Shown here: positions 1 to 64,000 of the stretch, piece by piece
Layout: the number at the start of each line of letters is the position of its first letter
Position numbering within the stretch: the first letter of the stretch is position 1
IMG/VR virus record: IMGVR_UViG_3300042147_000020
Span: 1 to 64,000 of that record
Direction: 5' to 3' (one strand)
DNA length: 64,000 nucleotides
The notes under the pieces: model-generated
What the model was told of the DNA's origin: nothing
Databases searched by the model: none
The model's input: the letters and a program-made list of their open reading frames with translations, nothing else
Program-made: the position numbers and the translations under genes

Positions 1-569
1 TGTACAGCAACGAAGTCTTCCGGCGAACCAGTCAACTTGGCCCAGTGTTCCAGAACACGACGGTACTCGTAAGCGATGGTGGCGTTGGTGACCATTTTCC
101 AGATCAGGTTCGACATCGACGTTTCGAGGTAGTTCGTGAACCAGAAGAAATCCGGGTCGGTGTTGTAGATCACGTACAGCGGCACGTTCATGTTGACACG
201 TGAGCCTTCTGGCAGACCTAGGACTTGGATCGGCAGGTAGCCCAGATCGTGTAGACGTTCCATGCCATCGGTAGGAACTTTACCGACACCCATGTAGTTG
301 TCCATGCGACGCTTGTAACGACGGATCACAGCTTCTTTAGGCTGGGAGAAGAACGACTTGTCCCACAGCTCTTTCAGCTCTTGTAGGATGCCCTGTAGAC
401 CGAACCAAGCAACCTTGTGGTCCCAGAACTTGGACGCCGACACCGACTTCAGGAACAAACGATCAGCACGAGCTGTCAGGTTCCCGTAAGTGTAGTTGGT
501 GTGCAGAGGGAACATCTGACGGTGTGGGATTTTGTAACCGTCAGCAACGTGAGGGGCGAACAGGTTCAT
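1..569 (-). CDS. Nicotinamide phosphoribosyltransferase-family protein (likely Namat of NARP1); runs off the left edge of the window
   Basis: Not in the ORF track; translated by hand from ATG at 569: MNLFAPHVADGYKIPHRQMFP...WFGLQG...LHDLGYLPIQVLGLPEGSRV...FFWFTNYLET...WKMVTNATIAYEYR. These are NAMPT/NadV motifs (DxYKxxH, FGLQ, GYLPI, PEG, WxTNYLET). ATGA overlap with the stop of the upstream Prs-like gene. Confidence 0.9.
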   Translation of the reverse strand, partial: MNLFAPHVADGYKIPHRQMFPLHTNYTYGNLTARADRLFLKSVSASKFWDHKVAWFGLQGILQELKELWDKSFFSQPKEAVIRRYKRRMDNYMGVGKVPTDGMERLHDLGYLPIQVLGLPEGSRVNMNVPLYVIYNTDPDFFWFTNYLETSMSNLIWKMVTNATIAYEYRRVLEHWAKLTGSPEDFVAV

Positions 570-1495
570 GCAAAAATTCCTTGTACGGAGTGCCAGTAGA
601 TTGCTTGATCAGTAACGCCATCAGGACGTTGGCTGTATTGCGCTTCAGGGTGCCACGAGTTGGTGGTCTCGATGCGGCTGTAGTGACGCTTCAGCTCATC
701 GTAACCTTTGGTGAACAGGCCGTGCGTAACCCACAGTTCCAGAGTGTACGCAGGTTTCGCCGTCAGTGGATCACCGAGGCCGAGAATTGGGTCGAGCTTC
801 TCACGCAGAGCCTTCGCCAGTTCCACGAAGGTGTAACCGCCGTCACAGATGTCGTCGACTACCAACCAGTTCATGTCTGCACGCGGTTCGAAGTTGAAGT
901 CCACGCGAGTACCAGTGATCTTGCCGGTAGCAGTGTCACGGTCTTTAAAGCCACAGACCACGTGAGGACAGCCAACCATGCGAGCCAGCTCGAGGGTCTT
1001 CTTCATAGCGCCAGCATCGGGAGCTACGAGTACGGTGTTGGTCCACGCACCAGTGTTCGCTTCGTTACGACGAGTCATGGCCTTCGCCACCACTTGTGGG
1101 AGCGAGATGTGACGAACACGATCCAACAGCGCCAGACCGGTGTCACTGTGAACGTCCAGCACCGACACGGTAGCGTATTGCTGGGAGTTGATCAGGTCAC
1201 AGAACGGCTTGATGGTCAGCGACTCACCGGGACGCGGTACACGGTCTTGACGAGCGTACGGTAAGTACGGCATCCATAGGTGAATCTGGATGGCCGGGTT
1301 CAGACGACGGATGGCGTCAGTGACCATCAACAGGTCCATGATGTCCGTGCCGTTCTTCAGGTGTGCGGTCAGGTTGACAGCAGTCCATGTAGCGACGGTA
1401 GGGTCGACGTATGGGTGCACTTCACCACCCGGCAACACTTTGGAGTCAGCAGGAAACGAGACAGACGTGTTCCCACGGTTGCTAATCAGAATCAT
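566..1495 (-). CDS. Ribose-phosphate pyrophosphokinase-like protein (likely ADPR-PP synthetase Adps of NARP1)
   Basis: Motifs MPYLPYARQDR, LDVHS, VAPDAGA, KxRD, VVDDICDGGxTF, VTHGLF. Start moved to ATG 1495 (RBS AAGGAAG). Confidence 0.9.
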   Translation of the reverse strand: MILISNRGNTSVSFPADSKVLPGGEVHPYVDPTVATWTAVNLTAHLKNGTDIMDLLMVTDAIRRLNPAIQIHLWMPYLPYARQDRVPRPGESLTIKPFCDLINSQQYATVSVLDVHSDTGLALLDRVRHISLPQVVAKAMTRRNEANTGAWTNTVLVAPDAGAMKKTLELARMVGCPHVVCGFKDRDTATGKITGTRVDFNFEPRADMNWLVVDDICDGGYTFVELAKALREKLDPILGLGDPLTAKPAYTLELWVTHGLFTKGYDELKRHYSRIETTNSWHPEAQYSQRPDGVTDQAIYWHSVQGIFA

Positions 1496-1557
1496 TGGAA
1501 CTTCCTTTTCTTTTTTTACAAAACGGGTTACTCTCACATGATCTTGAGTGTATGTAG

Positions 1558-1583
1558 AAAAAAAAACAAGGGGCCGAAGCCCC
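1558..1583 (-). terminator. Rho-independent terminator
   Basis: GGGGC-CGAA-GCCCC hairpin followed by a T-tract on the minus strand. Confidence 0.7.
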
Positions 1584-1621
1584 GAGTTTTATTCTTCGTC
1601 TGGCGAACTACCCAGTTGCTT

Positions 1622-2668
1622 TTACTGCTCGCATATTTCTACATCCAACGAACGACGGTTAAGGATGGTGGCGAGTGGGGTGTAATCGGAATCGAAAGTT
1701 ACTTCAACCCCGATAGACTCGTTCTCAACCAGAGGTACCTGCACCAAGAGCGCTTGGTACACCTGTGGAACCTGAGTCCACTCAAGATCGCCACTCGATA
1801 AACCGAGCACACACTGCATCTCACGAGAGAACGAAACGCAGTAACCACACGGCTGCCACGCGATAGGCTTGAGGGTGATAACCCCGTCCACGAAGCGCAC
1901 ACCGTATTCATCTTCCACCATGAGGAATTCATGGAGACGCACTTCGATCGGATCACGGTACTCTTTGTCCGTCAGCACCACACCTCGGAACAGCCCCGGT
2001 TTGTACTCGCGATCTTTCAAGAACGTAGCGGTGGTGTAGTGGTGGTCCCAGAATTTATCGTACTGGAAGTTGAATGCCACCTGACCGATTTGTCCGTAGG
2101 CGGCGTCTTGCTTCAGTGAAGGCAGTTCCTCCAACGTACTGCTGATGCGAAAGTCACGGAATTGCATCGACGGCACACTGTACTCCAGACTCACCAAGCC
2201 TGTGTCATTGGCTTGACTGAGCGCTATCTGGCGCTTCAGACACAACAGCTTAACCATCCCACAGGTCACTGGTACCGTGATGTAAGCCATGTCATGGTAA
2301 CCCACGGAGTCATCGCCAGCTCGCCGTTTGTTCACGTAACGGACGTACTCCGTGAACGCATGGTTCTGTACCCAGAGGGGCTTCACACAACTGTGAGCGA
2401 TCGGTTCCAGCCTGATCAAGTCCCAGTAGTACGAACGTTGAGCATGAGGTTCGACCATACGTTTGATCTTGGCCATAGGGCCGTTTCCACCCAGGACAGC
2501 ACCGAGGAAACGAGTGCGTTGGTCACCGAAGAACATCGCGGCGTGAGAAGACAACATACCCACAGCCTGAGCTACTTGCGGGACAGCCATACACTGAGTA
2601 CTGGCTGACTGAATACCGCTAACCAGTTTGTTGACGCTTTCTTCAAGAGCAGGATCGAACGGATTCAT
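1622..2668 (-). CDS. Hypothetical protein
   Basis: Long ORF in the minus-strand operon; probable start MNPFD at 2668. Confidence 0.75.
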   Translation of the reverse strand: MNPFDPALEESVNKLVSGIQSASTQCMAVPQVAQAVGMLSSHAAMFFGDQRTRFLGAVLGGNGPMAKIKRMVEPHAQRSYYWDLIRLEPIAHSCVKPLWVQNHAFTEYVRYVNKRRAGDDSVGYHDMAYITVPVTCGMVKLLCLKRQIALSQANDTGLVSLEYSVPSMQFRDFRISSTLEELPSLKQDAAYGQIGQVAFNFQYDKFWDHHYTTATFLKDREYKPGLFRGVVLTDKEYRDPIEVRLHEFLMVEDEYGVRFVDGVITLKPIAWQPCGYCVSFSREMQCVLGLSSGDLEWTQVPQVYQALLVQVPLVENESIGVEVTFDSDYTPLATILNRRSLDVEICEQ

Positions 2669-2834
2669 GTAAGTACGCCCACCAATTACCAAAGGTTACG
2701 AAAGAGACCATGAAGGGGAGGCAGAGCCATCCCCAAATCGCTGGACCGAAGTGATCTACTGCTCTGATCAAACAGTAGAAGAAGCCAAGTCCACTGAGGA
2801 TCGCCAGCGTTGCGACGATCTGTAGCGCTAGCAT
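2643..2834 (-). CDS. Small membrane protein (2 TM)
   Basis: 63 aa with two hydrophobic segments; fills the gap between flanking genes. Confidence 0.6.
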   Translation of the reverse strand: MLALQIVATLAILSGLGFFYCLIRAVDHFGPAIWGWLCLPFMVSFVTFGNWWAYLHESVRSCS

Positions 2835-3553
2835 TCCACCACCGGTGAGTCACAGGTGTAGCAGTGTTCGCCGAGGTTCATGTTACCTTTCAAATCACCA
2901 GCAGCGCAGGAGGGTTCATCGAAAGGACTGAGCTTAGGGCCCTGATAATCCGCCGGATATACTGGACGCTCTTCACCACCCAGTACATCAGACATGAACT
3001 GAGTGGACTCAGCTACTGTGGACGTACCACGAGGACCGATGTCAGACATGATGTCTCGTTGTGGAGACTGCACCACAGTGATCAGGTCTTGTCGGTAACG
3101 CGTGTCGTAGTCAGGCTCACCCGGCAACACGTTCGCCATGTCAGGGTACATTACCTGAGCAACCTGCAAACCTTTACCAGCGCGTTGTTTCAGCTCAACG
3201 CAGTACTTGGTCACGGCTTCTTCCCCGTGGAGCAAACGAGTGTTACTGCGCATCACCTTGTCGGGTTCAGTCGATTTCACGATGTCAGTCCGCACTTCGT
3301 AAGACGCTACCTTCTCACGCAACCAAGCGTTAGCCTGGTTCTTGAGGATCGCACCCATGACGCTGTTGGGGATGGGTCCACAGATAAACAATTCTGGGAG
3401 TCCCTTGTGTGACAGGCCGACGGTGTACGAGTAGTTCACCGGGTTAGCACCAAACACGGGTGGTGGATTGACCGACAGGATAGCAAAGCCATTCGAGGCG
3501 ATCGAACGTTTGATGTGACGCTTGAGTTGTTTACGGTTGTCAGCAACTTTCAT
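2828..3553 (-). CDS. DUF4262-like protein
   Basis: Motifs YSYTVGLSHKGLPELFICG and QVMYPDxxxVLPGEPDY; GGAG RBS. Confidence 0.7.
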   Translation of the reverse strand: MKVADNRKQLKRHIKRSIASNGFAILSVNPPPVFGANPVNYSYTVGLSHKGLPELFICGPIPNSVMGAILKNQANAWLREKVASYEVRTDIVKSTEPDKVMRSNTRLLHGEEAVTKYCVELKQRAGKGLQVAQVMYPDMANVLPGEPDYDTRYRQDLITVVQSPQRDIMSDIGPRGTSTVAESTQFMSDVLGGEERPVYPADYQGPKLSPFDEPSCAAGDLKGNMNLGEHCYTCDSPVVEC

Positions 3554-3568
3554 TTTAAGCTCCTTAGC

Positions 3569-4030
3569 TTACAGGCGGTATTCGATTGGACCCGTGCCTT
3601 TTGGCAGAGGTTTGATGCGGGTACGGCGACGAGGCTTCTTCACGGCCTCAGGTACGTACATGAACAGGGCTGGCGCAGAGAAATCAGGTAGCCCTTTACG
3701 GACTTGAACCAGTATCGCCATCATCGGGACTTTGGGTGGATTAGACCAATCCATCTCGATGGTGTTTCCGTCACTCCAGCGGATGGTAGAGTCATGGTGC
3801 CGGGCGGCGAACTGAGTGATACCGATGTCTTTGATCTCGCGCTTGATGTCGGTAGCCTTGCCCTTGATCGTGACGTGGTAATAGTAGTTGTCCAGATCCG
3901 TCCCTGAGGCAATTTCAAAGTACGTCAGGTTTGGGTTGACCGGTGCAGTCAGGAGGAAACAACGAGTACCCCCGAATGCCGCAGAACGGTTAGTGGAGTA
4001 CTCTTTCAGTTGTCGAACGATCAAACTCAT
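3569..4030 (-). CDS. Hypothetical protein
   Basis: 153-aa ORF with ATGA overlap to the upstream gene. Confidence 0.75.
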   Translation of the reverse strand: MSLIVRQLKEYSTNRSAAFGGTRCFLLTAPVNPNLTYFEIASGTDLDNYYYHVTIKGKATDIKREIKDIGITQFAARHHDSTIRWSDGNTIEMDWSNPPKVPMMAILVQVRKGLPDFSAPALFMYVPEAVKKPRRRTRIKPLPKGTGPIEYRL

Positions 4031-4434
4031 ACAGCAACTTCCTTAGGTGCGTAGTGGTTGAGGATCACACGGCACTCTGCTTCGGTTGGTGGACGTGGGG
4101 GAGTGTTCTCGAACATCAACCAGATTGCTTCCGTACGACCACGGGATTTGTACCAACCCACCCACAGGCAAACGGGTTGGGAAACCATGTGTCCTTTTTC
4201 GTTCCTCGGAAGTACGTCGATGTCGAGCAGGCTGATCGTAGCGAAGTGTTGGTTCTCTTCGCACTGGTGATTGATACGACGGTTGTCCTCCATTTCAGCC
4301 AGATCACGGATCTCGTTGCAGGTAGCGCAGTTCCAGTTCTCACCGGAGAAAGGGCCCTTCAAGAAACCACACTTCGGGTCAGCCCCGTTCCACGTTTTAC
4401 CACGGGCTAGACAGGCTTGGCATTCAGTAGTCAT
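4027..4434 (-). CDS. Cys-rich hypothetical protein (possible Zn-binding)
   Basis: CxxC...C...CxxC pattern and WYKSRGRT motif; coupled to both neighbours. Confidence 0.7.
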   Translation of the reverse strand: MTTECQACLARGKTWNGADPKCGFLKGPFSGENWNCATCNEIRDLAEMEDNRRINHQCEENQHFATISLLDIDVLPRNEKGHMVSQPVCLWVGWYKSRGRTEAIWLMFENTPPRPPTEAECRVILNHYAPKEVAV

Positions 4435-5033
4435 TACGCAGCTCTCTTGAGTTCGTTCCCACGGTGGTCAAGGAATTTGGTTGCACGCTCCATACCCTCC
4501 TCCGTGTAGAGATTAATTCGATTCTTAACGCCACACTTGATGGCGAGTTGTAGTGCGGTGTTCGTACCACCTTTGACTTTCTCAGTCTTACCCACGGGTT
4601 TGCCCCAGTAGACAATCGAGCGAACAGGATCAGTAAGACACGCCCCCATGATCTGGAATACGTTTCGAGTGTGCATCGCAATGCCACCACGACCCATACC
4701 TTCCCAACTCCCGCGAGCTTCCAGCGCAATACTGTTAGCAGTTTCCCATGTTGCGAACTTGCTCGCATCGAAGAAGTAGTTCTTTGGATCATGGTAACGG
4801 TTACGTACGCCGTTCCAAGCCAAATAAATACGGGCACCCAACGTGTGGAAGTGAGGAGAGAGTAACGCCCCCTCGTAAAAGGCGGTGTCAGCTCCCTCAG
4901 CGTCGCCAGAGGAGAGTGCGAACCCTTGGGCATACAAAGCCACACTGATTCGCCGCATAAGCTCCAAGATCTCCTCAGGCGTTTCTCGACTACCTACCCC
5001 AGCGTACCAACCTTTGAATGGAATCGGCAACAT
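4434..5033 (-). CDS. SLOG-superfamily / DprA-like nucleotide-binding protein
   Basis: Motifs YAGVGSRETP, LSSGDAEGADTAF, HTRNVFQIMG, KGGTNTA. Confidence 0.8.
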   Translation of the reverse strand: MLPIPFKGWYAGVGSRETPEEILELMRRISVALYAQGFALSSGDAEGADTAFYEGALLSPHFHTLGARIYLAWNGVRNRYHDPKNYFFDASKFATWETANSIALEARGSWEGMGRGGIAMHTRNVFQIMGACLTDPVRSIVYWGKPVGKTEKVKGGTNTALQLAIKCGVKNRINLYTEEGMERATKFLDHRGNELKRAA

Positions 5034-5045
5034 AAGTCCGGTACC

Positions 5046-5378
5046 TCACCCATTGAAAGACAGGTACCACTCGTCGACCGACAGATCCGGCAAAGGACCT
5101 CGCACCTTAAAGGAAGTGACCTTCATTTGGTCGCCGTTCAAGTCGCGGGTGTAAACCATAGAACCAACCAGTTCAGTGGTACTACGATCCACACGACCAA
5201 AACCCACACCTACCCGAGTGTGATCAACCAAGTTGAAGTCTGGGTGGGTCTGGAGGTGGTTGACCAGTAACGCGAACGTATCAAAGCCAACACGTTCTAC
5301 GTTACTGGCTACTGGGACCTCTACCCCTTGCTGGTCTATATAGACGAGTTCAAAGGGGGCAAGTTGGCTAGGGAGCAT
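5046..5378 (-). CDS. Hypothetical protein
   Basis: 110-aa ORF with GAGG RBS. Confidence 0.6.
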   Translation of the reverse strand: MLPSQLAPFELVYIDQQGVEVPVASNVERVGFDTFALLVNHLQTHPDFNLVDHTRVGVGFGRVDRSTTELVGSMVYTRDLNGDQMKVTSFKVRGPLPDLSVDEWYLSFNG

Positions 5379-5770
5379 ATCGGTTCCTCGTCTCCGTCCA
5401 ACTCAAGTTGAACAAAGAGGTTGTTGTTGATGATTTGGAAATGGTTCATCGTGTAGACGTACCACTCTGCCTTCTTGAGAATTGGCGCTAGGTACGGATA
5501 CATAGCGTTATAGAGTAGCCAGATAAATTCGTAGAACTCTTGGGACTTCAAGTCCTCAAGGTAATTACAATCTTCTTCCTCATCTTCATTCTCGATCAAC
5601 ATATCCAAATACATGTGGAACAGGTGTCCAACAACCTCTCGTTCTTTGTATTCCTTGTCTTGAAGCATGAAACTGGCGACAAAGTCTACGCAGTAGTACA
5701 TGTGTTTCTCGACACGCCCAGACGCATTGCGATAAATGTGACCGAGTGGTATCAATAGGTTCTGTTCCAC
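5336..5770 (-). CDS. Acidic hypothetical protein
   Basis: 144 aa, GTG start with GGAGG RBS, acidic run ENEDEEED. Confidence 0.7.
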   Translation of the reverse strand: MEQNLLIPLGHIYRNASGRVEKHMYYCVDFVASFMLQDKEYKEREVVGHLFHMYLDMLIENEDEEEDCNYLEDLKSQEFYEFIWLLYNAMYPYLAPILKKAEWYVYTMNHFQIINNNLFVQLELDGDEEPICSLANLPPLNSSI

Positions 5771-5778
5771 GGTGCCTC

Positions 5779-6009
5779 CTAGAACGGATAGATCTTAAAC
5801 GTCCAGAGGGCGACCGCCAGCATCTGACCGAGGAAAAGAAAACACAGTCCTTGCCAGACCATCCATTTCTCGATACGACCTTCCCACGAGATCCGTAGCG
5901 CATGTGCCCAGTCCCGAGGACGCAGTCCCAACCAACGCACGCAGATATACAACAAAGCCAAAGCCCAGATGACCAGACCCAACACCAACCCAGCTATGAA
6001 TACATTCAT
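5779..6009 (-). CDS. Small membrane protein
   Basis: 76 aa, two TM segments, AGGAAG RBS. Confidence 0.7.
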   Translation of the reverse strand: MNVFIAGLVLGLVIWALALLYICVRWLGLRPRDWAHALRISWEGRIEKWMVWQGLCFLFLGQMLAVALWTFKIYPF

Positions 6010-6034
6010 AATCTTGCTTCCTTAAGCCAGAGGG

Positions 6035-6062
6035 TATAAAAGGCTCTCCCGAAGGAGAGCCT
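6035..6062 (-). terminator. Rho-independent terminator
   Basis: AGGCTCTCC-CGAA-GGAGAGCCT with TTTTATAC on the minus strand. Confidence 0.75.
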
Positions 6063-6067
6063 CAGTT

Positions 6068-6532
6068 TCAACCGTACACGCCTTGCACGGCCAACCACGT
6101 GGTCAGCACAGCACTAATCACAACGATCGCAAAGGAGATCTTCTGATCAGCCGCACGATGTACGTTGCCTTTTGTCCGGGTGAGTTTCCAGACGTTGTTC
6201 CACTTCTTGACATCCGTCCCCACTTCACTCATCGCCCACAATACGCGGTAGACCGTGAAGGTAAAGAAGAACATCCCAACACCCCAGAACACTGCCGCAC
6301 GAGCCACACCACCAGACCCGACACCCCAGTTAGCCAGACTGCCCACAACACTCAGCGTGATGACGAACGCCACCATGTACCAGAGTGGAGTGTCTTTGGA
6401 TACTACGACGAACACCATCGTTGGGATGTAGCTTTTGAAGTTGAACTTGTGGGTCATGAACATCGCTACGAACAACAACGCCACCGAGATCCCAATGCCC
6501 ACCACCAAACCTGTTAAGATTGCATTAAACAT
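6068..6532 (-). CDS. Multi-pass membrane protein
   Basis: 154 aa, 4-5 hydrophobic segments. Confidence 0.75.
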   Translation of the reverse strand: MFNAILTGLVVGIGISVALLFVAMFMTHKFNFKSYIPTMVFVVVSKDTPLWYMVAFVITLSVVGSLANWGVGSGGVARAAVFWGVGMFFFTFTVYRVLWAMSEVGTDVKKWNNVWKLTRTKGNVHRAADQKISFAIVVISAVLTTWLAVQGVYG

Positions 6533-6773
6533 TGTGTAGCTTCCCCAGTGCGTAAAGAATCAACACAATGAAAGCAGCGATCAGCGCTGCGTTGATCACC
6601 ATGTGCCAAAAGTCATCGCGAGTCTTGCTGTCGCGGAACGCTACGAAGAACGCAGCTTCGGGCCACTGCCAGATCTTCCAGCGACTATTAATGTAGCCAA
6701 TGTGGATGAACAGACACACCAACAGTAGCACCCAGATTGCCAGAAACGGTTTCAGATACATCCAGTACATCAC
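6525..6773 (-). CDS. Small membrane protein
   Basis: 82 aa, two TM segments. Confidence 0.7.
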   Translation of the reverse strand: MMYWMYLKPFLAIWVLLLVCLFIHIGYINSRWKIWQWPEAAFFVAFRDSKTRDDFWHMVINAALIAAFIVLILYALGKLHNV

Positions 6774-6785
6774 ATCACCCCTTTG

Positions 6786-7676
6786 TTAACGATTGCCAAT
6801 GTTGTCGCCCGGTTCTTCGTCTTCGTCTTCGAAGGCTACTTCGTCGTACTCTAAGTCGACTTCCTGTGTAGTGTTTTTGTCAAGCATTGCTGCAACGTGT
6901 AGATGTCGATACAGTCTCGGTAAGAACCGCGCATGACGGTAGATCACTTGACCATCAATGTAACGACGGAAGTTCCACGTGAAGAGATACATCGCTAGGC
7001 GACGGATAGACTTGAGTCCTGGTTCAGAGAAGTCAAACTGTTCCATCGTGTTCAGACGACTTACCTTACGCCAGAATTCTTCAAAGCTGTAGTGGTATTG
7101 AATCCACTCCATCTTGTCCTGCGGGTAAGCATCAACAGCGAGTTGCAGATACTCGTCGGTGTGTACCTTGAGCATGCCTTCGATCAGGTGTAAGTACTGG
7201 GTCTTCTCTTCAAAGAAGTAACGCATCCCAAACTCAGCACCCATCATCCCGTAGTTACCTTCGCCCGTGCGGGCTAACGGGTTGCTTTGTCTCTTACGTT
7301 CCTTCATCCACTGTTGGTCTTCCATCAACTTCTGATGTTGTCGCTGTTGGAAGACTTTCTCTTTATAGATCTTCTCATCTTTAAGCGACTTTAGGAAACC
7401 CTTGTAAGTCGGATACTCCATACGTTGAGCCACTAACAACTGTGCCATATCGAGCGGTACGCCAAGGTCCTGAAACAGATGCGTGATGACCCGTTGAGTG
7501 AACAGGATGGAGACGTACGACTTGTCGTCCAACTGTTCCAACCCCAACTCTACAGCGATGAAGTCCACTGCGTCAGGTAACACCGGGGCTAACTTCGCCC
7601 GTTGTGCTGGTGTCAGTGCTACACCACGGCGACCGTAACAGTAGATTCTTTTTGGCTTCTTAGTTGGCTCTGTCAT
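6786..7676 (-). CDS. Hypothetical protein with acidic C-terminal tail
   Basis: Start moved to MTEPTKK at 7676 (GAGG RBS); the longer ORF overlaps the upstream gene and its hairpin. Confidence 0.75.
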   Translation of the reverse strand: MTEPTKKPKRIYCYGRRGVALTPAQRAKLAPVLPDAVDFIAVELGLEQLDDKSYVSILFTQRVITHLFQDLGVPLDMAQLLVAQRMEYPTYKGFLKSLKDEKIYKEKVFQQRQHQKLMEDQQWMKERKRQSNPLARTGEGNYGMMGAEFGMRYFFEEKTQYLHLIEGMLKVHTDEYLQLAVDAYPQDKMEWIQYHYSFEEFWRKVSRLNTMEQFDFSEPGLKSIRRLAMYLFTWNFRRYIDGQVIYRHARFLPRLYRHLHVAAMLDKNTTQEVDLEYDEVAFEDEDEEPGDNIGNR

Positions 7677-7737
7677 CAGAGTACCTCTAGTTAGTAATGA
7701 TCGTGTGTAGGACGGGGCTCCGAGAAGCCCCTGTGTT

Positions 7738-7986
7738 TCAGTAACCCCGATAAGGTCGAGGTACTTCGTGTTGCGTTGGTTCTGGACCCCAATCTTCACG
7801 AGGAGGATCGGGAATACCTTTAGCCCGGCGTGCGTTACGGATACGATCAGAACGAGCAGCATGGTAACCGCTCAGATACGATTCCTTTACGGCACGCTTG
7901 ACCGTCTTACGGATTGGCAGACCACCCATCCCGTCCTTACAACCCAGTTCGAATGCTGCCGACTTACGCTGCGTTGTTTTAGACAT
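7738..7986 (-). CDS. Small basic protein, possible Rmf-fold
   Basis: AAFELGCKDGMGG...ESYLSGYHAARSDR resembles the pattern of ribosome modulation factor; starts 1 nt after the dcd stop. Confidence 0.55.
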   Translation of the reverse strand: MSKTTQRKSAAFELGCKDGMGGLPIRKTVKRAVKESYLSGYHAARSDRIRNARRAKGIPDPPREDWGPEPTQHEVPRPYRGY

Positions 7987-7987
7987 G

Positions 7988-8782
7988 TCAGATCCTCGGC
8001 ACTACGACACCGGTTTGACCTTGATACTTGCCATCACGATCTTTGTAGGAGGTTTCGCACTCTTCGTCGGACTCGAAGAACAACATCTGTGCAACACCTT
8101 CGTTCGCGTAGATCTTGGCCGGGAGGTTGGTGGTGTTGGAGAACTCCAACGTTACATGACCCTCCCACTCAGGTTCCAGCGGGGTGACGTTCACGATGAT
8201 GCCACAGCGAGCGTAAGTGGACTTACCCAAGCAGATGGTCAACACGTTACGTGGGATACGGAAGTACTCCACGGTACGGGCCAACACGAACGAGTTCGGT
8301 GGAATAATGCAGACCGGACCTTTGAAATCAACGAAGCATTTATCGTCGAAGTTCTTGGGGTCAATGACCGAGGAGTTGATGTTGGTGAAGATCTTGAACT
8401 CGTCAGCACACCGTACGTCGTAACCATACGACGAAGTGCCGTAGGAAATGAGTTTGTCGGCATTCGGGTTCTGAAGTTGGTGCATCGTAGCTTCAGCGTC
8501 ACACATCTCATCCAACATGCTGTTGAACTTGTCAGGAGCCATGCGGCGGACTTGACCGGCTTCGAACGGCTCGATCATTGGTTTGAAGTCACGGACCAAG
8601 GGGTGCTCCGGCTTCAGTCGCCCAGCCCAGAAACGGTTTTCCAGATCTTGCAACTGATCGACGGTGTGGGTGTTACCTTCCCACGCCAGACTGGCGATGT
8701 CGCTCGAACCAGAGCGGGCAGCGATGGAGTGGGTTGGTGGCATGGATTTACGACGAATCCAGCGATCGGGCTTGATGCTCAT
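7988..8782 (-). CDS. dcd: dCTP deaminase with two N-terminal insertions
   Basis: [59 protein letters not shown] closely match proteobacterial Dcd. Confidence 0.95.
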
Positions 8783-9084
8783 TGCGTTTCCTTGGAGAGA
8801 TGGATATTGCGATACGTGTAGTCGTCTACGACCAAGAAGTGATCTGGTATAATTTCAATCACCCAGTCACCGGGGTTAACCAACAACTTACCTTGGCGGG
8901 TAGCAATTACCCCCATGACAGACCACTGATACATGTGGGCGTCTTTGGAACAACCTGAGGTACCAATCAGCTTGTGTACCTCCATATAACAGGTACCTGT
9001 GACCAGAGGGTGATCCAGACACTCGTAACCGTTGGTAGCCTCAGCATTCCAACGTACTGCATTGTGGATCTTTATATGGGTCAT
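8779..9084 (-). CDS. Small phage protein of the 'TLEG...PGDWI' family (divergent)
   Basis: AVRWN...[19 protein letters not shown]; start moved to ATG 9084 (AGGGAG RBS); ATGA overlap with dcd. Confidence 0.6.
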
Positions 9085-9097
9085 TGGTTTACTCCCT

Positions 9098-9478
9098 CTA
9101 TTTAGGAACCGGTACAGCGTCACCCCACAAGGTGGCCCACTTCTCGTTCTCAGTCACAACAACGTAGAACAGTGGGAGGAAACGGGTGGCGTCATAGTTG
9201 AGACTGTTGGCCAACCAAGCCTTCGCACTATCCGGGGAATAGTAAGCCATCCCCAGATTCAGAGTCTCTGGGTCCCAACCGTGTTTCACGTAGATCTCTT
9301 TAGCACGGTCTTTCATCTGGAAAGCAGACTCGCTATCCGACAGAAACTTACCACGGACTTTGGAGTTGTCGTGGATCAGTACCAGTAGTTCTTCCAGAGT
9401 TCCTTTATAGATACTCAGGGTTTTAACCTTCTCAGGTACCGGCTTTTCTTTATCAAACATGGGAAGCATCGTATTCAC
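9098..9478 (-). CDS. Hypothetical protein
   Basis: 126-aa ORF in the operon. Confidence 0.7.
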   Translation of the reverse strand: MNTMLPMFDKEKPVPEKVKTLSIYKGTLEELLVLIHDNSKVRGKFLSDSESAFQMKDRAKEIYVKHGWDPETLNLGMAYYSPDSAKAWLANSLNYDATRFLPLFYVVVTENEKWATLWGDAVPVPK

Positions 9479-9530
9479 CTTCTAAGGTAGTGACGTTCAT
9501 ATATGGGTAAAGGCCGTAATTTTAAATGGG

Positions 9531-9557
9531 GGCATAAAAAAGAGGGCCGAAGCCCTC
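9531..9557 (-). terminator. Rho-independent terminator
   Basis: GAGGGC-CGAA-GCCCTC with TTTTTTATGCC on the minus strand. Confidence 0.75.
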
Positions 9558-9561
9558 CCCT

Positions 9562-9843
9562 TTAAACGTTGTGATACTCTGGGCTCAAAGCCACCCAAGC
9601 ACCATTGCTCCGTGCACAGGACAACTGTTGCTGAACCGCCAAACACTGGTAATGAGTACCAGCGAACAGTGTACCAGTCGCAGTATGCGGACGGACATGC
9701 CAGCGCTTCCAGAACCAACGTCCCGTACGTTCAACTACATACTGGAGGTGGTGCTGACTTGCGCGGTACCCAGGACTTTCTAGAACAGATACCCCAGTCT
9801 TCAGCTCACTACCAACGGCGAGATCGCAGTCGAGCTGACTCAC
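9562..9843 (-). CDS. Hypothetical protein
   Basis: 93 aa, GTGA overlap with the TAXI gene stop. Confidence 0.55.
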   Translation of the reverse strand: MSQLDCDLAVGSELKTGVSVLESPGYRASQHHLQYVVERTGRWFWKRWHVRPHTATGTLFAGTHYQCLAVQQQLSCARSNGAWVALSPEYHNV

Positions 9844-10724
9844 TGACGCACAGCCTTCACGTTAGCGGTGATGGCCTTGGTGATCGCACGCTTGACGTCA
9901 CGAGCTTCCTTGGTGTCCATGCTGGCGTGGTAGGCGTTGTTGTACACCACTTGGGCCGCCATGGCGTAGGTGTCAATCGAGAACATTTTGTTGTCGGTAG
10001 GAATGCCGGAGTCACCTTTGCTGGTCAGAGAGAAAGGAGTGTAAAGAGGGTTCTCGTTACGATCCTTGGCCTTACCGAAAGAGGACTCACCGATCTCACC
10101 GATCCACAGGCTGTCTTTGTAGTCGTCAGTGATGTCGCTACTGATCAGACCCGAACGTCCCACGTACAGAATGCCACCGACTTCCACCCGCACGCCGGAC
10201 TTCATGGTGAAGCCCTGCGAAGCTGCTTCTGCCGCTTCCAGCCAGCTATCGAACTCGACAGTTTTGATGTTGGCGTAATCAGGGTCGACTGCCGCGAAGT
10301 TCTTGACAGTTACTTCGGCACCAGAGCCGGAAACATAACCCACCGCACGGATCAGGTTTTCGTCCTTGATCATGTCGGCGAAGGACTTCACGCCAGTAGC
10401 ACCGTGGAGCCAGAAGATGACCTCGGTGTGGGCATTGGTCACGGTGATGTCACGTGGTAGACCCAAGCTGGACACCGCGTCAGCTTGCATGATCGCCATG
10501 ACGCAATCACCCTCTTTGAGCAGGTGGGCGTTCTCGACCGAACCACCGGTGTTCAGGACTTCGAGTTTGGCGCCGATCTTCTTGGCAATGTCCTTGCCGA
10601 TACCTGTACCCAACGACTCGTACGCGCCGGTAGGACCACCGGTGCAGAAGGTCAGGTCAGCAGGTGCCGCCACTGCTACAACGGATGCCAAGGCGAGAGC
10701 CAGGCCAATGAACAGCTTTTTCAT
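9840..10724 (-). CDS. TAXI-family TRAP transporter solute-binding protein (secreted)
   Basis: Signal peptide MKKLFIGLALALASVVAVA; motifs TGGPTGAY, NTGGSVENxxLL, AIMQAD, GSGA. Start moved to 10724 (GGAG RBS). Confidence 0.8.
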   Translation of the reverse strand: MKKLFIGLALALASVVAVAAPADLTFCTGGPTGAYESLGTGIGKDIAKKIGAKLEVLNTGGSVENAHLLKEGDCVMAIMQADAVSSLGLPRDITVTNAHTEVIFWLHGATGVKSFADMIKDENLIRAVGYVSGSGAEVTVKNFAAVDPDYANIKTVEFDSWLEAAEAASQGFTMKSGVRVEVGGILYVGRSGLISSDITDDYKDSLWIGEIGESSFGKAKDRNENPLYTPFSLTSKGDSGIPTDNKMFSIDTYAMAAQVVYNNAYHASMDTKEARDVKRAITKAITANVKAVRQ

Positions 10725-10753
10725 GTGTTTACTCCAACGGGTTTTGGTTTGCG

Positions 10754-11491
10754 TTATTGTGGGGTGGATACTTTCAACTCGCCATGCCACTGTCCGTTGT
10801 AGAACTGTAGCAAGATGAGCATCATGTGATCCAGTAAAAGGGTTGGCACATGTCCAGTCTTCCACTGAATGCCTTCGAACCACTCGAGTTTGAAAGCGTC
10901 TTCGTAGACCCGGAGTAGTACTGAGTTGACTCGAGTGCGGTCTAAATCACCCTCGAGCAACTTTAGGGTGTAGCCGCCACGGAGGGTCAAGTCCAAGGCG
11001 TGATGTTGGTGATCAATCGAGATGACTTTGTAGGGTTCTGACACCACATCGAAAGTCACCAACGTCTGGATGGTAAACTCTGGGGCTTCACGGCAACCAT
11101 TGAAACCAACACTACGTATACCGAAGCACAGGTCATTCTCAGGTTCCGCTAGCAATCTGTGAACACGATCGCCCATGGGTCCGGTAGGCTTGAAACGACC
11201 AACCAACCGATCGTCCTCTACACTCCCTGAAGCAATCACACCACAGACACGCTCCAAGTGCACTTGTGCAGCACGATGAACCACTTCACCGCAAGTCAGG
11301 TGATCGACAGTGGGTGTACCGAACTCCACATAAATCGGAGCACGAGTGAGCATTTCCTCAAACTTGTAGCCCACCTGCTTCGGATCGTACTTACGACCGC
11401 TGGGGGCGACTTTACTGGGGATCGCCAGAGTGACGTGGTAGTAACCGTCAGCATCGGGCTTGAGGTCTTTCACTGGGTTGTGTCCAATCAT
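10754..11491 (-). CDS. Prohead-protease-like (phiKZ gp175 / T4 gp21 type) paralog lacking the canonical catalytic residues
   Basis: GYYxVxL, SGRxY, YVEFGTP (cf. GExGHP), KPTGPMG, ENxxFGIRS (cf. FSxRS), LVTFDVVSEP. Start at 11491 by ATGA overlap. Confidence 0.6.
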   Translation of the reverse strand: MIGHNPVKDLKPDADGYYHVTLAIPSKVAPSGRKYDPKQVGYKFEEMLTRAPIYVEFGTPTVDHLTCGEVVHRAAQVHLERVCGVIASGSVEDDRLVGRFKPTGPMGDRVHRLLAEPENDLCFGIRSVGFNGCREAPEFTIQTLVTFDVVSEPYKVISIDHQHHALDLTLRGGYTLKLLEGDLDRTRVNSVLLRVYEDAFKLEWFEGIQWKTGHVPTLLLDHMMLILLQFYNGQWHGELKVSTPQ

Positions 11492-11655
11492 ACTGGAACT
11501 CCCCGAGCACGACATTCAGCCTTGTATTCCTCGATCATCGTAAAGAGGTTGTTCTTGTGGCGCAGACCTAAACGTACACAACGTTTGATCTTGGCCTCTT
11601 CTTTCTTAATCGCACGTTCCATCTTGGCGAGCACTTCATCTTGATCGTCTGGCAC
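11488..11655 (-). CDS. Small protein (55 aa), not in the ORF track
   Basis: GTG start with AGGA RBS: MPDDQDEVLAKMERAIKKEEAKIKRCVRLGLRHKNNLFTMIEEYKAECRARGVPV; stop overlaps the next ATG. Confidence 0.65.
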   Translation of the reverse strand: MPDDQDEVLAKMERAIKKEEAKIKRCVRLGLRHKNNLFTMIEEYKAECRARGVPV

Positions 11656-11695
11656 GGGAAATTCCTATTAAAGATCAACTACGTGATACCCTTAC

Positions 11696-11723
11696 ATAAT
11701 TTGTACTTGAGATATTTTTGAAT
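11696..11723 (-). promoter_or_regulatory. Variant phage promoter
   Basis: ATTCAAAAATATCTCAAGTACAAATTATG aligns with the TATATTAC promoters at 32.4, 51.1 and 53.5 kb (shared A-tract and TCTCAAGTA) but has a divergent core. Confidence 0.55.
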
Positions 11724-11732
11724 ACACATCGC

Positions 11733-11762
11733 GGCATAAAGCCTGGGAGTCACCTCCCAGGC
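11733..11762 (-). terminator. Rho-independent terminator
   Basis: GCCTGGGAG-TCAC-CTCCCAGGC with TTTATGCC on the minus strand. Confidence 0.75.
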
Positions 11763-11772
11763 CCTAAGCTTG

Positions 11773-13905
11773 TTATGCTGGAAGACTGAACTCAAATGAA
11801 TCAGTCTGACCAGTACCACTTTTGATACCTGCAAAGTAGAACATGCGAGTACCAAGGATACCAGAACCACCGAAGCCACGTGCTGCACCAGCGTTAGCCG
11901 CCAGAGCTTGCCATGTGTTCGAGAATGGATCGTAAACGTTCGACCCACTATACGGAGCACCGCCGTTAACCGACCCCCACAAGGAGATCACACGACCTTT
12001 GAAGGAGTGGAACGTTCGACGACACCCGTAAGCAGCAGGCATGTTAGCCTTCTCAGTCATTACGCCTGTCACAGTATCGTAGCAGAACGTTTTGTTGATG
12101 TAGACGCTGTTGTTACGACCACCGATCAGATAGATCTTAGTGCCAATAGCGGCGACGCCCAGATCGAGTCGAGGAGTTTGTCCAGTGATAGTCAACTCAG
12201 TCCAAGTGTTGTTGAGAGTATCGTATTTGTACTGGTTAAACTTAGTCGGTACTTCAGGAGAAACAGTACTGCTGGTCATCCCACCGAACATGTAGATGTT
12301 CGTACCCACTACACAACCGTCACCGAAGGTCATCGGTCCAGGGAGCGCTGCTTTAGTAGACCACGTACCTAGAGTAAAGTCGTAACACTCGACCAAGGTA
12401 GTAGCCGCACCGCCGTTAGCGGTTAGGCCGCCGCAGACGTACAACTTACTTCCCACTACGGCTGAAGTGTGTCCAGCTCGAGCAGTAGGTAAGGCAGGCA
12501 GATCGACCCACGCAGTACCGTCGAAGCGACGGAACCAAGCTTGTGGTGTACCACTGAAACCACCAATCCAGTACAACTTCCCATCGTAACTAACGACGTC
12601 GTGGTGGAAGCTATATCCAGGTGACGCTGTGGACTTCCAAGTCATCCCGGAGAAGTTGAACAACTCTTCCAGCACTGGCCGCCACCCGTAAGCTACGTTT
12701 GGCGTATCGTTAGGTTCATACCAGACACCAGCGAACCCAGGGTAACCGCGTAGGAGAGTACCTCCCTGCGTACTACCTTCCTTACAGATGATCATCTCAC
12801 CGGACGAGATACCGCCAAGCCAACCCATGTCAGCAGGAGTGTTATACGCCCACGCAGCGCCAGCGCCGGTGTAAGCATTAGTTACCCTCATGAAGTAGTT
12901 GTTGTACTCACCACCAGGCGAATTGGTTGGATCGTTTCCATCACCACCCGTCATCACCCGCACACGGTACGTCAGGCCACCAATTACAACAGTCTTGGTA
13001 CCCATGATCATACCCAAAGCGTTAAGCTGAGCCCATGACAAAGTCATGCGGATGATCTTCTTCGGCATGTAGAAAGTACTACCGTTGTCAACGAACTTCA
13101 ACCACGGAGTAGTGTCGTTAACCAGAGTACCATCAGTCAAACCAACTGCCGCCGCCAAGGCAGAACCGGTAATGAAGTTAGCAGCAAGTATTTCGCCAAT
13201 GAATGGAATTGGTGGCATGGTGGATTTCTTAACCAGCACTGGACGCCATCCGTACCAATTTTGGGGTGTATCGGGGGAGATGTACCAAATACCTTTAACC
13301 TGTGCTGCGGTTTCCTGTCCACCAGAGTCACTTCCTCGAGTGAAGTGACCGAAGGCAGCACCGTCAGAACAAATAGTCCCCACACCTAGTTCAGCCGAAC
13401 CGTCCATGGTTGCAACGCCCAACATTGGACCAGTGTAGTCGCCCCAGTGTTGGGCGTCTCCTGGGAAGGTTGCACGGTCTGTCATGGTGTAGATGTTGTA
13501 CATGTAGCGGTTCCACTCACCGCCAGCGTTAGACGGACCGGCTGACCCAGCCGGATTTATAGCTCCTGACAACAGCCGGACAACGAAGACTTCACCACCA
13601 ATAGTGACTTCTGCGCCGCCGAGCGACAGACCACGTGCATTGAGCTGTTCCCAACTTACGTTGTAGCGGATTGGCTTCTTGGCGATGTACAGTTCAAGGC
13701 CAGTGTCTTCGATGTAATGTAGCCAGCCCCCGTCTCTGTTCATTAGGGTCCCAGCAGTCAATCCTACCGCTGTGGCTAGGGAATCCCCGTAGATGAAGCT
13801 CACAGAAGAGACTACTCCTTTGAAGGGAGTCCCCGCTGGGAAAGCTAGATCGGAGTTGTCAATAGCCACCGCAACTTGAGTCTTAGACAATAGAGTCTCG
13901 ATCAC
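11773..13905 (-). CDS. Virion protein: two tandem 'WRPVL' domains plus a C-terminal Kelch beta-propeller
   Basis: Two ~200-aa repeats each ending YGWRPVL, then about six Kelch repeats (LYWIGG, LYVCGG, IYMFGG, IYLIGG ... YDxxxxxW). Confidence 0.8.
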   Translation of the reverse strand: MIETLLSKTQVAVAIDNSDLAFPAGTPFKGVVSSVSFIYGDSLATAVGLTAGTLMNRDGGWLHYIEDTGLELYIAKKPIRYNVSWEQLNARGLSLGGAEVTIGGEVFVVRLLSGAINPAGSAGPSNAGGEWNRYMYNIYTMTDRATFPGDAQHWGDYTGPMLGVATMDGSAELGVGTICSDGAAFGHFTRGSDSGGQETAAQVKGIWYISPDTPQNWYGWRPVLVKKSTMPPIPFIGEILAANFITGSALAAAVGLTDGTLVNDTTPWLKFVDNGSTFYMPKKIIRMTLSWAQLNALGMIMGTKTVVIGGLTYRVRVMTGGDGNDPTNSPGGEYNNYFMRVTNAYTGAGAAWAYNTPADMGWLGGISSGEMIICKEGSTQGGTLLRGYPGFAGVWYEPNDTPNVAYGWRPVLEELFNFSGMTWKSTASPGYSFHHDVVSYDGKLYWIGGFSGTPQAWFRRFDGTAWVDLPALPTARAGHTSAVVGSKLYVCGGLTANGGAATTLVECYDFTLGTWSTKAALPGPMTFGDGCVVGTNIYMFGGMTSSTVSPEVPTKFNQYKYDTLNNTWTELTITGQTPRLDLGVAAIGTKIYLIGGRNNSVYINKTFCYDTVTGVMTEKANMPAAYGCRRTFHSFKGRVISLWGSVNGGAPYSGSNVYDPFSNTWQALAANAGAARGFGGSGILGTRMFYFAGIKSGTGQTDSFEFSLPA

Positions 13906-13935
13906 GATTCATTCCCCCTAAGAGGAGTTAAGTTA

Positions 13936-14592
13936 TTACGGGGCTGTGAACAACGTAGCTTCGGCTGGAAGTGTCGGGAGTTCCGCTAGGGTCGTAGCAG
14001 CAGTGACGGCATCTTTGAAGTCCCAGATCTTTTGGTAGCCGACTGACACTGCGTAGAAAGCAGCATCCGTCATAGCAATCAGCTCAGCAGCCGTCAGTAT
14101 CACACAGATGTTCTCGTACACGCGGAACGAGAAATCCATCGCACCACCAGCCACCACAACTTCCTTAGCGATAATACGCAGGGAGGTCAAGTTGGAACGG
14201 TCGGCGTTACGGATCTGGACGTGGTACGTGCCCTCGTTGAAGGCGTAAGCGAAGCCGCGCTCGAATTGGGAAATCCGCAGATCTTCAGCCTCGCGCTGGA
14301 GTTCAGCTTTGCGGGTGGTCAACTGGTCGTTGAGTTCGGCTTGACTGTAAGTGCGTTCGATCCAGCTTTGGTACCACTTACCATCGAGTAATTGTGGCGG
14401 GCCCGCGACAACAACGTCATTCTCCGGGATCGGGGTGTCATAAACGGGTTGGTATCCGAGGGCGATCATTTCCTCTACCTCGGGTGTTGCTGTGAAGCTG
14501 GTAGTGGCTTTGAGTTTGTCGCGGATCTGGTCCAAAGTGATTGGATAGTTACCTGTGGCAACTTCGATGAAGCGAGTGTATAAGATTGACAT
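13936..14592 (-). CDS. Tail-fibre-assembly-like protein (DUF4376-like C-terminus)
   Basis: LGYxPV...GKWYQSW N-terminus; QIRNADRSNL...FRVYEN...KDAVTAATTLAEL C-terminus; lies in the fibre locus. Confidence 0.6.
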   Translation of the reverse strand: MSILYTRFIEVATGNYPITLDQIRDKLKATTSFTATPEVEEMIALGYQPVYDTPIPENDVVVAGPPQLLDGKWYQSWIERTYSQAELNDQLTTRKAELQREAEDLRISQFERGFAYAFNEGTYHVQIRNADRSNLTSLRIIAKEVVVAGGAMDFSFRVYENICVILTAAELIAMTDAAFYAVSVGYQKIWDFKDAVTAATTLAELPTLPAEATLFTAP

Positions 14593-14604
14593 GGTCAGAA
14601 TTCC

Positions 14605-15540
14605 TTACATTACAAGTTCGAGAACGGGACGCCAGTAAGTGTAGACCGCGTTATAGTTACCTATCACGTTAGTGGACACCTTGTCAGGGGCAGTAGTACC
14701 ATCACCGCCTCGCAGAATAATGGTACCACCAGCAGTTGTGGTCACATCTTTGGTATATACGTTCAGGTTGATACCGGCTAGAACCAGGTCGTCTAACGCA
14801 GGCACGCCAAAGTTTTGAATGCGACCTTGGAAATTCGGAGCCATGATGTAATCATACTCACCCCCAATTTGGTTTGCGGGCACAGCCGAAGCAGTCAGGG
14901 TACCTACCCGTGTCCCCGGTAAACGTACCACAAAATTGTCAGTACCTTTAGCCATGACGTAATTTTGAGGGATTGTACCGTAGGTACTTTTCGCCGCAGC
15001 ACTCCAAGTGCTGGGGTCGTCGGTTCCATAGACCAATCCCGCTTTGTACAGTTCGGCCCAAGATAGACCCGAACTATAGGCGAAACACACCCCTTGGTCT
15101 GGAACAAAGAGGATCTTACCGTTATAGACCATTTTGATCCAGCAGGTAATTCCTAGTCCAGCGGCGTTGTTGGTAATGAGCGGGTTGTTGATGTATGCAA
15201 CCAATTCACTGGAAGCGAATAGGTCCTCTGGACTCATGCGACCAAAAGTACCGCAACTCCAGTCACCACGTAGTAATTTCTGAGGCCCAGGGCCCGTGTA
15301 AGGCATGTAGGCCAAAGGCATGTTCGAAGACAACGTTTCTTCAGTACCCACTACTGCACTAACTCGGTAGTGGTAGACTTGGTTACGCACAGCGGTGGTG
15401 TCGGTGTAGGTGAAAATACCCGCAGCAACTTCCGCCAACACCGCAGGTAAAGCATCGTCGAGTATCACACTGTCGGCTCGGTAGACCCGGAACTTGTCAA
15501 CAGTGATGTTTCTGTCGATCCAGTTAAGTGTTAAAGACAT
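14605..15540 (-). CDS. Virion protein: FN3-like N-domain plus 'WRPVLEL' domain
   Basis: LxW...VYR...YTDTT...YHYRV, then TGPGPQxLLRGDWxCGxFG...YWRPVLEL. Confidence 0.8.
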   Translation of the reverse strand: MSLTLNWIDRNITVDKFRVYRADSVILDDALPAVLAEVAAGIFTYTDTTAVRNQVYHYRVSAVVGTEETLSSNMPLAYMPYTGPGPQKLLRGDWSCGTFGRMSPEDLFASSELVAYINNPLITNNAAGLGITCWIKMVYNGKILFVPDQGVCFAYSSGLSWAELYKAGLVYGTDDPSTWSAAAKSTYGTIPQNYVMAKGTDNFVVRLPGTRVGTLTASAVPANQIGGEYDYIMAPNFQGRIQNFGVPALDDLVLAGINLNVYTKDVTTTAGGTIILRGGDGTTAPDKVSTNVIGNYNAVYTYWRPVLELVM

Positions 15541-15550
15541 GGTTAGACCC

Positions 15551-16477
15551 TTATGTCAGAATAAGTTCGAGAACGGGGCGCCAGTTAGCATAACCGCTTG
15601 CATAATCTGCATCAGTGGGAACGTTGTAATCGAACCCTGTACTGTTGCTCACAGATATTGCGAGCTTACCCGAGGAAAAATGCTGGGTTGCAGAACCAAC
15701 GCCTCCTGGTGGAACCTCGTCGTTCCATTTATCTTGGGGTGATGTAGAATATAAGGTTAGTCCTTGTCGCCCCATCAAGCTCCCCCATTCGGATGCGTCT
15801 GTGGCGATAACACCTGGTGCATACACGTTGGTTGCCGCATCAGTGACCGACGGTGCCCGCACCAAAAAGTTATACGTGGCGTAAGGAACGACCACTTTTT
15901 GGTTAGTCAAAGTGATACCAGCAATGGTTGTTAGTACGAAGGGGGCTGAACCAGTGTCGTCCGTTCCGTATATTAATCCATTGTTATAAATGTCCCTCCA
16001 GCGGCAGGTCCCTGCGGCAAACACATTGTTAGGAATAAAAAGAACCTTACCCTTACGGATAAACTTATACCACCCAGTCACGGTGCCGTCGGCTGGAGTG
16101 GAGTTTCCGAGATTTGGGTTATTAAGGAGAGCCCTTAACTGAGAGATGCTGAGGAAGTTGGCTGTGGGAACCAACCCAAAATATCCGCAGTCCCAATTTC
16201 CTCGTAAGAGCGTCTGGGGACCTGGACCTGTGTCAGGGTAATGTCCCATGATCAGTACTGGACTTAGTAGTTCCTGTCCTGCCCGGACGTGACCCACCGC
16301 GTAGTAGTACGTAGTGTTGCGTACGGCAGTTGCGTCACTGTAAGACGTGGCTGATCCAGCAGCGGTTGCCAAAGCGGCAGGAAGGTTATTTACGTCGAGT
16401 GGTGTAGTAGACCGATAGATGTTAATGCTTTCTGCGAGCGCCGCGTTAGCAGCACCCCATGTCAAGGTAACAGACAT
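15551..16477 (-). CDS. Virion protein: FN3-like N-domain plus 'WRPVLEL' domain
   Basis: Paralog of 14605-15540 (TGPGPQTLLRGNWDCGYFG...NWRPVLEL). Confidence 0.8.
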   Translation of the reverse strand: MSVTLTWGAANAALAESINIYRSTTPLDVNNLPAALATAAGSATSYSDATAVRNTTYYYAVGHVRAGQELLSPVLIMGHYPDTGPGPQTLLRGNWDCGYFGLVPTANFLSISQLRALLNNPNLGNSTPADGTVTGWYKFIRKGKVLFIPNNVFAAGTCRWRDIYNNGLIYGTDDTGSAPFVLTTIAGITLTNQKVVVPYATYNFLVRAPSVTDAATNVYAPGVIATDASEWGSLMGRQGLTLYSTSPQDKWNDEVPPGGVGSATQHFSSGKLAISVSNSTGFDYNVPTDADYASGYANWRPVLELILT

Positions 16478-16487
16478 AACTCACTCC

Positions 16488-17450
16488 TTATACCGCAGCC
16501 GGTTCGATGAGTTCCAACACGGGCCACCAGCATGAGATAGATTGGGTTATGGTGATAGCCCCGATGTTTCTTCGAGTAAGGCCGTCGCGGGTACCAGTGA
16601 CGTTAGAACCACGAACCAACGACTGGGTTGCCGCACCCGAAGTAACCTTCTCTTGTGTCAGAATACCGTACGCCATAGACGCCGCGCTATATCCCATGGT
16701 CGTCAAGGTATTGTTTGCTTGGTTAGCCATGCGTTGGACGGTAGGTACCCATACTGAGATAGGGTACATGAGATCATCGTACTCACAAGTAAAGGTTTCA
16801 ACCGGCTCTGCTACGTTACCGGTTGGTGGAAAGACGCCGTAGTCATCGTTATAACCGCGCATTAAGCGAACGCGGTAGGTATCGGCGCCAATAGTTACCT
16901 GTGCGTTCTGGTTAACGTTGGCACCGGCGTTGTACGGACCATTGTCGTTGGAGCCGAATACCAGCCCAGCGTTGTACAGTGCCGTCCAACCAACCCCGGA
17001 AACAGGTAGTTGTTCGGGCACGTAGATCACTTTGCCGTTACGAGCGAACTTGTGCCATTTGGGAGACACGTTCTGCACCGTACCTGAAAGGAAGTTCACC
17101 GCTGTACGCAGTGCGTTGATGTTAATGAAGGACGCCGATGCGATACTACCGAAGTATCCGTAGTTGTAGTCACCGGCTTTCAAGGTGTTAGGACCAGCAC
17201 CACGACGAGGAACAGTTACGATCTGATAGTTTGGTGATACCGTCCGGTCTGTCGCCGAAATGGTCTCGAATACGTAGTAGTACGTGGTACCACGCAACAC
17301 CGTGGAGTCAGTGTAAGTAGTTTCACCTGCCGTTAGAGAAACCAACAAACCAGTCAGGTTAGCTCGGTCAATTGCCGAAGTACCACGGTAGATGTTTACC
17401 GTGATGGGAGTGGCCCCATTGGGGTTTGTCCAAGTCAATTTGTTATACAT
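16488..17450 (-). CDS. Virion protein: FN3-like N-domain plus 'WWPVLEL' domain
   Basis: Paralog (GAGPNTLKAGDYNYGYFG...WHKFARNGK...WWPVLEL). Confidence 0.8.
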   Translation of the reverse strand: MYNKLTWTNPNGATPITVNIYRGTSAIDRANLTGLLVSLTAGETTYTDSTVLRGTTYYYVFETISATDRTVSPNYQIVTVPRRGAGPNTLKAGDYNYGYFGSIASASFININALRTAVNFLSGTVQNVSPKWHKFARNGKVIYVPEQLPVSGVGWTALYNAGLVFGSNDNGPYNAGANVNQNAQVTIGADTYRVRLMRGYNDDYGVFPPTGNVAEPVETFTCEYDDLMYPISVWVPTVQRMANQANNTLTTMGYSAASMAYGILTQEKVTSGAATQSLVRGSNVTGTRDGLTRRNIGAITITQSISCWWPVLELIEPAAV

Positions 17451-17459
17451 GAAAATTCC

Positions 17460-18503
17460 TTACGCGACGTTCGCGCCACTAACAGTGAAAGGGTTCAAGT
17501 CTGCTAAGCTGTACACCAAGTTAGCTGGGTCACTTGCCAATTGAGTACCGATCGCGCTAATTGTAAAAGCGTTTAAGTCAGGTGCTGCACTTGATGTGAC
17601 GTTAACTGGGTTTAGCGCGCAACCTGGGAAGGTAGCTCCAGTGACCACAGGTTGTTTGGTGGGCCACAGAGTAATCACGTTGACTGGGTTAAACAAGGCT
17701 TCGTTAAACCCAGAACCTAGTTGGGCTTGGCGTGAGTCTAGAATCGAGGGTGCTTGAAGCCCCGTCGAAGTTCCGATGACTGTGTACGGATCTAGTAGCG
17801 TTTCATCTGGGATCAATTCCAGTACTGGATACCAATTTGAGTTCGGTGAAGCCTTACTGTAACTCCATTTTGGGGTAAGACCCGTTGCATCGCCCCTAGC
17901 CCAAAATAATGCTATATTAGACGAGCTGGTCTCCTGCACCGACATGTTTAAATTGCTACCCACGTAGCTCAGTGCGTTACTAACCCATTTATCGGATGGT
18001 GTGTTAGCACCCACTAGGACTCGCCCAAACAACTGGTCGAATTCATTGTTAGCCGCTACCACCGAGGCTGGATCAGAACCCATACCAGTCGGCAACCGTG
18101 GGAGTAGATACCAGTTACGAGTGCCGTCGAATTTCTGAATAGGGTTCCACTGATCGACCCCAGCACCTACTGGGTACAACCCATTACCCTTAACGCCGTA
18201 CACTAACCCAGAGTTATATAGGTCGTTCCACACAATGGCACTGAGGGCCATTTGTCTGGAAATGTAAATCACTTTGTTATTGCGGAAGAATTTAAACCAC
18301 TGGGCCCCTGTCCAAGAGTTGAGGGTGCCCGTAGGAATATTGAACTTTAAAACCAAGTCTTTTCCGTAGAACAGTTCAGTTCCAGACACCTCTCCGAAGT
18401 AACCCAGCGTGCTGTTACCGAACTGTAAAGTTTTGGTTCCAGGGCCTGAGTTGGGGTAAAGGTTCGAACCACTTGGAGATTTACCTAACATCATTTCTAA
18501 CAT
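17460..18503 (-). CDS. Virion protein: 'WYPVLEL' domain plus C-terminal NPVNV repeats
   Basis: Start moved to MLEMML at 18503 (GGAGG RBS); SGPGTKTLQFG...GYFGEV...WYPVLEL. Confidence 0.8.
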   Translation of the reverse strand: MLEMMLGKSPSGSNLYPNSGPGTKTLQFGNSTLGYFGEVSGTELFYGKDLVLKFNIPTGTLNSWTGAQWFKFFRNNKVIYISRQMALSAIVWNDLYNSGLVYGVKGNGLYPVGAGVDQWNPIQKFDGTRNWYLLPRLPTGMGSDPASVVAANNEFDQLFGRVLVGANTPSDKWVSNALSYVGSNLNMSVQETSSSNIALFWARGDATGLTPKWSYSKASPNSNWYPVLELIPDETLLDPYTVIGTSTGLQAPSILDSRQAQLGSGFNEALFNPVNVITLWPTKQPVVTGATFPGCALNPVNVTSSAAPDLNAFTISAIGTQLASDPANLVYSLADLNPFTVSGANVA

Positions 18504-18553
18504 TTTGTCACCTCCGATGGGGGGACACGTGCTACCAAAAGATAGACTGAGAC

Positions 18554-18594
18554 ACCACCACACAAGGGGTCAGTAACTCCCCTTGTGTGGTGGT
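18554..18594. repeat. Perfect 16-bp inverted repeat (hairpin without a U-tract in the operon direction)
   Basis: ACCACCACACAAGGGG-TCAGTAACT-CCCCTTGTGTGGTGGT. Confidence 0.8.
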
Positions 18595-18600
18595 TATGCG

Positions 18601-21600
18601 TTAAACAGAAGCACCGACGGTACCAATCCACTTCGTACCATCCCACAACAAAGTGACAATGGTGGTGGAAGCACCGAGTACAGGAGCAGCACCACCGTTC
18701 CACGTGATGGTTGGCCACGTGATCGTTGCAGCACCTTGGATGACCAACACCACGGACATGGTACGAGTTGCACCCGGCACCGTACCGGCTTTGAACGAGA
18801 TGGTAGTCGCAGTGGAGTTAGCCACCGACCACACGTTACCGATGGCCAAGTCGAGGACACCAGCCGCAGCAGCGTTCATCTTCAGGTCGTAGACGTCCAA
18901 GGACACCCAAGCACCGTTCTTACGCAGGTACTGTTTACCGTCAGAGGCAGCGTCCGCGAGGGAAGCCGGAACGATCACCCACGCTGCACCTTTACGCATG
19001 TAGCCGTTGGCATCGTTCGGAGCATCTTGCAGAACAGAGACCCACGCTGCACCTTTACGACCGTAAGCCAAGGCGTCGTTAGGTGCTTCAGGGAGACCGG
19101 CAGGAACAGTAACTTCCGCCCATGCTCCATTCTTACGAGCGTATTGTTTACCGTCGTTAGGAGCTTCTGCTACTGCGAAGACCACCTCAGTCCAAGCACC
19201 GTTCTTACGAACGTATTGCTTGCCATCACTCAGAGCTTCAGCCACAGGGACTGCTACCCAAGCGCCGTTCTTCCGGGTGTAGAAACCACCATCAGACGGA
19301 GCTTCGGAGATACCAGCCGCAGGGATCACGACTTCAAGCCAAGAACCGTTCTTACGGATGTACTGCTTACCGTCGAGCGGTGCTTCGATGACAGGGATCT
19401 CGAACCAGACACCATCTTCACGACCATACAGCTTGCCGTCTTGTGGTGCTTCCAGTACGTCGACCTTAACCCACGCACCGTCTTTACGAGCGTAGTACTG
19501 ACCATCCGACAGGGCTTCCAGTACAGTGATCTCAACCCACTGATCGTATTGACGAGCGTAGACCTTACCATCGTCAGACGGACTGTAGACGTTACCACCA
19601 CCCATGTAACCGAGTGACACCCACAGAACGTCCGTAGACTTTCTGAAGTACTGCATGGTACCGGTGTTCAGGTAGTAGTCGGCACGACGACCGTCCAGTG
19701 GACCCGGATCACGACCCAGGGAAATCCAAGCAGTGCCTGGTTCACCTTTGTCGCCAGTGAAACCGATCGGACCTTTCGGACCAACGACCGTATCACCCTT
19801 ATCACCTTTGTCGCCCTTAGGACCTTGGATAGACCCCAAGTCATCATAGGCTGCACCAGTCCAACCCCAGAAGTTCAGCCCGATCATGTAACCCTGACCG
19901 AGAGTACCAGTACCCGGCAGGTCAGCAGTGCTAGCGAGTTTCCCGAGGATTGTGATACCCGGACCCATTGGACCGTCTTCACCTTGTGGTCCTACGATGT
20001 TGCCGAGGAATACCCAAGCGGTACCATCGTAGGAGTAAACGTCGCCATCACCGACGATGTAGCCGTCGCCTTGAACCATTCCAGTAACGGCGTTCAGAGC
20101 AGCGAGATCGACGAGGTTACCCTTCGGTTTGAAGTTGTTACCTTGATCACCTTTAGGACCTTCCGGACCAATCAAGCGAGCCAAGAAGTCGTTGATGCTG
20201 GTGATAGACGGATCGACGATCTGTGCCATCTCCAGAGCAGACTTACCAGTAGGACCAGTCAGGTCGCCGAGGTTAATCCAACCTGCACCGTTGTACACCC
20301 ATAAGTGACCAGTGACCATGTAGGTCCAGCCGATCTGCGGGTCAGCAACACCGTTGAGTAGGGACGGGTTAGACAGGATGCCTTTAGCGACCATGGAGTT
20401 ACCAGTGTCACCTTTGTCGCCTTTCACCCCGTCTTCACCTTGAGGACCTTGAATGACACCGAGGTCAAGCCACTCGTCACCATCCCAACCCCAGAAGTGA
20501 CCTTGGATCAGGTAGCCATCACCCAACTCACCCGTAGCAGGCAAACCGGCAGTGGTATCGAACTTACCTTTCAGTGTCAGACCGGCACCGAGGTCGCCCT
20601 TATCACCTTTGTCACCTTTGATGCTGTCACCTTGGTCGCCCTTAGGGCCAACGTAAGTACCACAGTCAACCCACGCACCACTGATGGTGACGTAGAGGTT
20701 CTGACCAGCGATCCAAGCAGCGAAAGCAGGAGCAACGGTAGGGTCTGGCAAGTTCTCGAAGGCGGCTACTTTACCAGCGATAACCAAGTTCTGACCCGGA
20801 TCACCTTTAGGACCGGTAACCGAATCACCTTTGTCCCCTTTAGGACCGGCCACAGCAATCAACCAATCTTCGACTGTCCCGGTGTAACCCGCTTCTACAG
20901 CCAGTGCGTAGTTCGACTTACCTTTGATACTCTCCAGCCATTCAGCCAGAGTACCCACATAGCCGTCTTCTTCAACGGCCAGTTGGTAAGCAGAGAGACC
21001 TTGAACAACACCGAGGTCTTCCCATTCAGTACCCGACCACACCCACAAGTGACCTTGGATGTAGTAACCGTCACCACCGGCGTTACCGGAAGGAGGGAGG
21101 TCGCCCGGATCTTCAAACTTACCCAACACCGAGATGGCGTTGGCAGGATCGCCTTTAACACCTTGAGGACCGATGTCGCCCTCGTCACCCTTAGGACCAA
21201 CCAAGCTTTCCAAGTACTGGAGCAACGTACCACTGAAACCGGTAGAGATCGCCAGTTCGTAGTTGTTCTTACCCACCAAGGAAGCCAACCATTGGGCTTC
21301 AGTGCCACTATAACCACGGGAAGCAGCCAGCTCGTAAGCCGACTTACCAGTAGGGCCGACTTGACCAACCTTGGCCCAGCCCACTGTATCCCAAACATAC
21401 ATGGACTCGTCGATGATCCAAGAGTCGCCGGAGACGTTATCCCCGTTAGGCAACTCGGAGATGTCTGACAGAGAACCCATGATCCGTAGACCGATACCAT
21501 CATGACCTTTGAGGGACTCGATCCACTCCTCGAACGTACCTGGGAACCCGCCTTCGATTACCGCAACGTCATACGCTGAGTAACCCTGAATACCGCGGAC

Positions 21601-21864
21601 CACACCAACGTTACGCCATTCGCCTTCTACCAACGTGTGGAGATCGTAGCCGATGATCCAAGAATCACCAGGCTGAGAGTCACCCACGTTCGGAAGGTTG
21701 ACCACGTCCGCCAAGGTACCCAAGATGCGAATCGAGTCGCCGTCTCTGCCCGCAGAGACGATCTCTGACAATGGGGCTTTCTTGCTGAACCCATTTTGAA
21801 CTACTTCGATTAACTCAGCGCCCGTGATGGGGCCCGCTGGGTCCATTTCTGAGATTTTACCCAT
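18601..21864 (-). CDS. Collagen-like fibre protein with ten tandem foldon-like repeats
   Basis: Gly-X-Y blocks (GPKGDKGD), SAYELA...WLxSLxG repeats, LPxxGxxGDxYxI...VWxGxxW repeats, and EAPxDGKQYxRKNGAW x10. Confidence 0.9.
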   Translation of the reverse strand: MGKISEMDPAGPITGAELIEVVQNGFSKKAPLSEIVSAGRDGDSIRILGTLADVVNLPNVGDSQPGDSWIIGYDLHTLVEGEWRNVGVVRGIQGYSAYDVAVIEGGFPGTFEEWIESLKGHDGIGLRIMGSLSDISELPNGDNVSGDSWIIDESMYVWDTVGWAKVGQVGPTGKSAYELAASRGYSGTEAQWLASLVGKNNYELAISTGFSGTLLQYLESLVGPKGDEGDIGPQGVKGDPANAISVLGKFEDPGDLPPSGNAGGDGYYIQGHLWVWSGTEWEDLGVVQGLSAYQLAVEEDGYVGTLAEWLESIKGKSNYALAVEAGYTGTVEDWLIAVAGPKGDKGDSVTGPKGDPGQNLVIAGKVAAFENLPDPTVAPAFAAWIAGQNLYVTISGAWVDCGTYVGPKGDQGDSIKGDKGDKGDLGAGLTLKGKFDTTAGLPATGELGDGYLIQGHFWGWDGDEWLDLGVIQGPQGEDGVKGDKGDTGNSMVAKGILSNPSLLNGVADPQIGWTYMVTGHLWVYNGAGWINLGDLTGPTGKSALEMAQIVDPSITSINDFLARLIGPEGPKGDQGNNFKPKGNLVDLAALNAVTGMVQGDGYIVGDGDVYSYDGTAWVFLGNIVGPQGEDGPMGPGITILGKLASTADLPGTGTLGQGYMIGLNFWGWTGAAYDDLGSIQGPKGDKGDKGDTVVGPKGPIGFTGDKGEPGTAWISLGRDPGPLDGRRADYYLNTGTMQYFRKSTDVLWVSLGYMGGGNVYSPSDDGKVYARQYDQWVEITVLEALSDGQYYARKDGAWVKVDVLEAPQDGKLYGREDGVWFEIPVIEAPLDGKQYIRKNGSWLEVVIPAAGISEAPSDGGFYTRKNGAWVAVPVAEALSDGKQYVRKNGAWTEVVFAVAEAPNDGKQYARKNGAWAEVTVPAGLPEAPNDALAYGRKGAAWVSVLQDAPNDANGYMRKGAAWVIVPASLADAASDGKQYLRKNGAWVSLDVYDLKMNAAAAGVLDLAIGNVWSVANSTATTISFKAGTVPGATRTMSVVLVIQGAATITWPTITWNGGAAPVLGASTTIVTLLWDGTKWIGTVGASV

Positions 21865-21898
21865 TGCAAAATACCTTTGTTAAAAATGGGGTTCCTAA

Positions 21899-22450
21899 TT
21901 AAGCTGCGTCCTCAAGACGAATGGTACCGTCTTCCTGCAACCTCACACTACCGTCTTCTTCCAGACGCGCATTACCTTCGACTGGACTAACAAGAGTAAT
22001 CGGTAAAGAACCAGTATAAAGCAACGAGCTAGCTTTAGCTCTTAGCTGAATTGTTACTTCATTAGTACCCGGTGCCGGTGTCGGTAATTCGGTGACAGTA
22101 AACTCAACGTCACTTGCCACCAACTGTAATTGTTGAACCACATAGCTCAACGTTAGGGCCAAATCAGCCGCTGGAGGACAGGAGAACCCTGAACCCAGTA
22201 CGAGGAGTGCGTCGCGGTGATAGTGGACTTCTACTGACCCGGTGAGTACCTGACCGGCCTTGGCAGTTATGACAACTTTCGTGTTATACCACGCGTCAGT
22301 TGGTGAATCCCACGCGACTGGCGCCGAGTGAGTTACCTGAGAAGCTAGGAGGGGTTTATTTGGACTGGTTCCATTGATGGCCGCGAAAAAGTTCTCTTCG
22401 GCGGTTTTCACCGGATCAATCTGTAATCGGTTAGTCACTACGCCTGACAT
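21899..22450 (-). CDS. Virion structural protein (paralog family, 1 of 5)
   Basis: NTKVxIT...GSVEVHYHR...AKASSLLYTG; C-terminal RLxEDG repeats. Confidence 0.7.
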   Translation of the reverse strand: MSGVVTNRLQIDPVKTAEENFFAAINGTSPNKPLLASQVTHSAPVAWDSPTDAWYNTKVVITAKAGQVLTGSVEVHYHRDALLVLGSGFSCPPAADLALTLSYVVQQLQLVASDVEFTVTELPTPAPGTNEVTIQLRAKASSLLYTGSLPITLVSPVEGNARLEEDGSVRLQEDGTIRLEDAA

Positions 22451-22514
22451 GATAATCATCCTCTAGATAGAGCACGGTCTCTGGATTAACGACCCGCTAT
22501 TAATAGACACTCGA

Positions 22515-22545
22515 CATAAAGTCCGGGCCGTCCCCGGCTTTTATG
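22515..22545. terminator. Terminator-like hairpin
   Basis: CATAAAGTCCGGG...CCCGGCTTTTATG. Confidence 0.6.
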
Positions 22546-22560
22546 TTGTTACCGAACCAC

Positions 22561-23142
22561 TTAAGCTTCTGGATCGAAGCCGTCGAGGTCAGTAACCGGG
22601 GTAGCGATAGCCAAGCTCAGCGGTACGATAGTCAGGCCGACGAGTTCTGGGTTTACGATGATCTGACTGAGCTGAACCGAACTAGGTTCGATTATTAAAG
22701 TCAGACTACCCCGATACGCCAAAGAGCCAACAGAAGCTTTCAGCTCTACCACGTCGGCATCGACAAAATCGGTGGGGAGTGCTGTGGTTAGATCAATGTC
22801 CGTCAGCTCCAAAGCTGATCTGTAGTAGGCATTAAATCCGTCCAACAGGGTGGCGTGGGTAGGGGGAACTTCAACCACGATTCCTTGTGGGTCAGCCAGA
22901 GTTTCGAACTCCGCCAAATCAATCCGATCGTACGCGAGTTCTACTTCACCTACGAGACGACGGTTAGGTTTGGGTGTGATGATGATTTTGGTATTGGCAG
23001 GGTTTTCTGCCCCAGGTTGTTGTTCTGGTGTGAGGACTGACGGCGCGCTAAATTGGACGTCGTCAAGCGTCAAGTCCAACGAGTCTGTCTCGTTGATCAG
23101 AGCCAGGAGCTGCTCTGCGGATGTCATTCCAATGTGATACAT
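22561..23142 (-). CDS. Virion structural protein (paralog 2 of 5)
   Basis: LLALINE...NTKIIIT...YDR...SLAYRG; ends ATPVTDLDGFDPEA. Confidence 0.75.
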   Translation of the reverse strand: MYHIGMTSAEQLLALINETDSLDLTLDDVQFSAPSVLTPEQQPGAENPANTKIIITPKPNRRLVGEVELAYDRIDLAEFETLADPQGIVVEVPPTHATLLDGFNAYYRSALELTDIDLTTALPTDFVDADVVELKASVGSLAYRGSLTLIIEPSSVQLSQIIVNPELVGLTIVPLSLAIATPVTDLDGFDPEA

Positions 23143-23235
23143 GACGTGTACGCCTGCATGATTGAATGGAGTTTGCCGAAGTTCTCGACCCCGTCAAAAG
23201 ATAAGTCGCCCTAAACAGCAAACCCCCGGAGACCG

Positions 23236-23679
23236 TTACACCAAACGCAGGGCTACAGTAATTGAACCACCTACGTACAGCAAGTTACCGACGATAGGGG
23301 TTACAGTCACAGTGCCGTCAGTTGCGTCGACTGGGATAGTGAGCGCTGTGAACTCAACAGCCGATTCGATGATTCGCAGAGCAGCCGCTACTTTGGTTTT
23401 GACGTCAGCTTCAGTGTCAGTTGCCGTAACGTCTACAGCCGCAGGGGTAGGGATCTCTTGGGAGGCCAGCGTAGCACGGTCGTAGGTGTACGTCAGGCTA
23501 CCGGTGTAACCATGGCCAACAATACCCGTCAGCGTCACCTCAGTGTTGTCTGTGGTCTCGCCAGTAGGTTCCACAGCAGGACCAGCCGTCACACGACCTT
23601 CAGCCAGCAACGTACCGTTCTTCTCGTTTACCAACGCCAACACGTTTGTCAGAGGACTCACGCTCAAGTTGATTTTCAT
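23236..23679 (-). CDS. Virion structural protein (paralog 3 of 5)
   Basis: NVLALVNEKN...NTEVTLT...YTYDR...LLYVG. Confidence 0.75.
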   Translation of the reverse strand: MKINLSVSPLTNVLALVNEKNGTLLAEGRVTAGPAVEPTGETTDNTEVTLTGIVGHGYTGSLTYTYDRATLASQEIPTPAAVDVTATDTEADVKTKVAAALRIIESAVEFTALTIPVDATDGTVTVTPIVGNLLYVGGSITVALRLV

Positions 23680-23703
23680 ACATAATTCCTCTACTAGAAG
23701 ATG

Positions 23704-23736
23704 GCATAAAAGCCGGGAGTGACCCCGGCTTTTATG
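23704..23736. terminator. Terminator hairpin (possibly bidirectional)
   Basis: CATAAAAGCCGGG-AGTGAC-CCCGGCTTTTATG. Confidence 0.75.
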
Positions 23737-23749
23737 TTGTAACTAAACC

Positions 23750-24256
23750 TTAGGCTTCAGCTTCGAAGCCGTCCAGGTCAGTTACTGGGGTAGCGCTGGA
23801 CAGGCTGACATCAGCCAAGCTCAGCGGTACGACGCGAACGCCGGTGTACAGCAGGCTGGTAGCCTTGGCGGTCAGGGTGACCGAACCGTCGGTGTCCATA
23901 TCAACAGGAGCGCTGAAAGCGCTGTAGTCGAATTCGCCAGCGACCAGACCCAGAGCAGCCAGAACCTTAACAACGGACTCAGCCTGATCGTCGTCAACCA
24001 GGGTATCAACCTTGGCTGGGGCGGTGGACGCAACAGCGTCGGTAGCGATGCTACGACGGGTGTAAGCGTAGGTCTGAGTGCCGGTGTAGTCGGCGATTGC
24101 AGTCAGGGTAACTTCGGTGTTACGACCGCCAGTGCCAGCAACAACGCTTGGGTTACCAACGGTAACTTGTGCTTCGGTGATCACTTGACCAACGTTGACA
24201 CCGTTGATCAGGTCCAGAATGTTCTGGATGGCGCTTTTAGCAGCATTAACTTTCAT
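23750..24256 (-). CDS. Virion structural protein (paralog 4 of 5)
   Basis: NILDLING...NTEVTLT...YAYTR...SLLYTG; ends ATPVTDLDGFEAEA. Confidence 0.75.
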   Translation of the reverse strand: MKVNAAKSAIQNILDLINGVNVGQVITEAQVTVGNPSVVAGTGGRNTEVTLTAIADYTGTQTYAYTRRSIATDAVASTAPAKVDTLVDDDQAESVVKVLAALGLVAGEFDYSAFSAPVDMDTDGSVTLTAKATSLLYTGVRVVPLSLADVSLSSATPVTDLDGFEAEA

Positions 24257-24389
24257 GGCGTACTCCAGCTATCCATAAGTAGACACAATGTCTACTCATA
24301 GTATTGTTAAGTAAAAGAATACATAAGTCGGCAATTCACTTATGGTTATAGGTGCACCCTTCTCATTGGCCGTTTATAGGAGCCTCAAC

Positions 24390-24836
24390 GTGATTGTTGA
24401 TCATACCCTAACCCCGCTACAAAACATCATTGCCCTGATCAACGAAACCAACGATACGGCTTTCACCGCCGACGATTTCGTTCTTTCGGGTCTGGTGCAA
24501 ACCGACCTCACCGGTGACGTAACGGTGAAGAACTCCACCATTGTTGTGACATGTACTCTGAACAACGAGTTCTACGGCAACCAGACTTTGACTTTCCGTC
24601 GCCTCTACGTTCAAGAGATCGTCAAGTCCGACGACTACGTTATTCAGTCCGGTGACACTCTGGACTCGATCCGCCTGATGATCGCTGATCGTTACTTGAT
24701 GATCCCAGGTGAACTGGAGTGGGACAAGCCTGAGCTGGACGTACCAGTTGGTGAAACCTCTCCGTATGTACTGCGTGCCAAAGACGGTAGCCTGTGCTAC
24801 GTGGGTGAACTGACAATTACCTTCATCCAAAACTAA
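24390..24836 (+). CDS. Virion structural protein (paralog 5 of 5, inverted)
   Basis: NIIALINETN...NSTIVVT...TFRR...AKDGSLCYVG; start moved to GTG 24390 (AGGAG RBS). Confidence 0.75.
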   Translation: MIVDHTLTPLQNIIALINETNDTAFTADDFVLSGLVQTDLTGDVTVKNSTIVVTCTLNNEFYGNQTLTFRRLYVQEIVKSDDYVIQSGDTLDSIRLMIADRYLMIPGELEWDKPELDVPVGETSPYVLRAKDGSLCYVGELTITFIQN

Positions 24837-24838
24837 GC

Positions 24839-24876
24839 GCATAAAGAGGGAGGCCTTCGGGCCTCCCTCTATGCCG
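24839..24876. terminator. Bidirectional terminator between convergent genes
   Basis: GCATAAAGAGGGAGGCC-TTCG-GGCCTCCCTCTATGC. Confidence 0.8.
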
Positions 24877-24878
24877 TC

Positions 24879-25517
24879 TTACAGAAAACGCTCTTCCAAA
24901 CACGCGATGACTTTTGGTAAGTTCTCGATGATTGGGAGTTCACCATCCAGTATCAATGTCGAGTCAGGCATCGACTGGAACCGCTTCAGGAAGCCCTCAC
25001 GGACGTCGTGATGGTAATCAATACCTTTCTTCTCGATGCGGTCCTTGCGACGCTCTTCGTCGGTCTGGCGCTTGAATGACACCGTCGGACAGATGTCGAG
25101 GTAGATCACCAAGTCAGGCCGGAAGCCTTTCAAGGTCATCTCTTCGATTGTAAGGAAGTCTTGTTCAGAAACGTCACCCGCGTAGTACTGCATTGCGTAA
25201 GACGAATCGACAAAACGATCCATCAGTACAATGTGACCCAGTTCCAAATTCGGCAGGATCAGGTTATGTACGTTCTGATAACGCAATGCCATCAACGTAA
25301 ACAACTCGGCCATCGGGTGATACGTCTCTTCACGGACTTTTAACAGCGTGTGTCGCAACTCTACACCCACCTCAGTGCCGCCGGGCTCGTTGGAGTTGAT
25401 AATGAAGTTACTCACACGCTCTTGGAGCCATGCTTTAACAGCCCGCAACATCGACGACTTACCACTGAAGTCGATACCTTCGAAGGCAATAAAGAACGGT
25501 TTAACTTTGGTCGTCAT
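24879..25517 (-). CDS. tmk: Thymidylate kinase
   Basis: FIAFEGIDFSGKSS P-loop, EPGGT, DRFVDSSYAMQ, PDLVIYLD, DRIE. Confidence 0.93.
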   Translation of the reverse strand: MTTKVKPFFIAFEGIDFSGKSSMLRAVKAWLQERVSNFIINSNEPGGTEVGVELRHTLLKVREETYHPMAELFTLMALRYQNVHNLILPNLELGHIVLMDRFVDSSYAMQYYAGDVSEQDFLTIEEMTLKGFRPDLVIYLDICPTVSFKRQTDEERRKDRIEKKGIDYHHDVREGFLKRFQSMPDSTLILDGELPIIENLPKVIACLEERFL

Positions 25518-26859
25518 GGTCGGTTTCCAAAAACAGAGTGATGGATGAGTTGGAGGTATAACGCCTCGCAGCCATCCCTTCCCCTTTCAAGTGGATAAAG
25601 TCTTGTACTTGGGTAACAACACCAAAAAGAATCTTCGTGGTGTTATCGTTTTCATAGAGGTACTGAACCGGCATCCCAGGATAGATCAATGAACCCTTGG
25701 AATGTTCCCACACCGCTTGAACAACCTGTCCCTTACGAGACGAGATCTTTGACAGTGCGGACATCAAGTTTCCAGAGACTTGCTTGGCTGCTTGTACAAC
25801 GTGATTCAGTCCACTCCCGGCTTCCTCGAACAACACTTCCGTAATGTTCTTACCGCGAGACAAAGTCGTGATGTTGTCAACAGTCTTACCAAAGCTTTCG
25901 AAGATAGACTTGGCATCCGTAAAACGGAGACCGTTACCTTCATCCACTTGACGAGACGACGACGTGTCAATCGACCGAGTGCCACCAGTGGTGATGATGA
26001 TTAACTGGTTGGCTGTTTCACGGTAAGTCCGTTCGATACCCGGCATTCGGTTCTCAGGGATGTTGATCACCGTCAAACCTTTAGGCGAGTCCTCGAAGCG
26101 TTTGGTGTTAAACAAGGGCCATACATACCAAGAGCCTTTGTGTAGATAAAAACCGATCTCGCTGTTGTAGATGCCACCACACTTGTCTTGCAAGTAGTTG
26201 GGTAGCGCCATCAAAGGAGTACCGTGAGGCACGACGATGTGAGCACGCTTCTCAGTGTTGTCTGCTGGAACACAATCAATCACGTCAATCGCAATGCCCC
26301 GTTCAGTTGGCATCTCTTTGGCTTCTTTGGTCAGGATCGTTCGCAAGACGTCCATTGGGGTACAACCTTTAAACACCCCACCGGTTGCTACTGAACGTAA
26401 CCACTCTGCCGCCGCATCGACTAACTGGAACTGAACCTTCGTTACATCACCCAAGTCGCCCAGCTCTGCCGTATCCAACAGGGGAGAACTGGATTCCTTA
26501 GCGTGACCACGAGGGTCCATCAACACTGCCGTGTAGGTAATGGTTTCTACCGCACCGTCTGGGTTGACAGCGTCTTCCACTTCACCGATGTACTGGCGCT
26601 GGACGATGGCTTGGATTTTGGTTTTGAAAGGATAGACTTTCTTGGTCAACGTACCCATACCGAAGACCACCTCCATGACCACAACGTCTGACACGTTAGT
26701 CCCGAAGTCACGCACGATGTCAATCGACAGCAACTTCAAAGGATCAACCTCAGAGCCATCAGGCATCCTGAGTTTCACGCTGTAGTCATAGTGAACGAGG
26801 TTCGCACCTTGTTGGGTGATCTTGGTCACCTCGTTCATTATAGTACTGGTTTCTAACAT
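25501..26859 (-). CDS. Virion structural protein (possibly baseplate hub-like)
   Basis: 452-aa ORF in the structural cluster; specific role inferred from context and weak motifs only. Confidence 0.6.
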   Translation of the reverse strand: MLETSTIMNEVTKITQQGANLVHYDYSVKLRMPDGSEVDPLKLLSIDIVRDFGTNVSDVVVMEVVFGMGTLTKKVYPFKTKIQAIVQRQYIGEVEDAVNPDGAVETITYTAVLMDPRGHAKESSSPLLDTAELGDLGDVTKVQFQLVDAAAEWLRSVATGGVFKGCTPMDVLRTILTKEAKEMPTERGIAIDVIDCVPADNTEKRAHIVVPHGTPLMALPNYLQDKCGGIYNSEIGFYLHKGSWYVWPLFNTKRFEDSPKGLTVINIPENRMPGIERTYRETANQLIIITTGGTRSIDTSSSRQVDEGNGLRFTDAKSIFESFGKTVDNITTLSRGKNITEVLFEEAGSGLNHVVQAAKQVSGNLMSALSKISSRKGQVVQAVWEHSKGSLIYPGMPVQYLYENDNTTKILFGVVTQVQDFIHLKGEGMAARRYTSNSSITLFLETDHDDQS

Positions 26860-27434
26860 TAGACAGCCCCTCCACGACGGTTAACTTCACGAGCAATGAC
26901 CTGAGCCATTGGACTGTGTTCTGTAGGGACTTCACTCTGCACTTCTTCTGCCGTCTTGAGATTACGAGACACTGTAGCTCGGCGGTTGAGGCGATCCAGA
27001 CTACGGAACAAACGAGAGCCACTGACCTGAGTCGTCATGTGCTGACGCGCCATTGGGTAGATCTCTTTGGCAAACTGATCCAGCAGCCTCAAGTCTTCCA
27101 CGGGTACGTCGTCACGGCGGTTAGGGTCTTTGGTCACCTCGTCTGTCCAGTCGTTGATGTGCTCAACAATCCACTGGTAGATCTGTTTGGACTCCTCAGG
27201 ATGTACCAGAGACAGCGCAGCCCCGTCAGCCATGTGCTGGGCCATCTGAGCAACAGTCAGGTTGGCTTTCACAGTGGACTGAAAGGTCTGGGCGTCTACG
27301 TCCGCATCACCAGAGGTGTACAACCCAAACTTCTTAACGTACTCTTGGGAGTACAGGTACATCGCAGGAATCATGCACTCCACAAAGTAGTTGAAGATTT
27401 TGTAGGCGGCTGTGTGATGCGGCTGTTCCATCAT
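26859..27434 (-). CDS. Hypothetical protein in the structural operon
   Basis: 191 aa, coupled to both neighbours. Confidence 0.75.
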   Translation of the reverse strand: MMEQPHHTAAYKIFNYFVECMIPAMYLYSQEYVKKFGLYTSGDADVDAQTFQSTVKANLTVAQMAQHMADGAALSLVHPEESKQIYQWIVEHINDWTDEVTKDPNRRDDVPVEDLRLLDQFAKEIYPMARQHMTTQVSGSRLFRSLDRLNRRATVSRNLKTAEEVQSEVPTEHSPMAQVIAREVNRRGGAV

Positions 27435-27436
27435 GA

Positions 27437-28828
27437 TTAGTAATCTCGTAAGGCAGTTTTGATGAGGATGAACAGAATTGGAATGTAGTAGAACCGTTCC
27501 AAGTTGTTCCAGCGTTTAGCAGTCTGAACCAAGTTCAGCAACGTAGGCTTGTGCATCGACTCGCCATTCAGTGCACACAGGGTCAAGTGCTCCAGCTTGG
27601 ACTGTAGCAGGGGCTGGTTCTCGTAAAACGCCTGTGACAGCACGTAGAAGTCGCCCTTGTTCACCGGATGGATGTCTGGCAGTGCCTCGAGGCCCACAGG
27701 AGCCTCTGGAGGCGCGTAGTGGAAGCCGTTCAGCTCTTTGCTGACCAACACACGGCGTAGCTCTCTATTGCGCGCTATGCCCGGCAGGAGACGTCCTGGG
27801 ACAAGGGGGTCTTGAACCGAGTACTGGGTATCTACCACGGTGAGGGTAGAACGATCGAGTGGGTACACGACGTCCTGAATCCCACTGTAATAGATGCCGT
27901 CAAACATTGCGGCTTCTTTAAACAACGACGACGGTGAGAGACCGGCTGTTTGGAAGCACAGCTCACGGATGTCAGAGTTCAAGTGAGTCAGACACGTCCA
28001 CAGGTTGTTTTCCCGGTACCGGACGTTACCATCAACGTTCAGCGCACGGATACGCATGATCGTGTTGCTATCGCTGTTGTTCAGAATCGACAGCAGACCA
28101 ATCACCATGAAGGGATCGTAAGTCACGTTCACTTGGTTGGGAACGATCATCGTCTGGTATTCGACGTTGAAGAAGTCAGCGAGGTACTGGAACAGCAAGT
28201 TGGAGTAACCAGCGTTCAGTTGGGAGATCTGATCGAAGTCACTCGACGCCATGACCGGGTTCTGACCGTGGTGAATAAAGTCACGTACAAAGACGGACTC
28301 CTTCACTACTTTCTTAGCCAAGTCATTCTTATACTCGGACGTCAGGTAGTCACGCAGGGTGTAGTCGATCTGGTAACAGGTGTCTTTGAAGATCGCTTTC
28401 TTTTCAGTCCGCGTGATCGTAAACACACCCACACGACCATCGCCAATGTCAGCGAGGAACACGTCCCCGTTGTTTGGCTTGACCCCTGGGTAGAGCGTGG
28501 CTGAACCGGTCACGATGGCGTTGCGGTTGTTCTCGTCTTGTTGGTAGCCCAACTCGGTTTGAACTTTCAGCTCTAAGTGACGAATCAACTTGTACTGTTG
28601 ATAGACCGCTTGCTGGTTCAGTTGCAGGTCGGATGTTTCGTCATCTACGTCCAACACTTGGTTGTAATAGTCAACGGTCCAACTGGCGCCTTCAATGTGA
28701 GTCAACAAACTCGACATCGGAATGTAACGACTGTCCACTACGGCGTTGCGAACCTCAGCGGCAATGGCTACTGGTTCGACAGTGGTTTCCTTCGGTGGGG
28801 CCGAAGGTTTAGCATCCAAGATAGGCAT
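27437..28828 (-). CDS. Virion structural protein (possibly neck/head-closure-like)
   Basis: 463 aa; WTVDYY...ATLYPGVKPNNGDVFLADIGDG. Confidence 0.6.
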   Translation of the reverse strand: MPILDAKPSAPPKETTVEPVAIAAEVRNAVVDSRYIPMSSLLTHIEGASWTVDYYNQVLDVDDETSDLQLNQQAVYQQYKLIRHLELKVQTELGYQQDENNRNAIVTGSATLYPGVKPNNGDVFLADIGDGRVGVFTITRTEKKAIFKDTCYQIDYTLRDYLTSEYKNDLAKKVVKESVFVRDFIHHGQNPVMASSDFDQISQLNAGYSNLLFQYLADFFNVEYQTMIVPNQVNVTYDPFMVIGLLSILNNSDSNTIMRIRALNVDGNVRYRENNLWTCLTHLNSDIRELCFQTAGLSPSSLFKEAAMFDGIYYSGIQDVVYPLDRSTLTVVDTQYSVQDPLVPGRLLPGIARNRELRRVLVSKELNGFHYAPPEAPVGLEALPDIHPVNKGDFYVLSQAFYENQPLLQSKLEHLTLCALNGESMHKPTLLNLVQTAKRWNNLERFYYIPILFILIKTALRDY

Positions 28829-30337
28829 TTACTTGTCCCTTCTGGCAATGATGCCCGTGGCACCGACGGTGAACATACGGCGTGTTTGATCACGCTTACC
28901 TTTGTTAATCATGTCCCAGAACCAATCCTTGGGAATCAACACCCCACCAATGATTGGAATCTTGCTGGTGTCTACTCGAGGGTAGAGGGTCTTGATCAAC
29001 TCGATGGCAAACTCGGGGTCTTTACGGATGCGATCAAGGGCTTCTCGAGTCAAGATGCTCAAGTCCGTCACCAAGCACAGACGTAAGTGTTGCACGTCCC
29101 GCAAGGTCAGTTCGTACGAACTGCGAACATTCAAAGCCGCATCCATCAACACCGTTTCGTCAGGCATCGGTTTGTCCCAACGGTAAAGCTGGAAGTTGAA
29201 CACCGACTGAGTGTACTTGCTGATAAAGGGTGCTTCTTTAATCAGGAACCGCAACGCCGCAGCAGAGAACGCAAAGTCACCGAGGTTATTCAGGTTGACT
29301 AGGTCGTGAGGGTCGTTTTCATCCACACCCAGCAACAGTTCTAGGACAGGACTGGTGCGAGGTACTAGCCAGTTAGGCATCCAATCGTCGAACGAAGGAA
29401 TGCGGTTACGGGCTAGCGGTTGCAACCGTTCTTTATACAGTCGAGTGTAGTAGTCGTACAGGAACCGTTCATTAGAAGGACGGCGGGCACGTTTAACCAA
29501 CTCGTAGACTGGAACGTTAGGACGGAACTTCTCATCGACCATCTGGTTGTGAATGACCACAGGGTAGTGAGCCATCACAGCAACCACCTTGTCGTACATA
29601 AAGGTGTAGTCGAATCCAGTTTCCCACGGTGCACCTTCAGCAGCCTTCTGACCCTTCTCAGGTTGGGCTACGAAGTTAAAGCCTCCTACGATGCTTGCCT
29701 GACGTTCTGCGATTGCCAACAGGGGTTGGGTTCCCGCTTGCGTCCGAAGCGTTGTAGCGCGTCCTGAGATGTGTTCCTGTACCCATTGCTCCAGTGTCTC
29801 GCCGTAACCTGCCACCGTCTCACGCATTGTGAAGATTTGGTGGAGGATCAGGGCGATTGAATCTGGAATTGGGTAGTGGTAGTCAATCTCGTGTAGCAGT
29901 TCAGCACGCCCTTGTGAGGAACGTACACGGAACTCGTCACGCCACTTCTCTGCTTGGGTTCTATCCTGAGCACGGTAACGGAACGAGATGGTTACTTCAC
30001 AAGAAACGTAGACGGGCTTAACGAACACATCAAGGCGTTGATCGTAGAAGACGAACTGAACGTTGTCTTTCTTTACTGCTGAGGTCAGCGTACGGTCTTC
30101 GATGTATTGTTCGTCAGCTTCGATATTGATGCGACCATTGAACGGGAACTTGTTCTGGATGCCAGTATCGGTCAGTGTGGTTTGAGGTTGGAATTGAGAC
30201 TCAGCCATGCCGAAGAACTCAAAGCCAGTATCAGGAGGGAGCCTCATGATCTCAATCAACTGCTTCGCTACCTGAGTAATGGCTGGTCGCGTAATCGAGC
30301 TATACGTTTCTGGAAGTTCAACAACGATGTTAGGCAT
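28829..30337 (-). CDS. Virion structural protein
   Basis: Start moved to MPNIVV at 30337 (GGAG RBS); first gene of the structural operon. Confidence 0.65.
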   Translation of the reverse strand: MPNIVVELPETYSSITRPAITQVAKQLIEIMRLPPDTGFEFFGMAESQFQPQTTLTDTGIQNKFPFNGRINIEADEQYIEDRTLTSAVKKDNVQFVFYDQRLDVFVKPVYVSCEVTISFRYRAQDRTQAEKWRDEFRVRSSQGRAELLHEIDYHYPIPDSIALILHQIFTMRETVAGYGETLEQWVQEHISGRATTLRTQAGTQPLLAIAERQASIVGGFNFVAQPEKGQKAAEGAPWETGFDYTFMYDKVVAVMAHYPVVIHNQMVDEKFRPNVPVYELVKRARRPSNERFLYDYYTRLYKERLQPLARNRIPSFDDWMPNWLVPRTSPVLELLLGVDENDPHDLVNLNNLGDFAFSAAALRFLIKEAPFISKYTQSVFNFQLYRWDKPMPDETVLMDAALNVRSSYELTLRDVQHLRLCLVTDLSILTREALDRIRKDPEFAIELIKTLYPRVDTSKIPIIGGVLIPKDWFWDMINKGKRDQTRRMFTVGATGIIARRDK

Positions 30338-30406
30338 GTCAAAGCTCCAGTAAATGATCATAAGATAAACGGCATAAAGCCCGAGGCGTAAACCTCGGAC
30401 TCTAGC

Positions 30407-30526
30407 CTATTTCTTTTCGTCGAGTGCTTTAAACAGTTTCTTGATCGCGTTGCTGGTATTCTTGGTCCGATAAGCCGAGAGAGTTCTGTTCAGAGCTTCG
30501 GCTGCTTCTTTAGGGGACAGGTTCAT
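30407..30526 (-). CDS. 39-aa basic microprotein coupled to the Tad1-like gene (not in the ORF track)
   Basis: MNLSPKEAAEALNRTLSAYRTKNTSNAIKKLFKALDEKK; ATGA overlap with the upstream stop; ends just before a hairpin. Confidence 0.55.
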   Translation of the reverse strand: MNLSPKEAAEALNRTLSAYRTKNTSNAIKKLFKALDEKK

Positions 30527-30957
30527 GACAGACTGATCCGTCCAGCTTCCAAGTCTTCCATCGCCTGCTTTATCATTGTGGCCTTACGCAGACGATCGGT
30601 ACGGCTGTGTAGTGTATTGATAGCTTTGGTGATGTGTTCCAGAGCTTCACCGTTCTCAGCACACGCGAATGGACCAGACTGACAACCCACCAAGCGGTGT
30701 TCACAGATGGCCAGTAACGATTCCAGTGTGACACCGTTGAAGCCTTCTGCTGGATTACCTTGCTGGAAGAAGATCTCTACCTCTTCCAAAGAATCCACAT
30801 ACATGCGATCGCTGTAGCTGGGGTTCGTACGTAGATCGAAGTTAGTGATCTCGTAATGGTGACAATCCCCTCCAGGACCTGGTTGGTCCTTTGCGGTAAT
30901 GACAAGTGCTTTAGGATCAAGATCAGAGGAGGACACTACGTGTCTGCTTAATTGCAT
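30523..30957 (-). CDS. tad1: Tad1-like anti-Thoeris / anti-CBASS nucleotide sponge
   Basis: GPGGxxHxY, IxFQxG, NGVxxExLLxIxxxRLxxxQxGPFxxxENxxALxHIxxA match the Tad1 signature. Confidence 0.8.
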   Translation of the reverse strand: MQLSRHVVSSSDLDPKALVITAKDQPGPGGDCHHYEITNFDLRTNPSYSDRMYVDSLEEVEIFFQQGNPAEGFNGVTLESLLAICEHRLVGCQSGPFACAENGEALEHITKAINTLHSRTDRLRKATMIKQAMEDLEAGRISLS

Positions 30958-31073
30958 ATAAAAACCCTTAGACGGAATGGGAGAGCTTTAAAGACATTAG
31001 ATACACCCAAGTAGTAAGAAAAAACCAAAAAAAAAAAACACTACTGAACAAGCTAGTGTTTTTCTTGTGTTAC

Positions 31074-31571
31074 TTATTCAGCAACGAAGCCGCGATTAAC
31101 GGCTGGGTTGTCGCCGAGGATTTCATCGAGCACAGCGCCGAACTGAACGGCTGCCAGTTGAGAAGGGTTCAGAGGGTTGATCTGGTTCAGGTTCATGTCA
31201 GCAGTCAATGCCGAACCGCTCAGGACCAACACCCGATCGTGACCATTCGGAATGATACCGAAGTTCATTGGAGGGACGCCGCCAAAAGCGTAGTAGCCAC
31301 CCATCGACGTGTGCGGTTGACGTTGGTATTGCGGTTGAGCTTGTGGTTGTTGGAACTGCTCTTGCTGAGCTTTAACCATGGCCAGAGTGACCGGGTCGAT
31401 CAGCAAGGTGTACCCTTTACCTGCGTCCAGCAATGCGCCGAACTCAGGGTCGATCTCATTGACCGCCGACACTACACGTTCGAACGGAACCTGAATGGAA
31501 CGCTTGTCGAAGATCTGACCGTGTACGAGGTTGGCCATAGGAACGATAGTTACTTTCTTTGCGTCAGTCAT
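31074..31571 (-). CDS. Hypothetical protein with Gln-rich linker
   Basis: Start moved to MTDAKK at 31571. Confidence 0.7.
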   Translation of the reverse strand: MTDAKKVTIVPMANLVHGQIFDKRSIQVPFERVVSAVNEIDPEFGALLDAGKGYTLLIDPVTLAMVKAQQEQFQQPQAQPQYQRQPHTSMGGYYAFGGVPPMNFGIIPNGHDRVLVLSGSALTADMNLNQINPLNPSQLAAVQFGAVLDEILGDNPAVNRGFVAE

Positions 31572-31606
31572 TGCATACTCTCTTGAGTGTGGGTTGTTAC
31601 GAAGGG

Positions 31607-31915
31607 TTAGTTTTTGTAGCCAGGCGGAACACCCAGCTTGTGTTGACGAATCCAACGGTTCACGAAAGCCCGTTGAACCCAACCAAACACGTAGTTAACA
31701 GCAAACAGCGGAACCAGTGCCATAGCACCGAAGTAACCTGCGACTAACATAAACAGCGCAGTACCTATTGTAAACTTGTAGCGATTCGGACAGGTGGTTA
31801 AGAGCAGCTTCAGGGGACGTTGGTCGCCTTTACGCTCGAAGAGGTAGATGCCTCTGGAGACTGTGATGAAGCCCACGATGAACCAGAGGTAGATGAAACC
31901 TTCGAATAAAGACAT
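31607..31915 (-). CDS. Small membrane protein
   Basis: Start MSLFEG at 31915 (AAGGAG RBS); 2-3 TM segments. Confidence 0.7.
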   Translation of the reverse strand: MSLFEGFIYLWFIVGFITVSRGIYLFERKGDQRPLKLLLTTCPNRYKFTIGTALFMLVAGYFGAMALVPLFAVNYVFGWVQRAFVNRWIRQHKLGVPPGYKN

Positions 31916-31925
31916 GGTGTGCTCC

Positions 31926-32195
31926 TTAGCACTTGCCGTTATAGATAGCGTCCAGTTGTGGGTAGAACTTTTCAGCAACGTTGAACTCAACGCGGTTCAT
32001 CGCAGCAGGACCCATCTTTTGCAGACGTTTGGTCAGGGCTTCCAGACCACGTACCAGCTCAGCATTCAGTTCACGGGTAGCGAAGTACTCGTTGAATGGA
32101 ACGCCTTCAATGTGGATCACGTCATTCACGATGTCGTGTGCTACAGCAACTACAGTGTTCAGGGATTCAGTGCGGATCGAAGTATTGAAGTTCAT
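31926..32195 (-). CDS. Hypothetical early protein
   Basis: 89 aa, AAGGA RBS. Confidence 0.7.
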   Translation of the reverse strand: MNFNTSIRTESLNTVVAVAHDIVNDVIHIEGVPFNEYFATRELNAELVRGLEALTKRLQKMGPAAMNRVEFNVAEKFYPQLDAIYNGKC

Positions 32196-32238
32196 GGTGC
32201 GTTTCCTTCTAAGGATTTAAGATTAGGGTATTGCGGTC

Positions 32239-32400
32239 TTACTTCAACAGCGCCATTGCGTCGGCCAGTTTCTGGTCAGCGCTACGGTTGTCTTTCTCTT
32301 GAGCCTTTAATAGGTCTTCGGATTGCTTCAGAGTTTCACGACCTTTCGCCAAGTGTTGAGCGAGGTTAGGGTTGTGTACACCGTATTGAACATTGTTCAT
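32239..32400 (-). CDS. 53-aa helical early protein (not in the ORF track)
   Basis: MNNVQYGVHNPNLAQHLAKGRETLKQSEDLLKAQEKDNRSADQKLADAMALLK; GGAG RBS; first ORF after a TATATTAC promoter. Confidence 0.7.
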   Translation of the reverse strand: MNNVQYGVHNPNLAQHLAKGRETLKQSEDLLKAQEKDNRSADQKLADAMALLK

Positions 32401-32421
32401 TGCGATCACTCCAGAGTTAAG

Positions 32422-32468
32422 TCTAGTCTATTCACTGAAGTAATATATACTTGAGATTTTTTTGATTC
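32422..32468 (-). promoter_or_regulatory. phiKZ-type early (virion RNAP) promoter
   Basis: AAAAAAATCTCAAGTATATATTACTTCAGTGAATAGACTAGA; TATATTAC core; near-identical copy at 51.1 kb. Confidence 0.75.
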
Positions 32469-32479
32469 AGATTACACGG

Positions 32480-32514
32480 GGCATAAAAGCCCACCCCGAA
32501 GAGTGGGCTTTTAT
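32480..32514. terminator. Terminator hairpin
   Basis: ATAAAAGCCCAC...GTGGGCTTTTAT. Confidence 0.8.
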
Positions 32515-32543
32515 TAAGTCGACTGTTTAGTCAGACGGAAGAA

Positions 32544-33845
32544 TCACTTCTTGTCGTCTTTCTTTTTGTCGTCTTTCTTGTCAACGGCCTTGGCGCCGAG
32601 CGAACGCTCAACCAGGGTCAGAGCAGCACGAACGGCGCTGAAGCCAGCGTTGTTCACTTGCAACAGAGGACGGGTGAGGTCCTTGGTCGCACGACGCATG
32701 CCCATGTTGACTTTGGCCTGGGACCAAGCTTTACCCAGCTTGCCGGTTTCAGCAGCTTTCACGAAGGTCTCGGTTTGAGCCAGAGCCTTGTCGCGAGCGC
32801 CTTCCAGCTTGGTCAGGTAAGTACCTTTGGCCATCAGGGTGGTGACGATGCTGTCGCAGTAGTCCAGAGTCTTCTTCAGATCCTGGCCGCTTGGAGCGTC
32901 GATTTCGGTGCCTTCAGCAGCATTGTGCTTCTTGCGACCCAGGCTCAGGGTAGCCTTGGTGGCGTCGTCACCGGCAGCAGTTTGCGAACCGCTATCCATA
33001 GTGAAGTACCAGCCGCCCAGAGCTTCTTTCGAACGCTGGGTAACTTTGGTAGCCACGGTAGCGAACTCGGACTCGGCCTTTTCGACGGCGCTGTTGATAG
33101 CGCTTTCTTCCAGGGCGTTCTGGGTTTTCGGGTCAGCCAGCAGTGCACCCCAGTGGGCGTAGTACTTCTCGGCACCGTTGACAACTTCGGACCAGGAGTC
33201 TTCAACCATGGTGACCAACTGGGCGAAGCCGTTGTTGATCGACGCGATGTCGGACTTGCCCTGATAGTTCAGGACGTCAGGGCTTGGAACCTTGATTTTG
33301 CCTTCGCCGGTGTGGCCGTTTTTCAGGCGGGACTTCAGACCTTCAATGCGGCCTTTCAGTTTCTTGGCACCGCCGATCAGTTTGGCGAAGAAGTTCTTGA
33401 CCGCAGCGATGGCTTTCATCACGGCGTTCTTGATTGCTTGCCAGATTTTCTTGACGGTTTCCTTGATGCCTTCCATCGAGATGGTGGTGGCAGCAGCTTG
33501 GCCGCTCGCGCCGCCGAAGGATTCCAGCGAAGGAGTGATCGAGGAAACAGACAGACCCAGGCGACGGGTGTAGCCGTTGACGGCGTGTTGCATGAACAGA
33601 GCGGCTTGAGGGTTCAGGCCACCGTCTTCCATGCAGCTTTCCATCGAGGCGCAGATGCTTTCCAGGCCTTCGGAGATGTCGCCCAGTTCGGCAACGTCGT
33701 CGGAACCCTGCTCGGATTCGGCAAAGGCTTCAGCGGTTTCAGCGATTTCTTGCTCAACGGTGTCGTCTGGGGAAACAACCAGCTCGGTGTCGAACAGAGC
33801 GTCGTCTTCCATTGAGACGAACAGGGCTTTCAAAGAAGTAGACAT
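32544..33845 (-). CDS. Internal head protein (phiKZ gp93/gp162-like family)
   Basis: Acidic propeptide with many S/A/G-x-E protease sites (VSME, EGLE, ASME, PSLE, ISME) followed by IKETVKKIWQAIKNAV; strong codon bias; start 33845 (AGGAG-like RBS). Confidence 0.75.
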   Translation of the reverse strand: MSTSLKALFVSMEDDALFDTELVVSPDDTVEQEIAETAEAFAESEQGSDDVAELGDISEGLESICASMESCMEDGGLNPQAALFMQHAVNGYTRRLGLSVSSITPSLESFGGASGQAAATTISMEGIKETVKKIWQAIKNAVMKAIAAVKNFFAKLIGGAKKLKGRIEGLKSRLKNGHTGEGKIKVPSPDVLNYQGKSDIASINNGFAQLVTMVEDSWSEVVNGAEKYYAHWGALLADPKTQNALEESAINSAVEKAESEFATVATKVTQRSKEALGGWYFTMDSGSQTAAGDDATKATLSLGRKKHNAAEGTEIDAPSGQDLKKTLDYCDSIVTTLMAKGTYLTKLEGARDKALAQTETFVKAAETGKLGKAWSQAKVNMGMRRATKDLTRPLLQVNNAGFSAVRAALTLVERSLGAKAVDKKDDKKKDDKK

Positions 33846-33921
33846 CAGGAGAACTCCATAAACAATTGTTTGATGCAATGATTGCACATGTGCATAACAT
33901 ACACACAGTCAGGGGTAAAGC

Positions 33922-34491
33922 TTACACGAACTTACCGGCGAGCGCTCTGACGTCAATAGTGGCGTCAGCTTTGGACCGTTTGTCGCGCACTTCACCAAAC
34001 ATAATGTAAAGCGAAACTACGAGATCATTCAGACCACCAGGACGGGAAACCCAAGTCGACACTACGCTGCTGTCGGACGAACCAACTGCTTGCAGGAAGT
34101 CTTGAATGTCTTTGCTCGAGCCGCGATCACGATAATCGTTATTCGGAGAGTGGTTCTCCAGAAGCAGCGCTAACCAGTTCTGGACAGATACCCGGCGCCG
34201 ACCCGTTTGGATAAAGCGCAGTGTGTCGATCAGAAACTCATAGTTATATCCGTACAAAAACGGATTGTTCTTTTGAGTGTTGATAAACAACGGGAAATTG
34301 TTGAAGCAGTTCATTGCTACTTGCAGCACACGCTTCTGATAAGACCAACCGTTATGGTTGACCGTACGTTGCATCATCTGGTCGTAGAGAGCGGTGATGT
34401 CACCGCTACCTGTTACACGAATGATGTCGCTGCGTACTGATGGAGCAATGAATCCACGGGGATACAGATCACCGAAGACTCGATTAATCAT
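33922..34491 (-). CDS. Virion structural protein
   Basis: 189 aa in the head-protein operon. Confidence 0.65.
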   Translation of the reverse strand: MINRVFGDLYPRGFIAPSVRSDIIRVTGSGDITALYDQMMQRTVNHNGWSYQKRVLQVAMNCFNNFPLFINTQKNNPFLYGYNYEFLIDTLRFIQTGRRRVSVQNWLALLLENHSPNNDYRDRGSSKDIQDFLQAVGSSDSSVVSTWVSRPGGLNDLVVSLYIMFGEVRDKRSKADATIDVRALAGKFV

Positions 34492-35380
34492 TGTAGCCCT
34501 CCTCCATCTCCGCGATCTTCTTGTTCAGCTTCTGGACACGACCCTCAGTGTAAGCGATCTCCTGCTCCAGCTTAGCGTCACCAGAGCCACCGTCTTTCAA
34601 AGCCAACAGACGGTATTCCAAAGCACGCTTCTCTTCGATAGCGGCCTTGTAGCGGTTTACCTGCCACTCTGCAATGGACATGCGGATGTAGTAGATAGGG
34701 TTCAGACGCACCGGGATGATGCCGAAGTGGAACGGATCGGTCTTGGTAGACCCGATAGTCGCTTCAACAGCAGGGATGTCGTCCGGAGCCACAACCATGT
34801 CTGGTACGGACTGGAACGAGCTTTGCATCTTGCGGGTGTCGATAGCCAGGATCGCCAAGCACTTGGCGTAGTTATCGCGGTTGTCCCAGATCCAACGCTC
34901 TTCAGCTTTGGACATGGCTTTCGGCAGACGGAAAGGACTGTTGTCGCTGTCCTGTTCTTCGCTGAGAGTCCACAGCAACACCCGACGAGCGTAGCGGCTA
35001 GAGAAGCTAGCGACTTCGAGGTACTGGAGAATGTTGGCCCGCAGGAACGAGATAGACGAACTACCCACGTCTTTGGCAAAAGCTTTGTCGATCAGCTTGC
35101 CCAAGACTTCGAGTTTCTCTTCCATGGTGTTCAGCACTTGCCAACTTACAGTCAGGTAGTTGCCGGACGCTTTCTCGATCGTAGCGATCTTGAGGAAGTT
35201 CTTGTCGTAGTTCAGAGCTTGTTGGCTCTTCAGCTTACCAACGCGATAGAACTCGGAAGCCTCACGCAGAGGAGGCAACGTGATCTCTTTGATCTCGTTA
35301 CGCACCACTTGGAGTTCCTCAGTCAGACGACCCTTCTCGAAAGTCGGCAACATGAGGGAGATGAATTTTTGCAACTTCAT
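34484..35380 (-). CDS. Virion (inner head) structural protein
   Basis: 298 aa with a C-terminal coiled coil; position matches the phiKZ head-protein block. Confidence 0.65.
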   Translation of the reverse strand: MKLQKFISLMLPTFEKGRLTEELQVVRNEIKEITLPPLREASEFYRVGKLKSQQALNYDKNFLKIATIEKASGNYLTVSWQVLNTMEEKLEVLGKLIDKAFAKDVGSSSISFLRANILQYLEVASFSSRYARRVLLWTLSEEQDSDNSPFRLPKAMSKAEERWIWDNRDNYAKCLAILAIDTRKMQSSFQSVPDMVVAPDDIPAVEATIGSTKTDPFHFGIIPVRLNPIYYIRMSIAEWQVNRYKAAIEEKRALEYRLLALKDGGSGDAKLEQEIAYTEGRVQKLNKKIAEMEEGYND

Positions 35381-35395
35381 AGCGCACCCCTGGGG

Positions 35396-36574
35396 TTAGA
35401 TTGACGGGCTGTTGCCCAGTTGGTAGGCCTTGAGGATCTCGGCGACGTCTGGACCTTTGCCTTTGTTAGACACGGCCAGTTCTTTCACGCTGAGTTCGGT
35501 AGGGATGGCCAGGCTGCGGTGATAGAACGTGACGACTTCCCAATCAGGATCGACCACGGCCAGGATCATGCAGTAGGTTTCTTTGAAGATCTTCTCACGG
35601 GTGCGGAAGTCCTTCAGACGGCCACCGACGGTACGTTCCAGTTCTTTCGCGCTGGAGGCGGCCATGACGATGATGTTCGACGCGGTAGCAACCGATGGCT
35701 GACCCGAGAAGATGGCAGAGATGCTGTTGCCTTTACGACGTTCACGGATCTCGGCGTACAGACCGGTTGGGTCTTTGGCCAGAGTCTTCTTGTGGGAGTC
35801 GATCAGATCTTGGCACAGCAACAGGTCACGAACGAATTCGAGTTGCCCAGCACGCCATGCGTGGAAGCGTTCTTTGACAGAGATGTTCTTACTGCCAACG
35901 CTTAAGATATGAACCAGCTCCTTAGAGCCAATGCCGCTACAGATGAGGCGGACATTGATTGGGAAGGTTGCACGGCTGCCCTCGGACTCGATTTGTACTT
36001 CGAGCATTTTACCGACGGAGAGGTTAGTCAACTCACCCAACATCTTGACGGTATCACGACCCGGTGACATGCCAATGCCTGCGCCGAACGGAGCTTCCTT
36101 GTTCTCGGCATCACCGCCAGTTGCAGCACGGGCATAATCGAGAGCACTAGCACTTTCCAGGCTAGCGTTGAGGGCACCAAGACCATCAGGGCGACCAGGC
36201 ACCGGCAGACGGAAACGATAAGCTTCTACCGACTCCATACTTACGACTGTGGCCACACCGTTGCTGACGCCGTTAACGACGTTATCAGCTACATTTCGTT
36301 TTGGGTTGAGCTTGTCCAACAGCTTAACCACGTCCACACGACCAACGTTCACCGAGAGGGCGACCGCTTGCAGGTAGTAACCACTGAACAGCGAAGTCAG
36401 AGATTGCATCAGGTCACCGGCATACGGCAGACTGGTAATCTTCTCGTCCATCAGAACAATGGGTTCGACACGAGTCGGTTGGGTGTACTCGATCAACGAG
36501 CCGGACTTAGCAGCCCGAATCGTATCCGTCAGTTTGCTGGCCATATTAAGGCCAGTCACAATGTCATTCATCAT
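35396..36574 (-). CDS. Virion (inner head) structural protein
   Basis: 392 aa with internal VSME/ASLE cleavage-type motifs; strong codon bias. Confidence 0.65.
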   Translation of the reverse strand: MMNDIVTGLNMASKLTDTIRAAKSGSLIEYTQPTRVEPIVLMDEKITSLPYAGDLMQSLTSLFSGYYLQAVALSVNVGRVDVVKLLDKLNPKRNVADNVVNGVSNGVATVVSMESVEAYRFRLPVPGRPDGLGALNASLESASALDYARAATGGDAENKEAPFGAGIGMSPGRDTVKMLGELTNLSVGKMLEVQIESEGSRATFPINVRLICSGIGSKELVHILSVGSKNISVKERFHAWRAGQLEFVRDLLLCQDLIDSHKKTLAKDPTGLYAEIRERRKGNSISAIFSGQPSVATASNIIVMAASSAKELERTVGGRLKDFRTREKIFKETYCMILAVVDPDWEVVTFYHRSLAIPTELSVKELAVSNKGKGPDVAEILKAYQLGNSPSI

Positions 36575-36600
36575 TTCTGATAATCCCTCGAAGGTGACTT

Positions 36601-37722
36601 ATGGCTAAAACTATCAAAGACGTGTTAAGCGTCATTCAAAAATCAGGTGGGTTCGGAGCACTGGACCAAGCTGCCATCAACAACATGAAGGGCATCAACC
36701 ACCGAGGTTACGGAAGTCCGTTACCGGGCAACAAAGATAACTACGGTCTGACGTTCTTTACACGCCCTAACCTGAACTTGTCATACGATAATATCGCAAG
36801 TCGCCGTATTCTCACGCCTTTGCTCGACGGTGATGGCTTAGCGTCCAACACTTATCAGCGAGCAATTCGCATGACACTTGATCCGTATCTCGGAGACCCG
36901 GCGATGTACAAAACCGGTGACCCCAATCGGGCACTCAAGATGTTGACGACAGAGCTGATTGATCAGAAGAATGCGTTCATCCCTCTGTTGACAAACAACC
37001 TACTTTCGATCAGTGGTTGGCCAGACTTGCAGGTTGAAACATTCACCTCCACTCCAGGCAACTACCAAGAATCATGGGCAATGGTTGACAGTGGCTCACG
37101 CTTCTTCGAGTCGTACGAAATCCAAGCCAACTTCAGAAACATTGAAGGTGATCCGATCTCGGCGTTGTTCTCTACTTGGTTACACTATATGTCAGGGGTT
37201 TATGAGGGATCTATGGTTCCTTACCCGATCAATCTGGCTGAGCGACGCATTGATTACCAGACCCGGATCTACCGGCTCGTACTCGATACATCCCGTCGTT
37301 ACGTTCAAAAGATTGCGGCCTGTGGTGCAGCCTTCCCAGTGAACTCTCCGTTGGGCAACTCGTTCAACTATTCGATCGAAGGGCTCCCTTACAACCAAGA
37401 CAATGATCAGATCTCTATCCGCTTTAAAGCGTTGGGTGCTGACTACTTGGACCCGATCACCATTCAAGAGTTCAACGCTGTGGTGCAGATCTTCAACCCA
37501 CAGATGAAAGGGGATGACTCTGACCGTAGCAAGACGTATCGCAAAGCTTCGTACGAAGAACTCAAAGCCTACAACTACCAAGGCTATCCACGCATCGACC
37601 CTGAGTCACATGAACTCCAGTGGTGGATTGACAAGAACCAAGGCGACAAGACGGCTGTCGGCGTGAAGAATGCTATCTCAGGTATCGACTACTCCCAAAT
37701 GACCGCCCTACTGAAAGGCTAA
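36601..37722 (+). CDS. Virion structural protein (possibly tail-tube-fold / baseplate)
   Basis: 373 aa; FFTRPNLNL...IDYQTRIYRLVLD...GAAFP. Confidence 0.6.
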   Translation: MAKTIKDVLSVIQKSGGFGALDQAAINNMKGINHRGYGSPLPGNKDNYGLTFFTRPNLNLSYDNIASRRILTPLLDGDGLASNTYQRAIRMTLDPYLGDPAMYKTGDPNRALKMLTTELIDQKNAFIPLLTNNLLSISGWPDLQVETFTSTPGNYQESWAMVDSGSRFFESYEIQANFRNIEGDPISALFSTWLHYMSGVYEGSMVPYPINLAERRIDYQTRIYRLVLDTSRRYVQKIAACGAAFPVNSPLGNSFNYSIEGLPYNQDNDQISIRFKALGADYLDPITIQEFNAVVQIFNPQMKGDDSDRSKTYRKASYEELKAYNYQGYPRIDPESHELQWWIDKNQGDKTAVGVKNAISGIDYSQMTALLKG

Positions 37723-40644
37723 ATGATGGCTACTACCTCAGTCACAGACTTGATGGCGCAGATTGACGCCGTCCGCTTCAACCCTTCGGCTATCCATCAG
37801 CTCTCGCTGAAGTTGCTGGAGGAAGTCCGTAATGGAGAACGAGTGGTAGTTGATCCGACTAACCCGTTCATGTTCCTCCTCGAAACCAGTGCTGTAAACG
37901 TGGCGGCTGCGATGGCTGCTAACGAAGCTAACACCCGGAAACAATACGGTGTGATGGCGCTGACTGAAGACGAGATCTACCACCACATGTCCGACAAGGA
38001 CTATTTGGATCGGTTCGCTAAACCGTCCCGTACTACTATTACGATTCTGGTGAGTCGTGAAGAGATTATGGCCCGTGCTGTAGCGACTGGTCAGGGTGGG
38101 ATGCGTAAGTTGGTGATTCCTCGACACAGTGAGTTTACTGTCGCAGGTTATCAGTTCACGATGCAATACCCGATTGAAATGCGGGTCATGGCAAACGGTG
38201 GCTTGCAGATCATCCATGACGTATCACGTCAGTCTCCTTTAATGAGCCTGCCGTCTAACGTGGTGGATTACTCGTTGGCGAACATTGATGGTACGATCTA
38301 CCTGATGATCAAGGCTCCGGTCTTGCAGATGAAGATCGACGTCAAGTATCCGAAGATGACTTCTGCTTCGGTATTCGATACCCGTTACGACTTCAACAAT
38401 AAGTATCACTTTGCTCGCGTTTATCAAGCGAGTGCAACCGGTGAATGGGTGGAGATGAAGACCACTCACTCAGACCAAGTCTTCGACCCCCTCACACCCA
38501 CTGCGGTACTGCGGGTGTACGACGGTAAGTTGCGGGTCAGTATCCCATTGATCTATCAGTCAGCAGGCTTGATTGACTCTGAGCTGCGTGTGGAGATCTA
38601 TTCCACCGTTGGTCCACTGAACCTGATCCTGAACAACTACGAACCCGGTGCGTACACCGCTCGTTGGGTCGATCTGGATGCTGATGACAGTGGTATGTAC
38701 TCTGCCCCTCTGGCTCAGTTGAACGCGATCTCTGTGTTCTCTGACTCGGTCGTAGCCGGTGGTGAAGAAGCCTTGTCGTTTGATGCCTTGCGTGAACGTG
38801 TTCTGATGAACAGCTTGGGGGCTCAACAGCTTCCAATCACCAACGCTCAAGCGACTTCGAAGTTGGCGAACTTGGGTTACAACCTGACTGTCAACTTGGA
38901 TACCGTGACCAACCGTCAGTTCTTGGCGACACGTATCCTGCCTCCGCCGACTGATGGTTCTGTGATCTCTGGCGTGGCTTCCACGATTGCTACGTATCAG
39001 GCCTCGTTCGACGACCTCAAGCAGCACCCTGACATCCGCAACAACGGGCAACGACTGACGATCACCCCTAAGGTACTCTTCGAGGGTAACAACGGTCTGT
39101 ATCACGTTGTACCGAAGCCTACGGTCGATGGACTACTGGCTCTGCGGGGTAGCGATGCCTTTATCTCCACGATTGAGGAATCGAAGTATCTGGCGTCACC
39201 ATTCTACTACGTGTGGGACATCAATGACGACCTGTTTGATTGCCGGATGTATCACCTCGACTCACCTGAGATCGAGTCCAAAGTGTTTGTTCAAGAGAAC
39301 GATACGACTGGACTCGTGGTAGCCACGGCGATGCAAGGCTTGGAGAAAACTGATGACGGCTACCGTCTGGTGATCAAGACCAAGTCGAGTGAAGAATGGA
39401 AAGCTTTGCGGGACGATCAAGTCTTCGTACAGCTCGCCTTCCAAGCTCAAGGGGAGAGCACTCGGGCGTATCTGAACGGTACACTGCTCGGTCGTGACGT
39501 GGACACTCAGGAACGGATCTACGAGTTCTTGATCAACACTAACTACGACGTGAGTGCGTCCGATGGTTTGATGATCACCAACTTCAACATCTTCGGTATC
39601 AATCAGAACTGCCCAATTGATCTGACGGCTACCTTCGACCTGATGTACTGCGTGACTGACTACTACTACCTCGACATGCGCAGTTCGGACATCGACAACA
39701 TTGTCGGTACGGCACTGCTCCCTGACGGTTTCGTGGGGATGATTCACGAGCAATTGAACATTCAATTGGGTCACACCCTGTCGACCTTCTGGATGAACAA
39801 CCGGTCAGTGGTCGGTACGGCTGAGTATCTGGTTCACCCGGTGGACGTCTACGCTACCTACGAGCAGAACGTTTACGAGCGTGATCCAATCACCAACACT
39901 ATTAAGGTGGAGATGGTTGAGGGGGCTGCGGTCTTTAACATCCTCCATAACGCTGGTGATTTCATTCTGGACGTGAATGGGGAGAAGACCTTCAAACACC
40001 GTAAAGATGAAGTGGTGTTGGACAACAACGGCAGTCCGGTGATTGCAAACCCTCGTGGAATGCTACGTCAGACGGATCTGTTCTTGATGGACGGCCTGTA
40101 CTACTTCGCTACTGACCCAGTGGCTCGTGCTTACGCCGCTTCTGTTCCGGACACGATCGTGGATTGGTTGGAGGAAGACATTGCTCCGATCGCTAAAGGA
40201 CTGTTGGAACAGTCTGAGTTGTTCTTCCACCCTCAGGTCACTTCCGGTAACACGAATGCCCTAGTGTTGGAAGGCTTCGAGGTCGAGATCGAAACCGAAC
40301 AAGCCCTGACTGTGAAGTACTACATGACGGACGCTGGCTACAAGAACGCCGAGCTACGCACCAGCTTGACGACCACTGCTATTGAAGTCATCAACAATGC
40401 CTTTGCCAACTCTTCTGTGGTGGTTAAAGACATTGCCAGTAAGATTCAGTTGGCTGCGGGTGATGACGTTATCACCGTGTCCGTACAGGGTCTGGGTGGC
40501 GGTGTTCCTGGCTACGACATTGTTACCCTCACGAATCAATCTGCACGACTGGGTGTCAAGAAGAAACTCTTGAACTTGGCCGATGGTTCGTACACCGTGG
40601 AAGACGATGTTGAAGTGTTGTTCCTGAAGCACCGCGAAAGCTGA
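37723..40644 (+). CDS. Large virion structural protein (possibly baseplate wedge-like)
   Basis: 973-aa ORF directly following the previous gene. Confidence 0.6.
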   Translation: MMATTSVTDLMAQIDAVRFNPSAIHQLSLKLLEEVRNGERVVVDPTNPFMFLLETSAVNVAAAMAANEANTRKQYGVMALTEDEIYHHMSDKDYLDRFAKPSRTTITILVSREEIMARAVATGQGGMRKLVIPRHSEFTVAGYQFTMQYPIEMRVMANGGLQIIHDVSRQSPLMSLPSNVVDYSLANIDGTIYLMIKAPVLQMKIDVKYPKMTSASVFDTRYDFNNKYHFARVYQASATGEWVEMKTTHSDQVFDPLTPTAVLRVYDGKLRVSIPLIYQSAGLIDSELRVEIYSTVGPLNLILNNYEPGAYTARWVDLDADDSGMYSAPLAQLNAISVFSDSVVAGGEEALSFDALRERVLMNSLGAQQLPITNAQATSKLANLGYNLTVNLDTVTNRQFLATRILPPPTDGSVISGVASTIATYQASFDDLKQHPDIRNNGQRLTITPKVLFEGNNGLYHVVPKPTVDGLLALRGSDAFISTIEESKYLASPFYYVWDINDDLFDCRMYHLDSPEIESKVFVQENDTTGLVVATAMQGLEKTDDGYRLVIKTKSSEEWKALRDDQVFVQLAFQAQGESTRAYLNGTLLGRDVDTQERIYEFLINTNYDVSASDGLMITNFNIFGINQNCPIDLTATFDLMYCVTDYYYLDMRSSDIDNIVGTALLPDGFVGMIHEQLNIQLGHTLSTFWMNNRSVVGTAEYLVHPVDVYATYEQNVYERDPITNTIKVEMVEGAAVFNILHNAGDFILDVNGEKTFKHRKDEVVLDNNGSPVIANPRGMLRQTDLFLMDGLYYFATDPVARAYAASVPDTIVDWLEEDIAPIAKGLLEQSELFFHPQVTSGNTNALVLEGFEVEIETEQALTVKYYMTDAGYKNAELRTSLTTTAIEVINNAFANSSVVVKDIASKIQLAAGDDVITVSVQGLGGGVPGYDIVTLTNQSARLGVKKKLLNLADGSYTVEDDVEVLFLKHRES

Positions 40645-40645
40645 C

Positions 40646-40685
40646 GGCATAGAGAGGCTCCCGCAAAGGAGCCTCTCTTTATGCC
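40646..40685. terminator. Bidirectional terminator
   Basis: GGCATAGAGAGGCTCC-CGCAAA-GGAGCCTCTCTTTATGCC between convergent genes. Confidence 0.8.
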
Positions 40686-40686
40686 C

Positions 40687-41919
40687 TTACTTCTTGTTCA
40701 GCTCACGCAGCTTGTTCTTAACGTCAGAGTCGCTAGAACTTACAATCGCTGCAACCATCGCCGAATTGGTAGTGCCTGCTGCACGGTTAGCCAATTCAAC
40801 AATCTTGTTACGCTGAGCAATGATGCGACCCGTCAGTCCGTAGAACATCCGAACCACATCCATCATCCGACGCATGGAAGTGATGCACTGGCGCAAGGCC
40901 TTGTCCACATCCACACCGACGTTCTTGTTGAAGGTCATCCCGTCCAAGCGTTTGATTTCCTTCTCGAGGGTTTCCAGATGCTTCTCTGGTTTAACCTTAC
41001 CGAGTGGACAGCTTTCCACCTTGAAGCCTGCGATGTCTTTCACGGTTTTGTCACCGTTGAAACCCGCATGTGCCGCTTGACCCATCTGACTGACGATATG
41101 ATCGTTGATCTCACGCATGTCAGCTTGGTAGTTCACCGGTGACGAGGTTACTCGAAGGATCGGAATGAACAGGCTACGGATCGCAGGATCGTCATCGTGG
41201 ATTTCGATACTGTTGAGGGTCGTCATGACACGAGCAGCAGCCATGTGGTCGCCACCGTTGTCCTTACGACCTTCTTTCTCGATCAGACCAGCCATCAAGT
41301 GCATCTTTTTGATGATGTCCGCGAAGGTTTTATCAGCACCACCGATCGTGCGTGTGATCGCACCACCGTCCATGACGTCACGCAGAATTGGATTCCACAT
41401 GCCAGCCATTTCGGTGTAGATCGGTTCAACCCGCTCAGACTTGCGACGCTCGAAGTCAGACTTCATTTCCGAAGTCATCAAACGAGAGATCTGCTCGTTC
41501 TTCTTCACCGTCTCAGACAGTGTAGCGCCAGCCTTGATCGCGGAGTCAGTTGCTTTGTCCCCACCTTTAAAGATAGAGATCAACCAAGCGATGATCTTGG
41601 CGAACAGGGCCGTACACGCCACCACCGCAGCAGCAATCAGAGCAACAGCGCCGAGTTTAATCGACTCCATGGCAATCTGATAGTTGGTGTGCGTTGGGTT
41701 CTTGGTGAACGAGTTGAGCTTCACGTCAGCAGGCAGCAAGTGCATGGCTGGGCGAATCATCTTCTGCGAAACACCTTGAGCGGTTGTCATGTCGTTGATA
41801 ACCATCTCGATGTCGAGAGCTACCGATTCCAACGAGGCAATCTTCTCTTCTTCATCGAGCGTGTCTGGGGCCTCGGGGAACCCCTTAGAAGTATCTCCGA
41901 AAGTCATGGCGAACTCCAT
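40687..41919 (-). CDS. Internal head protein with a hydrophobic segment after the propeptide
   Basis: ASLE and IAME sites, then AVALIAAAVVACTALFAKIIAWLISIF. Confidence 0.65.
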   Translation of the reverse strand: MEFAMTFGDTSKGFPEAPDTLDEEEKIASLESVALDIEMVINDMTTAQGVSQKMIRPAMHLLPADVKLNSFTKNPTHTNYQIAMESIKLGAVALIAAAVVACTALFAKIIAWLISIFKGGDKATDSAIKAGATLSETVKKNEQISRLMTSEMKSDFERRKSERVEPIYTEMAGMWNPILRDVMDGGAITRTIGGADKTFADIIKKMHLMAGLIEKEGRKDNGGDHMAAARVMTTLNSIEIHDDDPAIRSLFIPILRVTSSPVNYQADMREINDHIVSQMGQAAHAGFNGDKTVKDIAGFKVESCPLGKVKPEKHLETLEKEIKRLDGMTFNKNVGVDVDKALRQCITSMRRMMDVVRMFYGLTGRIIAQRNKIVELANRAAGTTNSAMVAAIVSSSDSDVKNKLRELNKK

Positions 41920-42365
41920 TAGAACACGCTGTTAGCTTTGAACGCTTCCACGAGGTCCTGGTTTTCGTACACGACACGATACTGCTGACCGAGCTGGCAA
42001 GACGCCGGGTCGGTGATCTCACCACACAGGACGAGGTTCTTCAGCAGGCTGGAGACCGCAGGGTGGGTCGATTCGTGAACCAGACGGTAACGGGCGATCC
42101 ACAGTTTGAAGATCAGCTCTTCAACCACGTCCATCTCGATCACGTGTTCTTCGTTGACGCAGTTCAGTGCTTTGCCGATGTTGGCACGCAGGGTGTTACG
42201 GTACCAGCTTTCTGGGGAGTCCAGACGGCTAGTAGGCAACGGCAACTGAGTAGCCAGAGCGTCAGCTACCATCAGGCTGGTAACTTTGCTACGGTCAGCA
42301 AACTGCACCTTACCCCAGTCCAGTTGGTTCTGGATGACGGTAGCGATGGGTTTAATGTCAAGCAT
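41919..42365 (-). CDS. Hypothetical / virion protein
   Basis: 148 aa, coupled to the downstream gene. Confidence 0.7.
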   Translation of the reverse strand: MLDIKPIATVIQNQLDWGKVQFADRSKVTSLMVADALATQLPLPTSRLDSPESWYRNTLRANIGKALNCVNEEHVIEMDVVEELIFKLWIARYRLVHESTHPAVSSLLKNLVLCGEITDPASCQLGQQYRVVYENQDLVEAFKANSVF

Positions 42366-42377
42366 GGGTGGCCCCTA

Positions 42378-43643
42378 TTAAAATTTGAGGTTGGTGAGTT
42401 TTTCAGCGGTCACGAACAGTTGGTTGTTCACCATCTTCTCGAGTTCAACTTGGAACTGGAGTTGCTGGTACTGACGACGACCACCTGGCAGGACGGAGGT
42501 GTAGAACATCTCCATCAGAGTGCGCTTGTCGTCAATGTTCTTGAGCAAGGCGTCAATCGCTTCGATGTCGTCCACCCAGGCCTTACGTTGCGGGGCTGGG
42601 ACTGTCTGATCTTTGAGACCAGCAACCAACTCACGCTTCATACGGGACAGACGAGCACCCGGTTCATCGTAGAGCTTCATGGCTGGGTTGATCAGCAACA
42701 CGAGGAAGATCAGGCCGAAGGTTGGCAGGATCAGTGCGAAGAACAACAGAACACGAATGAGCGTTGCGAACAGGTGAACCGCTGTCGATTGATACGAAGG
42801 GCCACCACCGTAGTGACGATGGATGCGATCCAGACCAGTGGCGAGGTGACGACCAGCACCTTGACGAATGGCGTATTGATCCGCCAGTGCTTCAGTAGCA
42901 GTGATGTCGTACACAGCCGAACCAGTCGAGGACTTGGCTTGCAGGATAGCCTTACGCAACACAACAGTCTGGAATACTTCCTTACTGTTGCAACGAACCA
43001 AGGCCTCTGGGTCTTCGAGGTCGATCTCCAACGCTTTGCACGTTTCGTCCACGATCTGCGTACGTTTGATCAGGTCGTCAGACTTGAAGAACGCTTGGGT
43101 GGCTGCGTGTAAAATTACGTTGGTCGTTAAGGTATGACCGAGGAACTCGTAATAGGTGAACAGGTGACCAATCTCGTGGAGGAAGATCGCAGCACGTTCT
43201 TCGTCGGACATCAGCTTGGTATCAACCAGCCCTCTGTGGACGTAGACTTGATGCTCGATTTCCGAGAACACACCACCGACCTTACCGTGCTGGAGATCAA
43301 CCCAACCCTTAATAATGTCGCTACGTTTGGTCTTGATGAATTTCTTCACATCGGTATTGTCGATGTGGGGCTTCCACCAGTCGTAGATCAACGGATTGTT
43401 CTTATCCACCATCGGCGGAATGACGTAAGCGTTGATGTCGCTAGACTTGTCGAGGTTGAACTTGATCTTCAAACCGGTGTGTTGTTTGACGATTGCTTCA
43501 AACCCAACCCCGGCGACAGCCTTCGGATCAATGCTGGTGAGTCCTCGCAAACGTGCGAAAGCCAACACCAGATCCTTGAAGAACATCTCGTTTTGTACTT
43601 GAATGGCCTCTAGGCCAATGGATAGTCGTTTACTGGATAACAT
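42378..43643 (-). CDS. Zincin-like (HExxH) membrane-associated protein, probably virion-borne
   Basis: AAIFLHEIGH, EALADQYA, LATGL (M48-like pattern); C-terminal hydrophobic hairpin; N-terminal GLE site. Confidence 0.7.
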   Translation of the reverse strand: MLSSKRLSIGLEAIQVQNEMFFKDLVLAFARLRGLTSIDPKAVAGVGFEAIVKQHTGLKIKFNLDKSSDINAYVIPPMVDKNNPLIYDWWKPHIDNTDVKKFIKTKRSDIIKGWVDLQHGKVGGVFSEIEHQVYVHRGLVDTKLMSDEERAAIFLHEIGHLFTYYEFLGHTLTTNVILHAATQAFFKSDDLIKRTQIVDETCKALEIDLEDPEALVRCNSKEVFQTVVLRKAILQAKSSTGSAVYDITATEALADQYAIRQGAGRHLATGLDRIHRHYGGGPSYQSTAVHLFATLIRVLLFFALILPTFGLIFLVLLINPAMKLYDEPGARLSRMKRELVAGLKDQTVPAPQRKAWVDDIEAIDALLKNIDDKRTLMEMFYTSVLPGGRRQYQQLQFQVELEKMVNNQLFVTAEKLTNLKF

Positions 43644-43728
43644 GTCAGCTCCATGGGCGGCGGTTGGGCTGTTAAAAAAGATGACTCATAATGATAGTAT
43701 GGGCTAAACCGGACTAAAGGAAATCACG

Positions 43729-45423
43729 GTGACAGAGCAGAATTACAGCGAAGAAGACATTGTTGGCGTTGAGTGCAAACATGCGGTCTATTGCGTCCCT
43801 CGTGACCGTGATGACCGGGACGATGCCATCTTCGTTAAAGAGGTTGTACACCTCAAAGACGGGCGTCAAATCCCTCGCACCAAACTCGAGGAAAACTACA
43901 AGCGTACGTTTTATCTAGAGCGTAACCAGAACTATCAGGAGAAGAAGACTCAGCAGAAGCTCAGTCGTTTGCAACAGTTCTCCTGTACCCAACGTAACCT
44001 GATGCCTTCTATTGGTCGGGCTCTGGGTCGTGGGAAGCTCAACGGCGGTTTGCGGACGGTGGCTCGTAACCCCTATCTGTACGGTGCGGACATCACCACC
44101 CCAACGTTGCTCAAACAAGACTATCGTGAAAAGTTCCCCAACGGTATCAGTCCTAACAAGGTAGCGGTGTTCGACATCGAGACTGACGTTGTGAACGGTA
44201 CAGGTGACTTGCCGATCTGTATGTCCTTGACGTTTAAGGATCGGGTGTTCCTCGCTGCTACTAAAGAGTGGGTCGGTTCCAATCCACGTTACGTCGAAGA
44301 AGTTCAAGCGGCGGCCAAGAAGTACATTGGCGATCATATCGAAGCCCGTAACATCACGATCGAGATCCAAGTCTGTGAAACGGCTGGTCAGATGATCGTT
44401 GAGACCTTCAAGCGTGCTCACCTGTGGATGCCTGACTTCGTTACCATCTGGAACATCGACTTCGATATTCCAAAGTGCTTGAAGGTCTTGGAGCGTGAAG
44501 GTATTGATCCGGCTCAGGTGTTCTCTGATCCGTCGGTTCCTGAGAAGTACAAGTTCTTCAAGTACAAGCAAGGTTCGGCAACCAAGACCACAGCCACTGG
44601 TCGTATCGACTCGATTCACCCGGCTGAGCGTTGGCACACTGCGGAATGTCCTGCGAGCTTCTTCCTGATCGACTCCATGTGCGTCTACAAGCGCATTCGG
44701 ATGGCGAAACAGAACGAGTCCTCGTACAGCCTTGATGCGGTCATGAAGAAGAACCTGAAGTCCCTAGGGAAGCTCAAGTTCGCTGAGGCAGACGCTTACA
44801 CCGGTTTGCAATGGCACATCTTCATGCAGGAGAACTTCAAGATCGAGTATTCGGTCTACTGTATCTTCGACTGTATCGGTGTTGAGTTGCTGGACGAGAA
44901 GATCAAAGACTTGCAGTTGGTTATTACCACGCAGTCCAAAGCTTCTGAGTACACCATCTACAACTCCCAACCACGCCGTCTGGTAGACGACTACTATTTC
45001 TTCTGTCGTGATCGTGGCTTCATTGTAGCGTCTTGCTCGGATGAGATGGTTCATGAGTTGGACCAGTACGTTACGGACATGAAGGGCTGGATCGTTACCC
45101 TACCGTCTCACCAGTGTGTGGATAATGGGTTGGACATTATTGAAGAGATGCCTAACGTCAGGACGTACATTCGTTCTCACGTAGCCGACTTGGACATTGT
45201 GTCGACGTATCCAAACGTACAGGTGATCCTGAACATCTCGCGTGAGACCACTCGGCGCGAGCTGTACAAGATTGCGGGTTGCCCTGAGCGTATTCAGCGG
45301 ATGGCCGGTATCAACATGACTGGTGGCCACGTGAACGCTGTGGAAATCGTCTGTGCTGTGATGAAGGCTCCTAACTTCGATACGTTGTTGGAAGACTTCA
45401 TGGAAGAGCAAAAAGCGGCATAA
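43729..45423 (+). CDS. Split family-B DNA polymerase subunit (exonuclease plus motif A; phiKZ gp82-like)
   Basis: ExoI FDIETD, ExoII WNIDFDIP, YSLD, ExoIII YCIFD, PolB motif A DLDIVSTYP; motifs B and C absent. Confidence 0.85.
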   Translation: MTEQNYSEEDIVGVECKHAVYCVPRDRDDRDDAIFVKEVVHLKDGRQIPRTKLEENYKRTFYLERNQNYQEKKTQQKLSRLQQFSCTQRNLMPSIGRALGRGKLNGGLRTVARNPYLYGADITTPTLLKQDYREKFPNGISPNKVAVFDIETDVVNGTGDLPICMSLTFKDRVFLAATKEWVGSNPRYVEEVQAAAKKYIGDHIEARNITIEIQVCETAGQMIVETFKRAHLWMPDFVTIWNIDFDIPKCLKVLEREGIDPAQVFSDPSVPEKYKFFKYKQGSATKTTATGRIDSIHPAERWHTAECPASFFLIDSMCVYKRIRMAKQNESSYSLDAVMKKNLKSLGKLKFAEADAYTGLQWHIFMQENFKIEYSVYCIFDCIGVELLDEKIKDLQLVITTQSKASEYTIYNSQPRRLVDDYYFFCRDRGFIVASCSDEMVHELDQYVTDMKGWIVTLPSHQCVDNGLDIIEEMPNVRTYIRSHVADLDIVSTYPNVQVILNISRETTRRELYKIAGCPERIQRMAGINMTGGHVNAVEIVCAVMKAPNFDTLLEDFMEEQKAA

Positions 45424-45427
45424 AAGG

Positions 45428-45468
45428 CAAAAAAAAAAAGAAGGGGGCGTGAGCCTCCTTCTTTATGC
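45428..45468. terminator. Bidirectional terminator
   Basis: A-tract, AAGAAGGGGGC-GTGA-GCCTCCTTCTT, TATGC. Confidence 0.8.
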
Positions 45469-45472
45469 GGTC

Positions 45473-46282
45473 TTAACGCAGGATTGGAAACGGGATCATT
45501 GGACGTTCCATGAGTGCGTCGTAGATGTGCTCGATCTCGTCGAAGGCATCAGAACCATAAGGAATTTCCTGGAGACCACGTAGGAACCCACGGGTGAATA
45601 CAATGTAGTTGTCTTTGCCGAACTGCACCATGATGTAGTGGTCACCTTGGTAGTTGAACACGCGATAACCGAATGGTGGTTCTTCTGGACCCAGTTGAAC
45701 GACGAACTTCAAGAACCGAGGGACGTCACCTTTAGGAGCCATCTCTGGTAACAAGTCCACTTCGTCTGGGGCACCGTAGACCTGTAGGTCGAAGTTAGGT
45801 TGACCGAACCCCTCATCCCAAGTCACCTTCAGTTCCAACTGGATCTCGGTGTTCGGAACTAGGTACTGCCAGATTGCGCAGGTAGGACCGTGACTAACCA
45901 TCTCCAACATGAAGTTCTCGTAGTCGGCGAACTTGCTGATGTCGTGGTCGGGGTATTCGCGGGACTTGCTGGTAGCGAACTTCTTCAGGCCATCCTTACT
46001 CAACCGCCGAGGCATGAACACCACTTCACCGGAAGGGAGGTCATCAGCAAGGCTGGCGATTACGTGGACAGCGTAGTCAGCCGTGGTGATGTAGAACCAA
46101 CGCATACAGTCATGTACAGACTCGAGCGTGGTGCACTTCCATTCCGCTGCCGGATCAGCAGCTTTACTGGACCACAGATTGACGCAGAAGCGGTCTTCGA
46201 AAGCTTTGGCTTGTTCTGGGGTTACGTTGTCCACTACACCTTGGTGGAAGATTTCTGTGAAGTAAGTGGCTGCGTTGTGCAT
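45473..46282 (-). CDS. Hypothetical protein
   Basis: 269 aa, AGGAG RBS. Confidence 0.75.
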   Translation of the reverse strand: MHNAATYFTEIFHQGVVDNVTPEQAKAFEDRFCVNLWSSKAADPAAEWKCTTLESVHDCMRWFYITTADYAVHVIASLADDLPSGEVVFMPRRLSKDGLKKFATSKSREYPDHDISKFADYENFMLEMVSHGPTCAIWQYLVPNTEIQLELKVTWDEGFGQPNFDLQVYGAPDEVDLLPEMAPKGDVPRFLKFVVQLGPEEPPFGYRVFNYQGDHYIMVQFGKDNYIVFTRGFLRGLQEIPYGSDAFDEIEHIYDALMERPMIPFPILR

Positions 46283-46344
46283 GTAGTTCTCCTAAGAACG
46301 AAAGGTTAAGGCATAGCAGGGTGAGTTACCTCACCCTTCTTTAT

Positions 46345-46524
46345 GTTGTCACTCGTATACCCACCGTCCCTCGCAGTTGGGGATGGAGATATGTGGAGCG
46401 TGTGGTGGATAATACACTCGATACCGATAACACCCGTCGAGTGGGGACCGAAGTCGCTCTAAGGGTGGTAGCGGTCGACTACTGGAGACTAGGGCTACTG
46501 TTATTAATAACAGCCCGAGTTGTC
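46345..46524. ncRNA. Candidate structured RNA in an intergenic gap
   Basis: About 180 nt without a credible ORF; ends ACTCG/CGAGT can pair; four internal stems. Confidence 0.4.
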
Positions 46525-47454
46525 TCATTTCGGCCCACGGGCGTCTTTCAGTTGTAGCAGTACCGGCTGTTCAACACTCTCCGAATCGTAGCCTTCTTCT
46601 GTCGGGAGGATATTGAACTGGTCGGCGATCAGTACTTGTAACACACGTCCTACGCGACCGCGTGTATTGGCTACCAGCTCTAAGGTCTTGGCCACCACAA
46701 CGTCGGTGACTTGAAAGCGTAAAGGTTGTCCTGCTTTAGTGGACATCCACCCTTCGTAGTAACCGGGTTCAATGCGAGGGAACTCACTAATGTAGCTGTC
46801 AGCCACTTTAGACACCATCCCCGAGAGTATATCGACGGGGAGAGCAGCAATGGCAATGACTTCCAGTCCAGCTTGAGCAGTCAACCCCACGGTGTAGACG
46901 AAGTTGACACCTGAGTCGTGGTCTTCAACCTGTTGTAACGCATACCCGTTCTCTGCGATCAACTCGTCTTCCTTAGCATGGAAGTAAGCCCGCATGATAG
47001 TAGTCTGTAGCTGAGTAACAGCCAGCGGGGAATCACACTTCTCACGCATGAAGCAGAAGTAGTCATCACGACTGAACTGTGCCACCATGAATGGGGAAGT
47101 GCGCCAACCGCTCGCCAACTGCTCCAGCAGGTGTTGTGTCATCACCGTGGGACACTTATGAATGATGTCGAACGTGTCACCGAAGTCCTTAGCCGTGGGA
47201 ATCAGGTCCCATGTCAGGAACCGACTAACGTTTTCAGGAATCAGTTCTGGTTCGATGTAGTCACCCAGTCCTTTATCTATCATCCAAGTACAGAAGTTCT
47301 CAGGAGAGTGCTGGACTTCAGCAACCTCCTTCGCAAACTCTTCGAACTCGGCGTAAGGACTGAAGACGCGATTGGGCATAAAACCAATATTCCAGATCGT
47401 CACAGGACGACCCTCGATGGTAAAGATCAACACGGGTGGATGGGTATTCGACAT
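46525..47454 (-). CDS. Protein with C-terminal DUF4262-like domain
   Basis: FVYTVGLT...LEVI...QVLIADQFNILPTEEGYD; paralogous motifs to 2828-3553. Confidence 0.65.
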   Translation of the reverse strand: MSNTHPPVLIFTIEGRPVTIWNIGFMPNRVFSPYAEFEEFAKEVAEVQHSPENFCTWMIDKGLGDYIEPELIPENVSRFLTWDLIPTAKDFGDTFDIIHKCPTVMTQHLLEQLASGWRTSPFMVAQFSRDDYFCFMREKCDSPLAVTQLQTTIMRAYFHAKEDELIAENGYALQQVEDHDSGVNFVYTVGLTAQAGLEVIAIAALPVDILSGMVSKVADSYISEFPRIEPGYYEGWMSTKAGQPLRFQVTDVVVAKTLELVANTRGRVGRVLQVLIADQFNILPTEEGYDSESVEQPVLLQLKDARGPK

Positions 47455-48215
47455 TACTTGTCCTCCTGAGGACTGTCAACAAATTCGATGTCTACGTGTT
47501 GCAGCATCCGACAGATGTCTTGAAGCGTGTCTAGCAAAGGTGCTCGGACATACTGAAGCTCTGGGTAGAACTTAGCAGTCGTACCACCCGGACGTAGCGA
47601 ACCCACACACTTGATCGCTTCCCATGTAGCCACAGGTCGGTTACCGTGCATGTAAGTAGCTATCCCACAACCAAACCACATCGAGAGACCTTCAAAGGTT
47701 GGGGCCACTTCCTTTAGTTCGTGCATCCACACTCGGATACAACCATCTGCATCAATGTTCGGTGGACGCATATCCCACTCGATAGCAGCAACGTTCAACT
47801 CAATATAGAACAAACCCTTGAGCTTACGTTCGTGCAACCAGAACTTCTTGTAACGCTCACGCATCTCTACGCCAGCCCAACGCTGTAGCTTGCAGATCGA
47901 AGCGAGGTCTTTACAGATGTCGCGGTCACGTTCAATCTCTGCTTCAGTTGGATTCGGTGCAGCAGGGACGTAGAGCCTCCAGCCTTGCTCCTCCAGTTCG
48001 ACCAAACGACGCAACCCAGCATCCAGAGTTTTCGGTAACGAGGCTTGGAACAACTCACGACCGTTGAACCACACTACACATGGATACTCACGCGGAGTTT
48101 CTTTTGGTGGGAGGGTAGTGTAAAAGTGTTCGTTGATGACACGTTTCCAGACGTGACTGTTGCGAACTACGTAACCACCCCACGGGAGTTTCTGGTACTT
48201 CAGATGCTTGCTCAT
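47454..48215 (-). CDS. Hypothetical protein (N-terminal PxxYPCVV domain)
   Basis: 253 aa, GAGGAG RBS. Confidence 0.7.
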   Translation of the reverse strand: MSKHLKYQKLPWGGYVVRNSHVWKRVINEHFYTTLPPKETPREYPCVVWFNGRELFQASLPKTLDAGLRRLVELEEQGWRLYVPAAPNPTEAEIERDRDICKDLASICKLQRWAGVEMRERYKKFWLHERKLKGLFYIELNVAAIEWDMRPPNIDADGCIRVWMHELKEVAPTFEGLSMWFGCGIATYMHGNRPVATWEAIKCVGSLRPGGTTAKFYPELQYVRAPLLDTLQDICRMLQHVDIEFVDSPQEDK

Positions 48216-48244
48216 CTCTGTTCTCCTCAGAACACTTTCTATTA

Positions 48245-48547
48245 TTAGTCGCCTTGGACTTCACGGAACTGAGCCAAGAGTTTATCTTTGTAGTCATCCA
48301 GCGACAGCCACGAACAACTGACACCAGCACCCCAGCTACGGCTGAACAGGTACACCACGCAAGGGTAAGCCTTGGGGTAGTTCGTCGGGTACTCAAGGTC
48401 AACATCATCGCTGGCACAGAAACGCTTAACAGCATCTCGGTAAGCAGCTTGGGTACGACACAGGTGACCACCGTCACTCAGGCGTTTGTAATTCGAGCGT
48501 GGTTCTTCTTGTTCCGTAAACTTGTTCAATTGCAGTAATTTCATCAC
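48245..48547 (-). CDS. Hypothetical protein (PxxYPCVV domain)
   Basis: 100 aa. Confidence 0.7.
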   Translation of the reverse strand: MMKLLQLNKFTEQEEPRSNYKRLSDGGHLCRTQAAYRDAVKRFCASDDVDLEYPTNYPKAYPCVVYLFSRSWGAGVSCSWLSLDDYKDKLLAQFREVQGD

Positions 48548-48592
48548 AACCCCTTAAAAAAAGAAAAGGGACCCGAAGGCCCCTACTTACTA

Positions 48593-48994
48593 TTAGCTAG
48601 GAAACTGTAGCAGGTAATCAGCCATCTTCTTACGCGTGCGGCGAATCCACCGAGCACAAGGAACCTGAGTACCCGTCCGCTTCCCTTGGATCACCCGCTC
48701 AGCCAACGTACTGAACACCAATGGTAAGGGGTAGTAAACCCACTGGTCATCAATAGTCCGGCGAACTAACGTGAATTGAAACTCCCGAGACGTCTCCTTA
48801 TGGTGAACGCCCCGGTATGCTGCCACCAACTCATGGTCACGCAGGCGGTCGTAGATGATGACATTCGTTCCAGAGTCCTCGTGTTCACGAGTTTTCTTCC
48901 TGAACAGAGTGCCTTCAATTACGTGTTCGTATTTCTGCCCGCGAACCTCCACACAGATGCGTGGGGTTTGGATGTGTGTGTTGATGGCATTCAT
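48593..48994 (-). CDS. Hypothetical protein
   Basis: Start moved to MNAIN at 48994 (TAATG overlap). Confidence 0.65.
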   Translation of the reverse strand: MNAINTHIQTPRICVEVRGQKYEHVIEGTLFRKKTREHEDSGTNVIIYDRLRDHELVAAYRGVHHKETSREFQFTLVRRTIDDQWVYYPLPLVFSTLAERVIQGKRTGTQVPCARWIRRTRKKMADYLLQFPS

Positions 48995-49293
48995 TATTGC
49001 TTTTCCCACGGACGTGGAATACCGTGGACTTTGATCCACTGTACAACTTCCGGGGAGATCTCTTTGAGCTTCGCCTCACTATAAGAAGGAGGGAAGACTA
49101 CGGTAACGCCATCGGGGGCTGTGTTGTCGTCCCAGATTTCGTTAGTGTTCCAGTTCTTGCACACATCAAACTTGCAGCTCACAGTCTGCATGTCTTTCAA
49201 CCAGCTCGGCTCGAAGCTTGGCGGTTGAGTAGTAGCGTTCGCTTGAGCGGTTGCGCAAGTGACCAGCATCAGTGCAGCGAAAAGAGTTTTCAT
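48994..49293 (-). CDS. Small secreted protein
   Basis: Signal peptide MKTLFAALMLVTCATAQA; Cys pair CKFDVC. Confidence 0.7.
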   Translation of the reverse strand: MKTLFAALMLVTCATAQANATTQPPSFEPSWLKDMQTVSCKFDVCKNWNTNEIWDDNTAPDGVTVVFPPSYSEAKLKEISPEVVQWIKVHGIPRPWEKQ

Positions 49294-49345
49294 GGCTTGT
49301 CTTCCTTAAGACCAATTTTTTGGTAGTGCTTGTTATGGAGGTTTG

Positions 49346-49621
49346 TTATACGTCGACTACGACGAGTTCTTGATTGTCGAAAACCATTGGCAGACTATTG
49401 CTAGCCTTACGGGCTTCGAATTCTTCAACAGGGATTACCATGTCGAGGTTGCTGTACGTCACGTAGCGGAACCCGCCTTCCACTTCGATGATCTCAGGCT
49501 CAACCGGAGAGCCTGTCACCCCACGATGGAGGTTGTCGCGAATCCAGTTCAGAATGACCTGAGCTTCGTCTACACTGGGGAACACTTTGACGCTGGTTGT
49601 TTTGCAGAGTACTCGCTTCAC
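49346..49621 (-). CDS. Hypothetical protein
   Basis: 91 aa, GTGA overlap, AGGAG RBS. Confidence 0.65.
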   Translation of the reverse strand: MKRVLCKTTSVKVFPSVDEAQVILNWIRDNLHRGVTGSPVEPEIIEVEGGFRYVTYSNLDMVIPVEEFEARKASNSLPMVFDNQELVVVDV

Positions 49622-49890
49622 AGATCCACTCCTTTTTCTTTTTCGGATTGGGATTTACGAATTGCTACGTAGACCAACCACATGACTACGATAGCGAATG
49701 CCAAGAACCACAACTTGGCGAAAATCATTACTGCCAACAAAATGGTGAGGCTGAGATTGCTGTAATGGCGAATCCCGTACGTCACCAGATTGATGAACCA
49801 ACCTGTGCGACCGTCAAACGTACCTTTCTTATGCTGCATCCACATGATGCCAGTGAACGCCAACAAGATCAGAGCAATTAGAATCGACAT
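49618..49890 (-). CDS. Small membrane protein
   Basis: 90 aa, about 3 TM segments, GAGG RBS. Confidence 0.7.
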   Translation of the reverse strand: MSILIALILLAFTGIMWMQHKKGTFDGRTGWFINLVTYGIRHYSNLSLTILLAVMIFAKLWFLAFAIVVMWLVYVAIRKSQSEKEKGVDL

Positions 49891-49913
49891 CAGGCACCCT
49901 CCTCAGGGTAAAG

Positions 49914-50267
49914 TTATTTCTTCCAGAGTGCGTACTCTGGATTCAGTCCTATAACGTCGTCAGTGACGTTGTAGCAGAACTCTAGCGAACAATAGTCAGA
50001 CTGCTCTGCCATTGGGATGTGTGCTCTCAGACGTTCTCTGGCGAGCTTACGGATACCGCTGGCAGTCGTCGTCAGGTAACAGTCGTCACCTTTAGGGTCA
50101 CACCAGATCCGGTAGACCTTCTTACTAACCTGAACCTCAGAAGGTCCAAGTCGACCCAGTGGACCGTCCACTGACAATGTTGGAGATTGTCCGGGCATCG
50201 GGCTGGCTTGTGTCGCGCTCCCCAACAGAGCTAGAGTAATCGCGCAGCACACCTGTATCAGTTTCAT
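49914..50267 (-). CDS. Small secreted Cys-pair protein
   Basis: Signal-like MKLIQVCCAITLALLGSATQA; CDPKGDDC and CSLEFC. Confidence 0.6.
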   Translation of the reverse strand: MKLIQVCCAITLALLGSATQASPMPGQSPTLSVDGPLGRLGPSEVQVSKKVYRIWCDPKGDDCYLTTTASGIRKLARERLRAHIPMAEQSDYCSLEFCYNVTDDVIGLNPEYALWKK

Positions 50268-50436
50268 TTGTTGGTACCATATCACTGGGATTGAAGATTA
50301 CTGTTAAGACCAAAGCTACAGCAAAGGCAACACACAACCAACGGAGAAACCTGTTCTCCCAAGCCAACCGTTTCTGGTCGACTTTGTTGTTCAGGTTGTC
50401 GATCGCTTGCTTACTACGATTGTTCACTTCAGTCAT
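50137..50436 (-). CDS. Small single-pass membrane protein
   Basis: 99 aa, one TM; the 3' half overlaps the next gene by about 130 nt. Confidence 0.55.
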   Translation of the reverse strand: MTEVNNRSKQAIDNLNNKVDQKRLAWENRFLRWLCVAFAVALVLTVIFNPSDMVPTNETDTGVLRDYSSSVGERDTSQPDARTISNIVSGRSTGSTWTF

Positions 50437-50437
50437 G

Positions 50438-50638
50438 TTATTTCCCCACCCATACTTTCATGGTGGTTTGCTTCAGGACACCCTCACGGGTCATTACGGT
50501 TTGTTCCACGTTGCACCAGCCGTCTTTGCAGTCAGCAGGTTTGCCGGTCTCAGCAGGCAGCAGGTAGAATGCATAAGCCGAGGAGCAGATCGAAGCCAAG
50601 GCGATTACAGCGAGGATTGCTTTTACGAATTTGTTCAT
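50438..50638 (-). CDS. Small secreted or anchored protein
   Basis: Signal peptide MNKFVKAILAVIALASICSSAYA; CKDGWC. Confidence 0.65.
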   Translation of the reverse strand: MNKFVKAILAVIALASICSSAYAFYLLPAETGKPADCKDGWCNVEQTVMTREGVLKQTTMKVWVGK

Positions 50639-50716
50639 GAGTCATTTTCCTACTAAGGATAAGAGATTGGTGTAATGTTGTACGAGTGGGTCACAGGACC
50701 CACTCGCTGGGGAAGC

Positions 50717-51058
50717 TTAAGCGAATTGCAGGGGTTGTTTAGCCACGACTGCGTTGTTGCGTTCCAACGACTCGGTGTTAGCCGGAGCGGTAGGGGTGTT
50801 GTAGCGAGACAGTTCAGCTTCGTCGAAGTTGATAGCCACTTCTTCAATAGCTTCAAAGCCAACCAACACTTCAGCAGTGGTGGTAACAAAGGTAGCGATG
50901 TAGATGCGGTGGAAGTCACCATTCAGATCTTTAACAGCTACAACTTCACGACCTTCGTGTTGACCTACAGTAACAGTCTTGGCGATGAAGAAGCTTTGAT
51001 CGTCTTTAACTTTCACCAGGCCTTTGCAGGAATTCAGGACTACGATTACTTTGTTCAT
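50717..51058 (-). CDS. Hypothetical early protein
   Basis: 113 aa, GGAG RBS, first gene after the early promoter. Confidence 0.75.
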   Translation of the reverse strand: MNKVIVVLNSCKGLVKVKDDQSFFIAKTVTVGQHEGREVVAVKDLNGDFHRIYIATFVTTTAEVLVGFEAIEEVAINFDEAELSRYNTPTAPANTESLERNNAVVAKQPLQFA

Positions 51059-51099
51059 GTTGTGTTCTCCATAGAACGAAAGATTAATGACCAGATTAT

Positions 51100-51143
51100 T
51101 CTAGTCTATTCACCAGAGTAATATAGATCTGAGATTTTTTTAA
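51100..51143 (-). promoter_or_regulatory. phiKZ-type early promoter
   Basis: AAAAAAATCTCAGATCTATATTACTCTGGTGAATAGACTAGA. Confidence 0.75.
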
Positions 51144-51161
51144 TTGGAATGTTTACACTAT

Positions 51162-51308
51162 GTTGTGAATACAGGCAATGTCAACATTGTCCGCAAGGGG
51201 GTGATCCAGCCTTAGTGTGTTCTCCGAATCCTTGGATCGCTGGGAAGCAGTTCTAAAAGGGATTCACGGCTGCCTGTGTTCGGACCGTCCTTCGGGGCGG
51301 TCCTTTAT
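51162..51308 (+). ncRNA. Candidate structured ncRNA with its own terminator
   Basis: TATG at 51159; closing stem GAATACAGGCA/TGCCTGTGTTC; inner stem GTGATCCA/TGGATCGC; terminator GGACCGTCC-TTCG-GGGCGGTCC-TTT; G-U pairs favour the + strand. Confidence 0.55.
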
Positions 51309-51353
51309 GCCCAAAAAAAAGAGGGGGCGCAAGCTCCCTCTTTTTGTTACTAC

Positions 51354-51713
51354 TTACGAGTGGCCACCATGTTTCTTCAAAGCCGCCGTCACCAAGGCGT
51401 TCTGACGAGTGGTGTCTTCGGTCATGAGCTTAAGTAGGGACGGACTGGCTTTAACCAACGGGCTCATCTCCATCTCAAACCGACCGCCCTTACGGATATG
51501 TAACACCCCGAGCTGATAGCCGAATTCACTACTGGTGAACTCAATGAAGTCCCCTTCGTTACAGTAGGTGATGGCTAACTGCAACATCCGTGGCATCGCA
51601 GTATCGAAGTAACTGTAATGTCGCGCCATGATGACTTCTTTGGATTTACCACGCATCATGATAGCAACAACCCGACGCGGGGCAGGATCTTTCTTTTGTT
51701 TCAAGCTGGCCAT
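51354..51713 (-). CDS. Hypothetical protein
   Basis: 119 aa, AAGGA RBS, followed by a terminator. Confidence 0.75.
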   Translation of the reverse strand: MASLKQKKDPAPRRVVAIMMRGKSKEVIMARHYSYFDTAMPRMLQLAITYCNEGDFIEFTSSEFGYQLGVLHIRKGGRFEMEMSPLVKASPSLLKLMTEDTTRQNALVTAALKKHGGHS

Positions 51714-51775
51714 TCTACTTTCCTTCTAAGGACTTAAGTTTAGTGGGGTTCCTGAGGGAACCCCCTTTATGTCGC

Positions 51776-52855
51776 TTACTTCACGGTCGGGAAGACCTGA
51801 CGATAGCGCTTGATGAAGTGTTCGATCAGACCACCTTTGATCTCGGCGCGCTTCTTCGAACCCACGCCATCACAGATGATCATGTACTCGTCGATGGCCG
51901 CTGTCAGGATGTCGAGGTACTTGGACATCGAATCAATCGGTGCTGGGTCCAGATGCTTCTTGTAACCGGCTTCGAGCAGGCTCAGTGAGGCATCGTCTAC
52001 TTGACCGACTGGTTTGTTCACCAGAGTTTCCAGAACCTTCAGGAAGAACACCGCCTGATCTACTTCAGGCTTGTCTTCTTTAGGACTGACCTTCGGTAAG
52101 TGGTACGGCATCGGGAGAATCGTGTTGATTTCCCAACCGTGTGGTCTGAACTGGCGAGTGAAACGCAGCAACTCACTGTAGTCTTCCACTTTACCCACGG
52201 AACCGAGGCTAACTGCTACGCCCTTCTTGCGAGTCACCCAGTGAATGCAGTTATCGCTACCCGACCAGATCAACACATTACCGAACTCCAACTGAGTAGG
52301 TGTGTCACGCCCACGGTCGCGGTGTTCAGGACCACGCCAGTTCAGACCCAGCAACATGCGTGGGTGATGAATGCCGGAGTTGACGTCGATGAAGCTAGTG
52401 ATGCCATCAAAGGCATCTCGCAGTTTGTCGTAACCGTAGTAGCACGGATAGACCGGACGGGTTGGAATAAACTCGAGCATGCGGACGTTACCGCCACGTG
52501 CAGCACCCATCAAGTAGGAGAACAGGACCGCAGGGTCTTCGCTACCGTAATCGTGGTCGGTGCTCGAACCAGACTCCCGTACGGTACGCATGCGCAAGTA
52601 GTTGCGAGCGATGTCGGATTCCTTCACCGTACGCAACAACTGAGGGTCACGGCTTTCAGGGTCCATCATCGTGTCATCGCCGATTTCCAGCGGGTAGTCG
52701 AAGTTCTTGCAGAAAGCCAGTTGCACAGGCTCATCGTCAAACGTGAACAGCGCCAACCCTGTGACTTCGAATACCGCACGATGCCCTGCGGGATCAAAGA
52801 TCACACGGTTCTTTTCGGTGAACAGTTTGTCTACAGCGGATTGAAGAATCGACAT
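51776..52855 (-). CDS. Hypothetical protein
   Basis: 359-aa ORF with phage-like codon bias. Confidence 0.75.
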   Translation of the reverse strand: MSILQSAVDKLFTEKNRVIFDPAGHRAVFEVTGLALFTFDDEPVQLAFCKNFDYPLEIGDDTMMDPESRDPQLLRTVKESDIARNYLRMRTVRESGSSTDHDYGSEDPAVLFSYLMGAARGGNVRMLEFIPTRPVYPCYYGYDKLRDAFDGITSFIDVNSGIHHPRMLLGLNWRGPEHRDRGRDTPTQLEFGNVLIWSGSDNCIHWVTRKKGVAVSLGSVGKVEDYSELLRFTRQFRPHGWEINTILPMPYHLPKVSPKEDKPEVDQAVFFLKVLETLVNKPVGQVDDASLSLLEAGYKKHLDPAPIDSMSKYLDILTAAIDEYMIICDGVGSKKRAEIKGGLIEHFIKRYRQVFPTVK

Positions 52856-52902
52856 TTCTTACGCCTTCTAAGGGTTACTAGATAATTGAGGTGTGTCAGG
52901 TT

Positions 52903-53289
52903 TTACAAATCGTTACTTCTGGGTCGTTTAGCTTGTCGTTGGAAAAACGGTAAATCAAAGAAGCTGTCAACGCCTTCTGGGCATTCGGCATCGTAGTGAC
53001 GGTAATCTAGCGTTAACCAGAGATGTCCACCAAGCTCTAGGTTATCTACGTCTTCTTCAGTCATTCCAGTGGGAGGAGACATCCGCCACTTCTTTAGTAA
53101 AGTCCAGTCAAACCTACCGTCAGAAGTTTGAAAGTTCTCCGCGCCGATAGTAAACGATCCAGGGAAGGCTTTAGTAAGCTCTTCTGAAAAGTTCTCGCAC
53201 TGCCCAGAGTTGATCTGACTGAAGTCAGTAAACTGGTTCTCCGCTAAGTATTTCAACCGGAGTTCTTTTATTACATCGGCTAAGATCAT
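52903..53289 (-). CDS. Small protein with a putative Cys-His-Asp (papain/transglutaminase-like) triad
   Basis: INSGQCENF...GHLWL...HYDAECPEGV. Confidence 0.55.
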   Translation of the reverse strand: MILADVIKELRLKYLAENQFTDFSQINSGQCENFSEELTKAFPGSFTIGAENFQTSDGRFDWTLLKKWRMSPPTGMTEEDVDNLELGGHLWLTLDYRHYDAECPEGVDSFFDLPFFQRQAKRPRSNDL

Positions 53290-53498
53290 ACGTAGAACAC
53301 TCTGCTGTGGTTGTTGCTGGAAGCGTAACGAGCTACCGAGCGTGCACTCAACCCAGTGGCCTTAGCCGCTTGCGTAAGGTTGTTGTACACTTGCCCATTA
53401 ACACTGACCTTCTTGCGAATCGTGGCTTCACGGAGGAATGACGCTTGCCTTAAGTTCTCTCGTTGTTCACTGGTGAACACGTACCCTTCAACACACAT
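53286..53498 (-). CDS. Small DNA-binding protein resembling a NUMOD/HTH homing-endonuclease tail
   Basis: SEQRENLRQA...KKVSVNGQVYNNLTQAAKATGLS; no nuclease domain; GGAG RBS. Confidence 0.55.
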   Translation of the reverse strand: MCVEGYVFTSEQRENLRQASFLREATIRKKVSVNGQVYNNLTQAAKATGLSARSVARYASSNNHSRVFYV

Positions 53499-53510
53499 TG
53501 GTTTTCTCCA

Positions 53511-53552
53511 TCTAATTCACCTAAGTAATATAGGTTTGTAATATGTTTGAAT
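53511..53552 (-). promoter_or_regulatory. phiKZ-type early promoter
   Basis: ATTCAAACATATTACAAACCTATATTACTTAGGTGAA. Confidence 0.7.
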
Positions 53553-53581
53553 GCGGCATAGAAGGGCCGAAGCCCTTTCTA

Positions 53582-54028
53582 TTAATAGAGGATGATGCTC
53601 ACAGGTAATTCGGTTTCAGTCAAGTACTTCTCCACCAATGGCTTGAAGTTCTTGAAGTAATCGAGTTGACCCTGACCACACCCCAGTGCCGGGATACCCA
53701 GTTCAGTAATTCCCAACTCTTTGTAGCGTGCCACTAAGTCCTCGAAGCCTGCAATCAGGTACTCTTCTTTACTAGGATTGACGAAGTGTTCTTTCGTCGG
53801 AAACAGTAGGACTTGTTGACAGGAATCTGGAATGGGGTAAACCACAAGCTTACCCACATCCAACTGACCAGTTTTCAGAGCAACCTGATAGAACGCAAGA
53901 AGGCCAGGAGTCCTGAACTTGAAAGCTGCGGCCAACCCGTTCCCGAGTGTGCCCCAGGTATTGACTGGACAGGCTACCGTTTGCAGCCCGCAACTAAAGA
54001 GGGAACCTTCACCTTCAAATGCTATCAT
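53582..54028 (-). CDS. Macrodomain protein (DarG/TARG1-like ADP-ribose glycohydrolase)
   Basis: PVNTxGxLGxGLAxAFK, FPTK (Lys equivalent to the DarG catalytic residue), IPALGCGxGxL. Confidence 0.85.
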   Translation of the reverse strand: MIAFEGEGSLFSCGLQTVACPVNTWGTLGNGLAAAFKFRTPGLLAFYQVALKTGQLDVGKLVVYPIPDSCQQVLLFPTKEHFVNPSKEEYLIAGFEDLVARYKELGITELGIPALGCGQGQLDYFKNFKPLVEKYLTETELPVSIILY

Positions 54029-54450
54029 CTCTTGTTACCCTGTTTGTTTTGTTCAAGCTGTTTGATCTGCCGTTCCGTAGGGATCAGCGACCGTGCAGCG
54101 TCTTCTGAGCAAATGCGCAAGACCAGACGATGGATCTCACGAGGGAGGTCTAGGAACTCCGTCAATGTGAAACCCCAATTCTTGTGCACCTCATTAACAT
54201 TGAACTGGTAAATAGCGCGATACAGAGAACCGTATTCGTGGTAGTCCTCTTTCACGTGCTTACCCACCAAAGCCAACGGACGTCCTTGCTCAGCAGAGTG
54301 GTCAAAGATCCCGTAGTCTTCGTCGTACGCCTCACGCAAAACCAGTTGGGCTGTCATGGCATCCAAGTTGCTGGCGCTTTCAAGCAGCCCTTCTAGCCGT
54401 CCTTTCTGACCTATCCGAGACAAACCGAAGCCGGGGAGTGCTGTGTGCAT
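54025..54450 (-). CDS. Putative frameshift-extension (GT-like) part of a tail assembly chaperone
   Basis: HKNWGFTLTEFLDLP motif; its frame is open back to the T9 run of the upstream gene; no well-spaced RBS. Confidence 0.6.
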   Translation of the reverse strand: MHTALPGFGLSRIGQKGRLEGLLESASNLDAMTAQLVLREAYDEDYGIFDHSAEQGRPLALVGKHVKEDYHEYGSLYRAIYQFNVNEVHKNWGFTLTEFLDLPREIHRLVLRICSEDAARSLIPTERQIKQLEQNKQGNKR

Positions 54451-54473
54451 GTCCCCGTTTCGTGGGTCGATCT

Positions 54474-56012
54474 CTAGAGGTAAGTTCTTGTAAGGACTTT
54501 GTTGGTGCGTTGGTAGAGAAGGGAAAAAAAAACTCTCGCAACGTCCAGAGGGATGAGGTGAGGGTGTCGTTTCTCTGACTCAGGAGCCTGCGGCCACTGA
54601 CAGGCTGGGCAGTTGTGCTTCGGCAGCGCGATCAGGGAAACAGTCGCGTTGTCGATGAACTTGCCGATTTCTTCGATGAAGCGGTTACGAATCTCTTCGT
54701 CACCGGAGAACAGAGCCGCCAGACTTTCGATGGTGTCTCGATCGTCAGAGATCTCGGTGTCCGGTACCAGCACTTCACCCACCCAGTGGCCATACTGACG
54801 CATGGTGGTCAGACGACCTTGGTTGGTGATGTACTCGTCGCGTTCCTGACCTTTCAACGGAACCTGGAATGCGTTCTCCATCATCTGGACGATCGAGTCG
54901 ATCCAGCTAAAGCCGGAGTTCTCGTAGTCCTGCAACACTGGGGTACGCAGGTTCATCGAAACGGTAGGAGTCAGCTCGACCAGCTTCACGCCACCACGGG
55001 TGTGTTCCTGCTCGTAACGCTTGATGTCTTCCGGCGTCATCCGTTGTTTGCGCTGAGTCATGCGCTTACGTTGCCACTCGGTCAGCGAACGGTTGTCGGT
55101 GAACACCAGCTTACCGAGGTCCAGCAGCTCTTTGATCAGATGCTGGCACGAACCTTCGGTGTTGGCGCAGGCTTGTACGTACGGGTAGCCACCCGGATAG
55201 ATCGCCAAAGCCAGGCCCCACAAGATCGACGGAATGTCCGTAACCTTGATGATCGACTTGAGGTAGTCGACGTTCAGTTCTTGGGCGTTGGTGTCGAACA
55301 CGTACTGGAACGCGAAGTTCAACAGGTAGCTGGTCTGGTAGACCGACGTGTTGGAGAAGATCATGCCGTTGGTCAAACGACCCAGCGTGGTCTTGTCGTT
55401 GGCGATACGACGTTCCAGTTCGAGGATAGCCGACTCAGGTGGAGTTTTAAAGCTCAACCAGATACCGGTGTGCCACAGTGGAACTTGTACCAGAGAACCC
55501 AAGCCAGTAGCCGCAGCCACACGCAGGACAGCACGTTCACCAGTCAGGACAGCACCGCCGTCACCGAACTTAGGACGGGACGCACCGATCTTCTCGCCTT
55601 CGTAGTCCACGAACTGTTGCCAGTCCGAGTCAGCACGTTCCAACGACGCCATCAGCGGGTTACCGCGCAGCAGAGTCGCTTGAGCCAGTTTCAGCTCTTG
55701 GGCCCAGACACGCATCTTGGTATCGCCGGAAGCATTGATGTTCGGGTAAGCGTCGATCAACTCGTTCAAGTCGAAAGCGTCACCACCGAGCAACGACAAG
55801 TGTTCGTTGTCCGCTTCGAAGTCGTACTTGGCAACGTCTTTCTCCGGCACTGGTTTAGAGTGCGGGAACGTTTGCGTGACGTTCGCATTGGTGCGCTTGG
55901 TTTCGAAGCCAGTGGGAGGAGCTGGCTCTTCAGGCTTTTGCGCAGGCTTCGGTTCAGGAACAGGAAAACACTGCTCTGCTGTACCTTCTTTGTTATGGTC
56001 TTCAGTGGACAT
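54474..56012 (-). CDS. Putative tail/baseplate assembly chaperone (Zn-binding)
   Basis: 512 aa; CxxxxxxC and CPAC; slippery GTT TTT TTT TCC 16 codons before the stop. Confidence 0.6.
   Translation of the reverse strand: MSTEDHNKEGTAEQCFPVPEPKPAQKPEEPAPPTGFETKRTNANVTQTFPHSKPVPEKDVAKYDFEADNEHLSLLGGDAFDLNELIDAYPNINASGDTKMRVWAQELKLAQATLLRGNPLMASLERADSDWQQFVDYEGEKIGASRPKFGDGGAVLTGERAVLRVAAATGLGSLVQVPLWHTGIWLSFKTPPESAILELERRIANDKTTLGRLTNGMIFSNTSVYQTSYLLNFAFQYVFDTNAQELNVDYLKSIIKVTDIPSILWGLALAIYPGGYPYVQACANTEGSCQHLIKELLDLGKLVFTDNRSLTEWQRKRMTQRKQRMTPEDIKRYEQEHTRGGVKLVELTPTVSMNLRTPVLQDYENSGFSWIDSIVQMMENAFQVPLKGQERDEYITNQGRLTTMRQYGHWVGEVLVPDTEISDDRDTIESLAALFSGDEEIRNRFIEEIGKFIDNATVSLIALPKHNCPACQWPQAPESEKRHPHLIPLDVARVFFSLLYQRTNKVLTRTYL
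54521..54533 (-). other. Putative -1 programmed ribosomal frameshift site (U UUU UUU)
   Basis: Nine T on the coding strand, correctly phased; the -1 frame reads 25 sense codons into ATG 54450. Confidence 0.6.
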
Positions 56013-56021
56013 CTACAACTC

Positions 56022-56504
56022 CTAGATGCTGGCGGCTGGGGCATCAGGCAGTGGCTGGATCTGACCCAGTGCTGGCTGTGCGACTTGTGAGAAAAACGCG
56101 GTGACTTGGAACGCCGACGGAATCACGACCAATTGATATGACGTGATCCAATTGCTGTACTCTTCACCGATGGCCATCAGATTGGCCAGTACGTCCGGAT
56201 CGAGCGTCGGGTCGCCTTTGCGATCTTTCGCGATCTGTTCGTGCTTGACGTGAATGGCAGCAAGCTTGTCGCTGTACTCTTTGACGTCTTTGGCCAGCAC
56301 GCGTGCGCTGTCGAGCAGACCTTGTTTGTCGACCACTGCACGATCAACCAGTTCTTGGTTCTTGATCAACAGCAGAGCGTGAGACGGGCTGGTGCGCAGT
56401 GCATTGCACTCGAGCAACAGAGTGTCCATACTGTCCCACATCTCCATGGAGCGTTGGGATTGAACCATCTGTGCAACGTTATTGAAGGTGCGACGCTTTG
56501 ACAT
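56022..56504 (-). CDS. Hypothetical protein
   Basis: 160 aa, AAGGA RBS. Confidence 0.75.
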   Translation of the reverse strand: MSKRRTFNNVAQMVQSQRSMEMWDSMDTLLLECNALRTSPSHALLLIKNQELVDRAVVDKQGLLDSARVLAKDVKEYSDKLAAIHVKHEQIAKDRKGDPTLDPDVLANLMAIGEEYSNWITSYQLVVIPSAFQVTAFFSQVAQPALGQIQPLPDAPAASI

Positions 56505-56611
56505 GATTGGATTCCTTAAAGCCGAAATAGGTTGCGTGCCGGGAAATTAGTAATGAAAAGGGCACTTTTCCTATAATGAGAAAGTTGTGTATTTATTAAC
56601 AGGGCGGTACT

Positions 56612-57466
56612 ATGACTATTGATGACCTGGAGAATTACCTCCAACAGCGGGTCTCCCCCGAAGCAACAGAGTTAATGGTTGATACCGCTCGAGTGTTGTG
56701 CGAGTCGGGTTTAACCAGTCACCTCGATGACTTGGAAGACATGGTTGCCTCCGAAGACCAAATCGGTCGGGACATCACCGTCTTGCAGATGCGTCAGTAC
56801 CTCACCTCCACTTTGGAAGCGTGTGTGAATCAGTTCGGCATTGAATTGCTGGAAGATGGTGAGATCAACTTGCGACACCTGACCGGGTTGCAACGTGGCA
56901 TCAACATGATCACCAACTACGAAGACGTAGAAGCCATTGAAGCACTGTGTCTGGCTGAGACTGATCCAGAAGAGCGCCTCATTGATATTCTGGAGATACT
57001 GACCGAATATACATGGGCTGATTACAGTTTGCTGATTGACACCGTGAGTACTTCACTGTTCGATCGTATTCTGGAACAGTTGGTTAAGCCTGACCAGTTG
57101 GAAAAATCCAACAACATCGGTAACGCGGTTCTGATCCGTGTCAAGTCTTTGATCAACCACGTAGAAAGCCCGTGGCTGCTCGATGAGATCCAAGACGGGT
57201 GTGAGTTAGGGTTGCCGGTAGAAGCGATGGTAGAGCGCTTCAAGACCCGTTACGATCGAGTTCTGACGGTCTCCAATGAACTGCACCGCAAGCCTACACT
57301 GTTGGCTGAGCAATTCCTTCTATATATACTCGCTTCGAGTTGCCCTGACGACAAACTGTTGGCTACAGCCCAAGATCAATTGGAAGCTGTGGTGATGCAC
57401 GTTCCTACATTGTCGGCTGCCTCTCGTCACATCCAAGAACTGTTGAGTCAGGTGACGTCCTCATGA
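56612..57466 (+). CDS. Acidic hypothetical protein
   Basis: 284 aa; ATGA overlap with the RNAP subunit gene. Confidence 0.75.
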   Translation: MTIDDLENYLQQRVSPEATELMVDTARVLCESGLTSHLDDLEDMVASEDQIGRDITVLQMRQYLTSTLEACVNQFGIELLEDGEINLRHLTGLQRGINMITNYEDVEAIEALCLAETDPEERLIDILEILTEYTWADYSLLIDTVSTSLFDRILEQLVKPDQLEKSNNIGNAVLIRVKSLINHVESPWLLDEIQDGCELGLPVEAMVERFKTRYDRVLTVSNELHRKPTLLAEQFLLYILASSCPDDKLLATAQDQLEAVVMHVPTLSAASRHIQELLSQVTSS

Positions 57467-58776
57467 AAACTGCTGACTACTACTTGATGGCACTGAACGG
57501 CGGCGCTTATAAAAAGAAGCGTTGGGTTCTGTCCATCTTCAGCGTACTGATCGACTCCAAGCCTCAAGGTTGGCCGTTTGAGATCGTGCGTACGGATAAG
57601 AACGTGTTCTTCCGTGACCCTACGGACTTGAACATCTTGATCTCCCTCGATGACGCTGACGTGAACAAGCCGGTCTTGAGTTTCAAAGACAAGATCGCTG
57701 TGACGCCTGAACAGGTTCTGAACCTCGACAAACCGATCACCACGACCGCAGGCAACCTGCTCTTCAACTACTACGCATTGATCTATGCGTTGGGTAAGAA
57801 GATTCCATACATGGAAGGGCGTATCTCGGCGACTCAAGTAGAGAAGATCATTGAACCCCGGTTGACGTCTAACCCGGTGGAGAATGGGGCGAACTATGAC
57901 CCTAATGATCTGAACCCGATCTACGTGAGTGAGTACAAGAAATTCAACAAGGCTATGTTTGGCCTGATGGGTTTCACTCAGCTCTGTGTGCCGTCCGCTA
58001 CGCCACGTACGATGTCAACCGACCCACGTATCCCAGCGATCCGTGAAAAGCTCTTAGAGAAGTACGCAGGCCGTCTGAATGACCCTGCTATTATCTCCCT
58101 GATCGACCAAGAACTCATTAAGGTTGATAAAGAGTGGATGGCCAACGATCCGGATGGTGGTGCTGGTTTCTATGTGAACGAAACCAAGTCTTACGACGTT
58201 GTGCGTAAGAAAGTGTTCCTGATGCACGGTGCTGAATCGGGCTTCATGGAAGGCACTGAGGTCGACTTCATCAAGAACTCCTTGAACGAAGGTTGGGACA
58301 TCGAGAAACTCCCTAGCATGGTTAACTCCTTGCGGGAAGGTTCGTACAACCGTGGTCGAGACACTGCACTCGGTGGTGAAGCTGTGAAGTTCTTGGGTCG
58401 AGTGTTCCAGAACACTGTGATCGCTGAGAAGGACTGTGGGTCTACTCTCGGGTGGATGAAGGACTTTACTGAGGCCAACTATCAGAAGTTCGTTGGTTTC
58501 TACCGCATCACCCCTCAGGGCCCTGTAGTGATGGATGAGGCTTACACCAAGTCTCAGATCGGTAAACAAGTTCACGTTCGTTCACCAATGTTGTGTAGGA
58601 CTCCGAAAACGGCATTCTGTGAATGCTGTATGGGTGCCAAGAACGCATTGAATCCAACCTCGTTGGGTCTGATGGCGGCTGACGTAGGATCGCAGATCAT
58701 GGGCATTTTCATGGGTGCGATGCACGGTAAGTCTCTGAAGACTGAACGGTACGATTTCAAGAAGTCTATCTTCTAA
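57463..58776 (+). CDS. Virion RNA polymerase beta-prime subunit fragment (phiKZ gp80-like)
   Basis: Bridge-helix-like SLREGSYNRGRDTALGG; DCGS; RSPMLC...FCECCMG Zn site; trigger-loop-like MGAMHG. Confidence 0.85.
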   Translation: MKTADYYLMALNGGAYKKKRWVLSIFSVLIDSKPQGWPFEIVRTDKNVFFRDPTDLNILISLDDADVNKPVLSFKDKIAVTPEQVLNLDKPITTTAGNLLFNYYALIYALGKKIPYMEGRISATQVEKIIEPRLTSNPVENGANYDPNDLNPIYVSEYKKFNKAMFGLMGFTQLCVPSATPRTMSTDPRIPAIREKLLEKYAGRLNDPAIISLIDQELIKVDKEWMANDPDGGAGFYVNETKSYDVVRKKVFLMHGAESGFMEGTEVDFIKNSLNEGWDIEKLPSMVNSLREGSYNRGRDTALGGEAVKFLGRVFQNTVIAEKDCGSTLGWMKDFTEANYQKFVGFYRITPQGPVVMDEAYTKSQIGKQVHVRSPMLCRTPKTAFCECCMGAKNALNPTSLGLMAADVGSQIMGIFMGAMHGKSLKTERYDFKKSIF

Positions 58777-58797
58777 CCATTGTAAGGAACGCTCCAC

Positions 58798-59721
58798 ATG
58801 GCTAAGCAACAACGTACTCAAGCTGCACCAGCCGCAGCTCCAGCTCCAGTGCAAGAGCAGCCGAAAGAAGAACTGGCTCTTGACCAAGCCAACCTTGAAG
58901 AAGGCAAAACCGATGAGAATGAGTCGGGGAATGAATCTGCTGGCGCTGATGCTCCAGCACGCGACGGCGCAGGGGACGAAGCCTCGGAAACGGGCGAAGC
59001 GGACACTGGAACTGGATCGGACTCCGAGTCATCCAACGAAGACCTGGGGGAAGGCGAGGGCCAAGATCCCGATGGTACCGATGCCGATGCAAAACAACTG
59101 GCAGCAGCACTGGCGGCGGCAGTTGCCGCGCCACAACCGACGCTACAGGTAAACGATGCTCCTGAAGTCGTTGAACCGGTTGCTCCAGAAGGCTCCGACA
59201 TTCCGGACACCGCCCCTGTAGCCGCTCCTACCGAACGTGCTCCTTCGGTGTCCGTTCTCAAACCAGTTCCAGTACGGGTGGATGTGAAATTGCAACAAGC
59301 TGAAATCAAGTTCCAACTGATCGTTGACCGCCTGACCGCGTTCTCCACCGCCATGGCGCCTAACGCTGCCATCAACGAAACCGACGGCAAGGCCCAGCAA
59401 CTGGCCCTGTGGAAAGTGATCGAGCAAGTACTGAAGCTGGAAGGTCCAGAGTTCATCAAGGGCTTTGCAATGCTCTTGGACTTCATTGCTGAGCACCGCA
59501 CTACCCACTTCAGCGAGAAGTACGCCTACCGCTTCTTCGGCCCTCTGGCTCTGAGTGCCGGTGACAAGCGTAACTTCAACCGCCTGCTCAACCTGTTCAT
59601 CGCCACTGCTGACCGTGCTACTCGTCGCATGGGCCTGGAACAAGTTGGTCTGCAAGCTAGCCTGGCCGGTATTCGTGACAGCGGCATTCAGCAGCGTGTT
59701 ACCGAGTTCTACCAGATCTAA
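58798..59721 (+). CDS. Protein with long acidic, Ala/Pro-rich disordered N-terminus (probably virion)
   Basis: 307 aa; low-complexity first half, helical C-domain; strong codon bias. Confidence 0.7.
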   Translation: MAKQQRTQAAPAAAPAPVQEQPKEELALDQANLEEGKTDENESGNESAGADAPARDGAGDEASETGEADTGTGSDSESSNEDLGEGEGQDPDGTDADAKQLAAALAAAVAAPQPTLQVNDAPEVVEPVAPEGSDIPDTAPVAAPTERAPSVSVLKPVPVRVDVKLQQAEIKFQLIVDRLTAFSTAMAPNAAINETDGKAQQLALWKVIEQVLKLEGPEFIKGFAMLLDFIAEHRTTHFSEKYAYRFFGPLALSAGDKRNFNRLLNLFIATADRATRRMGLEQVGLQASLAGIRDSGIQQRVTEFYQI

Positions 59722-59723
59722 AC

Positions 59724-59773
59724 GGCATAACAGCAAAAAAAAAAGCAGGGGTGTGAGCCCCTGCTTTTATGCC
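59724..59773. terminator. Bidirectional terminator
   Basis: AAAAGCAGGGG-TGTGAG-CCCCTGCTTTT flanked by GGCATAA and TTATGCC. Confidence 0.8.
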
Positions 59774-59778
59774 GTGTA

Positions 59779-60393
59779 TCAATGGAAGGTAAAATCCATG
59801 GCAGGTCGACCAGTGACTTTACCCACCCGATTGGACAGAGCGGTTACTTCCTCCATGTCTAGCTTCAACCGTCGGCACAGCTCAGGAGCCATGACTTTGG
59901 AGAAGCTAGGTGGATAGTGGAGTTCTAACTGACCGATGAACACAGCCAAGTAGAAAGGCTTGAAGTCATACGGACGAGTAGGCTCAGCATCACGGTCGAC
60001 GAGGAACATCTTGCGATAGAACCCTACGTCGATCTGGTAGAACGTCTCAGCCATCAAGAACGTTCCAATCAACGAACCGAACAGATGGAAAACTTGGTAA
60101 ACGAACTCGTCACCATACGTGTGGTAGGCGAGGCTAACCCCTCTCAGGATTTGTTCACGCACCGCTTGGTCAGAGATCTGATCCACTGTGGTACTGTAAA
60201 CGTTGTGCTTGCCATCGGTGAGTACCCAACGTGGGGACAACATGGCTTTGGTGTAGCGACTAGCACAGGTTAACGTCAGGACTTCACGGTAATCAATAAG
60301 AGCACTCTTACGATTAGCGATGACGTCCAGAGGAGCATTGAAGATCTGTTGTATAGCACGGCGTGGGAGACTTTCGAAGTATTGCGTTGGCAT
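59779..60393 (-). CDS. Hypothetical protein
   Basis: 204 aa, AAGG RBS. Confidence 0.7.
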   Translation of the reverse strand: MPTQYFESLPRRAIQQIFNAPLDVIANRKSALIDYREVLTLTCASRYTKAMLSPRWVLTDGKHNVYSTTVDQISDQAVREQILRGVSLAYHTYGDEFVYQVFHLFGSLIGTFLMAETFYQIDVGFYRKMFLVDRDAEPTRPYDFKPFYLAVFIGQLELHYPPSFSKVMAPELCRRLKLDMEEVTALSNRVGKVTGRPAMDFTFH

Positions 60394-60447
60394 ACTGGAC
60401 CTTACTGAAGGCTGGCATAAAAAGTGGGGCCTTTCGACCCCACGAGA

Positions 60448-62019
60448 TTAGATTACATAATCAGTTGTCAGGTACTTGTGACCTACGACCCTACCTGCAA
60501 AGTTCTCGACCTTGCGTTCGTGATACTCGATATGCTTGTCGATGTCGATACACACGAAGTAGTAGAAGGTTGGCTTAGCATCAGGCCAAATCTTAATGAT
60601 CGTATCACGTAGACGACCCATCGCTTGCAAGTTACCTTGTTTGGAACCCAAGGCATCTGTCATCAACACGTGGAGCAACTTAGGAATGTCCTGAGCTGTC
60701 CCGAGGGATTTCAGTGTTGACACGATGAGATCAGCTTCGAGCATTTCGTCGAAGTCGTCTTCTGCCGTATACCGCATCACAGTGATGTCACTGTTCCGTG
60801 GTTTCAGGTAGTTCGTGACAATGGTACACATCTCAACCGTAGCACAATAGATCAACAGCTTCTGGTCATCCACGCGTATCTTGCGAAAGTTGTGGGTTAC
60901 AAAATCGGAGATCATCTCAAGGTAAGCCTTGAGGCACTGCTTGTTCTTCATCAACGATTGCTCGAAGATGACATGACTATACGACTTACGCGCCTTGTTC
61001 ATCCACTTAAGGACGTTCTGGTGACGCAAGCGGTACTGCAACGCTTCTACTGCGGTAAAGATCACACGCTCGCCGTTGTCAATCCGTTCGTCTCTCGGGA
61101 ACATGATTGCTGTACGGTTAATCAAGAACTCGTCATCGCCTTCCAATGTACCGGAGAGTGAGATGGTCTTGTGTACGTGTGAGTACAAGTCTTGTCGATA
61201 GTTGAGATGGATGTCTTGGTGGACTTCGTCAATCAACCGAATCCCAATTCCACACGTTTGGTAGAAGTTGGGAGGAGTGCAACCGTACCCGAGTTCCAAC
61301 AAGCCGTCTTTAAACTTCTCGTAGTCTTTCAGGTAGTTGAAGTACGTCATGTTCGAACAGATGATGATCTTGGCAGTCAGTTCACCCGCAAGGGCTAGCT
61401 GTGTCACGAGGGCCAGTTGTGCTGACCCCCGAACAACCATGATGTCACCCTTCTTGCACTTGAACGCTGCCTCAATGTCGCCAATCCATTTTTCAATGTA
61501 CATGGCCTTGATGCAGATGAAGACCCGACGCTTAAGCGCTGCTATACCACTCAGTGCCATGAACGTCTTACCGCGACCGGGGTCAACGGTGAGGATCTTC
61601 GTCTTACCCGGAGCAATCAGGTAAGCGATCTTTTCAACTTGGTCATCTCGCGGTGTTCGCTTGTCGATTACCTCGAACTCAACTTCAACTCCGAGGTTGT
61701 CAGGCAAGTACTCGAACACGATGGCGCTCTCATGAACGCCCCACATCTTTAAACACCGAAGCAACGCGTCCATTTCATTCCGATGGAAGTGAAAGTCTGA
61801 ACGGTCATTCGTAACGCCCACAAAGACCCGCAGCATGGCTTTTCTGAAACGACCATCAGGTCCCTTCTCGAACCCGTACTGAGCCAGTGACTTACAGAAG
61901 TCAAGCAACGCAGCTTTAACCCGAGGGGTGAACTGCGTTGCCCTTACGTGGTGACTGGCTACTCTAAGAGTCAGCTCTGGTGCTCTAGCGGTAGGTGACG
62001 GCTGGACTACACTAGACAC
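60448..62019 (-). CDS. SF2 DExH helicase (UvsW-like; phiKZ gp75-like)
   Basis: PGRGKT, IDEVH, SLSGT, QAMGRLR; GTG start with AGGAGG RBS. Confidence 0.9.
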   Translation of the reverse strand: MSSVVQPSPTARAPELTLRVASHHVRATQFTPRVKAALLDFCKSLAQYGFEKGPDGRFRKAMLRVFVGVTNDRSDFHFHRNEMDALLRCLKMWGVHESAIVFEYLPDNLGVEVEFEVIDKRTPRDDQVEKIAYLIAPGKTKILTVDPGRGKTFMALSGIAALKRRVFICIKAMYIEKWIGDIEAAFKCKKGDIMVVRGSAQLALVTQLALAGELTAKIIICSNMTYFNYLKDYEKFKDGLLELGYGCTPPNFYQTCGIGIRLIDEVHQDIHLNYRQDLYSHVHKTISLSGTLEGDDEFLINRTAIMFPRDERIDNGERVIFTAVEALQYRLRHQNVLKWMNKARKSYSHVIFEQSLMKNKQCLKAYLEMISDFVTHNFRKIRVDDQKLLIYCATVEMCTIVTNYLKPRNSDITVMRYTAEDDFDEMLEADLIVSTLKSLGTAQDIPKLLHVLMTDALGSKQGNLQAMGRLRDTIIKIWPDAKPTFYYFVCIDIDKHIEYHERKVENFAGRVVGHKYLTTDYVI

Positions 62020-62040
62020 AGACCTACCTCCTTGTTCCCC

Positions 62041-64000
62041 TTACTGTTTGGTAAGATCCCCCATCATCAGGGCATCTAGCGGATGGTCAGGACGCTTCTT
62101 CAAGATGAAGGTCTTAATGTCCTGCAACGTGGCTCCTTGACGCTCGTACGCCATACTGGCCGACAAGCTACGGAAGTCCATGTTGTCCTCGTAGTAACCC
62201 ACTTCCCCGTTCACTCGATCCAGCGGCAGCCGGTGATCGCGACCTTCCACACTCTCAACCATGGTCGAAAGGATGATGCCTTCCAAGTGAGCAATGTTCA
62301 CGCTCAGCTTAGAGCTGATCAGATCGTAGAAAGCAAACAACGCTTCCTCAGTGTTCGAGTAGGTGTTCGACGATTTAACCTTCGAACGTTTGCCACGTAC
62401 TTTCCCAGACTTTGTAGGGGCCGCTTTGATGAAACGCTCAATGTCACCCATGTACTCCACCATGTTGGTGTGCTTCATTGGCAACTTGAACATCGTATCA
62501 GAGTAATCCCACTGCGACAGATCAATGATGTAGTCGCCGCGAGAGTTGAGTTCCCAACCTACACGTTTAATGTAGATCAGGGCATCTTCGGTCAAGAAGC
62601 TCAACCGGCTACCCATGGACACCGACAGGTTGACTTTATCCAAGTTCCCGTCATCAGCGACAATCTCCAGCGTGATGTCAATGATCTCGGAGAGTTTCTC
62701 CAGAGGCAGGTTACGAATCGTGCGAACCCGATTGATGTCAGGCAAGCGCGGTGCGTATTCTGCTGAGATCACCATCTTCACGGAGGAACGCTCAGCCAAG
62801 TCAGCGCTGAGTTTGATTTCTGCCCCAGTATTCCCCTGTCTGAGATACACAGCATCGTGCTCACAGATATAGAAGTCATCTACTACCGAACTACCGTCCA
62901 AGTGTTTGGTCGACAGAACGTTCTGGGATACCAGCTCACATAGAGTGGTGGCACATACGTGACCCAATACAGTGTGTGGCGGAATCGAGAAGGAGATCTC
63001 ACCCAAGCAAACCGAGCAGACGCCGTAGCGATCTGGGTGACGACACTTCAGTACGGAACGCACTTCAATCTCTTCGCCAATCAGTTCACGTGACGACTTC
63101 AGGATTGGCTTCAAGCCTTCTGCCGTCTTGTAGTACTTACCTTCCAACGCTTGGAAGTTACCAGCCGTGACTTTCCACAGGATGGTGTCTTGAGTACCAC
63201 AGTCTTCGTAGTGCACATGCTGCAACGTCGCACAACCCAACTGCATCTTCCGGTTGAAGTACTCGGAGTCAGCCACTGGATCTTTAGCAGCCCAGAGAGC
63301 CTTGGAGGCCGAACGGGATTCTACCAGTGCGTCGTACAGGCTCACCAAGCCCTGGGTGTAGTTACGCATGACCGGATCGTGGAAGATCCGTGAGTCAATG
63401 TCAGTCAGGAAGCCCCGCAAGGAAACTACCTGCAACACCTGACCCAAGCTAACCAGTTTGGACTTTACCGCCTTACCGATAGGATTCCCTTGGAGTTCAT
63501 TGGGATCTTTCAGCACAGCAGACACACCACGATAGGTATCGTCGATGGAGTTCTGCGTAGGCTTAGCCGCAGCGTTCAACGCAGCGATCTTCGGGTGGCG
63601 GATTACGTCAACGAAGTCCGTGATGCAGATACTGGCCACTTCCTCTTCCAGTCCAGTCACGGTGTCGTTGTAGATGTCTTGCTCCACGTCGTAGATCCAA
63701 CCGGACCACTCAGTGTTGTCAAACGCCGTACGCGTGGTGTTGCAATAATCCATCGCTAGGCTACGACCAAACGCCAGCAGGTTGTTGAAGGTATCCTTCG
63801 TCAGGCGCTCATCACCCATGTGCGATTTCTTCAGACACGGAATCTGAGGATACGCACGGTTGAAGATGGCGCAGTACCAAGTAAAGATAGTGGCTTCACG
63901 CTCCACCACCATTTCACCATCGTCGAACACCATGATGAACTTCGCCTCTGGGGATTCCAAGTCCCAGATTTGTTTCTTCGTCAACTGGTAAATGTCACGG
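62041..64000 (-). CDS. Non-virion RNA polymerase beta-prime C-terminal subunit (phiKZ gp74-like); start lies beyond the window edge
   Basis: ESRSASKAL...SEYFNRKMQL, DCGT, RSVLKC...CSVCLG, VLSTKH; the frame stays open to base 64000 (...RDIYQLTKKQIW). Confidence 0.88.
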   Translation of the reverse strand, partial: RDIYQLTKKQIWDLESPEAKFIMVFDDGEMVVEREATIFTWYCAIFNRAYPQIPCLKKSHMGDERLTKDTFNNLLAFGRSLAMDYCNTTRTAFDNTEWSGWIYDVEQDIYNDTVTGLEEEVASICITDFVDVIRHPKIAALNAAAKPTQNSIDDTYRGVSAVLKDPNELQGNPIGKAVKSKLVSLGQVLQVVSLRGFLTDIDSRIFHDPVMRNYTQGLVSLYDALVESRSASKALWAAKDPVADSEYFNRKMQLGCATLQHVHYEDCGTQDTILWKVTAGNFQALEGKYYKTAEGLKPILKSSRELIGEEIEVRSVLKCRHPDRYGVCSVCLGEISFSIPPHTVLGHVCATTLCELVSQNVLSTKHLDGSSVVDDFYICEHDAVYLRQGNTGAEIKLSADLAERSSVKMVISAEYAPRLPDINRVRTIRNLPLEKLSEIIDITLEIVADDGNLDKVNLSVSMGSRLSFLTEDALIYIKRVGWELNSRGDYIIDLSQWDYSDTMFKLPMKHTNMVEYMGDIERFIKAAPTKSGKVRGKRSKVKSSNTYSNTEEALFAFYDLISSKLSVNIAHLEGIILSTMVESVEGRDHRLPLDRVNGEVGYYEDNMDFRSLSASMAYERQGATLQDIKTFILKKRPDHPLDALMMGDLTKQ

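Follow-up and report, generated by a model that had tools for sequence, protein, structure and literature searches.

Among phage fibre proteins, what would ten successive copies of a motif resembling the foldon of T4 fibritin do? The T4 foldon is known as a single C-terminal trimerisation nucleus, and structural vaccinology uses it as its standard trimerisation tag. We addressed this question in a window of 64,000 nucleotides (positions 1 to 64,000 of IMG/VR record IMGVR_UViG_3300042147_000020), in which an earlier note had described ten tandem foldon-like repeats forming a shaft in a collagen fibre. The analysis favours, with somewhat better than even confidence, a reading in which the array forms a trimeric rod of stacked units, adjustable in length, that also serves as a registration clamp upstream of a beta-sandwich knob.

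The repeats lie in one minus-strand gene (Table 1). The profile of phrog_3904, "tail fiber protein", matched the minus-strand protein with an E-value of 2.8e-216 (722 bits). The source virus record comprises 238,799 bp and codes for internal head proteins as well as a phage RNA polymerase beta, and the genes flanking the fibre gene belong to families labelled virion structural proteins. The fibre locus was syntenic with a sister contig, with PhiEaH1, and with a gene of Pseudomonas phage Noxifer that is annotated as "putative tail fiber protein" and adjoins a putative tail sheath gene. By homology, the product is probably a tail fibre from a jumbo phage of the phiKZ-like group; the word "tail" is likewise an annotation by homology alone and denotes a putative location. 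A Megablast search of the gene against phages returned zero matches, and its kin were detectable at the protein level only.

Table 1. Features of the fibre locus; nucleotide positions are those of the window and residues are those of the fibre protein.
Feature	Position	Strand	Residues	Basis
Fibre gene, including stop codon	18601..21864	minus	1087 aa	ORF call and homology
Mosaic shaft, N-terminal three quarters	19591..21864	minus	1-758	
Shaft, beta-rich modules of ~46 aa, first four of eight			45-91, 125-169, 244-289, 360-406	
Shaft, beta-rich modules of ~46 aa, last four of eight			428-473, 495-537, 581-625, 636-681	
Array of ten foldon-like units	18895 to about 19590-19596	minus	759-990	sequence and profiles
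Unit 1	19525-19590	minus	motif starts at 761	
Unit 2	19459-19524	minus	motif starts at 783	
Unit 3	19393-19458	minus	motif starts at 805	
Unit 4	19327-19392	minus	motif starts at 827	
Unit 5	19246-19311	minus	motif starts at 854	
Unit 6	19180-19245	minus	motif starts at 876	
Unit 7	19108-19173	minus	motif starts at 900	
Unit 8	19030-19095	minus	motif starts at 926	
Unit 9	18967-19032	minus	motif starts at 947	
Unit 10	18895-18960	minus	motif starts at 971	
C-terminal knob, small beta-sandwich of 92 aa	18604..18879	minus	996-1087	AF2 model

All ten repeat peptides quoted in the earlier note were found, in the same order, in this single ORF. Linkers of 0-5 aa join the units, and the unit-to-unit spacing is 22, 22, 22, 27, 22, 24, 26, 21, and 24 aa. 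In the consensus, a short extended segment (V-x-E/D-A-P-x-D-G) precedes a beta-hairpin (x-Y-x-R-K-N/D-G-A-W-V-x-V). Residues D9, Y13, R15, and W20 are kept in all ten units, A6 and an acidic residue (E/D) at position 5 in nine each, G10 in eight, and P7 in six. Each unit matches T4 foldon residues 3-24 at 6-12 of 22 positions; foldon residues 1-2 and 24-27 are missing from every unit, and the foldon residue L22 is replaced, mostly by E, S, or K. The mean identity among units is 57% for nucleotides (maximum, 70%) and 48% for amino acids, and Tandem Repeats Finder picked up just a single pair of 66-base copies. Judged by their DNA, the repeats are old, and recent DNA amplification was dropped as an explanation because the identity of the unit DNA does not exceed 70%.

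To establish whether the repeats are related to the T4 foldon, profile searches were conducted in both directions. The Pfam profile PF07921 (Fibritin_C) matched the whole protein with an E-value of 9.9e-24 and 83.8 bits (gathering score, 21), and the match was limited to profile positions 70-91 of 93, which are the foldon part. When the units were scored singly, seven of the ten matched the same positions with 13-20 bits, all under the cut-off, and units 1, 8, and 9 gave no match to this profile. Conversely, a 22-position profile built from the ten units retrieved the T4 foldon 1rfo (27 aa) with an E-value of 1.8e-7 (33.9 bits), aligning unit positions 3-21 with 1rfo residues 3-21; thus 19 of 22 positions were covered, the extended segment included. 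Against the PDB, the unit profile matched 565 distinct sequences at E <= 0.01, and the best 60 of these 565 were nearly all engineered fusions. Among 1,149 distinct units collected from 248 proteins, the acidic residue at position 5 was present in 99%, R15 in 98%, Y13 in 98%, and W20 in 100%, figures that carry some circularity, as a profile had been used to select the units. Positions 5 and 15 were near-invariant over 1,096 units, leaving no variation for covariation. The foldon-like identity proposed for the repeats was thus borne out by the profile searches in both directions, the retained key residues, and the predicted hairpins described below.

The 344-aa plus-strand ORF that overlaps the array (18583..19617) raises the alternative that the repeats are an artefact, whether a repeat that arose by chance, a misassigned frame, or tandem repetition in non-coding DNA. 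However, the Pfam and PHROG matches (E-values of 1e-23 and 1e-216) fall on the minus-strand frame, and the identity values of 48% for protein and 57% for DNA indicate units that were kept as protein while their DNA diverged. Moreover, full-length homologues were present in 193 phage records, and 1,758 clusters of a representative library of 1.84 billion proteins matched at E <= 0.001. This reading is already refuted and retains practically no probability; the plus-strand ORF is a shadow of the repeats.

We then examined the predicted structure of the array. The AF2 monomer model of aa 755-1087, which was based on a 5-row alignment, had a pLDDT of 41.5, and was read for secondary structure only, contained ten hairpins at the foldon hairpin positions. 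In the AF2 model of aa 968-1087 (pLDDT, 92.6), 20-22 residues of the last unit superposed on the T4 foldon structures 1aa0, 1avy, 1nay, and 1rfo, with deviations of 0.7-1.3 A and 41-50% identity. The ESMFold2 homotrimer of aa 755-1087 had an ipSAE of 0.79 (0.81, 0.79, and 0.73 in the individual runs), whereas the best control had 0.00. Among the calibration proteins, 21 of the 30 whose solved structure is a pair of one chain attained the ipSAE mark, as against 0 of the 23 whose solved structure is a single chain; this calibration used two copies, and the tool remarks that the counts hold only roughly for three. The partner pLDDT was at least 64, and the runs agreed in at least 29% of contacts. 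Confident inter-chain contacts recurred in all ten units at the same positions (3, 5, 6, 9-18, 20, 21, and 23), and positions 7 and 19 lay outside them. The prediction thus points to a homotrimer with chain contacts in every unit, although the predictor may owe this score to the numerous foldon trimers already solved. The result takes the form of contacts. The proposal that the foldon has become a stacked shaft unit C-terminal to the collagen segments accordingly stood in part: the array lies downstream of the last GXY run and trimer contacts are predicted in each unit, but propeller-like stacking was not seen in the contact-only model.

The earlier note put the ten units forward as a natural library of foldon variants. 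Because the units are without the first two and the last three or four residues of the foldon, their trimerisation may be cooperative rather than autonomous, and they would make up such a library only putatively. The packing between layers would also have to differ from that in T4, since the terminal residues are absent and L22 is mostly replaced as described above.

The array is not the C-terminus of the protein, because a conserved 92-aa knob comes after it. The knob was modelled with AF2 within aa 968-1087 at the pLDDT given above, from an alignment built without rows from GenBank loci, and the lowest-error contacts of the predicted trimer fall in it. Its best solved match was the capsid spike gp52 of Pa223 (Foldseek E-value, 6e-4; VIA Z, 8.6); the VIA match spans gp52 residues 143-294, and its Z is near the background quoted for the tool. 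Pa223 gp52 consists of a triple beta-helix followed by a knob that its authors call a canonical TNF fold (bioRxiv 10.1101/2025.06.11.659172). Also among the best solved matches was the tailspike Solidus gp83, in its C-terminal domain (Z, 7.3), and the BFVD matches were tail fibres of phages 4MG, Rebecca, Psa21, GAP31, and PhiPA3.

This knob match bears on a second alternative, in which the units share only a local hairpin with the foldon and the trimer is a continuous triple beta-helix or beta-spiral. Phage fibre shafts commonly consist of short repeats that form such helices or spirals. Furthermore, a triple beta-helix precedes the knob in gp52, the closest solved match, and part of that helix is included in the VIA match; the predicted trimer is known from contacts alone, and the units do not keep L22 or the terminal residues of the foldon. 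By contrast, the two-way profile match takes in both the hairpin and the extended segment over 19 of 22 positions, the single-unit model superposes on the foldon at about 1 A, and linkers that range over 0-5 aa with a spacing that varies over 21-27 aa do not resemble a helix of strict periodicity. The units also keep the pair formed by the acidic residue at position 5 and Arg-15, which in the T4 foldon is intermolecular (PDB 2kbl, E5R monomer). On balance, we consider a continuous helix or spiral unlikely.

Upstream of the array, an internal jackhmmer search delineated the eight beta-rich modules of the shaft, with E-values of 1e-14 to 1e-24. The shaft also holds helix-like "SAYxLA..G..GT..WL.SL.G" motifs. 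A census of GXY runs of at least three triplets identified 12 runs of 3-6 triplets each, which account for 147 of 1087 aa (13.5%), and the last run (aa 695-712) is N-terminal of the foldon-like array. The Pfam Collagen profile (PF01391) scored 15.6 bits against the protein, below its 27.2-bit cut-off. With so small a GXY share, a longest run of six triplets, and a subthreshold Pfam score, the description as a collagen fibre was not upheld; the protein is a mosaic fibre with collagen-like segments.

We compared the fibre with known foldon-bearing proteins. It shares with T4 fibritin (gp wac; 1rfo/1aa0) a motif of 19-22 residues, comprising the E-A-P-x-D-G segment and the Y-x-R-K-D/N-G-x-W-V hairpin, and in both cases the motif sits in a trimeric fibre, the trimer being predicted here. 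However, in T4 fibritin a single foldon caps the C-terminal end of a segmented coiled coil, whereas the present fibre has ten that are internal and followed by a knob. The fibre protein is not a fibritin, since only ~22 profile positions match, its body belongs to phrog_3904 and is composed of beta-rich modules and GXY runs, and it ends in the 92-aa knob; a segmented coiled-coil body with a terminal foldon was not found in it. An orthologue of fibritin was dropped because of the same tail-fibre family membership. An intramolecular chaperone was also dropped, as domain searches revealed no Peptidase_S74 domain in the fibre protein.

Natural duplication of the foldon within one protein is nevertheless shared with JS98-type fibritins. 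JS98 fibritin has two foldon motifs with a coiled-coil spacer between them and folds via these motifs alone (PMC3797505), and Escherichia phage EcS1 (P0049, "fibritin neck whisker" in NCBI) carries six foldon-like units within aa 434-603 of 607. These two proteins are neck whiskers with a coiled-coil body and a terminal last unit, and their units are spaced by 27-38 aa or more; in contrast, the present fibre belongs to a tail-fibre family and has ten closely packed units with a knob at the end. The unit profile also matched gp54 of Pseudomonas phage JBD30 (8rk3_a, residues 123-142; E-value, 1.8e-6), the only natural non-T4 solved chain among the matches listed. This trimeric receptor-binding protein has an internal foldon-like hairpin ("knee") with a distal domain after it (PMC11445458); JBD30 is a siphophage, and by profile its protein has a single unit, with an N-terminal DUF2793 and a different distal domain. 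The engineered (GlyProPro)10-foldon (PDB 1nay, "GPP-Foldon") has the same order, collagen-like and then foldon, and the double-foldon spike constructs 8wro and 8wtj, with two tandem foldons, were the top PDB matches of the array; these three are artificial constructs in which glycine-rich linkers join one or two T4 foldons. Among the PDB profile matches, no solved natural tandem foldon array was found. In the full-text literature (subscription journals lay outside the coverage), a search for tandem or repeated foldon-like arrays in phage fibres yielded only the JS98 two-foldon fibritins and engineered uses.

Related fibres were found among the tail fibres of jumbo and rV5-like phages, namely, Noxifer gp138, FLC1-1B gp156, and those of PhiEaH1, Psa21, UPEC06, and CR3/CR9. 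They have the same cassette of units and then a knob (~97-127 aa), a shaft rich in short GXY runs, and 31-45% identity to the fibre over the matched part; none has been described structurally. The number of units is seven in FLC1-1B, four in Noxifer, three in UPEC06, two in PhiEaH1, and one in Psa21. More widely, runs of 2-13 units occurred in hundreds of phage protein clusters, cultured phages included, and many phage fibres ended in the conserved knob, which there came immediately behind 1-13 units of the foldon-like type. This distribution, together with the published duplication in JS98 (PMC3797505), shows that such an array is not peculiar to one phage, and the comparison of repeat number across relatives suggested in the earlier note gave tandem counts of 1-13 before a knob of the same type, which spans ~97-100 aa.

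The sister phage has 13 units, and its array is 81% identical and differs by three separate whole-unit indels. Collinearity between the two phages holds for units 1-6, the final unit, and the knob, and the distal units 7-9 are the part that has been reshuffled. The knobs are 95.7% identical, and their codons differ synonymously in 31 cases and non-synonymously in 4. These differences bear on a third alternative, according to which the array is mainly an avidity binding surface for a repetitive host surface polymer and its foldon likeness is only a scaffold. Consistent with such a surface, positions 8, 11, 12, 14, and 19 vary among units around a fixed core, it is the distal units that are reshuffled, and the knob, usually the variable receptor-binding tip, is here the most conserved part. 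However, domain searches of the fibre protein gave no match to a lectin or carbohydrate-binding family, and the conserved residues belong to the foldon core and not to a pocket. The cassette also precedes varied distal domains (Peptidase_S74, F5/8 type C, and Collar), as a structural connector would. A role mainly in binding therefore appears quite improbable.

Returning to the favoured reading of a trimeric rod and clamp, we infer its foldon geometry in layers, its part in folding, and the location on the tail. Each unit is the counterpart of residues 3-23 in the T4 foldon, which has 27 residues, and three copies of the unit would pack round a three-fold axis as in T4, with Trp, Tyr, and Ala/Pro pointing inward and the pair of acid-5 and Arg-15 linking chains. 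Successive layers would stack via the short linkers to give a rod of beads that connects the mosaic shaft with the knob. Such a rod might serve as a spacer, the length of which is altered in whole units, and, with the knob, as successive clamps for trimerisation and registration on the C-terminal side. The clamps would set the three chains in register, and the short collagen-like and beta modules upstream would then fold from that side, as the engineered (GPP)10-foldon does. Alternatively, the knob alone could act as the folding nucleus, and the array would then be a mere spacer.

A stronger proposal is that this "foldon rod" represents an undescribed class of shaft, in which each ~22-residue layer is an autonomous trimerisation domain and the number of units sets the length; we put this forward tentatively, as its chances appear to be less than even. 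If it is true, the collected units would provide over a thousand natural foldon variants as alternative or orthogonal tags. Stacking as autonomous layers would amount to a novel kind of modular motif for the shafts of trimeric fibres, its length evolving in steps of whole units, and would account for register in mosaic fibres with very short collagen-like runs. The cassette of foldon-like units and knob is itself widespread and unannotated, and recognising it would allow the tail fibres of jumbo and rV5-like phages to be annotated better.

All ten peptide strings quoted in the earlier note were found in one minus-strand open reading frame, the fibre gene. The units follow one another at a spacing of 21-27 aa, with linkers of 0-5 aa. 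Several independent tests revealed that the repeats are foldon-like, as had been claimed. The fibritin C-terminal profile (Pfam PF07921, Fibritin_C) matched the whole protein with an E-value of 9.9e-24 and 83.8 bits against a cut-off of 21, and the match was limited to profile positions 70-91 of 93, which correspond to the foldon part. When the units were scored singly against this profile, seven of the ten matched the same positions with 13-20 bits, each below the cut-off, and units 1, 8, and 9 yielded no match. In the reverse search, the profile built from the ten units (A4) retrieved the 27-residue T4 foldon 1rfo with an E-value of 1.8e-7, positions 3-21 aligning on 3-21. The explanation that the array is an artefact is extremely improbable.

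Coordinates of the fibre gene, its parts, and other features of the window
Feature	Position	Strand	Remarks
Protein of 710 aa with a C-terminal Kelch beta-propeller	11773-13905	minus	Kelch_1, E 3e-24
DUF4376 protein of 218 aa, adjoining the Kelch protein	13936-14592	minus	E 7e-10
Four tandem paralogous genes directly downstream of the fibre gene	14605-18563	minus	308-367 aa; phrog_1062 / phrog_3589, 'virion structural protein'
Fibre gene	18601..21864	minus	ORF, 1087 aa
Ten foldon-like units	18895-19596	minus	motif starts at aa 761, 783, 805, 827, 854, 876, 900, 926, 947, 971
Candidate degenerate unit	19612-19695	minus	aa 724-751
Eight beta-rich modules of ~46 aa	19603-21864	minus	aa 45-681; internal search, E 1e-14 to 1e-24
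Two DUF7941 paralogues just upstream of the fibre gene	21899-22459, 22561-23142	minus	E 3.5e-12, 6.6e-27
DNA polymerase (phrog_3011)	43729-45423	plus	phiKZ-like jumbo phage marker
Helicase	60448-62019	minus	phiKZ-like jumbo phage marker
RNA polymerase beta-subunit piece (phrog_3015)	62041-63984	minus	phiKZ-like jumbo phage marker

In every unit, 6-12 of the 22 residues match those at positions 3-24 of the T4 foldon. D9, Y13, R15, and W20 (T4 numbering) are invariant across the ten units, and A6 and E/D5 are each present in nine; the foldon's first two and last three or four residues are missing from the units, and L22 is mostly replaced by E, S, or K. In T4, E5 and R15 of the foldon form an intermolecular salt bridge, and the E5R substitution reportedly produces a monomer (PDB 2kbl). 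The pair was near-invariant over 1,096 units, a set picked by profile, and this is weakly consistent with a conserved trimer contact.

Identity between units averaged 48% for amino acids and 57% for DNA (maximum 70%), and Tandem Repeats Finder detected a single pair of copies in the array DNA. Judged by sequence, the units were copied long ago. A stretch lying just upstream of unit 1, DGRRADYYLNTGTMQYFRKSTDVLWVSL (aa 724-751), displays a foldon-like order of Y, R, K, and W with a longer turn and may be a degenerate eleventh unit; it was absent from the repeat-profile matches at a domain E-value of 0.01. The related protein P0004 has additional clear units at this place.

The label 'collagen fibre' in the earlier note proved too strong. 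The protein has 12 GXY runs of three or more triplets, which cover 147 aa (13.5%), the longest comprising six triplets. The Pfam Collagen profile scored 15.6 bits, below its cut-off of 27.2. The placement of the array C-terminal to collagen-like segments was borne out, the last GXY run (aa 695-712) preceding the array. The N-terminal two thirds of the protein is a mosaic, in which short GXY runs and helix-like 'SAYxLA..G..GT..WL.SL.G' motifs lie interspersed between beta-rich modules (consensus LG.l....LP..G..GDgy.I.g.lW.W.g..W.dlG.iqG). The module end (W.G.eW.dLG) looks like the foldon hairpin turn, and the repeat profile yielded no match to the module ends.

The AF2 monomer of aa 755-1087 was of low confidence (pLDDT 41.5), as would be expected of an obligate trimer and an alignment of five sequences, and its secondary structure comprised ten beta-hairpins exactly on the foldon hairpin positions. 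A second AF2 model, spanning the last unit and the domain C-terminal to it (aa 968-1087) and drawing on 26 aligned sequences, was confident, with a pLDDT of 92.6. In this model, the last unit superposed on 20-22 residues of solved T4 foldons (1aa0, 1avy, 1nay, 1rfo, and others) with deviations of 0.7-1.3 A and a sequence identity of 41-50%; the Foldseek probability was 0.75-0.92, and the E-values were not significant because the stretch is very short. The ESMFold2 homotrimer of aa 755-1087 gave a median ipSAE of 0.79 (runs 0.81, 0.79, and 0.73) against 0.00 for the best of three controls, a pass that possibly reflects memory of solved foldon trimers. The ipSAE mark was reached by 21 of 30 proteins solved as one-chain pairs and by none of 23 solved as single chains, counts that are only roughly valid for three copies. 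Partner pLDDT was at least 64 and between-run contact agreement at least 29%. Every one of the ten units had confident inter-chain contacts in the same register, at foldon positions 3, 5, 6, 9-18, 20, 21, and 23; positions 7 and 19 lay outside these recurring contacts. The prediction was given as contacts; the layered, propeller-like geometry of the units is inferred.

We compared the fibre gene with that of a sister phage (a 238,014-bp JGI contig, L007:6001-9465). Amino acid identity was 79% in the N-terminal part (aa 1-740; 211 synonymous and 156 non-synonymous codon differences), 81% in the array (aa 759-995; 56 and 44), and 95.7% in the C-terminal knob (aa 996-1087; 31 and 4). The two phages are collinear over units 1-6 and at the last unit; the three units by which they differ trace to three distinct indels of one whole unit each, located in the distal half of the array. 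Discrete stacked modules account for these indels and the variable linkers better than does a helix of strict periodicity. We consider it most likely, with fair confidence, that the ten units form a stack of trimeric, foldon-like layers. Such layers would form a rod of adjustable length, and the units together with the knob would provide the mosaic shaft with successive registration clamps on its C-terminal side. Another continuous fibre fold, having only the hairpin motif in common with the foldon, is unlikely, and it is improbable that the array serves mainly for binding through variable surface positions.

The foldon motif is already known, as are its duplicates in fibritins and an internal example in a single solved receptor-binding protein. 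JS98-type fibritins carry two foldon motifs (PMC3797505). A protein of Escherichia phage EcS1 that NCBI names fibritin neck whisker (P0049) carries six C-terminal foldon-like units (aa 434-603 of 607) at a spacing of 27-38 aa, the last one stopping 4 residues before the end, so multi-foldon fibritins exceed the published two-motif type. The trimeric receptor-binding protein JBD30 gp54 has one internal foldon-like hairpin in its 'knee' and was the only natural non-T4 solved chain among the PDB matches listed for the repeat profile; the only chains with two matched stretches among them were two engineered spike constructs. The engineered (GPP)10-foldon (PDB 1nay) has the same order of parts as the window fibre. 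The searched literature contained no description of a long tandem foldon array as a shaft, and the PDB matches listed for the repeat profile included no solved example of such an array.

Sequence searches showed the cassette to be widespread among phages. It was found by tblastn in 193 phage records, including Pseudomonas, Ralstonia, Erwinia, and Burkholderia jumbo phages and enterobacterial rV5-like phages, in which the relatives bear the annotation tail fibre or 'collagen triple helix repeat-containing protein'. An exhaustive search of 1.84 billion cluster representatives with the array returned 1,758 clusters with E <= 0.001, of which 453 reached <= 1e-10 and 34 reached <= 1e-30. Repeat number, counted with the profile of the ten repeats, varies among related phages from 1 to 15: 15 units in P0006, 13 in the sister phage fibre (P0002) and in P0004, 11 in P0003, 10 in the window protein, 7 in FLC1-1B, 4 in Noxifer, 3 in UPEC06, 2 in PhiEaH1, and 1 in Psa21. 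Tandem runs of at least five units occurred in 53 of 243 collected proteins and runs of at least ten in 7. The window array lies towards the long extreme of a common theme, and a claim of its uniqueness is overstated, tandem runs being plainly present in many deposited phage genomes. The interpretation in the earlier note is supported in part: the foldon-like units placed after the last GXY run stand, the collagen fibre does not, and the natural library of ten foldon variants is a putative one. The motif also lies upstream of many other distal domains, among them Peptidase_S74, F5/8 type C, Collar, and Phage-tail_3.

The 92-aa knob after the array recurs as a conserved terminal domain in many fibres, immediately behind foldon-like units, and the lowest-error contacts of the predicted trimer lie in it. 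It is the best-conserved fibre part between the sister phages, opposite to the usual variable fibre tips. Among solved structures, its best matches are without exception domains of phage fibres or spikes: the Pa223 capsid spike gp52 (Foldseek E 6e-4, VIA Z 8.6), the C-terminus of tailspike Solidus gp83 (Z 7.3), a Klebsiella phage KP1 baseplate protein, and CBA120 TSP4. The authors of the Pa223 structure termed its C-terminal knob a canonical TNF fold (bioRxiv 10.1101/2025.06.11.659172); at Z 8.6, the likeness of the modelled knob is suggestive only.

The minus-strand fibre protein matched the tail-fibre family phrog_3904 (E 2.8e-216); a plus-strand open reading frame overlapping the gene (18583..19617) was rejected as a shadow of the repeats. 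The source record comprises 238,799 bp at an estimated completeness of 86%, the window being its first 64 kb. It encodes the beta subunit of a multisubunit phage RNA polymerase, as well as a DNA polymerase and internal head proteins, which marks the virus as a phiKZ-like jumbo phage. The window, Pseudomonas phage Noxifer, and Erwinia phage PhiEaH1 share the order of small DUF7941 virion proteins, fibre, and a row of ~300-aa paralogous virion proteins. The row of four recurs in PhiEaH1, in Noxifer (as genes 133-136), and on the sister contig, which has three DUF7941 paralogues against two in the window. The Kelch protein and its DUF4376 neighbour may be a second receptor-binding protein with its assembly factor. 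For the paralogue at 17460-18563, the called GTG start possibly lies too far upstream.

What the first reader, a model, noticed from the sequence alone, without database searches (positions are those of the whole stretch)
30407..30957. Tad1-like sponge with altered C-terminus and a coupled 39-aa microprotein
Seen: strong Tad1 signature (GPGGDCHHY, FQQG, NGVTLESLL, RL..CQSGPFACAEN..ALEH). The C-terminus reads SRTDRLRKATMIKQAMEDLEAGRISLS instead of the usual R..R.V.G ending. An unannotated basic 39-aa ORF overlaps its stop (ATGA). Established: Tad1 sequesters gcADPR and cyclic oligonucleotides, with C-terminal residues contributing to a pocket. Inference: possibly shifted ligand specificity, and the microprotein may be a partner or a second anti-defence factor.
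Basis: partly seen in the sequence, partly recalled or inferred. Interest (0 to 1): 0.65.

Follow-up and report, generated by a model that had tools for sequence, protein, structure and literature searches.

The report
Lid-less Tad1 sponge with optional microprotein
A giant soil phage carries a real but unusual version of a known anti-immunity "sponge" protein (Tad1), followed by a genuine 39-residue mini-gene that related phages carry separately, fused to the sponge, or not at all.

Summary
Window 30523-30957(-) encodes a 144-aa protein. It matches solved Tad1 structures by sequence (phiKZ gp184 E 3e-12; CbTad1 E 1e-6; family profile 4e-25). Its AlphaFold model (pLDDT 94) finds only Tad1 chains by fold (TM 0.76). 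It sits in a terminator-bracketed two-gene cassette inside the head-gene block of a 239-kb phiKZ-like jumbo phage from rhizosphere metagenomes.

The core nucleotide pocket is kept (H33, G67, R88, F97, N102, R119, R122). The adenine-stacking Phe is Cys92. The canonical RGVEG lid is replaced by a continuation of helix alpha2 ending in a conserved G-[RK]-x-S-L-S. This defines a lid-less subfamily of 23 among 157 nearest representatives.

The 39-aa ORF (30407-30526, ATGA overlap) is truly coding: dN/dS is 0.05-0.2, and all 5 substitutions in an independent contig fall on third codon positions. Relatives carry it split, fused in frame to Tad1 (178-179 aa, two samples), or lack it.

Most likely this is a signal-sequestering sponge with an optional accessory C-terminal module. 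Ligand, oligomer state, peptide binding and translation are all untested, and co-folding gave no answer. I rate it a new variant of a known kind, of moderate interest.

The parts
31027..31066 (-). Hairpin followed by a run of 12 U. It is terminator-like, ends the upstream variable gene set and forms the 5' boundary of the cassette.
   Evidence: Sequence. Fold: -11.3 kcal/mol, z -1.7, modest. Contigs of runs X3 and X4 regain similarity to the window at 31059.
30958..31026 (-). Leader of the Tad1-like gene, with a Shine-Dalgarno-like AAGGG at 30965-30969. It presumably holds the cassette's promoter, which was not identified.
   Evidence: Sequence. The region is nearly identical in relative L002. 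The sigma-70 consensus scan was uninformative.
30523..30957 (-). Tad1-family sponge gene (P0001, 144 aa plus TGA stop).
   Evidence: Sequence matches: 8y6v_I gp184 E 3e-12; CbTad1 7uav/8kb* E 1e-6; profile versus CbTad1 E 4e-25. Model: (pLDDT 94). Fold: (top 20 hits all Tad1).
30526..30582 (-). Codons 126-144. This clade-specific tail replaces the canonical RGVEG lid. It is predicted to continue helix alpha2 to residue 137 and ends in GRISLS.
   Evidence: Alignment; helix 100-137. Only P0010 and the window's own cluster match residues 126-144. G[RK]xSLS also ends the distant P0055. A recombination breakpoint lies near 30570 in X3 and X4.
30523..30526 (-). ATGA stop/start overlap, where the TGA of the Tad1-like gene overlaps the ATG of the small ORF. 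No conserved Shine-Dalgarno sequence lies upstream, so termination-reinitiation coupling is inferred.
   Evidence: The overlap is kept in all split loci (window, L005-7, L013, L014). There is no local RNA structure (z +0.65).
30407..30526 (-). 39-aa basic microprotein gene (P0002). The homologous tail of the fused relative is predicted to form two helices.
   Evidence: 10 invariant positions. (dN/dS 0.11 versus L014). (5 of 5 substitutions in X3 at third codon positions). (P0166 differs only by D36E). (helices 143-157 and 163-177 in fused P0009).
30371..30407 (-). Strong GC-rich hairpin starting at the last base of the small ORF's TAG stop, followed by a U-rich stretch. It is a terminator or RNA-stabilising element and the 3' boundary of the cassette.
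   Evidence: -26.2 kcal/mol, z -5.9, 0 of 200 shuffles fold as well. A hairpin is present at this position in all relatives.
28829..30337 (-). Conserved 502-aa gene of the virion block (phrog_3289). It is downstream context and not part of the cassette.
   Evidence: It is 83-91% identical in relatives, against 50-79% for the Tad1-like gene.

Best explanation
P0001 is a Tad1-family nucleotide-signal sponge. The phage makes it to soak up a host immune second messenger, either a TIR-derived ADPR-type signal or a CD-NTase cyclic dinucleotide, before that signal can activate its effector.

It belongs to a lid-less subfamily. The conserved pocket core is retained. The adenine-stacking Phe is Cys92. 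The C-terminal lid loop is replaced by a roughly 20-residue extension of helix alpha2 ending in G-[RK]-x-S-L-S.

The gene is the fastest-diverging member of an otherwise conserved head-gene block. It forms a self-contained, hairpin-bracketed cassette.

The 39-aa ORF is a real two-helix basic peptide, made in step with the sponge through the ATGA overlap. It is an optional accessory C-terminal module: relatives carry it split, covalently fused, or not at all. It most likely sits on or near the protruding alpha2 extension and tunes pocket closure, oligomerisation or localisation.

Shown: family membership, predicted fold, residue pattern, coding status and the fusion/fission/loss pattern.

Inferred: ligand binding, translation, coupling mechanism and physical association.

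Sub-claim odds: Tad1 family 0.95; works as a sponge 0.7; peptide physically associates with it about 0.45. The overall confidence of 0.55 is for the composite statement.
For: Family and fold:
- Sequence matches.
- AF2 model with pLDDT 94, a beta-sheet plus helices 78-94 and 100-137.
- In Foldseek the top 20 hits are all CbTad1/CmTad1, best E 4e-7, TM by target 0.76; the next hit has E 0.66.

Pocket:
- H33, G67, R88, N102 and R119 are invariant in the clade, and those positions are H/G/R/N/R in 116-156 of 160 nearest relatives.
- They map to CbTad1 H29, G55, R78, N92 and R109, which contact gcADPR.

Lid loss and Cys92:
- All 16 representatives with Cys at this position lack the lid.
- All fall in one 23-tip lid-less clade.

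Arms-race signature:
- The Tad1-like gene is 50-79% identical between relatives whose flanking structural genes are 81-99% identical.
- X3 and X4 contigs swap only 30571-31058.

Precedent: phiKZ gp184 is a known jumbo-phage Tad1.

Peptide:
- Conserved in window, X2, X3, L005-7, L013 and L014.
- dN/dS 0.05-0.2.
- Fused in frame in L004 and in L077/L078, which are two different sequences; one lies on a 220-kb contig.
- The split and fused forms differ by 11 nt.
- The charges are complementary.
Against: - No binding or phenotype data exist for any lid-less member.
- Cys92 removes one face of the adenine stack. The lid residues G120 and N122 have no counterpart, so the known ligand might bind weakly or not at all.
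- The cyclic-trinucleotide residues R90 and T97 are A100 and E107.
- The peptide is absent from five close relatives with otherwise similar sponges: L002, L008 (a deletion remnant), L009/10/23, L015 and L022.
- Nearly identical peptides (90-97%) pair with sponge cores that are only about 54% identical and with two different tail types. There is therefore no co-variation.
- No RNA or ribosome data exist.
Confidence: 0.55

Rival explanations
1. The microprotein is an independent factor, such as a second anti-defence protein or a small nucleic-acid-binding or regulatory peptide. It shares the cassette and the coupled translation with the sponge, and the fused forms are tolerated accidents of an 11-nt deletion.
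For: - It is present or absent independently of the sponge allele.
- The same peptide type pairs with divergent cores and with both tail types.
- It is basic, pI 10.
- Single members give weak HTH-like hits: Sigma70_r4_2 E 0.11 and HTH_23 E 0.12.
Against: - The fused allele persists in two differing sequences. Its tail is still conserved against the split peptides: dN/dS is about 0.2 where synonymous sites are not saturated (the pairs with window, L014 and L006) and about half the residues are identical.
- The peptide is never found away from a Tad1-like gene.
- The ATGA coupling is conserved.
- The HTH hits are far below significance.
Confidence: 0.25
2. The protein is a virion-delivered Tad1, as in phiKZ, where gp184 is wedged in the capsid, cleaved and injected. 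Here the alpha2 extension and/or the peptide replaces the missing N-terminal capsid anchor as the packaging or docking device.
For: - The gene lies between gp91-like and internal-head-protein genes on one side and head-tail joining genes on the other, all on the same strand.
- phiKZ gp184 is a packaged Tad1.
- The peptide keeps an [AS]-x-E motif at residues 8-10 in all types. From my own knowledge, this fits the S/A/G-x-E consensus reported for the phiKZ head protease.
Against: - There is no N-terminal extension: P0001 residue 1 aligns with gp184 residue 101.
- The cassette is bracketed by hairpins like an inserted accessory gene.
- The three-residue motif is expected often by chance.
- The peptide is optional.
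Confidence: 0.15
3. The small ORF is a decaying remnant of a former C-terminal domain, a gene fission on the way to loss with no present function.
For: It has been lost repeatedly, and L008 keeps only a deletion scar.
Against: - Purifying selection within and between peptide types.
- All five X3 substitutions fall at third codon positions.
- The ATGA overlap and full length are kept in at least six distinct contigs.
Confidence: 0.1
4. A programmed frameshift joins the two ORFs in the window into one fused protein.
For: Fused relatives exist, and the small ORF lies in the -1 frame.
Against: There is no slippery heptamer before the stop, no stimulatory structure (z +0.65), and the ATG is conserved at the overlap.
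Confidence: 0.03

Closest known systems
Tad1 (Thoeris anti-defence 1): SBSphiJ7 Tad1, CbTad1 (PDB 7UAV/7UAW/8KBE-H), CmTad1 (8KBB-D)
   Same: - Homologous by sequence and predicted fold: an N-terminal beta-sheet plus two long helices.
- The pocket residues equivalent to H29, G55, R78, F87, N92, R109 and R113 are conserved.
- It is small, acidic and phage-encoded.
   Different: - The lid (116-122, RGVEG-type) is absent and replaced by a helical extension ending in GRISLS.
- F82 is Cys.
- The cyclic-trinucleotide residues R90 and T97 are Ala and Glu.
- A coupled or fused 39-aa peptide is present.
- No ligand or oligomer data exist.
phiKZ gp184 (Tad1 of a jumbo phage; minor capsid protein, PDB 8Y6V chain I)
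   Same: It is the best PDB sequence match (E 3e-12; profile 2e-29). It is a Tad1 domain in a phiKZ-like jumbo phage.
   Different: - gp184 has a roughly 100-aa N-terminal capsid-anchoring extension and a canonical QGTEGT lid.
- P0001 has neither.
- P0001 has the C-terminal extension and the peptide instead.
Acb2 (anti-CBASS sponge), which shares Pfam PF24729 Acb2/Tad1 hairpin with Tad1
   Same: Same general strategy, and a precomputed weak PF24729 hit.
   Different: No Acb2 structure was found by sequence or fold. The local PF24729 scan does not reach P0001 at all.

Membership tests
Tad1 family | Significant sequence similarity to experimentally characterised Tad1 proteins | tested here: met
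   phmmer: CbTad1 E 1e-6, CmTad1 E 3e-4, phiKZ gp184 E 3e-12. Family profile: CbTad1 E 4e-25, CmTad1 E 1.5e-20.
Tad1 family | Fold: N-terminal antiparallel beta-sheet plus two long C-terminal helices | tested here: met
   AF2 model with pLDDT 94. Foldseek top 20 hits are all Tad1 chains, probability 1.0, TM up to 0.76 by target; the next hit has E 0.66. This is a prediction and not a solved structure.
Tad1 family | gcADPR/cyclic-dinucleotide pocket residues (CbTad1 H29, G55, R57, R78, F82, F87, N92, R109, R113) | tested here: inconclusive
   Seven are kept (H33, G67, R88, F97, N102, R119, R122). F82 is C92 and R57 is P69. The R57 position is P, I or V in nearly all nearest relatives.
Tad1 family | C-terminal lid that orders over the ligand (CbTad1 116-122, G120/N122; family motif RGVEG) | tested here: not met
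   No such motif is present, and helix alpha2 runs on to residue 137. The motif is present in 108 of 160 nearest representatives and absent from the whole 23-tip clade holding P0001.
Tad1 family | Cyclic-trinucleotide site and hexamer contacts (CbTad1 R90, T97) | tested here: not met
   The positions are A100 and E107. Arg occurs at this position in only 11 of 160 nearest relatives.
Tad1 family | Homo-oligomer (interlocked dimer, hexamer) | not tested
Tad1 family | Sequesters immune nucleotide signals and rescues phage from Thoeris or CBASS | not testable with these tools
   Needs binding assays and plaque assays.
phiKZ gp184-type packaged Tad1 | N-terminal capsid-wedging extension cleaved by the head protease | tested here: not met
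   P0001 residues 1-3 align with gp184 residue 101 onward, and no upstream in-frame extension exists.
phiKZ gp184-type packaged Tad1 | Presence in the virion | not testable with these tools
   Only the gene context, within a head-gene block, is known.
Translationally coupled split gene (fission/fusion pair) | Small ORF under purifying selection, a conserved 4-nt stop/start overlap, and an in-frame fused orthologue | tested here: met
   dN/dS 0.05-0.24. ATGA is kept in all six split loci. Fused forms are P0009 and P0165.
Translationally coupled split gene (fission/fusion pair) | Evidence that the small ORF is translated | not testable with these tools
   No run holding this stretch is on record as RNA; the only RNA-labelled runs are guessed and hold under a tenth of its sampled words.

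The most novel reading that the evidence does not exclude
This would be a two-part sponge. In this Tad1 subfamily the built-in lid has been lost, and a separately encoded (or fused) two-helix peptide acts as a detachable lid or cap. Its invariant Tyr19 and its T-x-N-A loop would supply contacts that Phe82 and the G-T-N lid provide in classical Tad1. Phages could then switch ligand range or affinity by gaining, losing or fusing a 120-nt module.
Probability: 0.12. Interest if true: 0.7.

Novelty: new variant of a known kind. Interest (0 to 1): 0.45.

Why it matters
Tad1 sponges helped reveal new immune signals such as gcADPR. According to the reports read here, the Tad1 homologues tested so far inhibit type I Thoeris and CBASS; whether any tested homologue lacks the lid could not be checked.

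A lid-less, Cys-for-Phe subfamily makes up about 15% of the nearest representatives and sits in a recombination hotspot of rhizosphere jumbo phages. It is a sensible place to look for a different ligand or binding mode.

The split, fused and absent forms of the microprotein offer a natural experiment on how tiny accessory genes modulate anti-defence proteins. They are also a clear example of a real sub-40-codon gene.

If the protein turns out to bind the usual ligands and the peptide does nothing measurable, this is simply another Tad1 homologue.

Tried and rejected
- Co-folding 2x P0001 with 2x P0002: verdict 'no answer', score 0.00, controls not run. This counts neither for nor against binding.
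- Local Pfam scans: no family for P0001, even at E 10. Only a precomputed weak PF24729 hit exists.
- Pfam and PHROGs on the peptide gave only insignificant hits: MmeI_hel 0.18, DASH_Duo1 0.04, Sigma70_r4_2 0.11, HTH_23 0.12. The HTH idea is kept only as a weak lead.
- ESM Atlas on the peptide: nothing usable.
- Profile search for the peptide: only its own two clusters in 5.8 billion proteins. The first attempt failed on the 40-aa minimum.
- No copy of the peptide was found elsewhere in the phage genome (the one extra hit has E 0.013 and lies inside a 764-aa frame), in other Tad1 C-terminal extensions, or in 55 IMG/VR Tad1 loci.
- MAFFT placed the peptides on alpha1-alpha2 of Tad1. I judged this an alignment artefact and rebuilt the alignment without them.
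- Programmed frameshifting: no slippery site and no structure.
- The sigma-70 promoter and terminator scan was uninformative. phiKZ-like phages use their own polymerases.
- Supplementary tables of Hadary et al. are not held, so I could not check whether a lid-less member was among their 20 tested Tad1s.
- A Zn site formed by C85, H87, C92 and C99 was considered. It was not testable without coordinates.

Full report
**Observation.**
The minus strand of the window holds a 144-aa ORF at 30523..30957 and a 39-aa ORF at 30407..30526. They share the four bases ATGA. The peptide is basic (pI 10.0) and the larger protein is acidic (pI 5.1).

**Genome context.**
The window is the first 64 kb of a 238,799-bp IMG/VR virus record, CheckV 86% complete. 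It has no near relative among deposited phages. Neighbouring genes match:
- the phiKZ vertex protein gp91;
- phiKZ internal head proteins;
- head-tail joining proteins.

The closest isolates by the head-tail protein are Xanthomonas, Ralstonia and Burkholderia jumbo phages, at 37-39% identity. The same DNA occurs in rhizosphere and soil metagenomes from other studies.

**Tad1 membership.**
- P0001 alone matches solved structures of phiKZ gp184 (E 3e-12), CbTad1 (E 1e-6) and CmTad1 (E 3e-4).
- A profile of 91 homologues matches them at E 2e-29, 4e-25 and 1.5e-20.
- 1,950 cluster representatives match at E<=1e-3.
- The AlphaFold2 model is confident (pLDDT 94). It shows a beta-sheet followed by helices 78-94 and 100-137.
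- In Foldseek against the PDB the top 20 hits are all Tad1 chains (best E 4e-7, TM 0.76 by target). The next hit has E 0.66.
- The local Pfam scan finds nothing. Only a precomputed weak PF24729 hit exists.

phiKZ gp184 is already described as a Tad1. It is a minor capsid protein whose N-terminus is wedged in the capsid and whose C-terminal Tad1 part is released by the head protease and injected.

**Pocket and lid.**
I mapped residues through the HMMER alignments onto those Leavitt et al. list as contacting gcADPR in CbTad1.
- Kept: H33, G67, R88, F97, N102, R119 and R122. The first, second, third, fifth and sixth are invariant across the 14 close homologues. They are near-universal in 160 nearest representatives.
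- Differences: the adenine-stacking F82 is Cys92, and R57 is Pro69. The R57 position is P, I or V in almost all near relatives.
- The cyclic-trinucleotide residues R90 and T97 are A100 and E107. Arg occurs there in only 11 of 160 relatives.
- The lid that orders over the ligand (116-122; G120, N122) has no counterpart. The family consensus ends R..RGVEG, whereas P0001 continues helix alpha2 to residue 137.

Of 160 representatives, 108 carry the lid motif. All 16 with Cys at the F82 position lack it. They fall in a single 23-tip clade that is entirely lid-less (FastTree support 0.69; three partial or aberrant rows were left out). This is therefore one subfamily-level change and not many independent events.

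The ending G-[RK]-x-S-L-S is kept with different codons in relatives that lack the small ORF. It is also kept in a distant homologue from another phage type, P0055 with GKISLS. It is therefore selected at the protein level.

**The microprotein.**
Syntenic loci from other assemblies show three states.
- Split, with the ATGA overlap: the window, L014, L005/L006/L007 and L013.
- Fused in frame: L004 (P0009, 178 aa), and L077/L078 (P0165, 179 aa) on a 220.5-kb contig. P0165 differs from P0009 at several residues, including two in the tail.
- Absent: L002, L009/L010/L023, L015 and L022. L008 keeps only a deletion scar.

Split and fused forms differ by 11 nt directly after CTGTC/CTATC. The direction of the change cannot be decided.

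The peptide comes in three sequence types, 50-90% identical, with ten invariant positions. Nei-Gojobori estimates give dN/dS 0.11 for window versus L014 (10 synonymous and 5 non-synonymous differences). Within type b the values are 0.05-0.19.

Contigs laid on the window give independent support:
- Run X2 holds an 844-nt contig across both genes with 3 differences.
- X3's contig carries five substitutions inside the small ORF, all at third codon positions by my count from the table. Its product, P0166, differs only by D36E.

The fused protein's model places two helices (143-157 and 163-177, pLDDT 67-92) after the alpha2 extension. The peptide has no detectable relatives anywhere else.

**Cassette and evolution.**
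A hairpin with a U12 run precedes the Tad1-like gene. A strong hairpin (-26.2 kcal/mol, z -5.9) starts at the last base of the small ORF's stop codon.

Between relatives the Tad1-like gene is 50-79% identical while flanking structural genes are 81-99% identical. X3 and X4 contigs match the window up to 30570 and again from 31059, and are unlike it in between. The sponge core behaves as a swapped, fast-evolving cassette.

Nearly identical peptides accompany cores that are only about 54% identical and both tail types. There is thus no co-variation between peptide and sponge.

**Interpretation.**
I consider it near certain that this is a Tad1-family protein. It likely still sequesters a nucleotide signal, given the invariant pocket core and the arms-race pattern (about 0.7). 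Which signal it binds is open. Lid loss plus Phe-to-Cys makes a changed binding mode plausible but unproven.

The small ORF is a real gene by evolutionary criteria. Its translation is inferred. Conserved stop/start coupling, complementary charge and the natural fusions favour physical association (about 0.45). Frequent loss and lack of co-variation weigh against an obligate role. The co-fold job returned 'no answer' and is not used as evidence.

**Rivals.**
The alternatives are an independent small factor, a packaging or docking role by analogy with gp184, a decaying remnant, and frameshifting. They are weighed in the fields above.

**Novelty.**
Tad1 in jumbo phages is known. I found no description of the lid-less helical-extension subfamily or its optional split/fused microprotein in the papers searched. 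I could not check whether such a member was among the 20 Tad1s tested by Hadary et al..

Noticed in passing
L002:5083-5889 and L014:40-639 (relatives); absent from window 31074-32409: In two relatives a Thg1-like gene (PF04446, the 3'-5' nucleotidyltransferase family) lies directly upstream of the Tad1-like gene. The window instead has four orphan ORFs there (202, 127, 89 and 56 aa) with no Pfam or PHROG match. The stretch between the internal-head-protein gene and the 502-aa gene looks like a variable accessory island.
   Followed up: partly
protein P0026: A 5,336-aa protein matches residues about 52-86 of P0001 in 12 separate stretches (E 1e-20). It is a giant protein that seems to carry repeated Tad1/Acb2 hairpin-like segments.
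   Followed up: no
one search hit list (e.g. P0021, P0060, P0098, P0107, P0144): Many Tad1 domains sit at the C-terminal end of proteins of 200-480 aa (gp184-like or longer). Others sit at the N-terminal end of proteins up to about 500 aa. The C-terminal extensions are unrelated to the 39-aa peptide.
   Followed up: partly
L011:5998-6438 (Xanthomonas phage LucasX, LUCX_115): The roughly syntenic Tad1-like gene of the nearest isolate (36% identical) has lost several pocket residues. The R88, F97 and N102 equivalents read H, N and a Q-G-K stretch. It may no longer bind the same ligand, or any ligand.
   Followed up: partly
window 30537 and 30342-30468 in run X4: One low-depth X4 contig (depth 4.4) lacks one base at 30537, inside the tail-coding part. 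X4 contigs leave most of 30342-30468 uncovered. This could be an error, a frameshifted variant or a strain without the peptide.
   Followed up: no
window 30661-30862 (P0001 residues C32, H33, H34, C85, H87, C92, C99): The lid-less clade is rich in Cys and His around the pocket. C92 and C99 flank the alpha1-alpha2 loop. A disulfide or a metal site is conceivable, and CmTad1 crystals hold a Zn ion. This was not testable without coordinates.
   Followed up: no
window 30772-30849 (P0001 residues about 37-62, beta2-beta3 loop): This loop borders the ligand pocket in CbTad1. It is the most variable part of the protein among close relatives, whereas the helices are well conserved.
   Followed up: no

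What the first reader, a model, noticed from the sequence alone, without database searches (positions are those of the whole stretch)
51159..51310. Stand-alone ~145-nt structured RNA with possible pseudoknot or kissing loops
Seen: a non-coding gap, divergent from an early promoter, starts at TATG (51159). It has an 11-bp closing helix GAATACAGGCA(51167)/TGCCTGTGTTC(51281), a CC-GCAA-GG tetraloop and helix GTGATCCA/TGGATCGC. The loop of that helix holds GAATCC (51226-31), complementary to GGATTC (51260-65), which itself lies in a possible GCAGTT/GGCTGC loop. A UUCG terminator follows, separate from the terminator of the convergent gene. G-U pairs point to the + strand. Established: TATG is the phiKZ late-promoter core. 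Inference: an independent phage ncRNA of unknown class (decoy for a defence protein, antitoxin-like pseudoknot, or structural RNA).
Basis: partly seen in the sequence, partly recalled or inferred. Interest (0 to 1): 0.75.

Follow-up and report, generated by a model that had tools for sequence, protein, structure and literature searches.

The report
Jumbo-phage RNA complementary to 16S tail
The gap encodes a real, independently transcribed structured RNA of a previously undescribed family shared with phiKZ and other giant Pseudomonas phages, whose one invariant, unpaired stretch is the exact complement of the ribosome's mRNA-docking 16S rRNA tail, so it probably targets the host ribosome.

Summary
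The element is real.

**What it is**
- Window 51162-51309 (+) is a roughly 148-nt non-coding RNA gene.
- It has a conserved TATG late-type promoter core and its own hairpin-UUUAUG terminator.

**Family membership**
- A covariance model built only from other phages (phiKZ, 201phi2-1, PhiPA3 and metagenomic jumbo phages) hits 51166-51281 (+) at 41 bits, E = 7e-8.
- This is the only hit in the window and in the genome.

**Structure**
- The shared fold is a three-way junction: P1, a short P2 hairpin, and P3 with an inner GNRA hairpin.
- Covariation is strong: 92% of cells are paired against 71% in shuffles, and 22 of 23 pairs change on both sides.

**Key feature**
- The only invariant block, AGGGGGUGAUCCAG (51196-51209), lies in the unpaired junction.
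- Extended to 17 nt (51195-51211), it complements the Pseudomonas 16S rRNA 3' end, including the anti-Shine-Dalgarno sequence.

**Expression**
- In public phiKZ cDNA data the homologue is a discrete RNA on the predicted strand, in places over 100-fold deeper than its flanks.

**Mechanism**
- The most likely mechanism is an antisense or Shine-Dalgarno-mimic RNA that binds host 30S or 16S rRNA. This is inferred, not shown.

I found no description of this family in Rfam or in the papers I could search.

The parts
51106..51148 (-). Early-promoter region of the divergent gene 50717-51058, not part of the RNA. It contains TATATTAC on the minus strand at 51125-51118.
   Evidence: The motif recurs at four other places in the genome at 83-93% identity. 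TATATTAC was read. My recall is that it matches the phiKZ early-promoter core.
51159..51162 (+). TATG, a late-type (nvRNAP) promoter core. The predicted +1 is G51162.
   Evidence: Invariant in all 7 subfamily-A copies. TATG directly abuts P1 in 16 of 16 C/D-type copies. In phiKZ, TATG is necessary for nvRNAP transcription and its G is +1 (PMC4666361). The start site in the window itself was not measured.
51167..51177 (+). P1, 5' strand (GAATACAGGCA).
   Evidence: Pairs with 51271-51281. Across the family all 8 modelled P1 pairs change on both sides, and 91.5% of cells are paired.
51176..51189 (+). P2, a short hairpin (CAAUG-UCAA-CAUUG; the minimal form is AUG/CAU).
   Evidence: A hairpin sits at the same place in all subfamilies with different sequences, for example CAGU-UUCG-ACUG, GUACU-UUCG-AGUAC and GCGC-AUA-GCGC. 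Helices 2 and 3 are 97-100% paired.
51195..51211 (+). Junction J2/3 with AAGGGGGUGAUCCAGCC. This is 17 nt complementary, with one G.U pair, to the 16S rRNA 3' end (E. coli numbering, from memory: 1525-1541), including the anti-Shine-Dalgarno sequence. The invariant core AGGGGGUGAUCCAG is 51196-51209.
   Evidence: Fourteen invariant columns in 28 distinct sequences, unpaired in the consensus structure. It is the longest complement to the verified Pseudomonas 16S tail anywhere in the 238.8-kb genome on either strand. The duplex energy is -34 kcal/mol.
51226..51265 (+). P3 domain. The outer helix is GAAUCC 51226-31 with GGAUUC 51260-65. The inner hairpin P3a is GCU-GGGA-AGC at 51239-51248, and its stem extends to 51234-51253.
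   Evidence: The P3 sequence differs wholesale between subfamilies but stays complementary: 98.6% of cells are paired, and all 5 pairs change on both sides, four of them with three or more pair types. The loop is GNGA, and N takes all four bases within subfamily A.
51266..51281 (+). J3/1 (ACGGC, 51266-70) and the P1 3' strand (TGCCTGTGTTC, 51271-81).
   Evidence: ACGG(C/U)GCC is conserved family-wide. This stretch also resembles the antisense of 16S about 30-45 nt from its 3' end, and lies collinear with the first block (p about 0.016 for the window).
51282..51309 (+). Intrinsic terminator of the RNA: GGACCGUCC-UUCG-GGGCGGUCC followed by UUUAUG.
   Evidence: The stem carries compensatory changes in relatives. 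Hairpin plus TTTATG is the genome-wide terminator motif: 38 of 43 hairpin-TTTAT sites continue with G. In phiKZ a discrete contig of the homologue ends just after the same motif.
51313..51345 (-). Separate terminator of the convergent gene 51354-51713: a hairpin at 51320-51341 flanked by an A run and a T run. Not part of the RNA.
   Evidence: Read. It is not conserved with the RNA in relatives where the neighbouring gene differs.

Best explanation
Window 51162-51309 (+) is a single-copy gene for a roughly 148-nt structured non-coding RNA.

**Transcription.** It is predicted to start at the G of a conserved TATG late-type promoter core, read by the phage's own non-virion RNA polymerase. It ends at its own hairpin-UUUAUG terminator.

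**Family and fold.** It belongs to a family found in giant Pseudomonas phages: phiKZ, 201phi2-1, PhiPA3, the PA1C/HPP-Temi group, pPa_SNUABM_DT01 and many uncultured ones. All members fold into a three-way junction. P1 closes the molecule, P2 is a short hairpin, and P3 carries an inner GNRA-capped hairpin.

**The functional part.** The junction strand between P2 and P3 holds the only invariant sequence, AGGGGGUGAUCCAG. In the window it reads AAGGGGGUGAUCCAGCC. This is the Watson-Crick (one G.U) complement of the last 17 or so nucleotides of the host 16S rRNA but one, which is the single-stranded tail that carries the anti-Shine-Dalgarno sequence.

**Proposed mechanism (inferred).**
- The scaffold presents this strand as a 'super Shine-Dalgarno' without a usable start codon or ORF.
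- The RNA docks on the 16S tail of host 30S subunits, or of 16S precursors, far more tightly than any mRNA.
- It thereby occupies or remodels the mRNA-docking site late in infection.
- A second, weaker block of antisense similarity lies in J3/1 and the P1 3' strand. It matches the 16S region just upstream of helix 45. This suggests the RNA descends from, or acts as, an antisense copy of the 16S 3' minor domain. The exposed block could act as a toehold and P1 could open afterwards.

**Shown versus inferred.**
- Shown: the gene, the family, the fold, the invariance, the complementarity, and expression and strand in phiKZ.
- Inferred: binding to the ribosome and its consequence.
For: **Membership**
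- Model R3 contains no sequence of the window's subfamily. It hits 51166-51281 (+) at 41.2 bits, E = 6.9e-8, and this is the only hit in the window and in the genome.

**Fold**
- 92.3% of cells are paired against 71.4 +/- 1.1 in shuffles (0 of 500 shuffles reach it).
- 22 of 23 pairs change on both sides.
- Slid controls give 25-49% pairing (one search is similar).

**Invariant block**
- There are 14 invariant columns in 28 distinct sequences, unpaired in the consensus.
- The invariance is not an ascertainment effect. A scan anchored only on TATG+P1 and J3/1+P1' found 16 loci, and all 16 carry the block. Members found by BLAST or synteny carry it too.

**16S tail**
- A Pseudomonas putida SSU rRNA (Rfam RF00177, full length) ends in GGCTGGATCACCTCCTTA.
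- The window block is the longest complement to this tail in 238.8 kb on both strands.
- The duplex energy is -34 kcal/mol, against -9 to -16 for ordinary Shine-Dalgarno sequences.

**No conserved ORF**
- A 1-nt indel and non-synonymous, helix-compensating changes follow the block.
- Other subfamilies have no start codon at the matching place.

**Expression of the phiKZ homologue**
- In an ONT cDNA run the word depth is 2100-6500 over the element, against 0-140 in the flanks.
- Strand-switch adapter sequence sits at the 5' end, at the A of TATAG.
- A poly(A)-tailing signature and an Illumina 3' adapter mark a 3' end 150 nt downstream.
- A separate run holds a discrete 210-nt contig ending after UUUAUGCC.
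- The adapter orientation shows that the RNA is the strand carrying the block.

**Second antisense block**
- p = 0.003-0.03 in four of the five phiKZ-like members tested and in two of the three subfamily-A members tested, the window among them.

**Precedent**
- The rreB small mRNA has a 17-nt Shine-Dalgarno sequence, binds 30S strongly and is poorly translated (PMC5711450).
Against: - No experiment here shows binding to 16S rRNA or to ribosomes.
- The block keeps G where a perfect complement would have A (GGGGG, not GGAGG) in all 28 sequences. This hints at another constraint, such as a protein contact or tertiary contact, avoidance of GGAG-specific cleavage, or avoidance of true initiation.
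- About 4-5 nt of the complement fall in the base of helix 45 (positions from memory). The second block falls in regions that are structured in mature 30S subunits.
- The phage's own genes use Shine-Dalgarno sequences: 40% of crude ORFs have a 4-mer core against 13% background. A global competitor would therefore also hit phage translation.
- The RNA is dispensable for some relatives. R3 finds no copy in 17 related genomes (12 of them at least 90% complete) or in PaBG.
- Thermodynamic folding leaves the block only about 50% unpaired on average.
- Expression and ends were measured for the phiKZ homologue, not for the window's own RNA.
- All known hosts are Pseudomonas, so co-variation with host 16S could not be tested.
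Confidence: 0.6

Rival explanations
1. **Protein-binding or scaffold RNA.** The invariant block would be recognised by a phage or host protein, for example a ribosomal protein, RNase, chaperone or defence sensor, or would make a tertiary contact. Its complementarity to 16S would be a relic of origin from captured antisense rDNA, or a coincidence. The RNA would act as a decoy, sponge or cofactor without pairing to rRNA.
For: - G is invariant at the position where A would pair better.
- The three-way junction with GNRA loop is typical of RNAs that dock onto proteins or other RNAs.
- The second antisense block is compatible with descent from rDNA.
- The RNA is accessory in its clade, as counter-defence genes often are.
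Against: - A 14-nt block invariant across lineages whose helices have diverged completely is longer than typical protein sites.
- It coincides nucleotide for nucleotide with the one naturally single-stranded, functionally exposed segment of 16S.
- No conserved neighbouring protein gene travels with the RNA.
Confidence: 0.2
2. **Antisense inhibitor of 30S biogenesis.** This uses the same pairing but a different target state. The RNA would pair with the unfolded 3' minor domain of nascent 16S or 17S rRNA (tail, helix 45 and the linker to helix 44). It would block 3'-end maturation or folding, or direct cleavage of the duplex, so that no new host ribosomes are made.
For: - Complementarity extends beyond the free tail into the base of helix 45.
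- Duplex prediction with the last 29 nt of 16S gives -36 to -49 kcal/mol, with extra pairs after the block in most members.
- The collinear second block matches the region just upstream of helix 45.
Against: - The extra complementarity is weak and not significant in subfamilies C and D.
- Only the part matching the free tail is invariant.
- Blocking ribosome synthesis late in a lytic cycle has no obvious benefit.
Confidence: 0.12
3. **Small mRNA or cis-acting leader with an extended Shine-Dalgarno sequence (rreB-like).** The block would be a real ribosome-binding site for a tiny ORF, such as GUG 51215 with 13 codons. Alternatively the element would be a 5' leader or attenuator controlling a downstream gene.
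For: - A GUG lies 13 nt after the G run and opens a 13-codon frame.
- In several genomes a same-strand gene follows the terminator.
- rreB combines a 17-nt Shine-Dalgarno sequence, a GUG start and a 14-aa ORF.
Against: - The frame is not conserved. A 1-nt indel changes its length from 13 to more than 35 codons within the closest relatives.
- Substitutions follow helices, not codons.
- phiKZ-like, C and D members have no start codon at the matching place.
- In the window and in PA1C the next gene is on the opposite strand.
- In phiKZ most transcripts end at the terminator or before it.
Confidence: 0.05
4. **The first reader's model.** A pseudoknotted or kissing-loop RNA acting as a decoy for a defence protein or as an antitoxin-like pseudoknot.
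For: - GAATCC and GGATTC are complementary, and the RNA is stable on the + strand.
Against: - The helix that would make this pairing a loop-loop contact is broken by uncompensated changes in three lineages.
- The pairing is a nested helix that covaries across the family.
- There is a single copy, with no repeat array and no conserved partner gene.
Confidence: 0.03

Closest known systems
The unannotated intergenic RNA of phiKZ between gp203 and gp204 (NC_004629 about 212850-213040), and its counterparts in 201phi2-1 (229005-229200), PhiPA3 (216214-216389), PA1C/HPP-Temi and pPa_SNUABM_DT01
   Same: - Same family by covariance model.
- Same three-way junction, same invariant block in the same junction, a GNRA hairpin inside P3, and a hairpin-UUUAUG terminator.
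- Single copy per genome.
   Different: - The window RNA lacks the extra 3' hairpin that phiKZ-like members carry between P1 and the terminator.
- It has TATG rather than TATAG upstream.
- It sits in a hypervariable block of unknown genes, not near the SNF2 helicase gene.
- Helix sequences are entirely different.
- These RNAs are unannotated in GenBank, apart from small hypothetical ORFs called over the locus in Viktualia, HPP-Temi and pPa_SNUABM_DT01. They may be listed without function among ncRNA candidates in supplementary tables I could not read (Putzeys 2024 Table S7; 201phi2-1 paper Table S4).
rreB/rreR small mRNAs of alpha-proteobacteria with a 16-17-nt Shine-Dalgarno sequence (PMC5711450), and Rfam RF01867 (Caulobacter sRNA CC2171), whose consensus carries AAGGAGGUGAUCCAG
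   Same: - A short transcript of about 150 nt with 16-17 nt of complementarity to the 16S 3' end.
- rreB binds 30S strongly and is barely translated, which is the behaviour proposed here.
   Different: - Those are cellular mRNAs with a conserved 14-18-aa ORF. This is a phage RNA with no conserved ORF, a different fold, and GGGGG instead of GGAGG.
- The CC2171 model scores only 19.5 bits against a gathering score of 75.
Other phage-encoded small RNA candidates of phiKZ-like phages: 3'UTR_PHIKZ298, 5'UTR_p40, the short RNAs upstream of PHIKZ221 and PHIKZ302, and sRNA005/sRNAgp182
   Same: - Short, abundant, structured transcripts of giant Pseudomonas phages that end at intrinsic terminators and have unknown function.
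   Different: - They lie at different loci.
- None is reported to carry rRNA complementarity.
- Only sRNA005/sRNAgp182 is reported as conserved across genera, and only by location and a predicted fold. Most are UTR-derived.
Synthetic oligonucleotides complementary to the 16S 3' end, used as inhibitors of initiation (classical work, recalled from memory)
   Same: - The principle is the same: occupying the anti-Shine-Dalgarno tail blocks Shine-Dalgarno-dependent initiation.
   Different: - Those are artificial, unstructured and short. This is a natural, structured, phage-encoded RNA.

Membership tests
Jumbo-phage 16S-tail-complementary RNA family (defined here; type member is the phiKZ gp203/gp204 intergenic RNA) | Significant score with a covariance model built without the candidate's own subfamily | tested here: met
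   R3 was built from 18 phiKZ-like, C and D sequences. It hits 51166-51281 (+) at 41.2 bits, E = 6.9e-8, the only hit in the window and in the genome.
Jumbo-phage 16S-tail-complementary RNA family | Three-way junction P1/P2/P3 with a GNRA-capped hairpin inside P3 | tested here: met
   The window aligns to all helices. Family covariation is 92.3% paired, with 22 of 23 pairs changed on both sides. The window's loop is GGGA (51242-45).
Jumbo-phage 16S-tail-complementary RNA family | Invariant AGGGGGUGAUCCAG in the P2-P3 junction | tested here: met
   Present at 51196-51209 and invariant in 28 distinct sequences.
Jumbo-phage 16S-tail-complementary RNA family | Own promoter core (TATG or TATAG) abutting P1, and a hairpin-UUUAUG terminator | tested here: met
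   TATG at 51159-62 and the hairpin with TTTATG at 51282-51309. This is sequence evidence only.
Jumbo-phage 16S-tail-complementary RNA family | Accumulates as a discrete RNA of the strand that carries the block | not testable with these tools
   Shown for the phiKZ member. For the window, RNA-type runs hold 7-21% of its 31-mers, but the single read-laying run had already been used.
Extended-Shine-Dalgarno small mRNAs (rreB/rreR; Rfam CC2171) | At least 16 nt complementary to the 16S 3' end | tested here: met
   Seventeen nt with one G.U pair against a verified Pseudomonas 16S end.
Extended-Shine-Dalgarno small mRNAs (rreB/rreR; Rfam CC2171) | Conserved small ORF with a start codon downstream of the Shine-Dalgarno sequence | tested here: not met
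   The frame length changes through a 1-nt indel among the closest relatives, and other subfamilies have no start codon there.
Extended-Shine-Dalgarno small mRNAs (rreB/rreR; Rfam CC2171) | Match to the Rfam model at gathering score | tested here: not met
   RF01867 scores 19.5 bits against a gathering score of 75. Nothing in the whole window reaches gathering score.
   Three lineages each break a pair without compensation. The first arm is invariant and unpaired family-wide.
phiKZ-type late (nvRNAP) promoter | TATG with transcription starting at its G | tested here: inconclusive
   The motif is present and conserved. The rule comes from PMC4666361, which also shows that TATG alone is not sufficient. 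The window's start site was not measured. In phiKZ the 5' end maps to TATAG within the 2-nt resolution of the method.

The most novel reading that the evidence does not exclude
Giant nucleus-forming-type Pseudomonas phages encode an abundant late RNA that is an evolved antisense copy of the host 16S rRNA 3' end. It base-pairs with the anti-Shine-Dalgarno tail of host small ribosomal subunits. This would be a phage RNA that directly reprograms or shuts off the ribosome's mRNA-docking site. It would be the first natural trans-acting RNA known to target rRNA for host takeover, and it would be directly testable in phiKZ.
Probability: 0.45. Interest if true: 0.93.

Novelty: categorically new. Interest (0 to 1): 0.87.

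Why it matters
Phages are known to take over translation with proteins. Published examples include the phiKZ ribosome-binding protein gp014 and, as far as I recall, phage-encoded S21 and T4 RegB. No phage RNA is known to address the ribosome's anti-Shine-Dalgarno tail.

- **A conserved, unexplained feature in a model phage.** The RNA is highly expressed and conserved across several genera of therapeutic-candidate jumbo phages. Its one invariant feature is the complement of that tail. This points to an unrecognised layer of host takeover, or of control over the timing of translation.
- **It is easy to test.** The family includes phiKZ, PhiPA3 and 201phi2-1, for which antisense knock-down, Cas13 selection, Grad-seq and cryo-EM are all established.
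- **Immediate practical value.** Even if the ribosome hypothesis fails, this is a new structured RNA family with strong covariation that is missing from Rfam and from phage annotations. It is currently mis-annotated as small hypothetical ORFs in some genomes, for example Viktualia, HPP-Temi and DT01.

Tried and rejected
- **Rfam.** Nothing in the window reaches gathering score. At E up to 10 there are only sub-threshold matches, driven by the terminators and the Shine-Dalgarno-like block.
- **BLAST of the window element against 50,697 phage records.** It found only the promoter repeat and terminator-like pieces. The family link came from a 14-mer scan that happened to hit 201phi2-1 and PhiPA3.
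- **MAFFT across subfamilies.** It misaligned P1. RNAalifold on that alignment gave a poor structure.
- **First two covariance models.**
  - R1, built from two near-identical sequences, scored the window at only 8.2 bits.
  - R2, built from six phiKZ-like sequences, gave 17.5 bits, E = 0.11.
  - Only R3 was decisive.
- **Copies in relatives.** I searched 17 related genomes and PaBG and found none. The syntenic position there holds unrelated genes.
- **Coding potential.** It was considered and rejected.
- **Flanking proteins.** No Pfam or PHROG match.
- **Complex prediction of the RNA with the 16S tail.** The tool requires a protein chain.
- **Supplementary tables that might list the phiKZ and 201phi2-1 transcripts.** They are not held. 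Ceyssens 2014 is not held either.
- **Co-variation of the block with host 16S.** It could not be tested, because every member with a known host infects Pseudomonas. Scans that left the base after CCA free found only CCAG in jumbo contigs.
- **The 13-nt perfect anti-Shine-Dalgarno complement at genome position 147345.** It is not followed by a gene start.
Full report
**1. The observation**

The region 51059-51353 is a non-coding gap between two minus-strand ORFs: 50717-51058 (113 aa) and 51354-51713 (119 aa). Neither ORF, nor three other nearby ORFs, matches Pfam or PHROGs.

- TATG at 51159-62.
- The closing helix 51167-77 with 51271-81.
- GAATCC at 51226-31 and GGATTC at 51260-65.
- A UUCG-loop hairpin at 51282-51303 followed by TTTATG.
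- A second terminator at 51313-45 for the convergent gene.
- On the minus strand, the TATATTAC early-promoter core. It lies inside a 43-bp motif with four more copies in the genome.

The + strand folds much better than the minus strand: -59.5 kcal/mol at z = -3.3 against -41 kcal/mol at z = -1.7.

The window is the first 64 kb of a 238.8-kb IMG/VR viral contig, distantly related to Pseudomonas jumbo phage PaBG.

**2. Close relatives**

The 119-aa neighbour has homologues in 23 viral contigs. Six of them carry the element at 88-95% nucleotide identity.

- Conservation starts sharply at TATG and stops after the terminator, while the flanks are unalignable.
- The terminator stem shows compensatory changes.
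- The loop of the inner hairpin reads GNGA, with N taking all four bases.
At least one of those changes, the G-to-T, is compensated within the stem below the GNGA loop.
- A 1-nt indel destroys any common reading frame.

So the RNA is real and non-coding, but the pseudoknot reading is wrong.

The other 17 related genomes, 12 of them at least 90% complete, have no copy anywhere. They carry unrelated genes at the syntenic place. The element is therefore accessory within this clade.

**3. A large family that includes phiKZ**

The never-changing stretch reads AAGGGGGTGATCCAGCC. A scan of viral contigs for part of it hit look-alike elements in 201phi2-1 and PhiPA3. BLAST and synteny then gave Viktualia, PA1C, HPP-Temi and phiKZ itself, where it lies between gp203 and gp204. 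It is unannotated there, or overlaid by tiny hypothetical ORFs.

Gapped pattern scans added two more subfamilies from contigs of about 160-277 kb and shorter fragments, and the isolate pPa_SNUABM_DT01.

I built covariance models stepwise. The last one, R3, contains no sequence of the window's subfamily. It still finds 51166-51281 (+) at 41.2 bits, E = 6.9e-8, as the only hit in the window and in the whole genome. It also finds exactly one copy each in phiKZ, 201phi2-1, PhiPA3 and DT01, and none in PaBG.

**4. The fold**

I aligned 30 members (28 distinct) to the model. The structure is a three-way junction:
- P1 closes the molecule.
- P2 is a short hairpin.
- P3 has an inner GNRA hairpin.

Pair counts are as follows (one search is similar):

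| Measure | Observed | Control |
|---|---|---|
| Cells forming standard pairs | 92.3% | 71.4 +/- 1.1% in 500 shuffles (none reaches it) |
| Pairs with changes on both sides | 22 of 23 | about 12 in shuffles |
| Pairing with the 3' partner slid by 1-3 columns | n/a | 25-49% |

P3 is the clearest case. It reads GAAUCC/GGAUUC in the window. Elsewhere it reads GAAACG/CGUUUC, GGAGUG/CACUCC, GAUAC/GUAUC, GGUAC/GUACC or GGGG/CCCC.

One caveat applies: an alignment fitted to a model leans towards that model's structure. The wholesale sequence replacement in P2 and P3 does not depend on this.

**5. The invariant block and the 16S tail**

The only run of invariant columns is AGGGGGTGATCCAG, and it is unpaired in the consensus. 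The invariance does not come from the way members were collected. A scan anchored only on TATG+P1 and J3/1+P1' returned 16 loci, and all 16 carry the block.

I verified the target sequence with tools. The pattern ending in GGCTGGATCACCTCCTTA occurs in many Pseudomonas genomes. In P. putida it is exactly the 3' end of a full-length Rfam SSU rRNA match.

- The window's 51195-51211 pairs with 17 consecutive nucleotides of this tail, with one G.U pair.
- It is the longest such complement in the 238.8-kb genome on either strand.
- The predicted duplex is -34 kcal/mol, against -9 to -16 for ordinary Shine-Dalgarno sequences.

A second, weaker similarity follows in the same order. J3/1 plus the P1 3' strand resembles the antisense of the 16S segment just upstream of helix 45. 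The p-values are 0.003-0.03 in four of the five phiKZ-like members tested and in two of the three subfamily-A members tested, the window among them. The similarity is not significant in subfamilies C and D. This fits an origin from, or an action as, antisense RNA of the 16S 3' minor domain.

**6. Expression**

For the window itself only a search for runs was possible. DNA runs from rhizosphere, plant and wastewater samples hold it. Several RNA-type runs hold 7-21% of its words, about the share of the RNA within the 501-nt query.

- In an ONT cDNA run the word depth over the element is 2100-6500. The flanks show 0-140.
- Strand-switch adapter sequence abuts the 5' end, at the A of TATAG just before P1.
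- A poly-T loose end in that run and an Illumina 3' adapter in a second run mark a 3' end 150 nt downstream.
- A third run contains a discrete 210-nt contig ending right after UUUAUGCC.
- The adapter orientation shows that the RNA is the strand carrying the block.

**7. Promoter and terminator**

TATG is the phiKZ late-promoter core and its G is +1. [quoted passage not shown]
- TATG abuts P1 in all C and D members, so the predicted RNA starts at the first P1 base.
- TATG lies 5 nt upstream of P1 in the window's subfamily.
- phiKZ-like members have TATAG at the same place.

Hairpin plus TTTATG is the general terminator motif of this genome: 38 of 43 hairpin-TTTAT sites continue with G.

**8. 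Mechanism**

*Shown:* a single-copy RNA gene, a conserved scaffold, and one invariant unpaired strand complementary to the ribosome's mRNA-docking tail. Very high expression is shown for the phiKZ homologue, and no member has a conserved ORF.

*Inferred:* the scaffold presents a 'super Shine-Dalgarno' that binds the anti-Shine-Dalgarno tail of host 30S subunits, or of 16S precursors. It would occupy or remodel that site late in infection. The precedent is rreB, a 165-nt cellular mRNA whose 17-nt Shine-Dalgarno sequence makes it bind 30S strongly and be poorly translated.

*Open points:*
- All members keep GGGGG rather than GGAGG.
- Part of the complement lies in the base of helix 45.
- The phage's own genes use Shine-Dalgarno sequences.
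- Some relatives lack the RNA.

They are weighed in their own sections.

**9. What is known**

- No Rfam family matches at gathering score.
- The phiKZ dRNA-seq, Grad-seq and ONT papers, the 201phi2-1 ONT paper, the phiKZ ribosome paper, a 2025 review of nucleus-forming phages and a phage transposon screen do not describe an RNA at this locus. They report no rRNA complementarity either. Full-text searches found nothing closer.
- The transcript may be listed without comment among the 17 phiKZ and 11 201phi2-1 ncRNA candidates in supplementary tables that are not held.

**10. Verdict**

It is a member of a new, widely conserved and strongly covarying family of jumbo-phage RNAs. The functional part of the family is almost certainly the 16S-tail complement.

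- Confidence in the gene, the family and the fold is about 0.95.
- Confidence in the ribosome-pairing mechanism is about 0.55.

Noticed in passing
Window 51745-51770 (+); genome-wide in G000: Hairpin followed by TTTATG is a genome-wide motif: 38 of 43 perfect hairpin+TTTAT sites continue with G. The terminator tail therefore contains the late-promoter core TATG. Ten of the 38 sites, including 51745-51770, point against the local gene direction. That suggests antisense or small + strand transcripts, or bidirectional use.
   Followed up: partly
Window 51106-51148; G000 32422-32467, 96820-96855, 105603-105642, 149028-149070: A 43-bp AT-rich motif containing TATATTAC on the opposite strand recurs five times at 83-93% identity. 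Weaker matches occur in phiKZ-like phages. These look like phiKZ-type early promoters in a PaBG-like phage.
   Followed up: partly
L195:2220-2400 (+), phiKZ/PA7 genome, 5' part of the gp203 helicase gene: In the ONT cDNA run there is a discrete 181-nt piece at depth 138, with strand-switch adapter at 2220 and a poly(A) signature at 2400. It is a short transcript divergent from the RNA described here. It could be a second small RNA or a prematurely terminated gp203 mRNA.
   Followed up: no
Window 51266-51281 and the equivalent in phiKZ-like members (for example L155:7955-7972): J3/1 plus the P1 3' strand resembles the antisense of 16S just upstream of helix 45, which as I recall is the region of the universal '1492R' primer. 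It lies collinear with the tail complement. This hints that the RNA arose from captured antisense rDNA.
   Followed up: partly
L008-L029, downstream of the P0002 homologue (locus positions about 3300-3750): The region next to the conserved 119-aa gene is hypervariable among 24 related genomes, with different unrelated genes in almost every lineage. The RNA is one of the cassettes found there. In four contigs it sits about 560 bp further from that gene than in the window, and in at least three of them a same-strand gene follows it.
   Followed up: partly
G000 147345-147357 (+): A perfect 13-nt complement of the 16S tail (AGGAGGTGATCCA) is not followed by a plausible gene start. Only a 7-codon frame follows it.
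   Followed up: partly
Window 51185-51344 (+): The best sub-threshold Rfam match is Caulobacter sRNA CC2171 at 19.5 bits. Its consensus contains AAGGAGGUGAUCCAG, so a cellular sRNA family shares the extended anti-Shine-Dalgarno complement.
   Followed up: partly
Runs X8, X10, X11, X16, X19-X24: RNA-type public runs hold 7-21% of the 31-mers of window 51000-51500. They come from wastewater, a mixed culture, a food fermentation and whole-organism samples. This is about the share expected if only the RNA, or a relative's RNA, is present.
   Followed up: no
L152:1517-1606, L154:1414-1696, L407:2531-2653: GenBank records of Viktualia, HPP-Temi and pPa_SNUABM_DT01 annotate 30-48-aa 'hypothetical proteins' on top of the RNA. 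These are probably mis-annotations.
   Followed up: no
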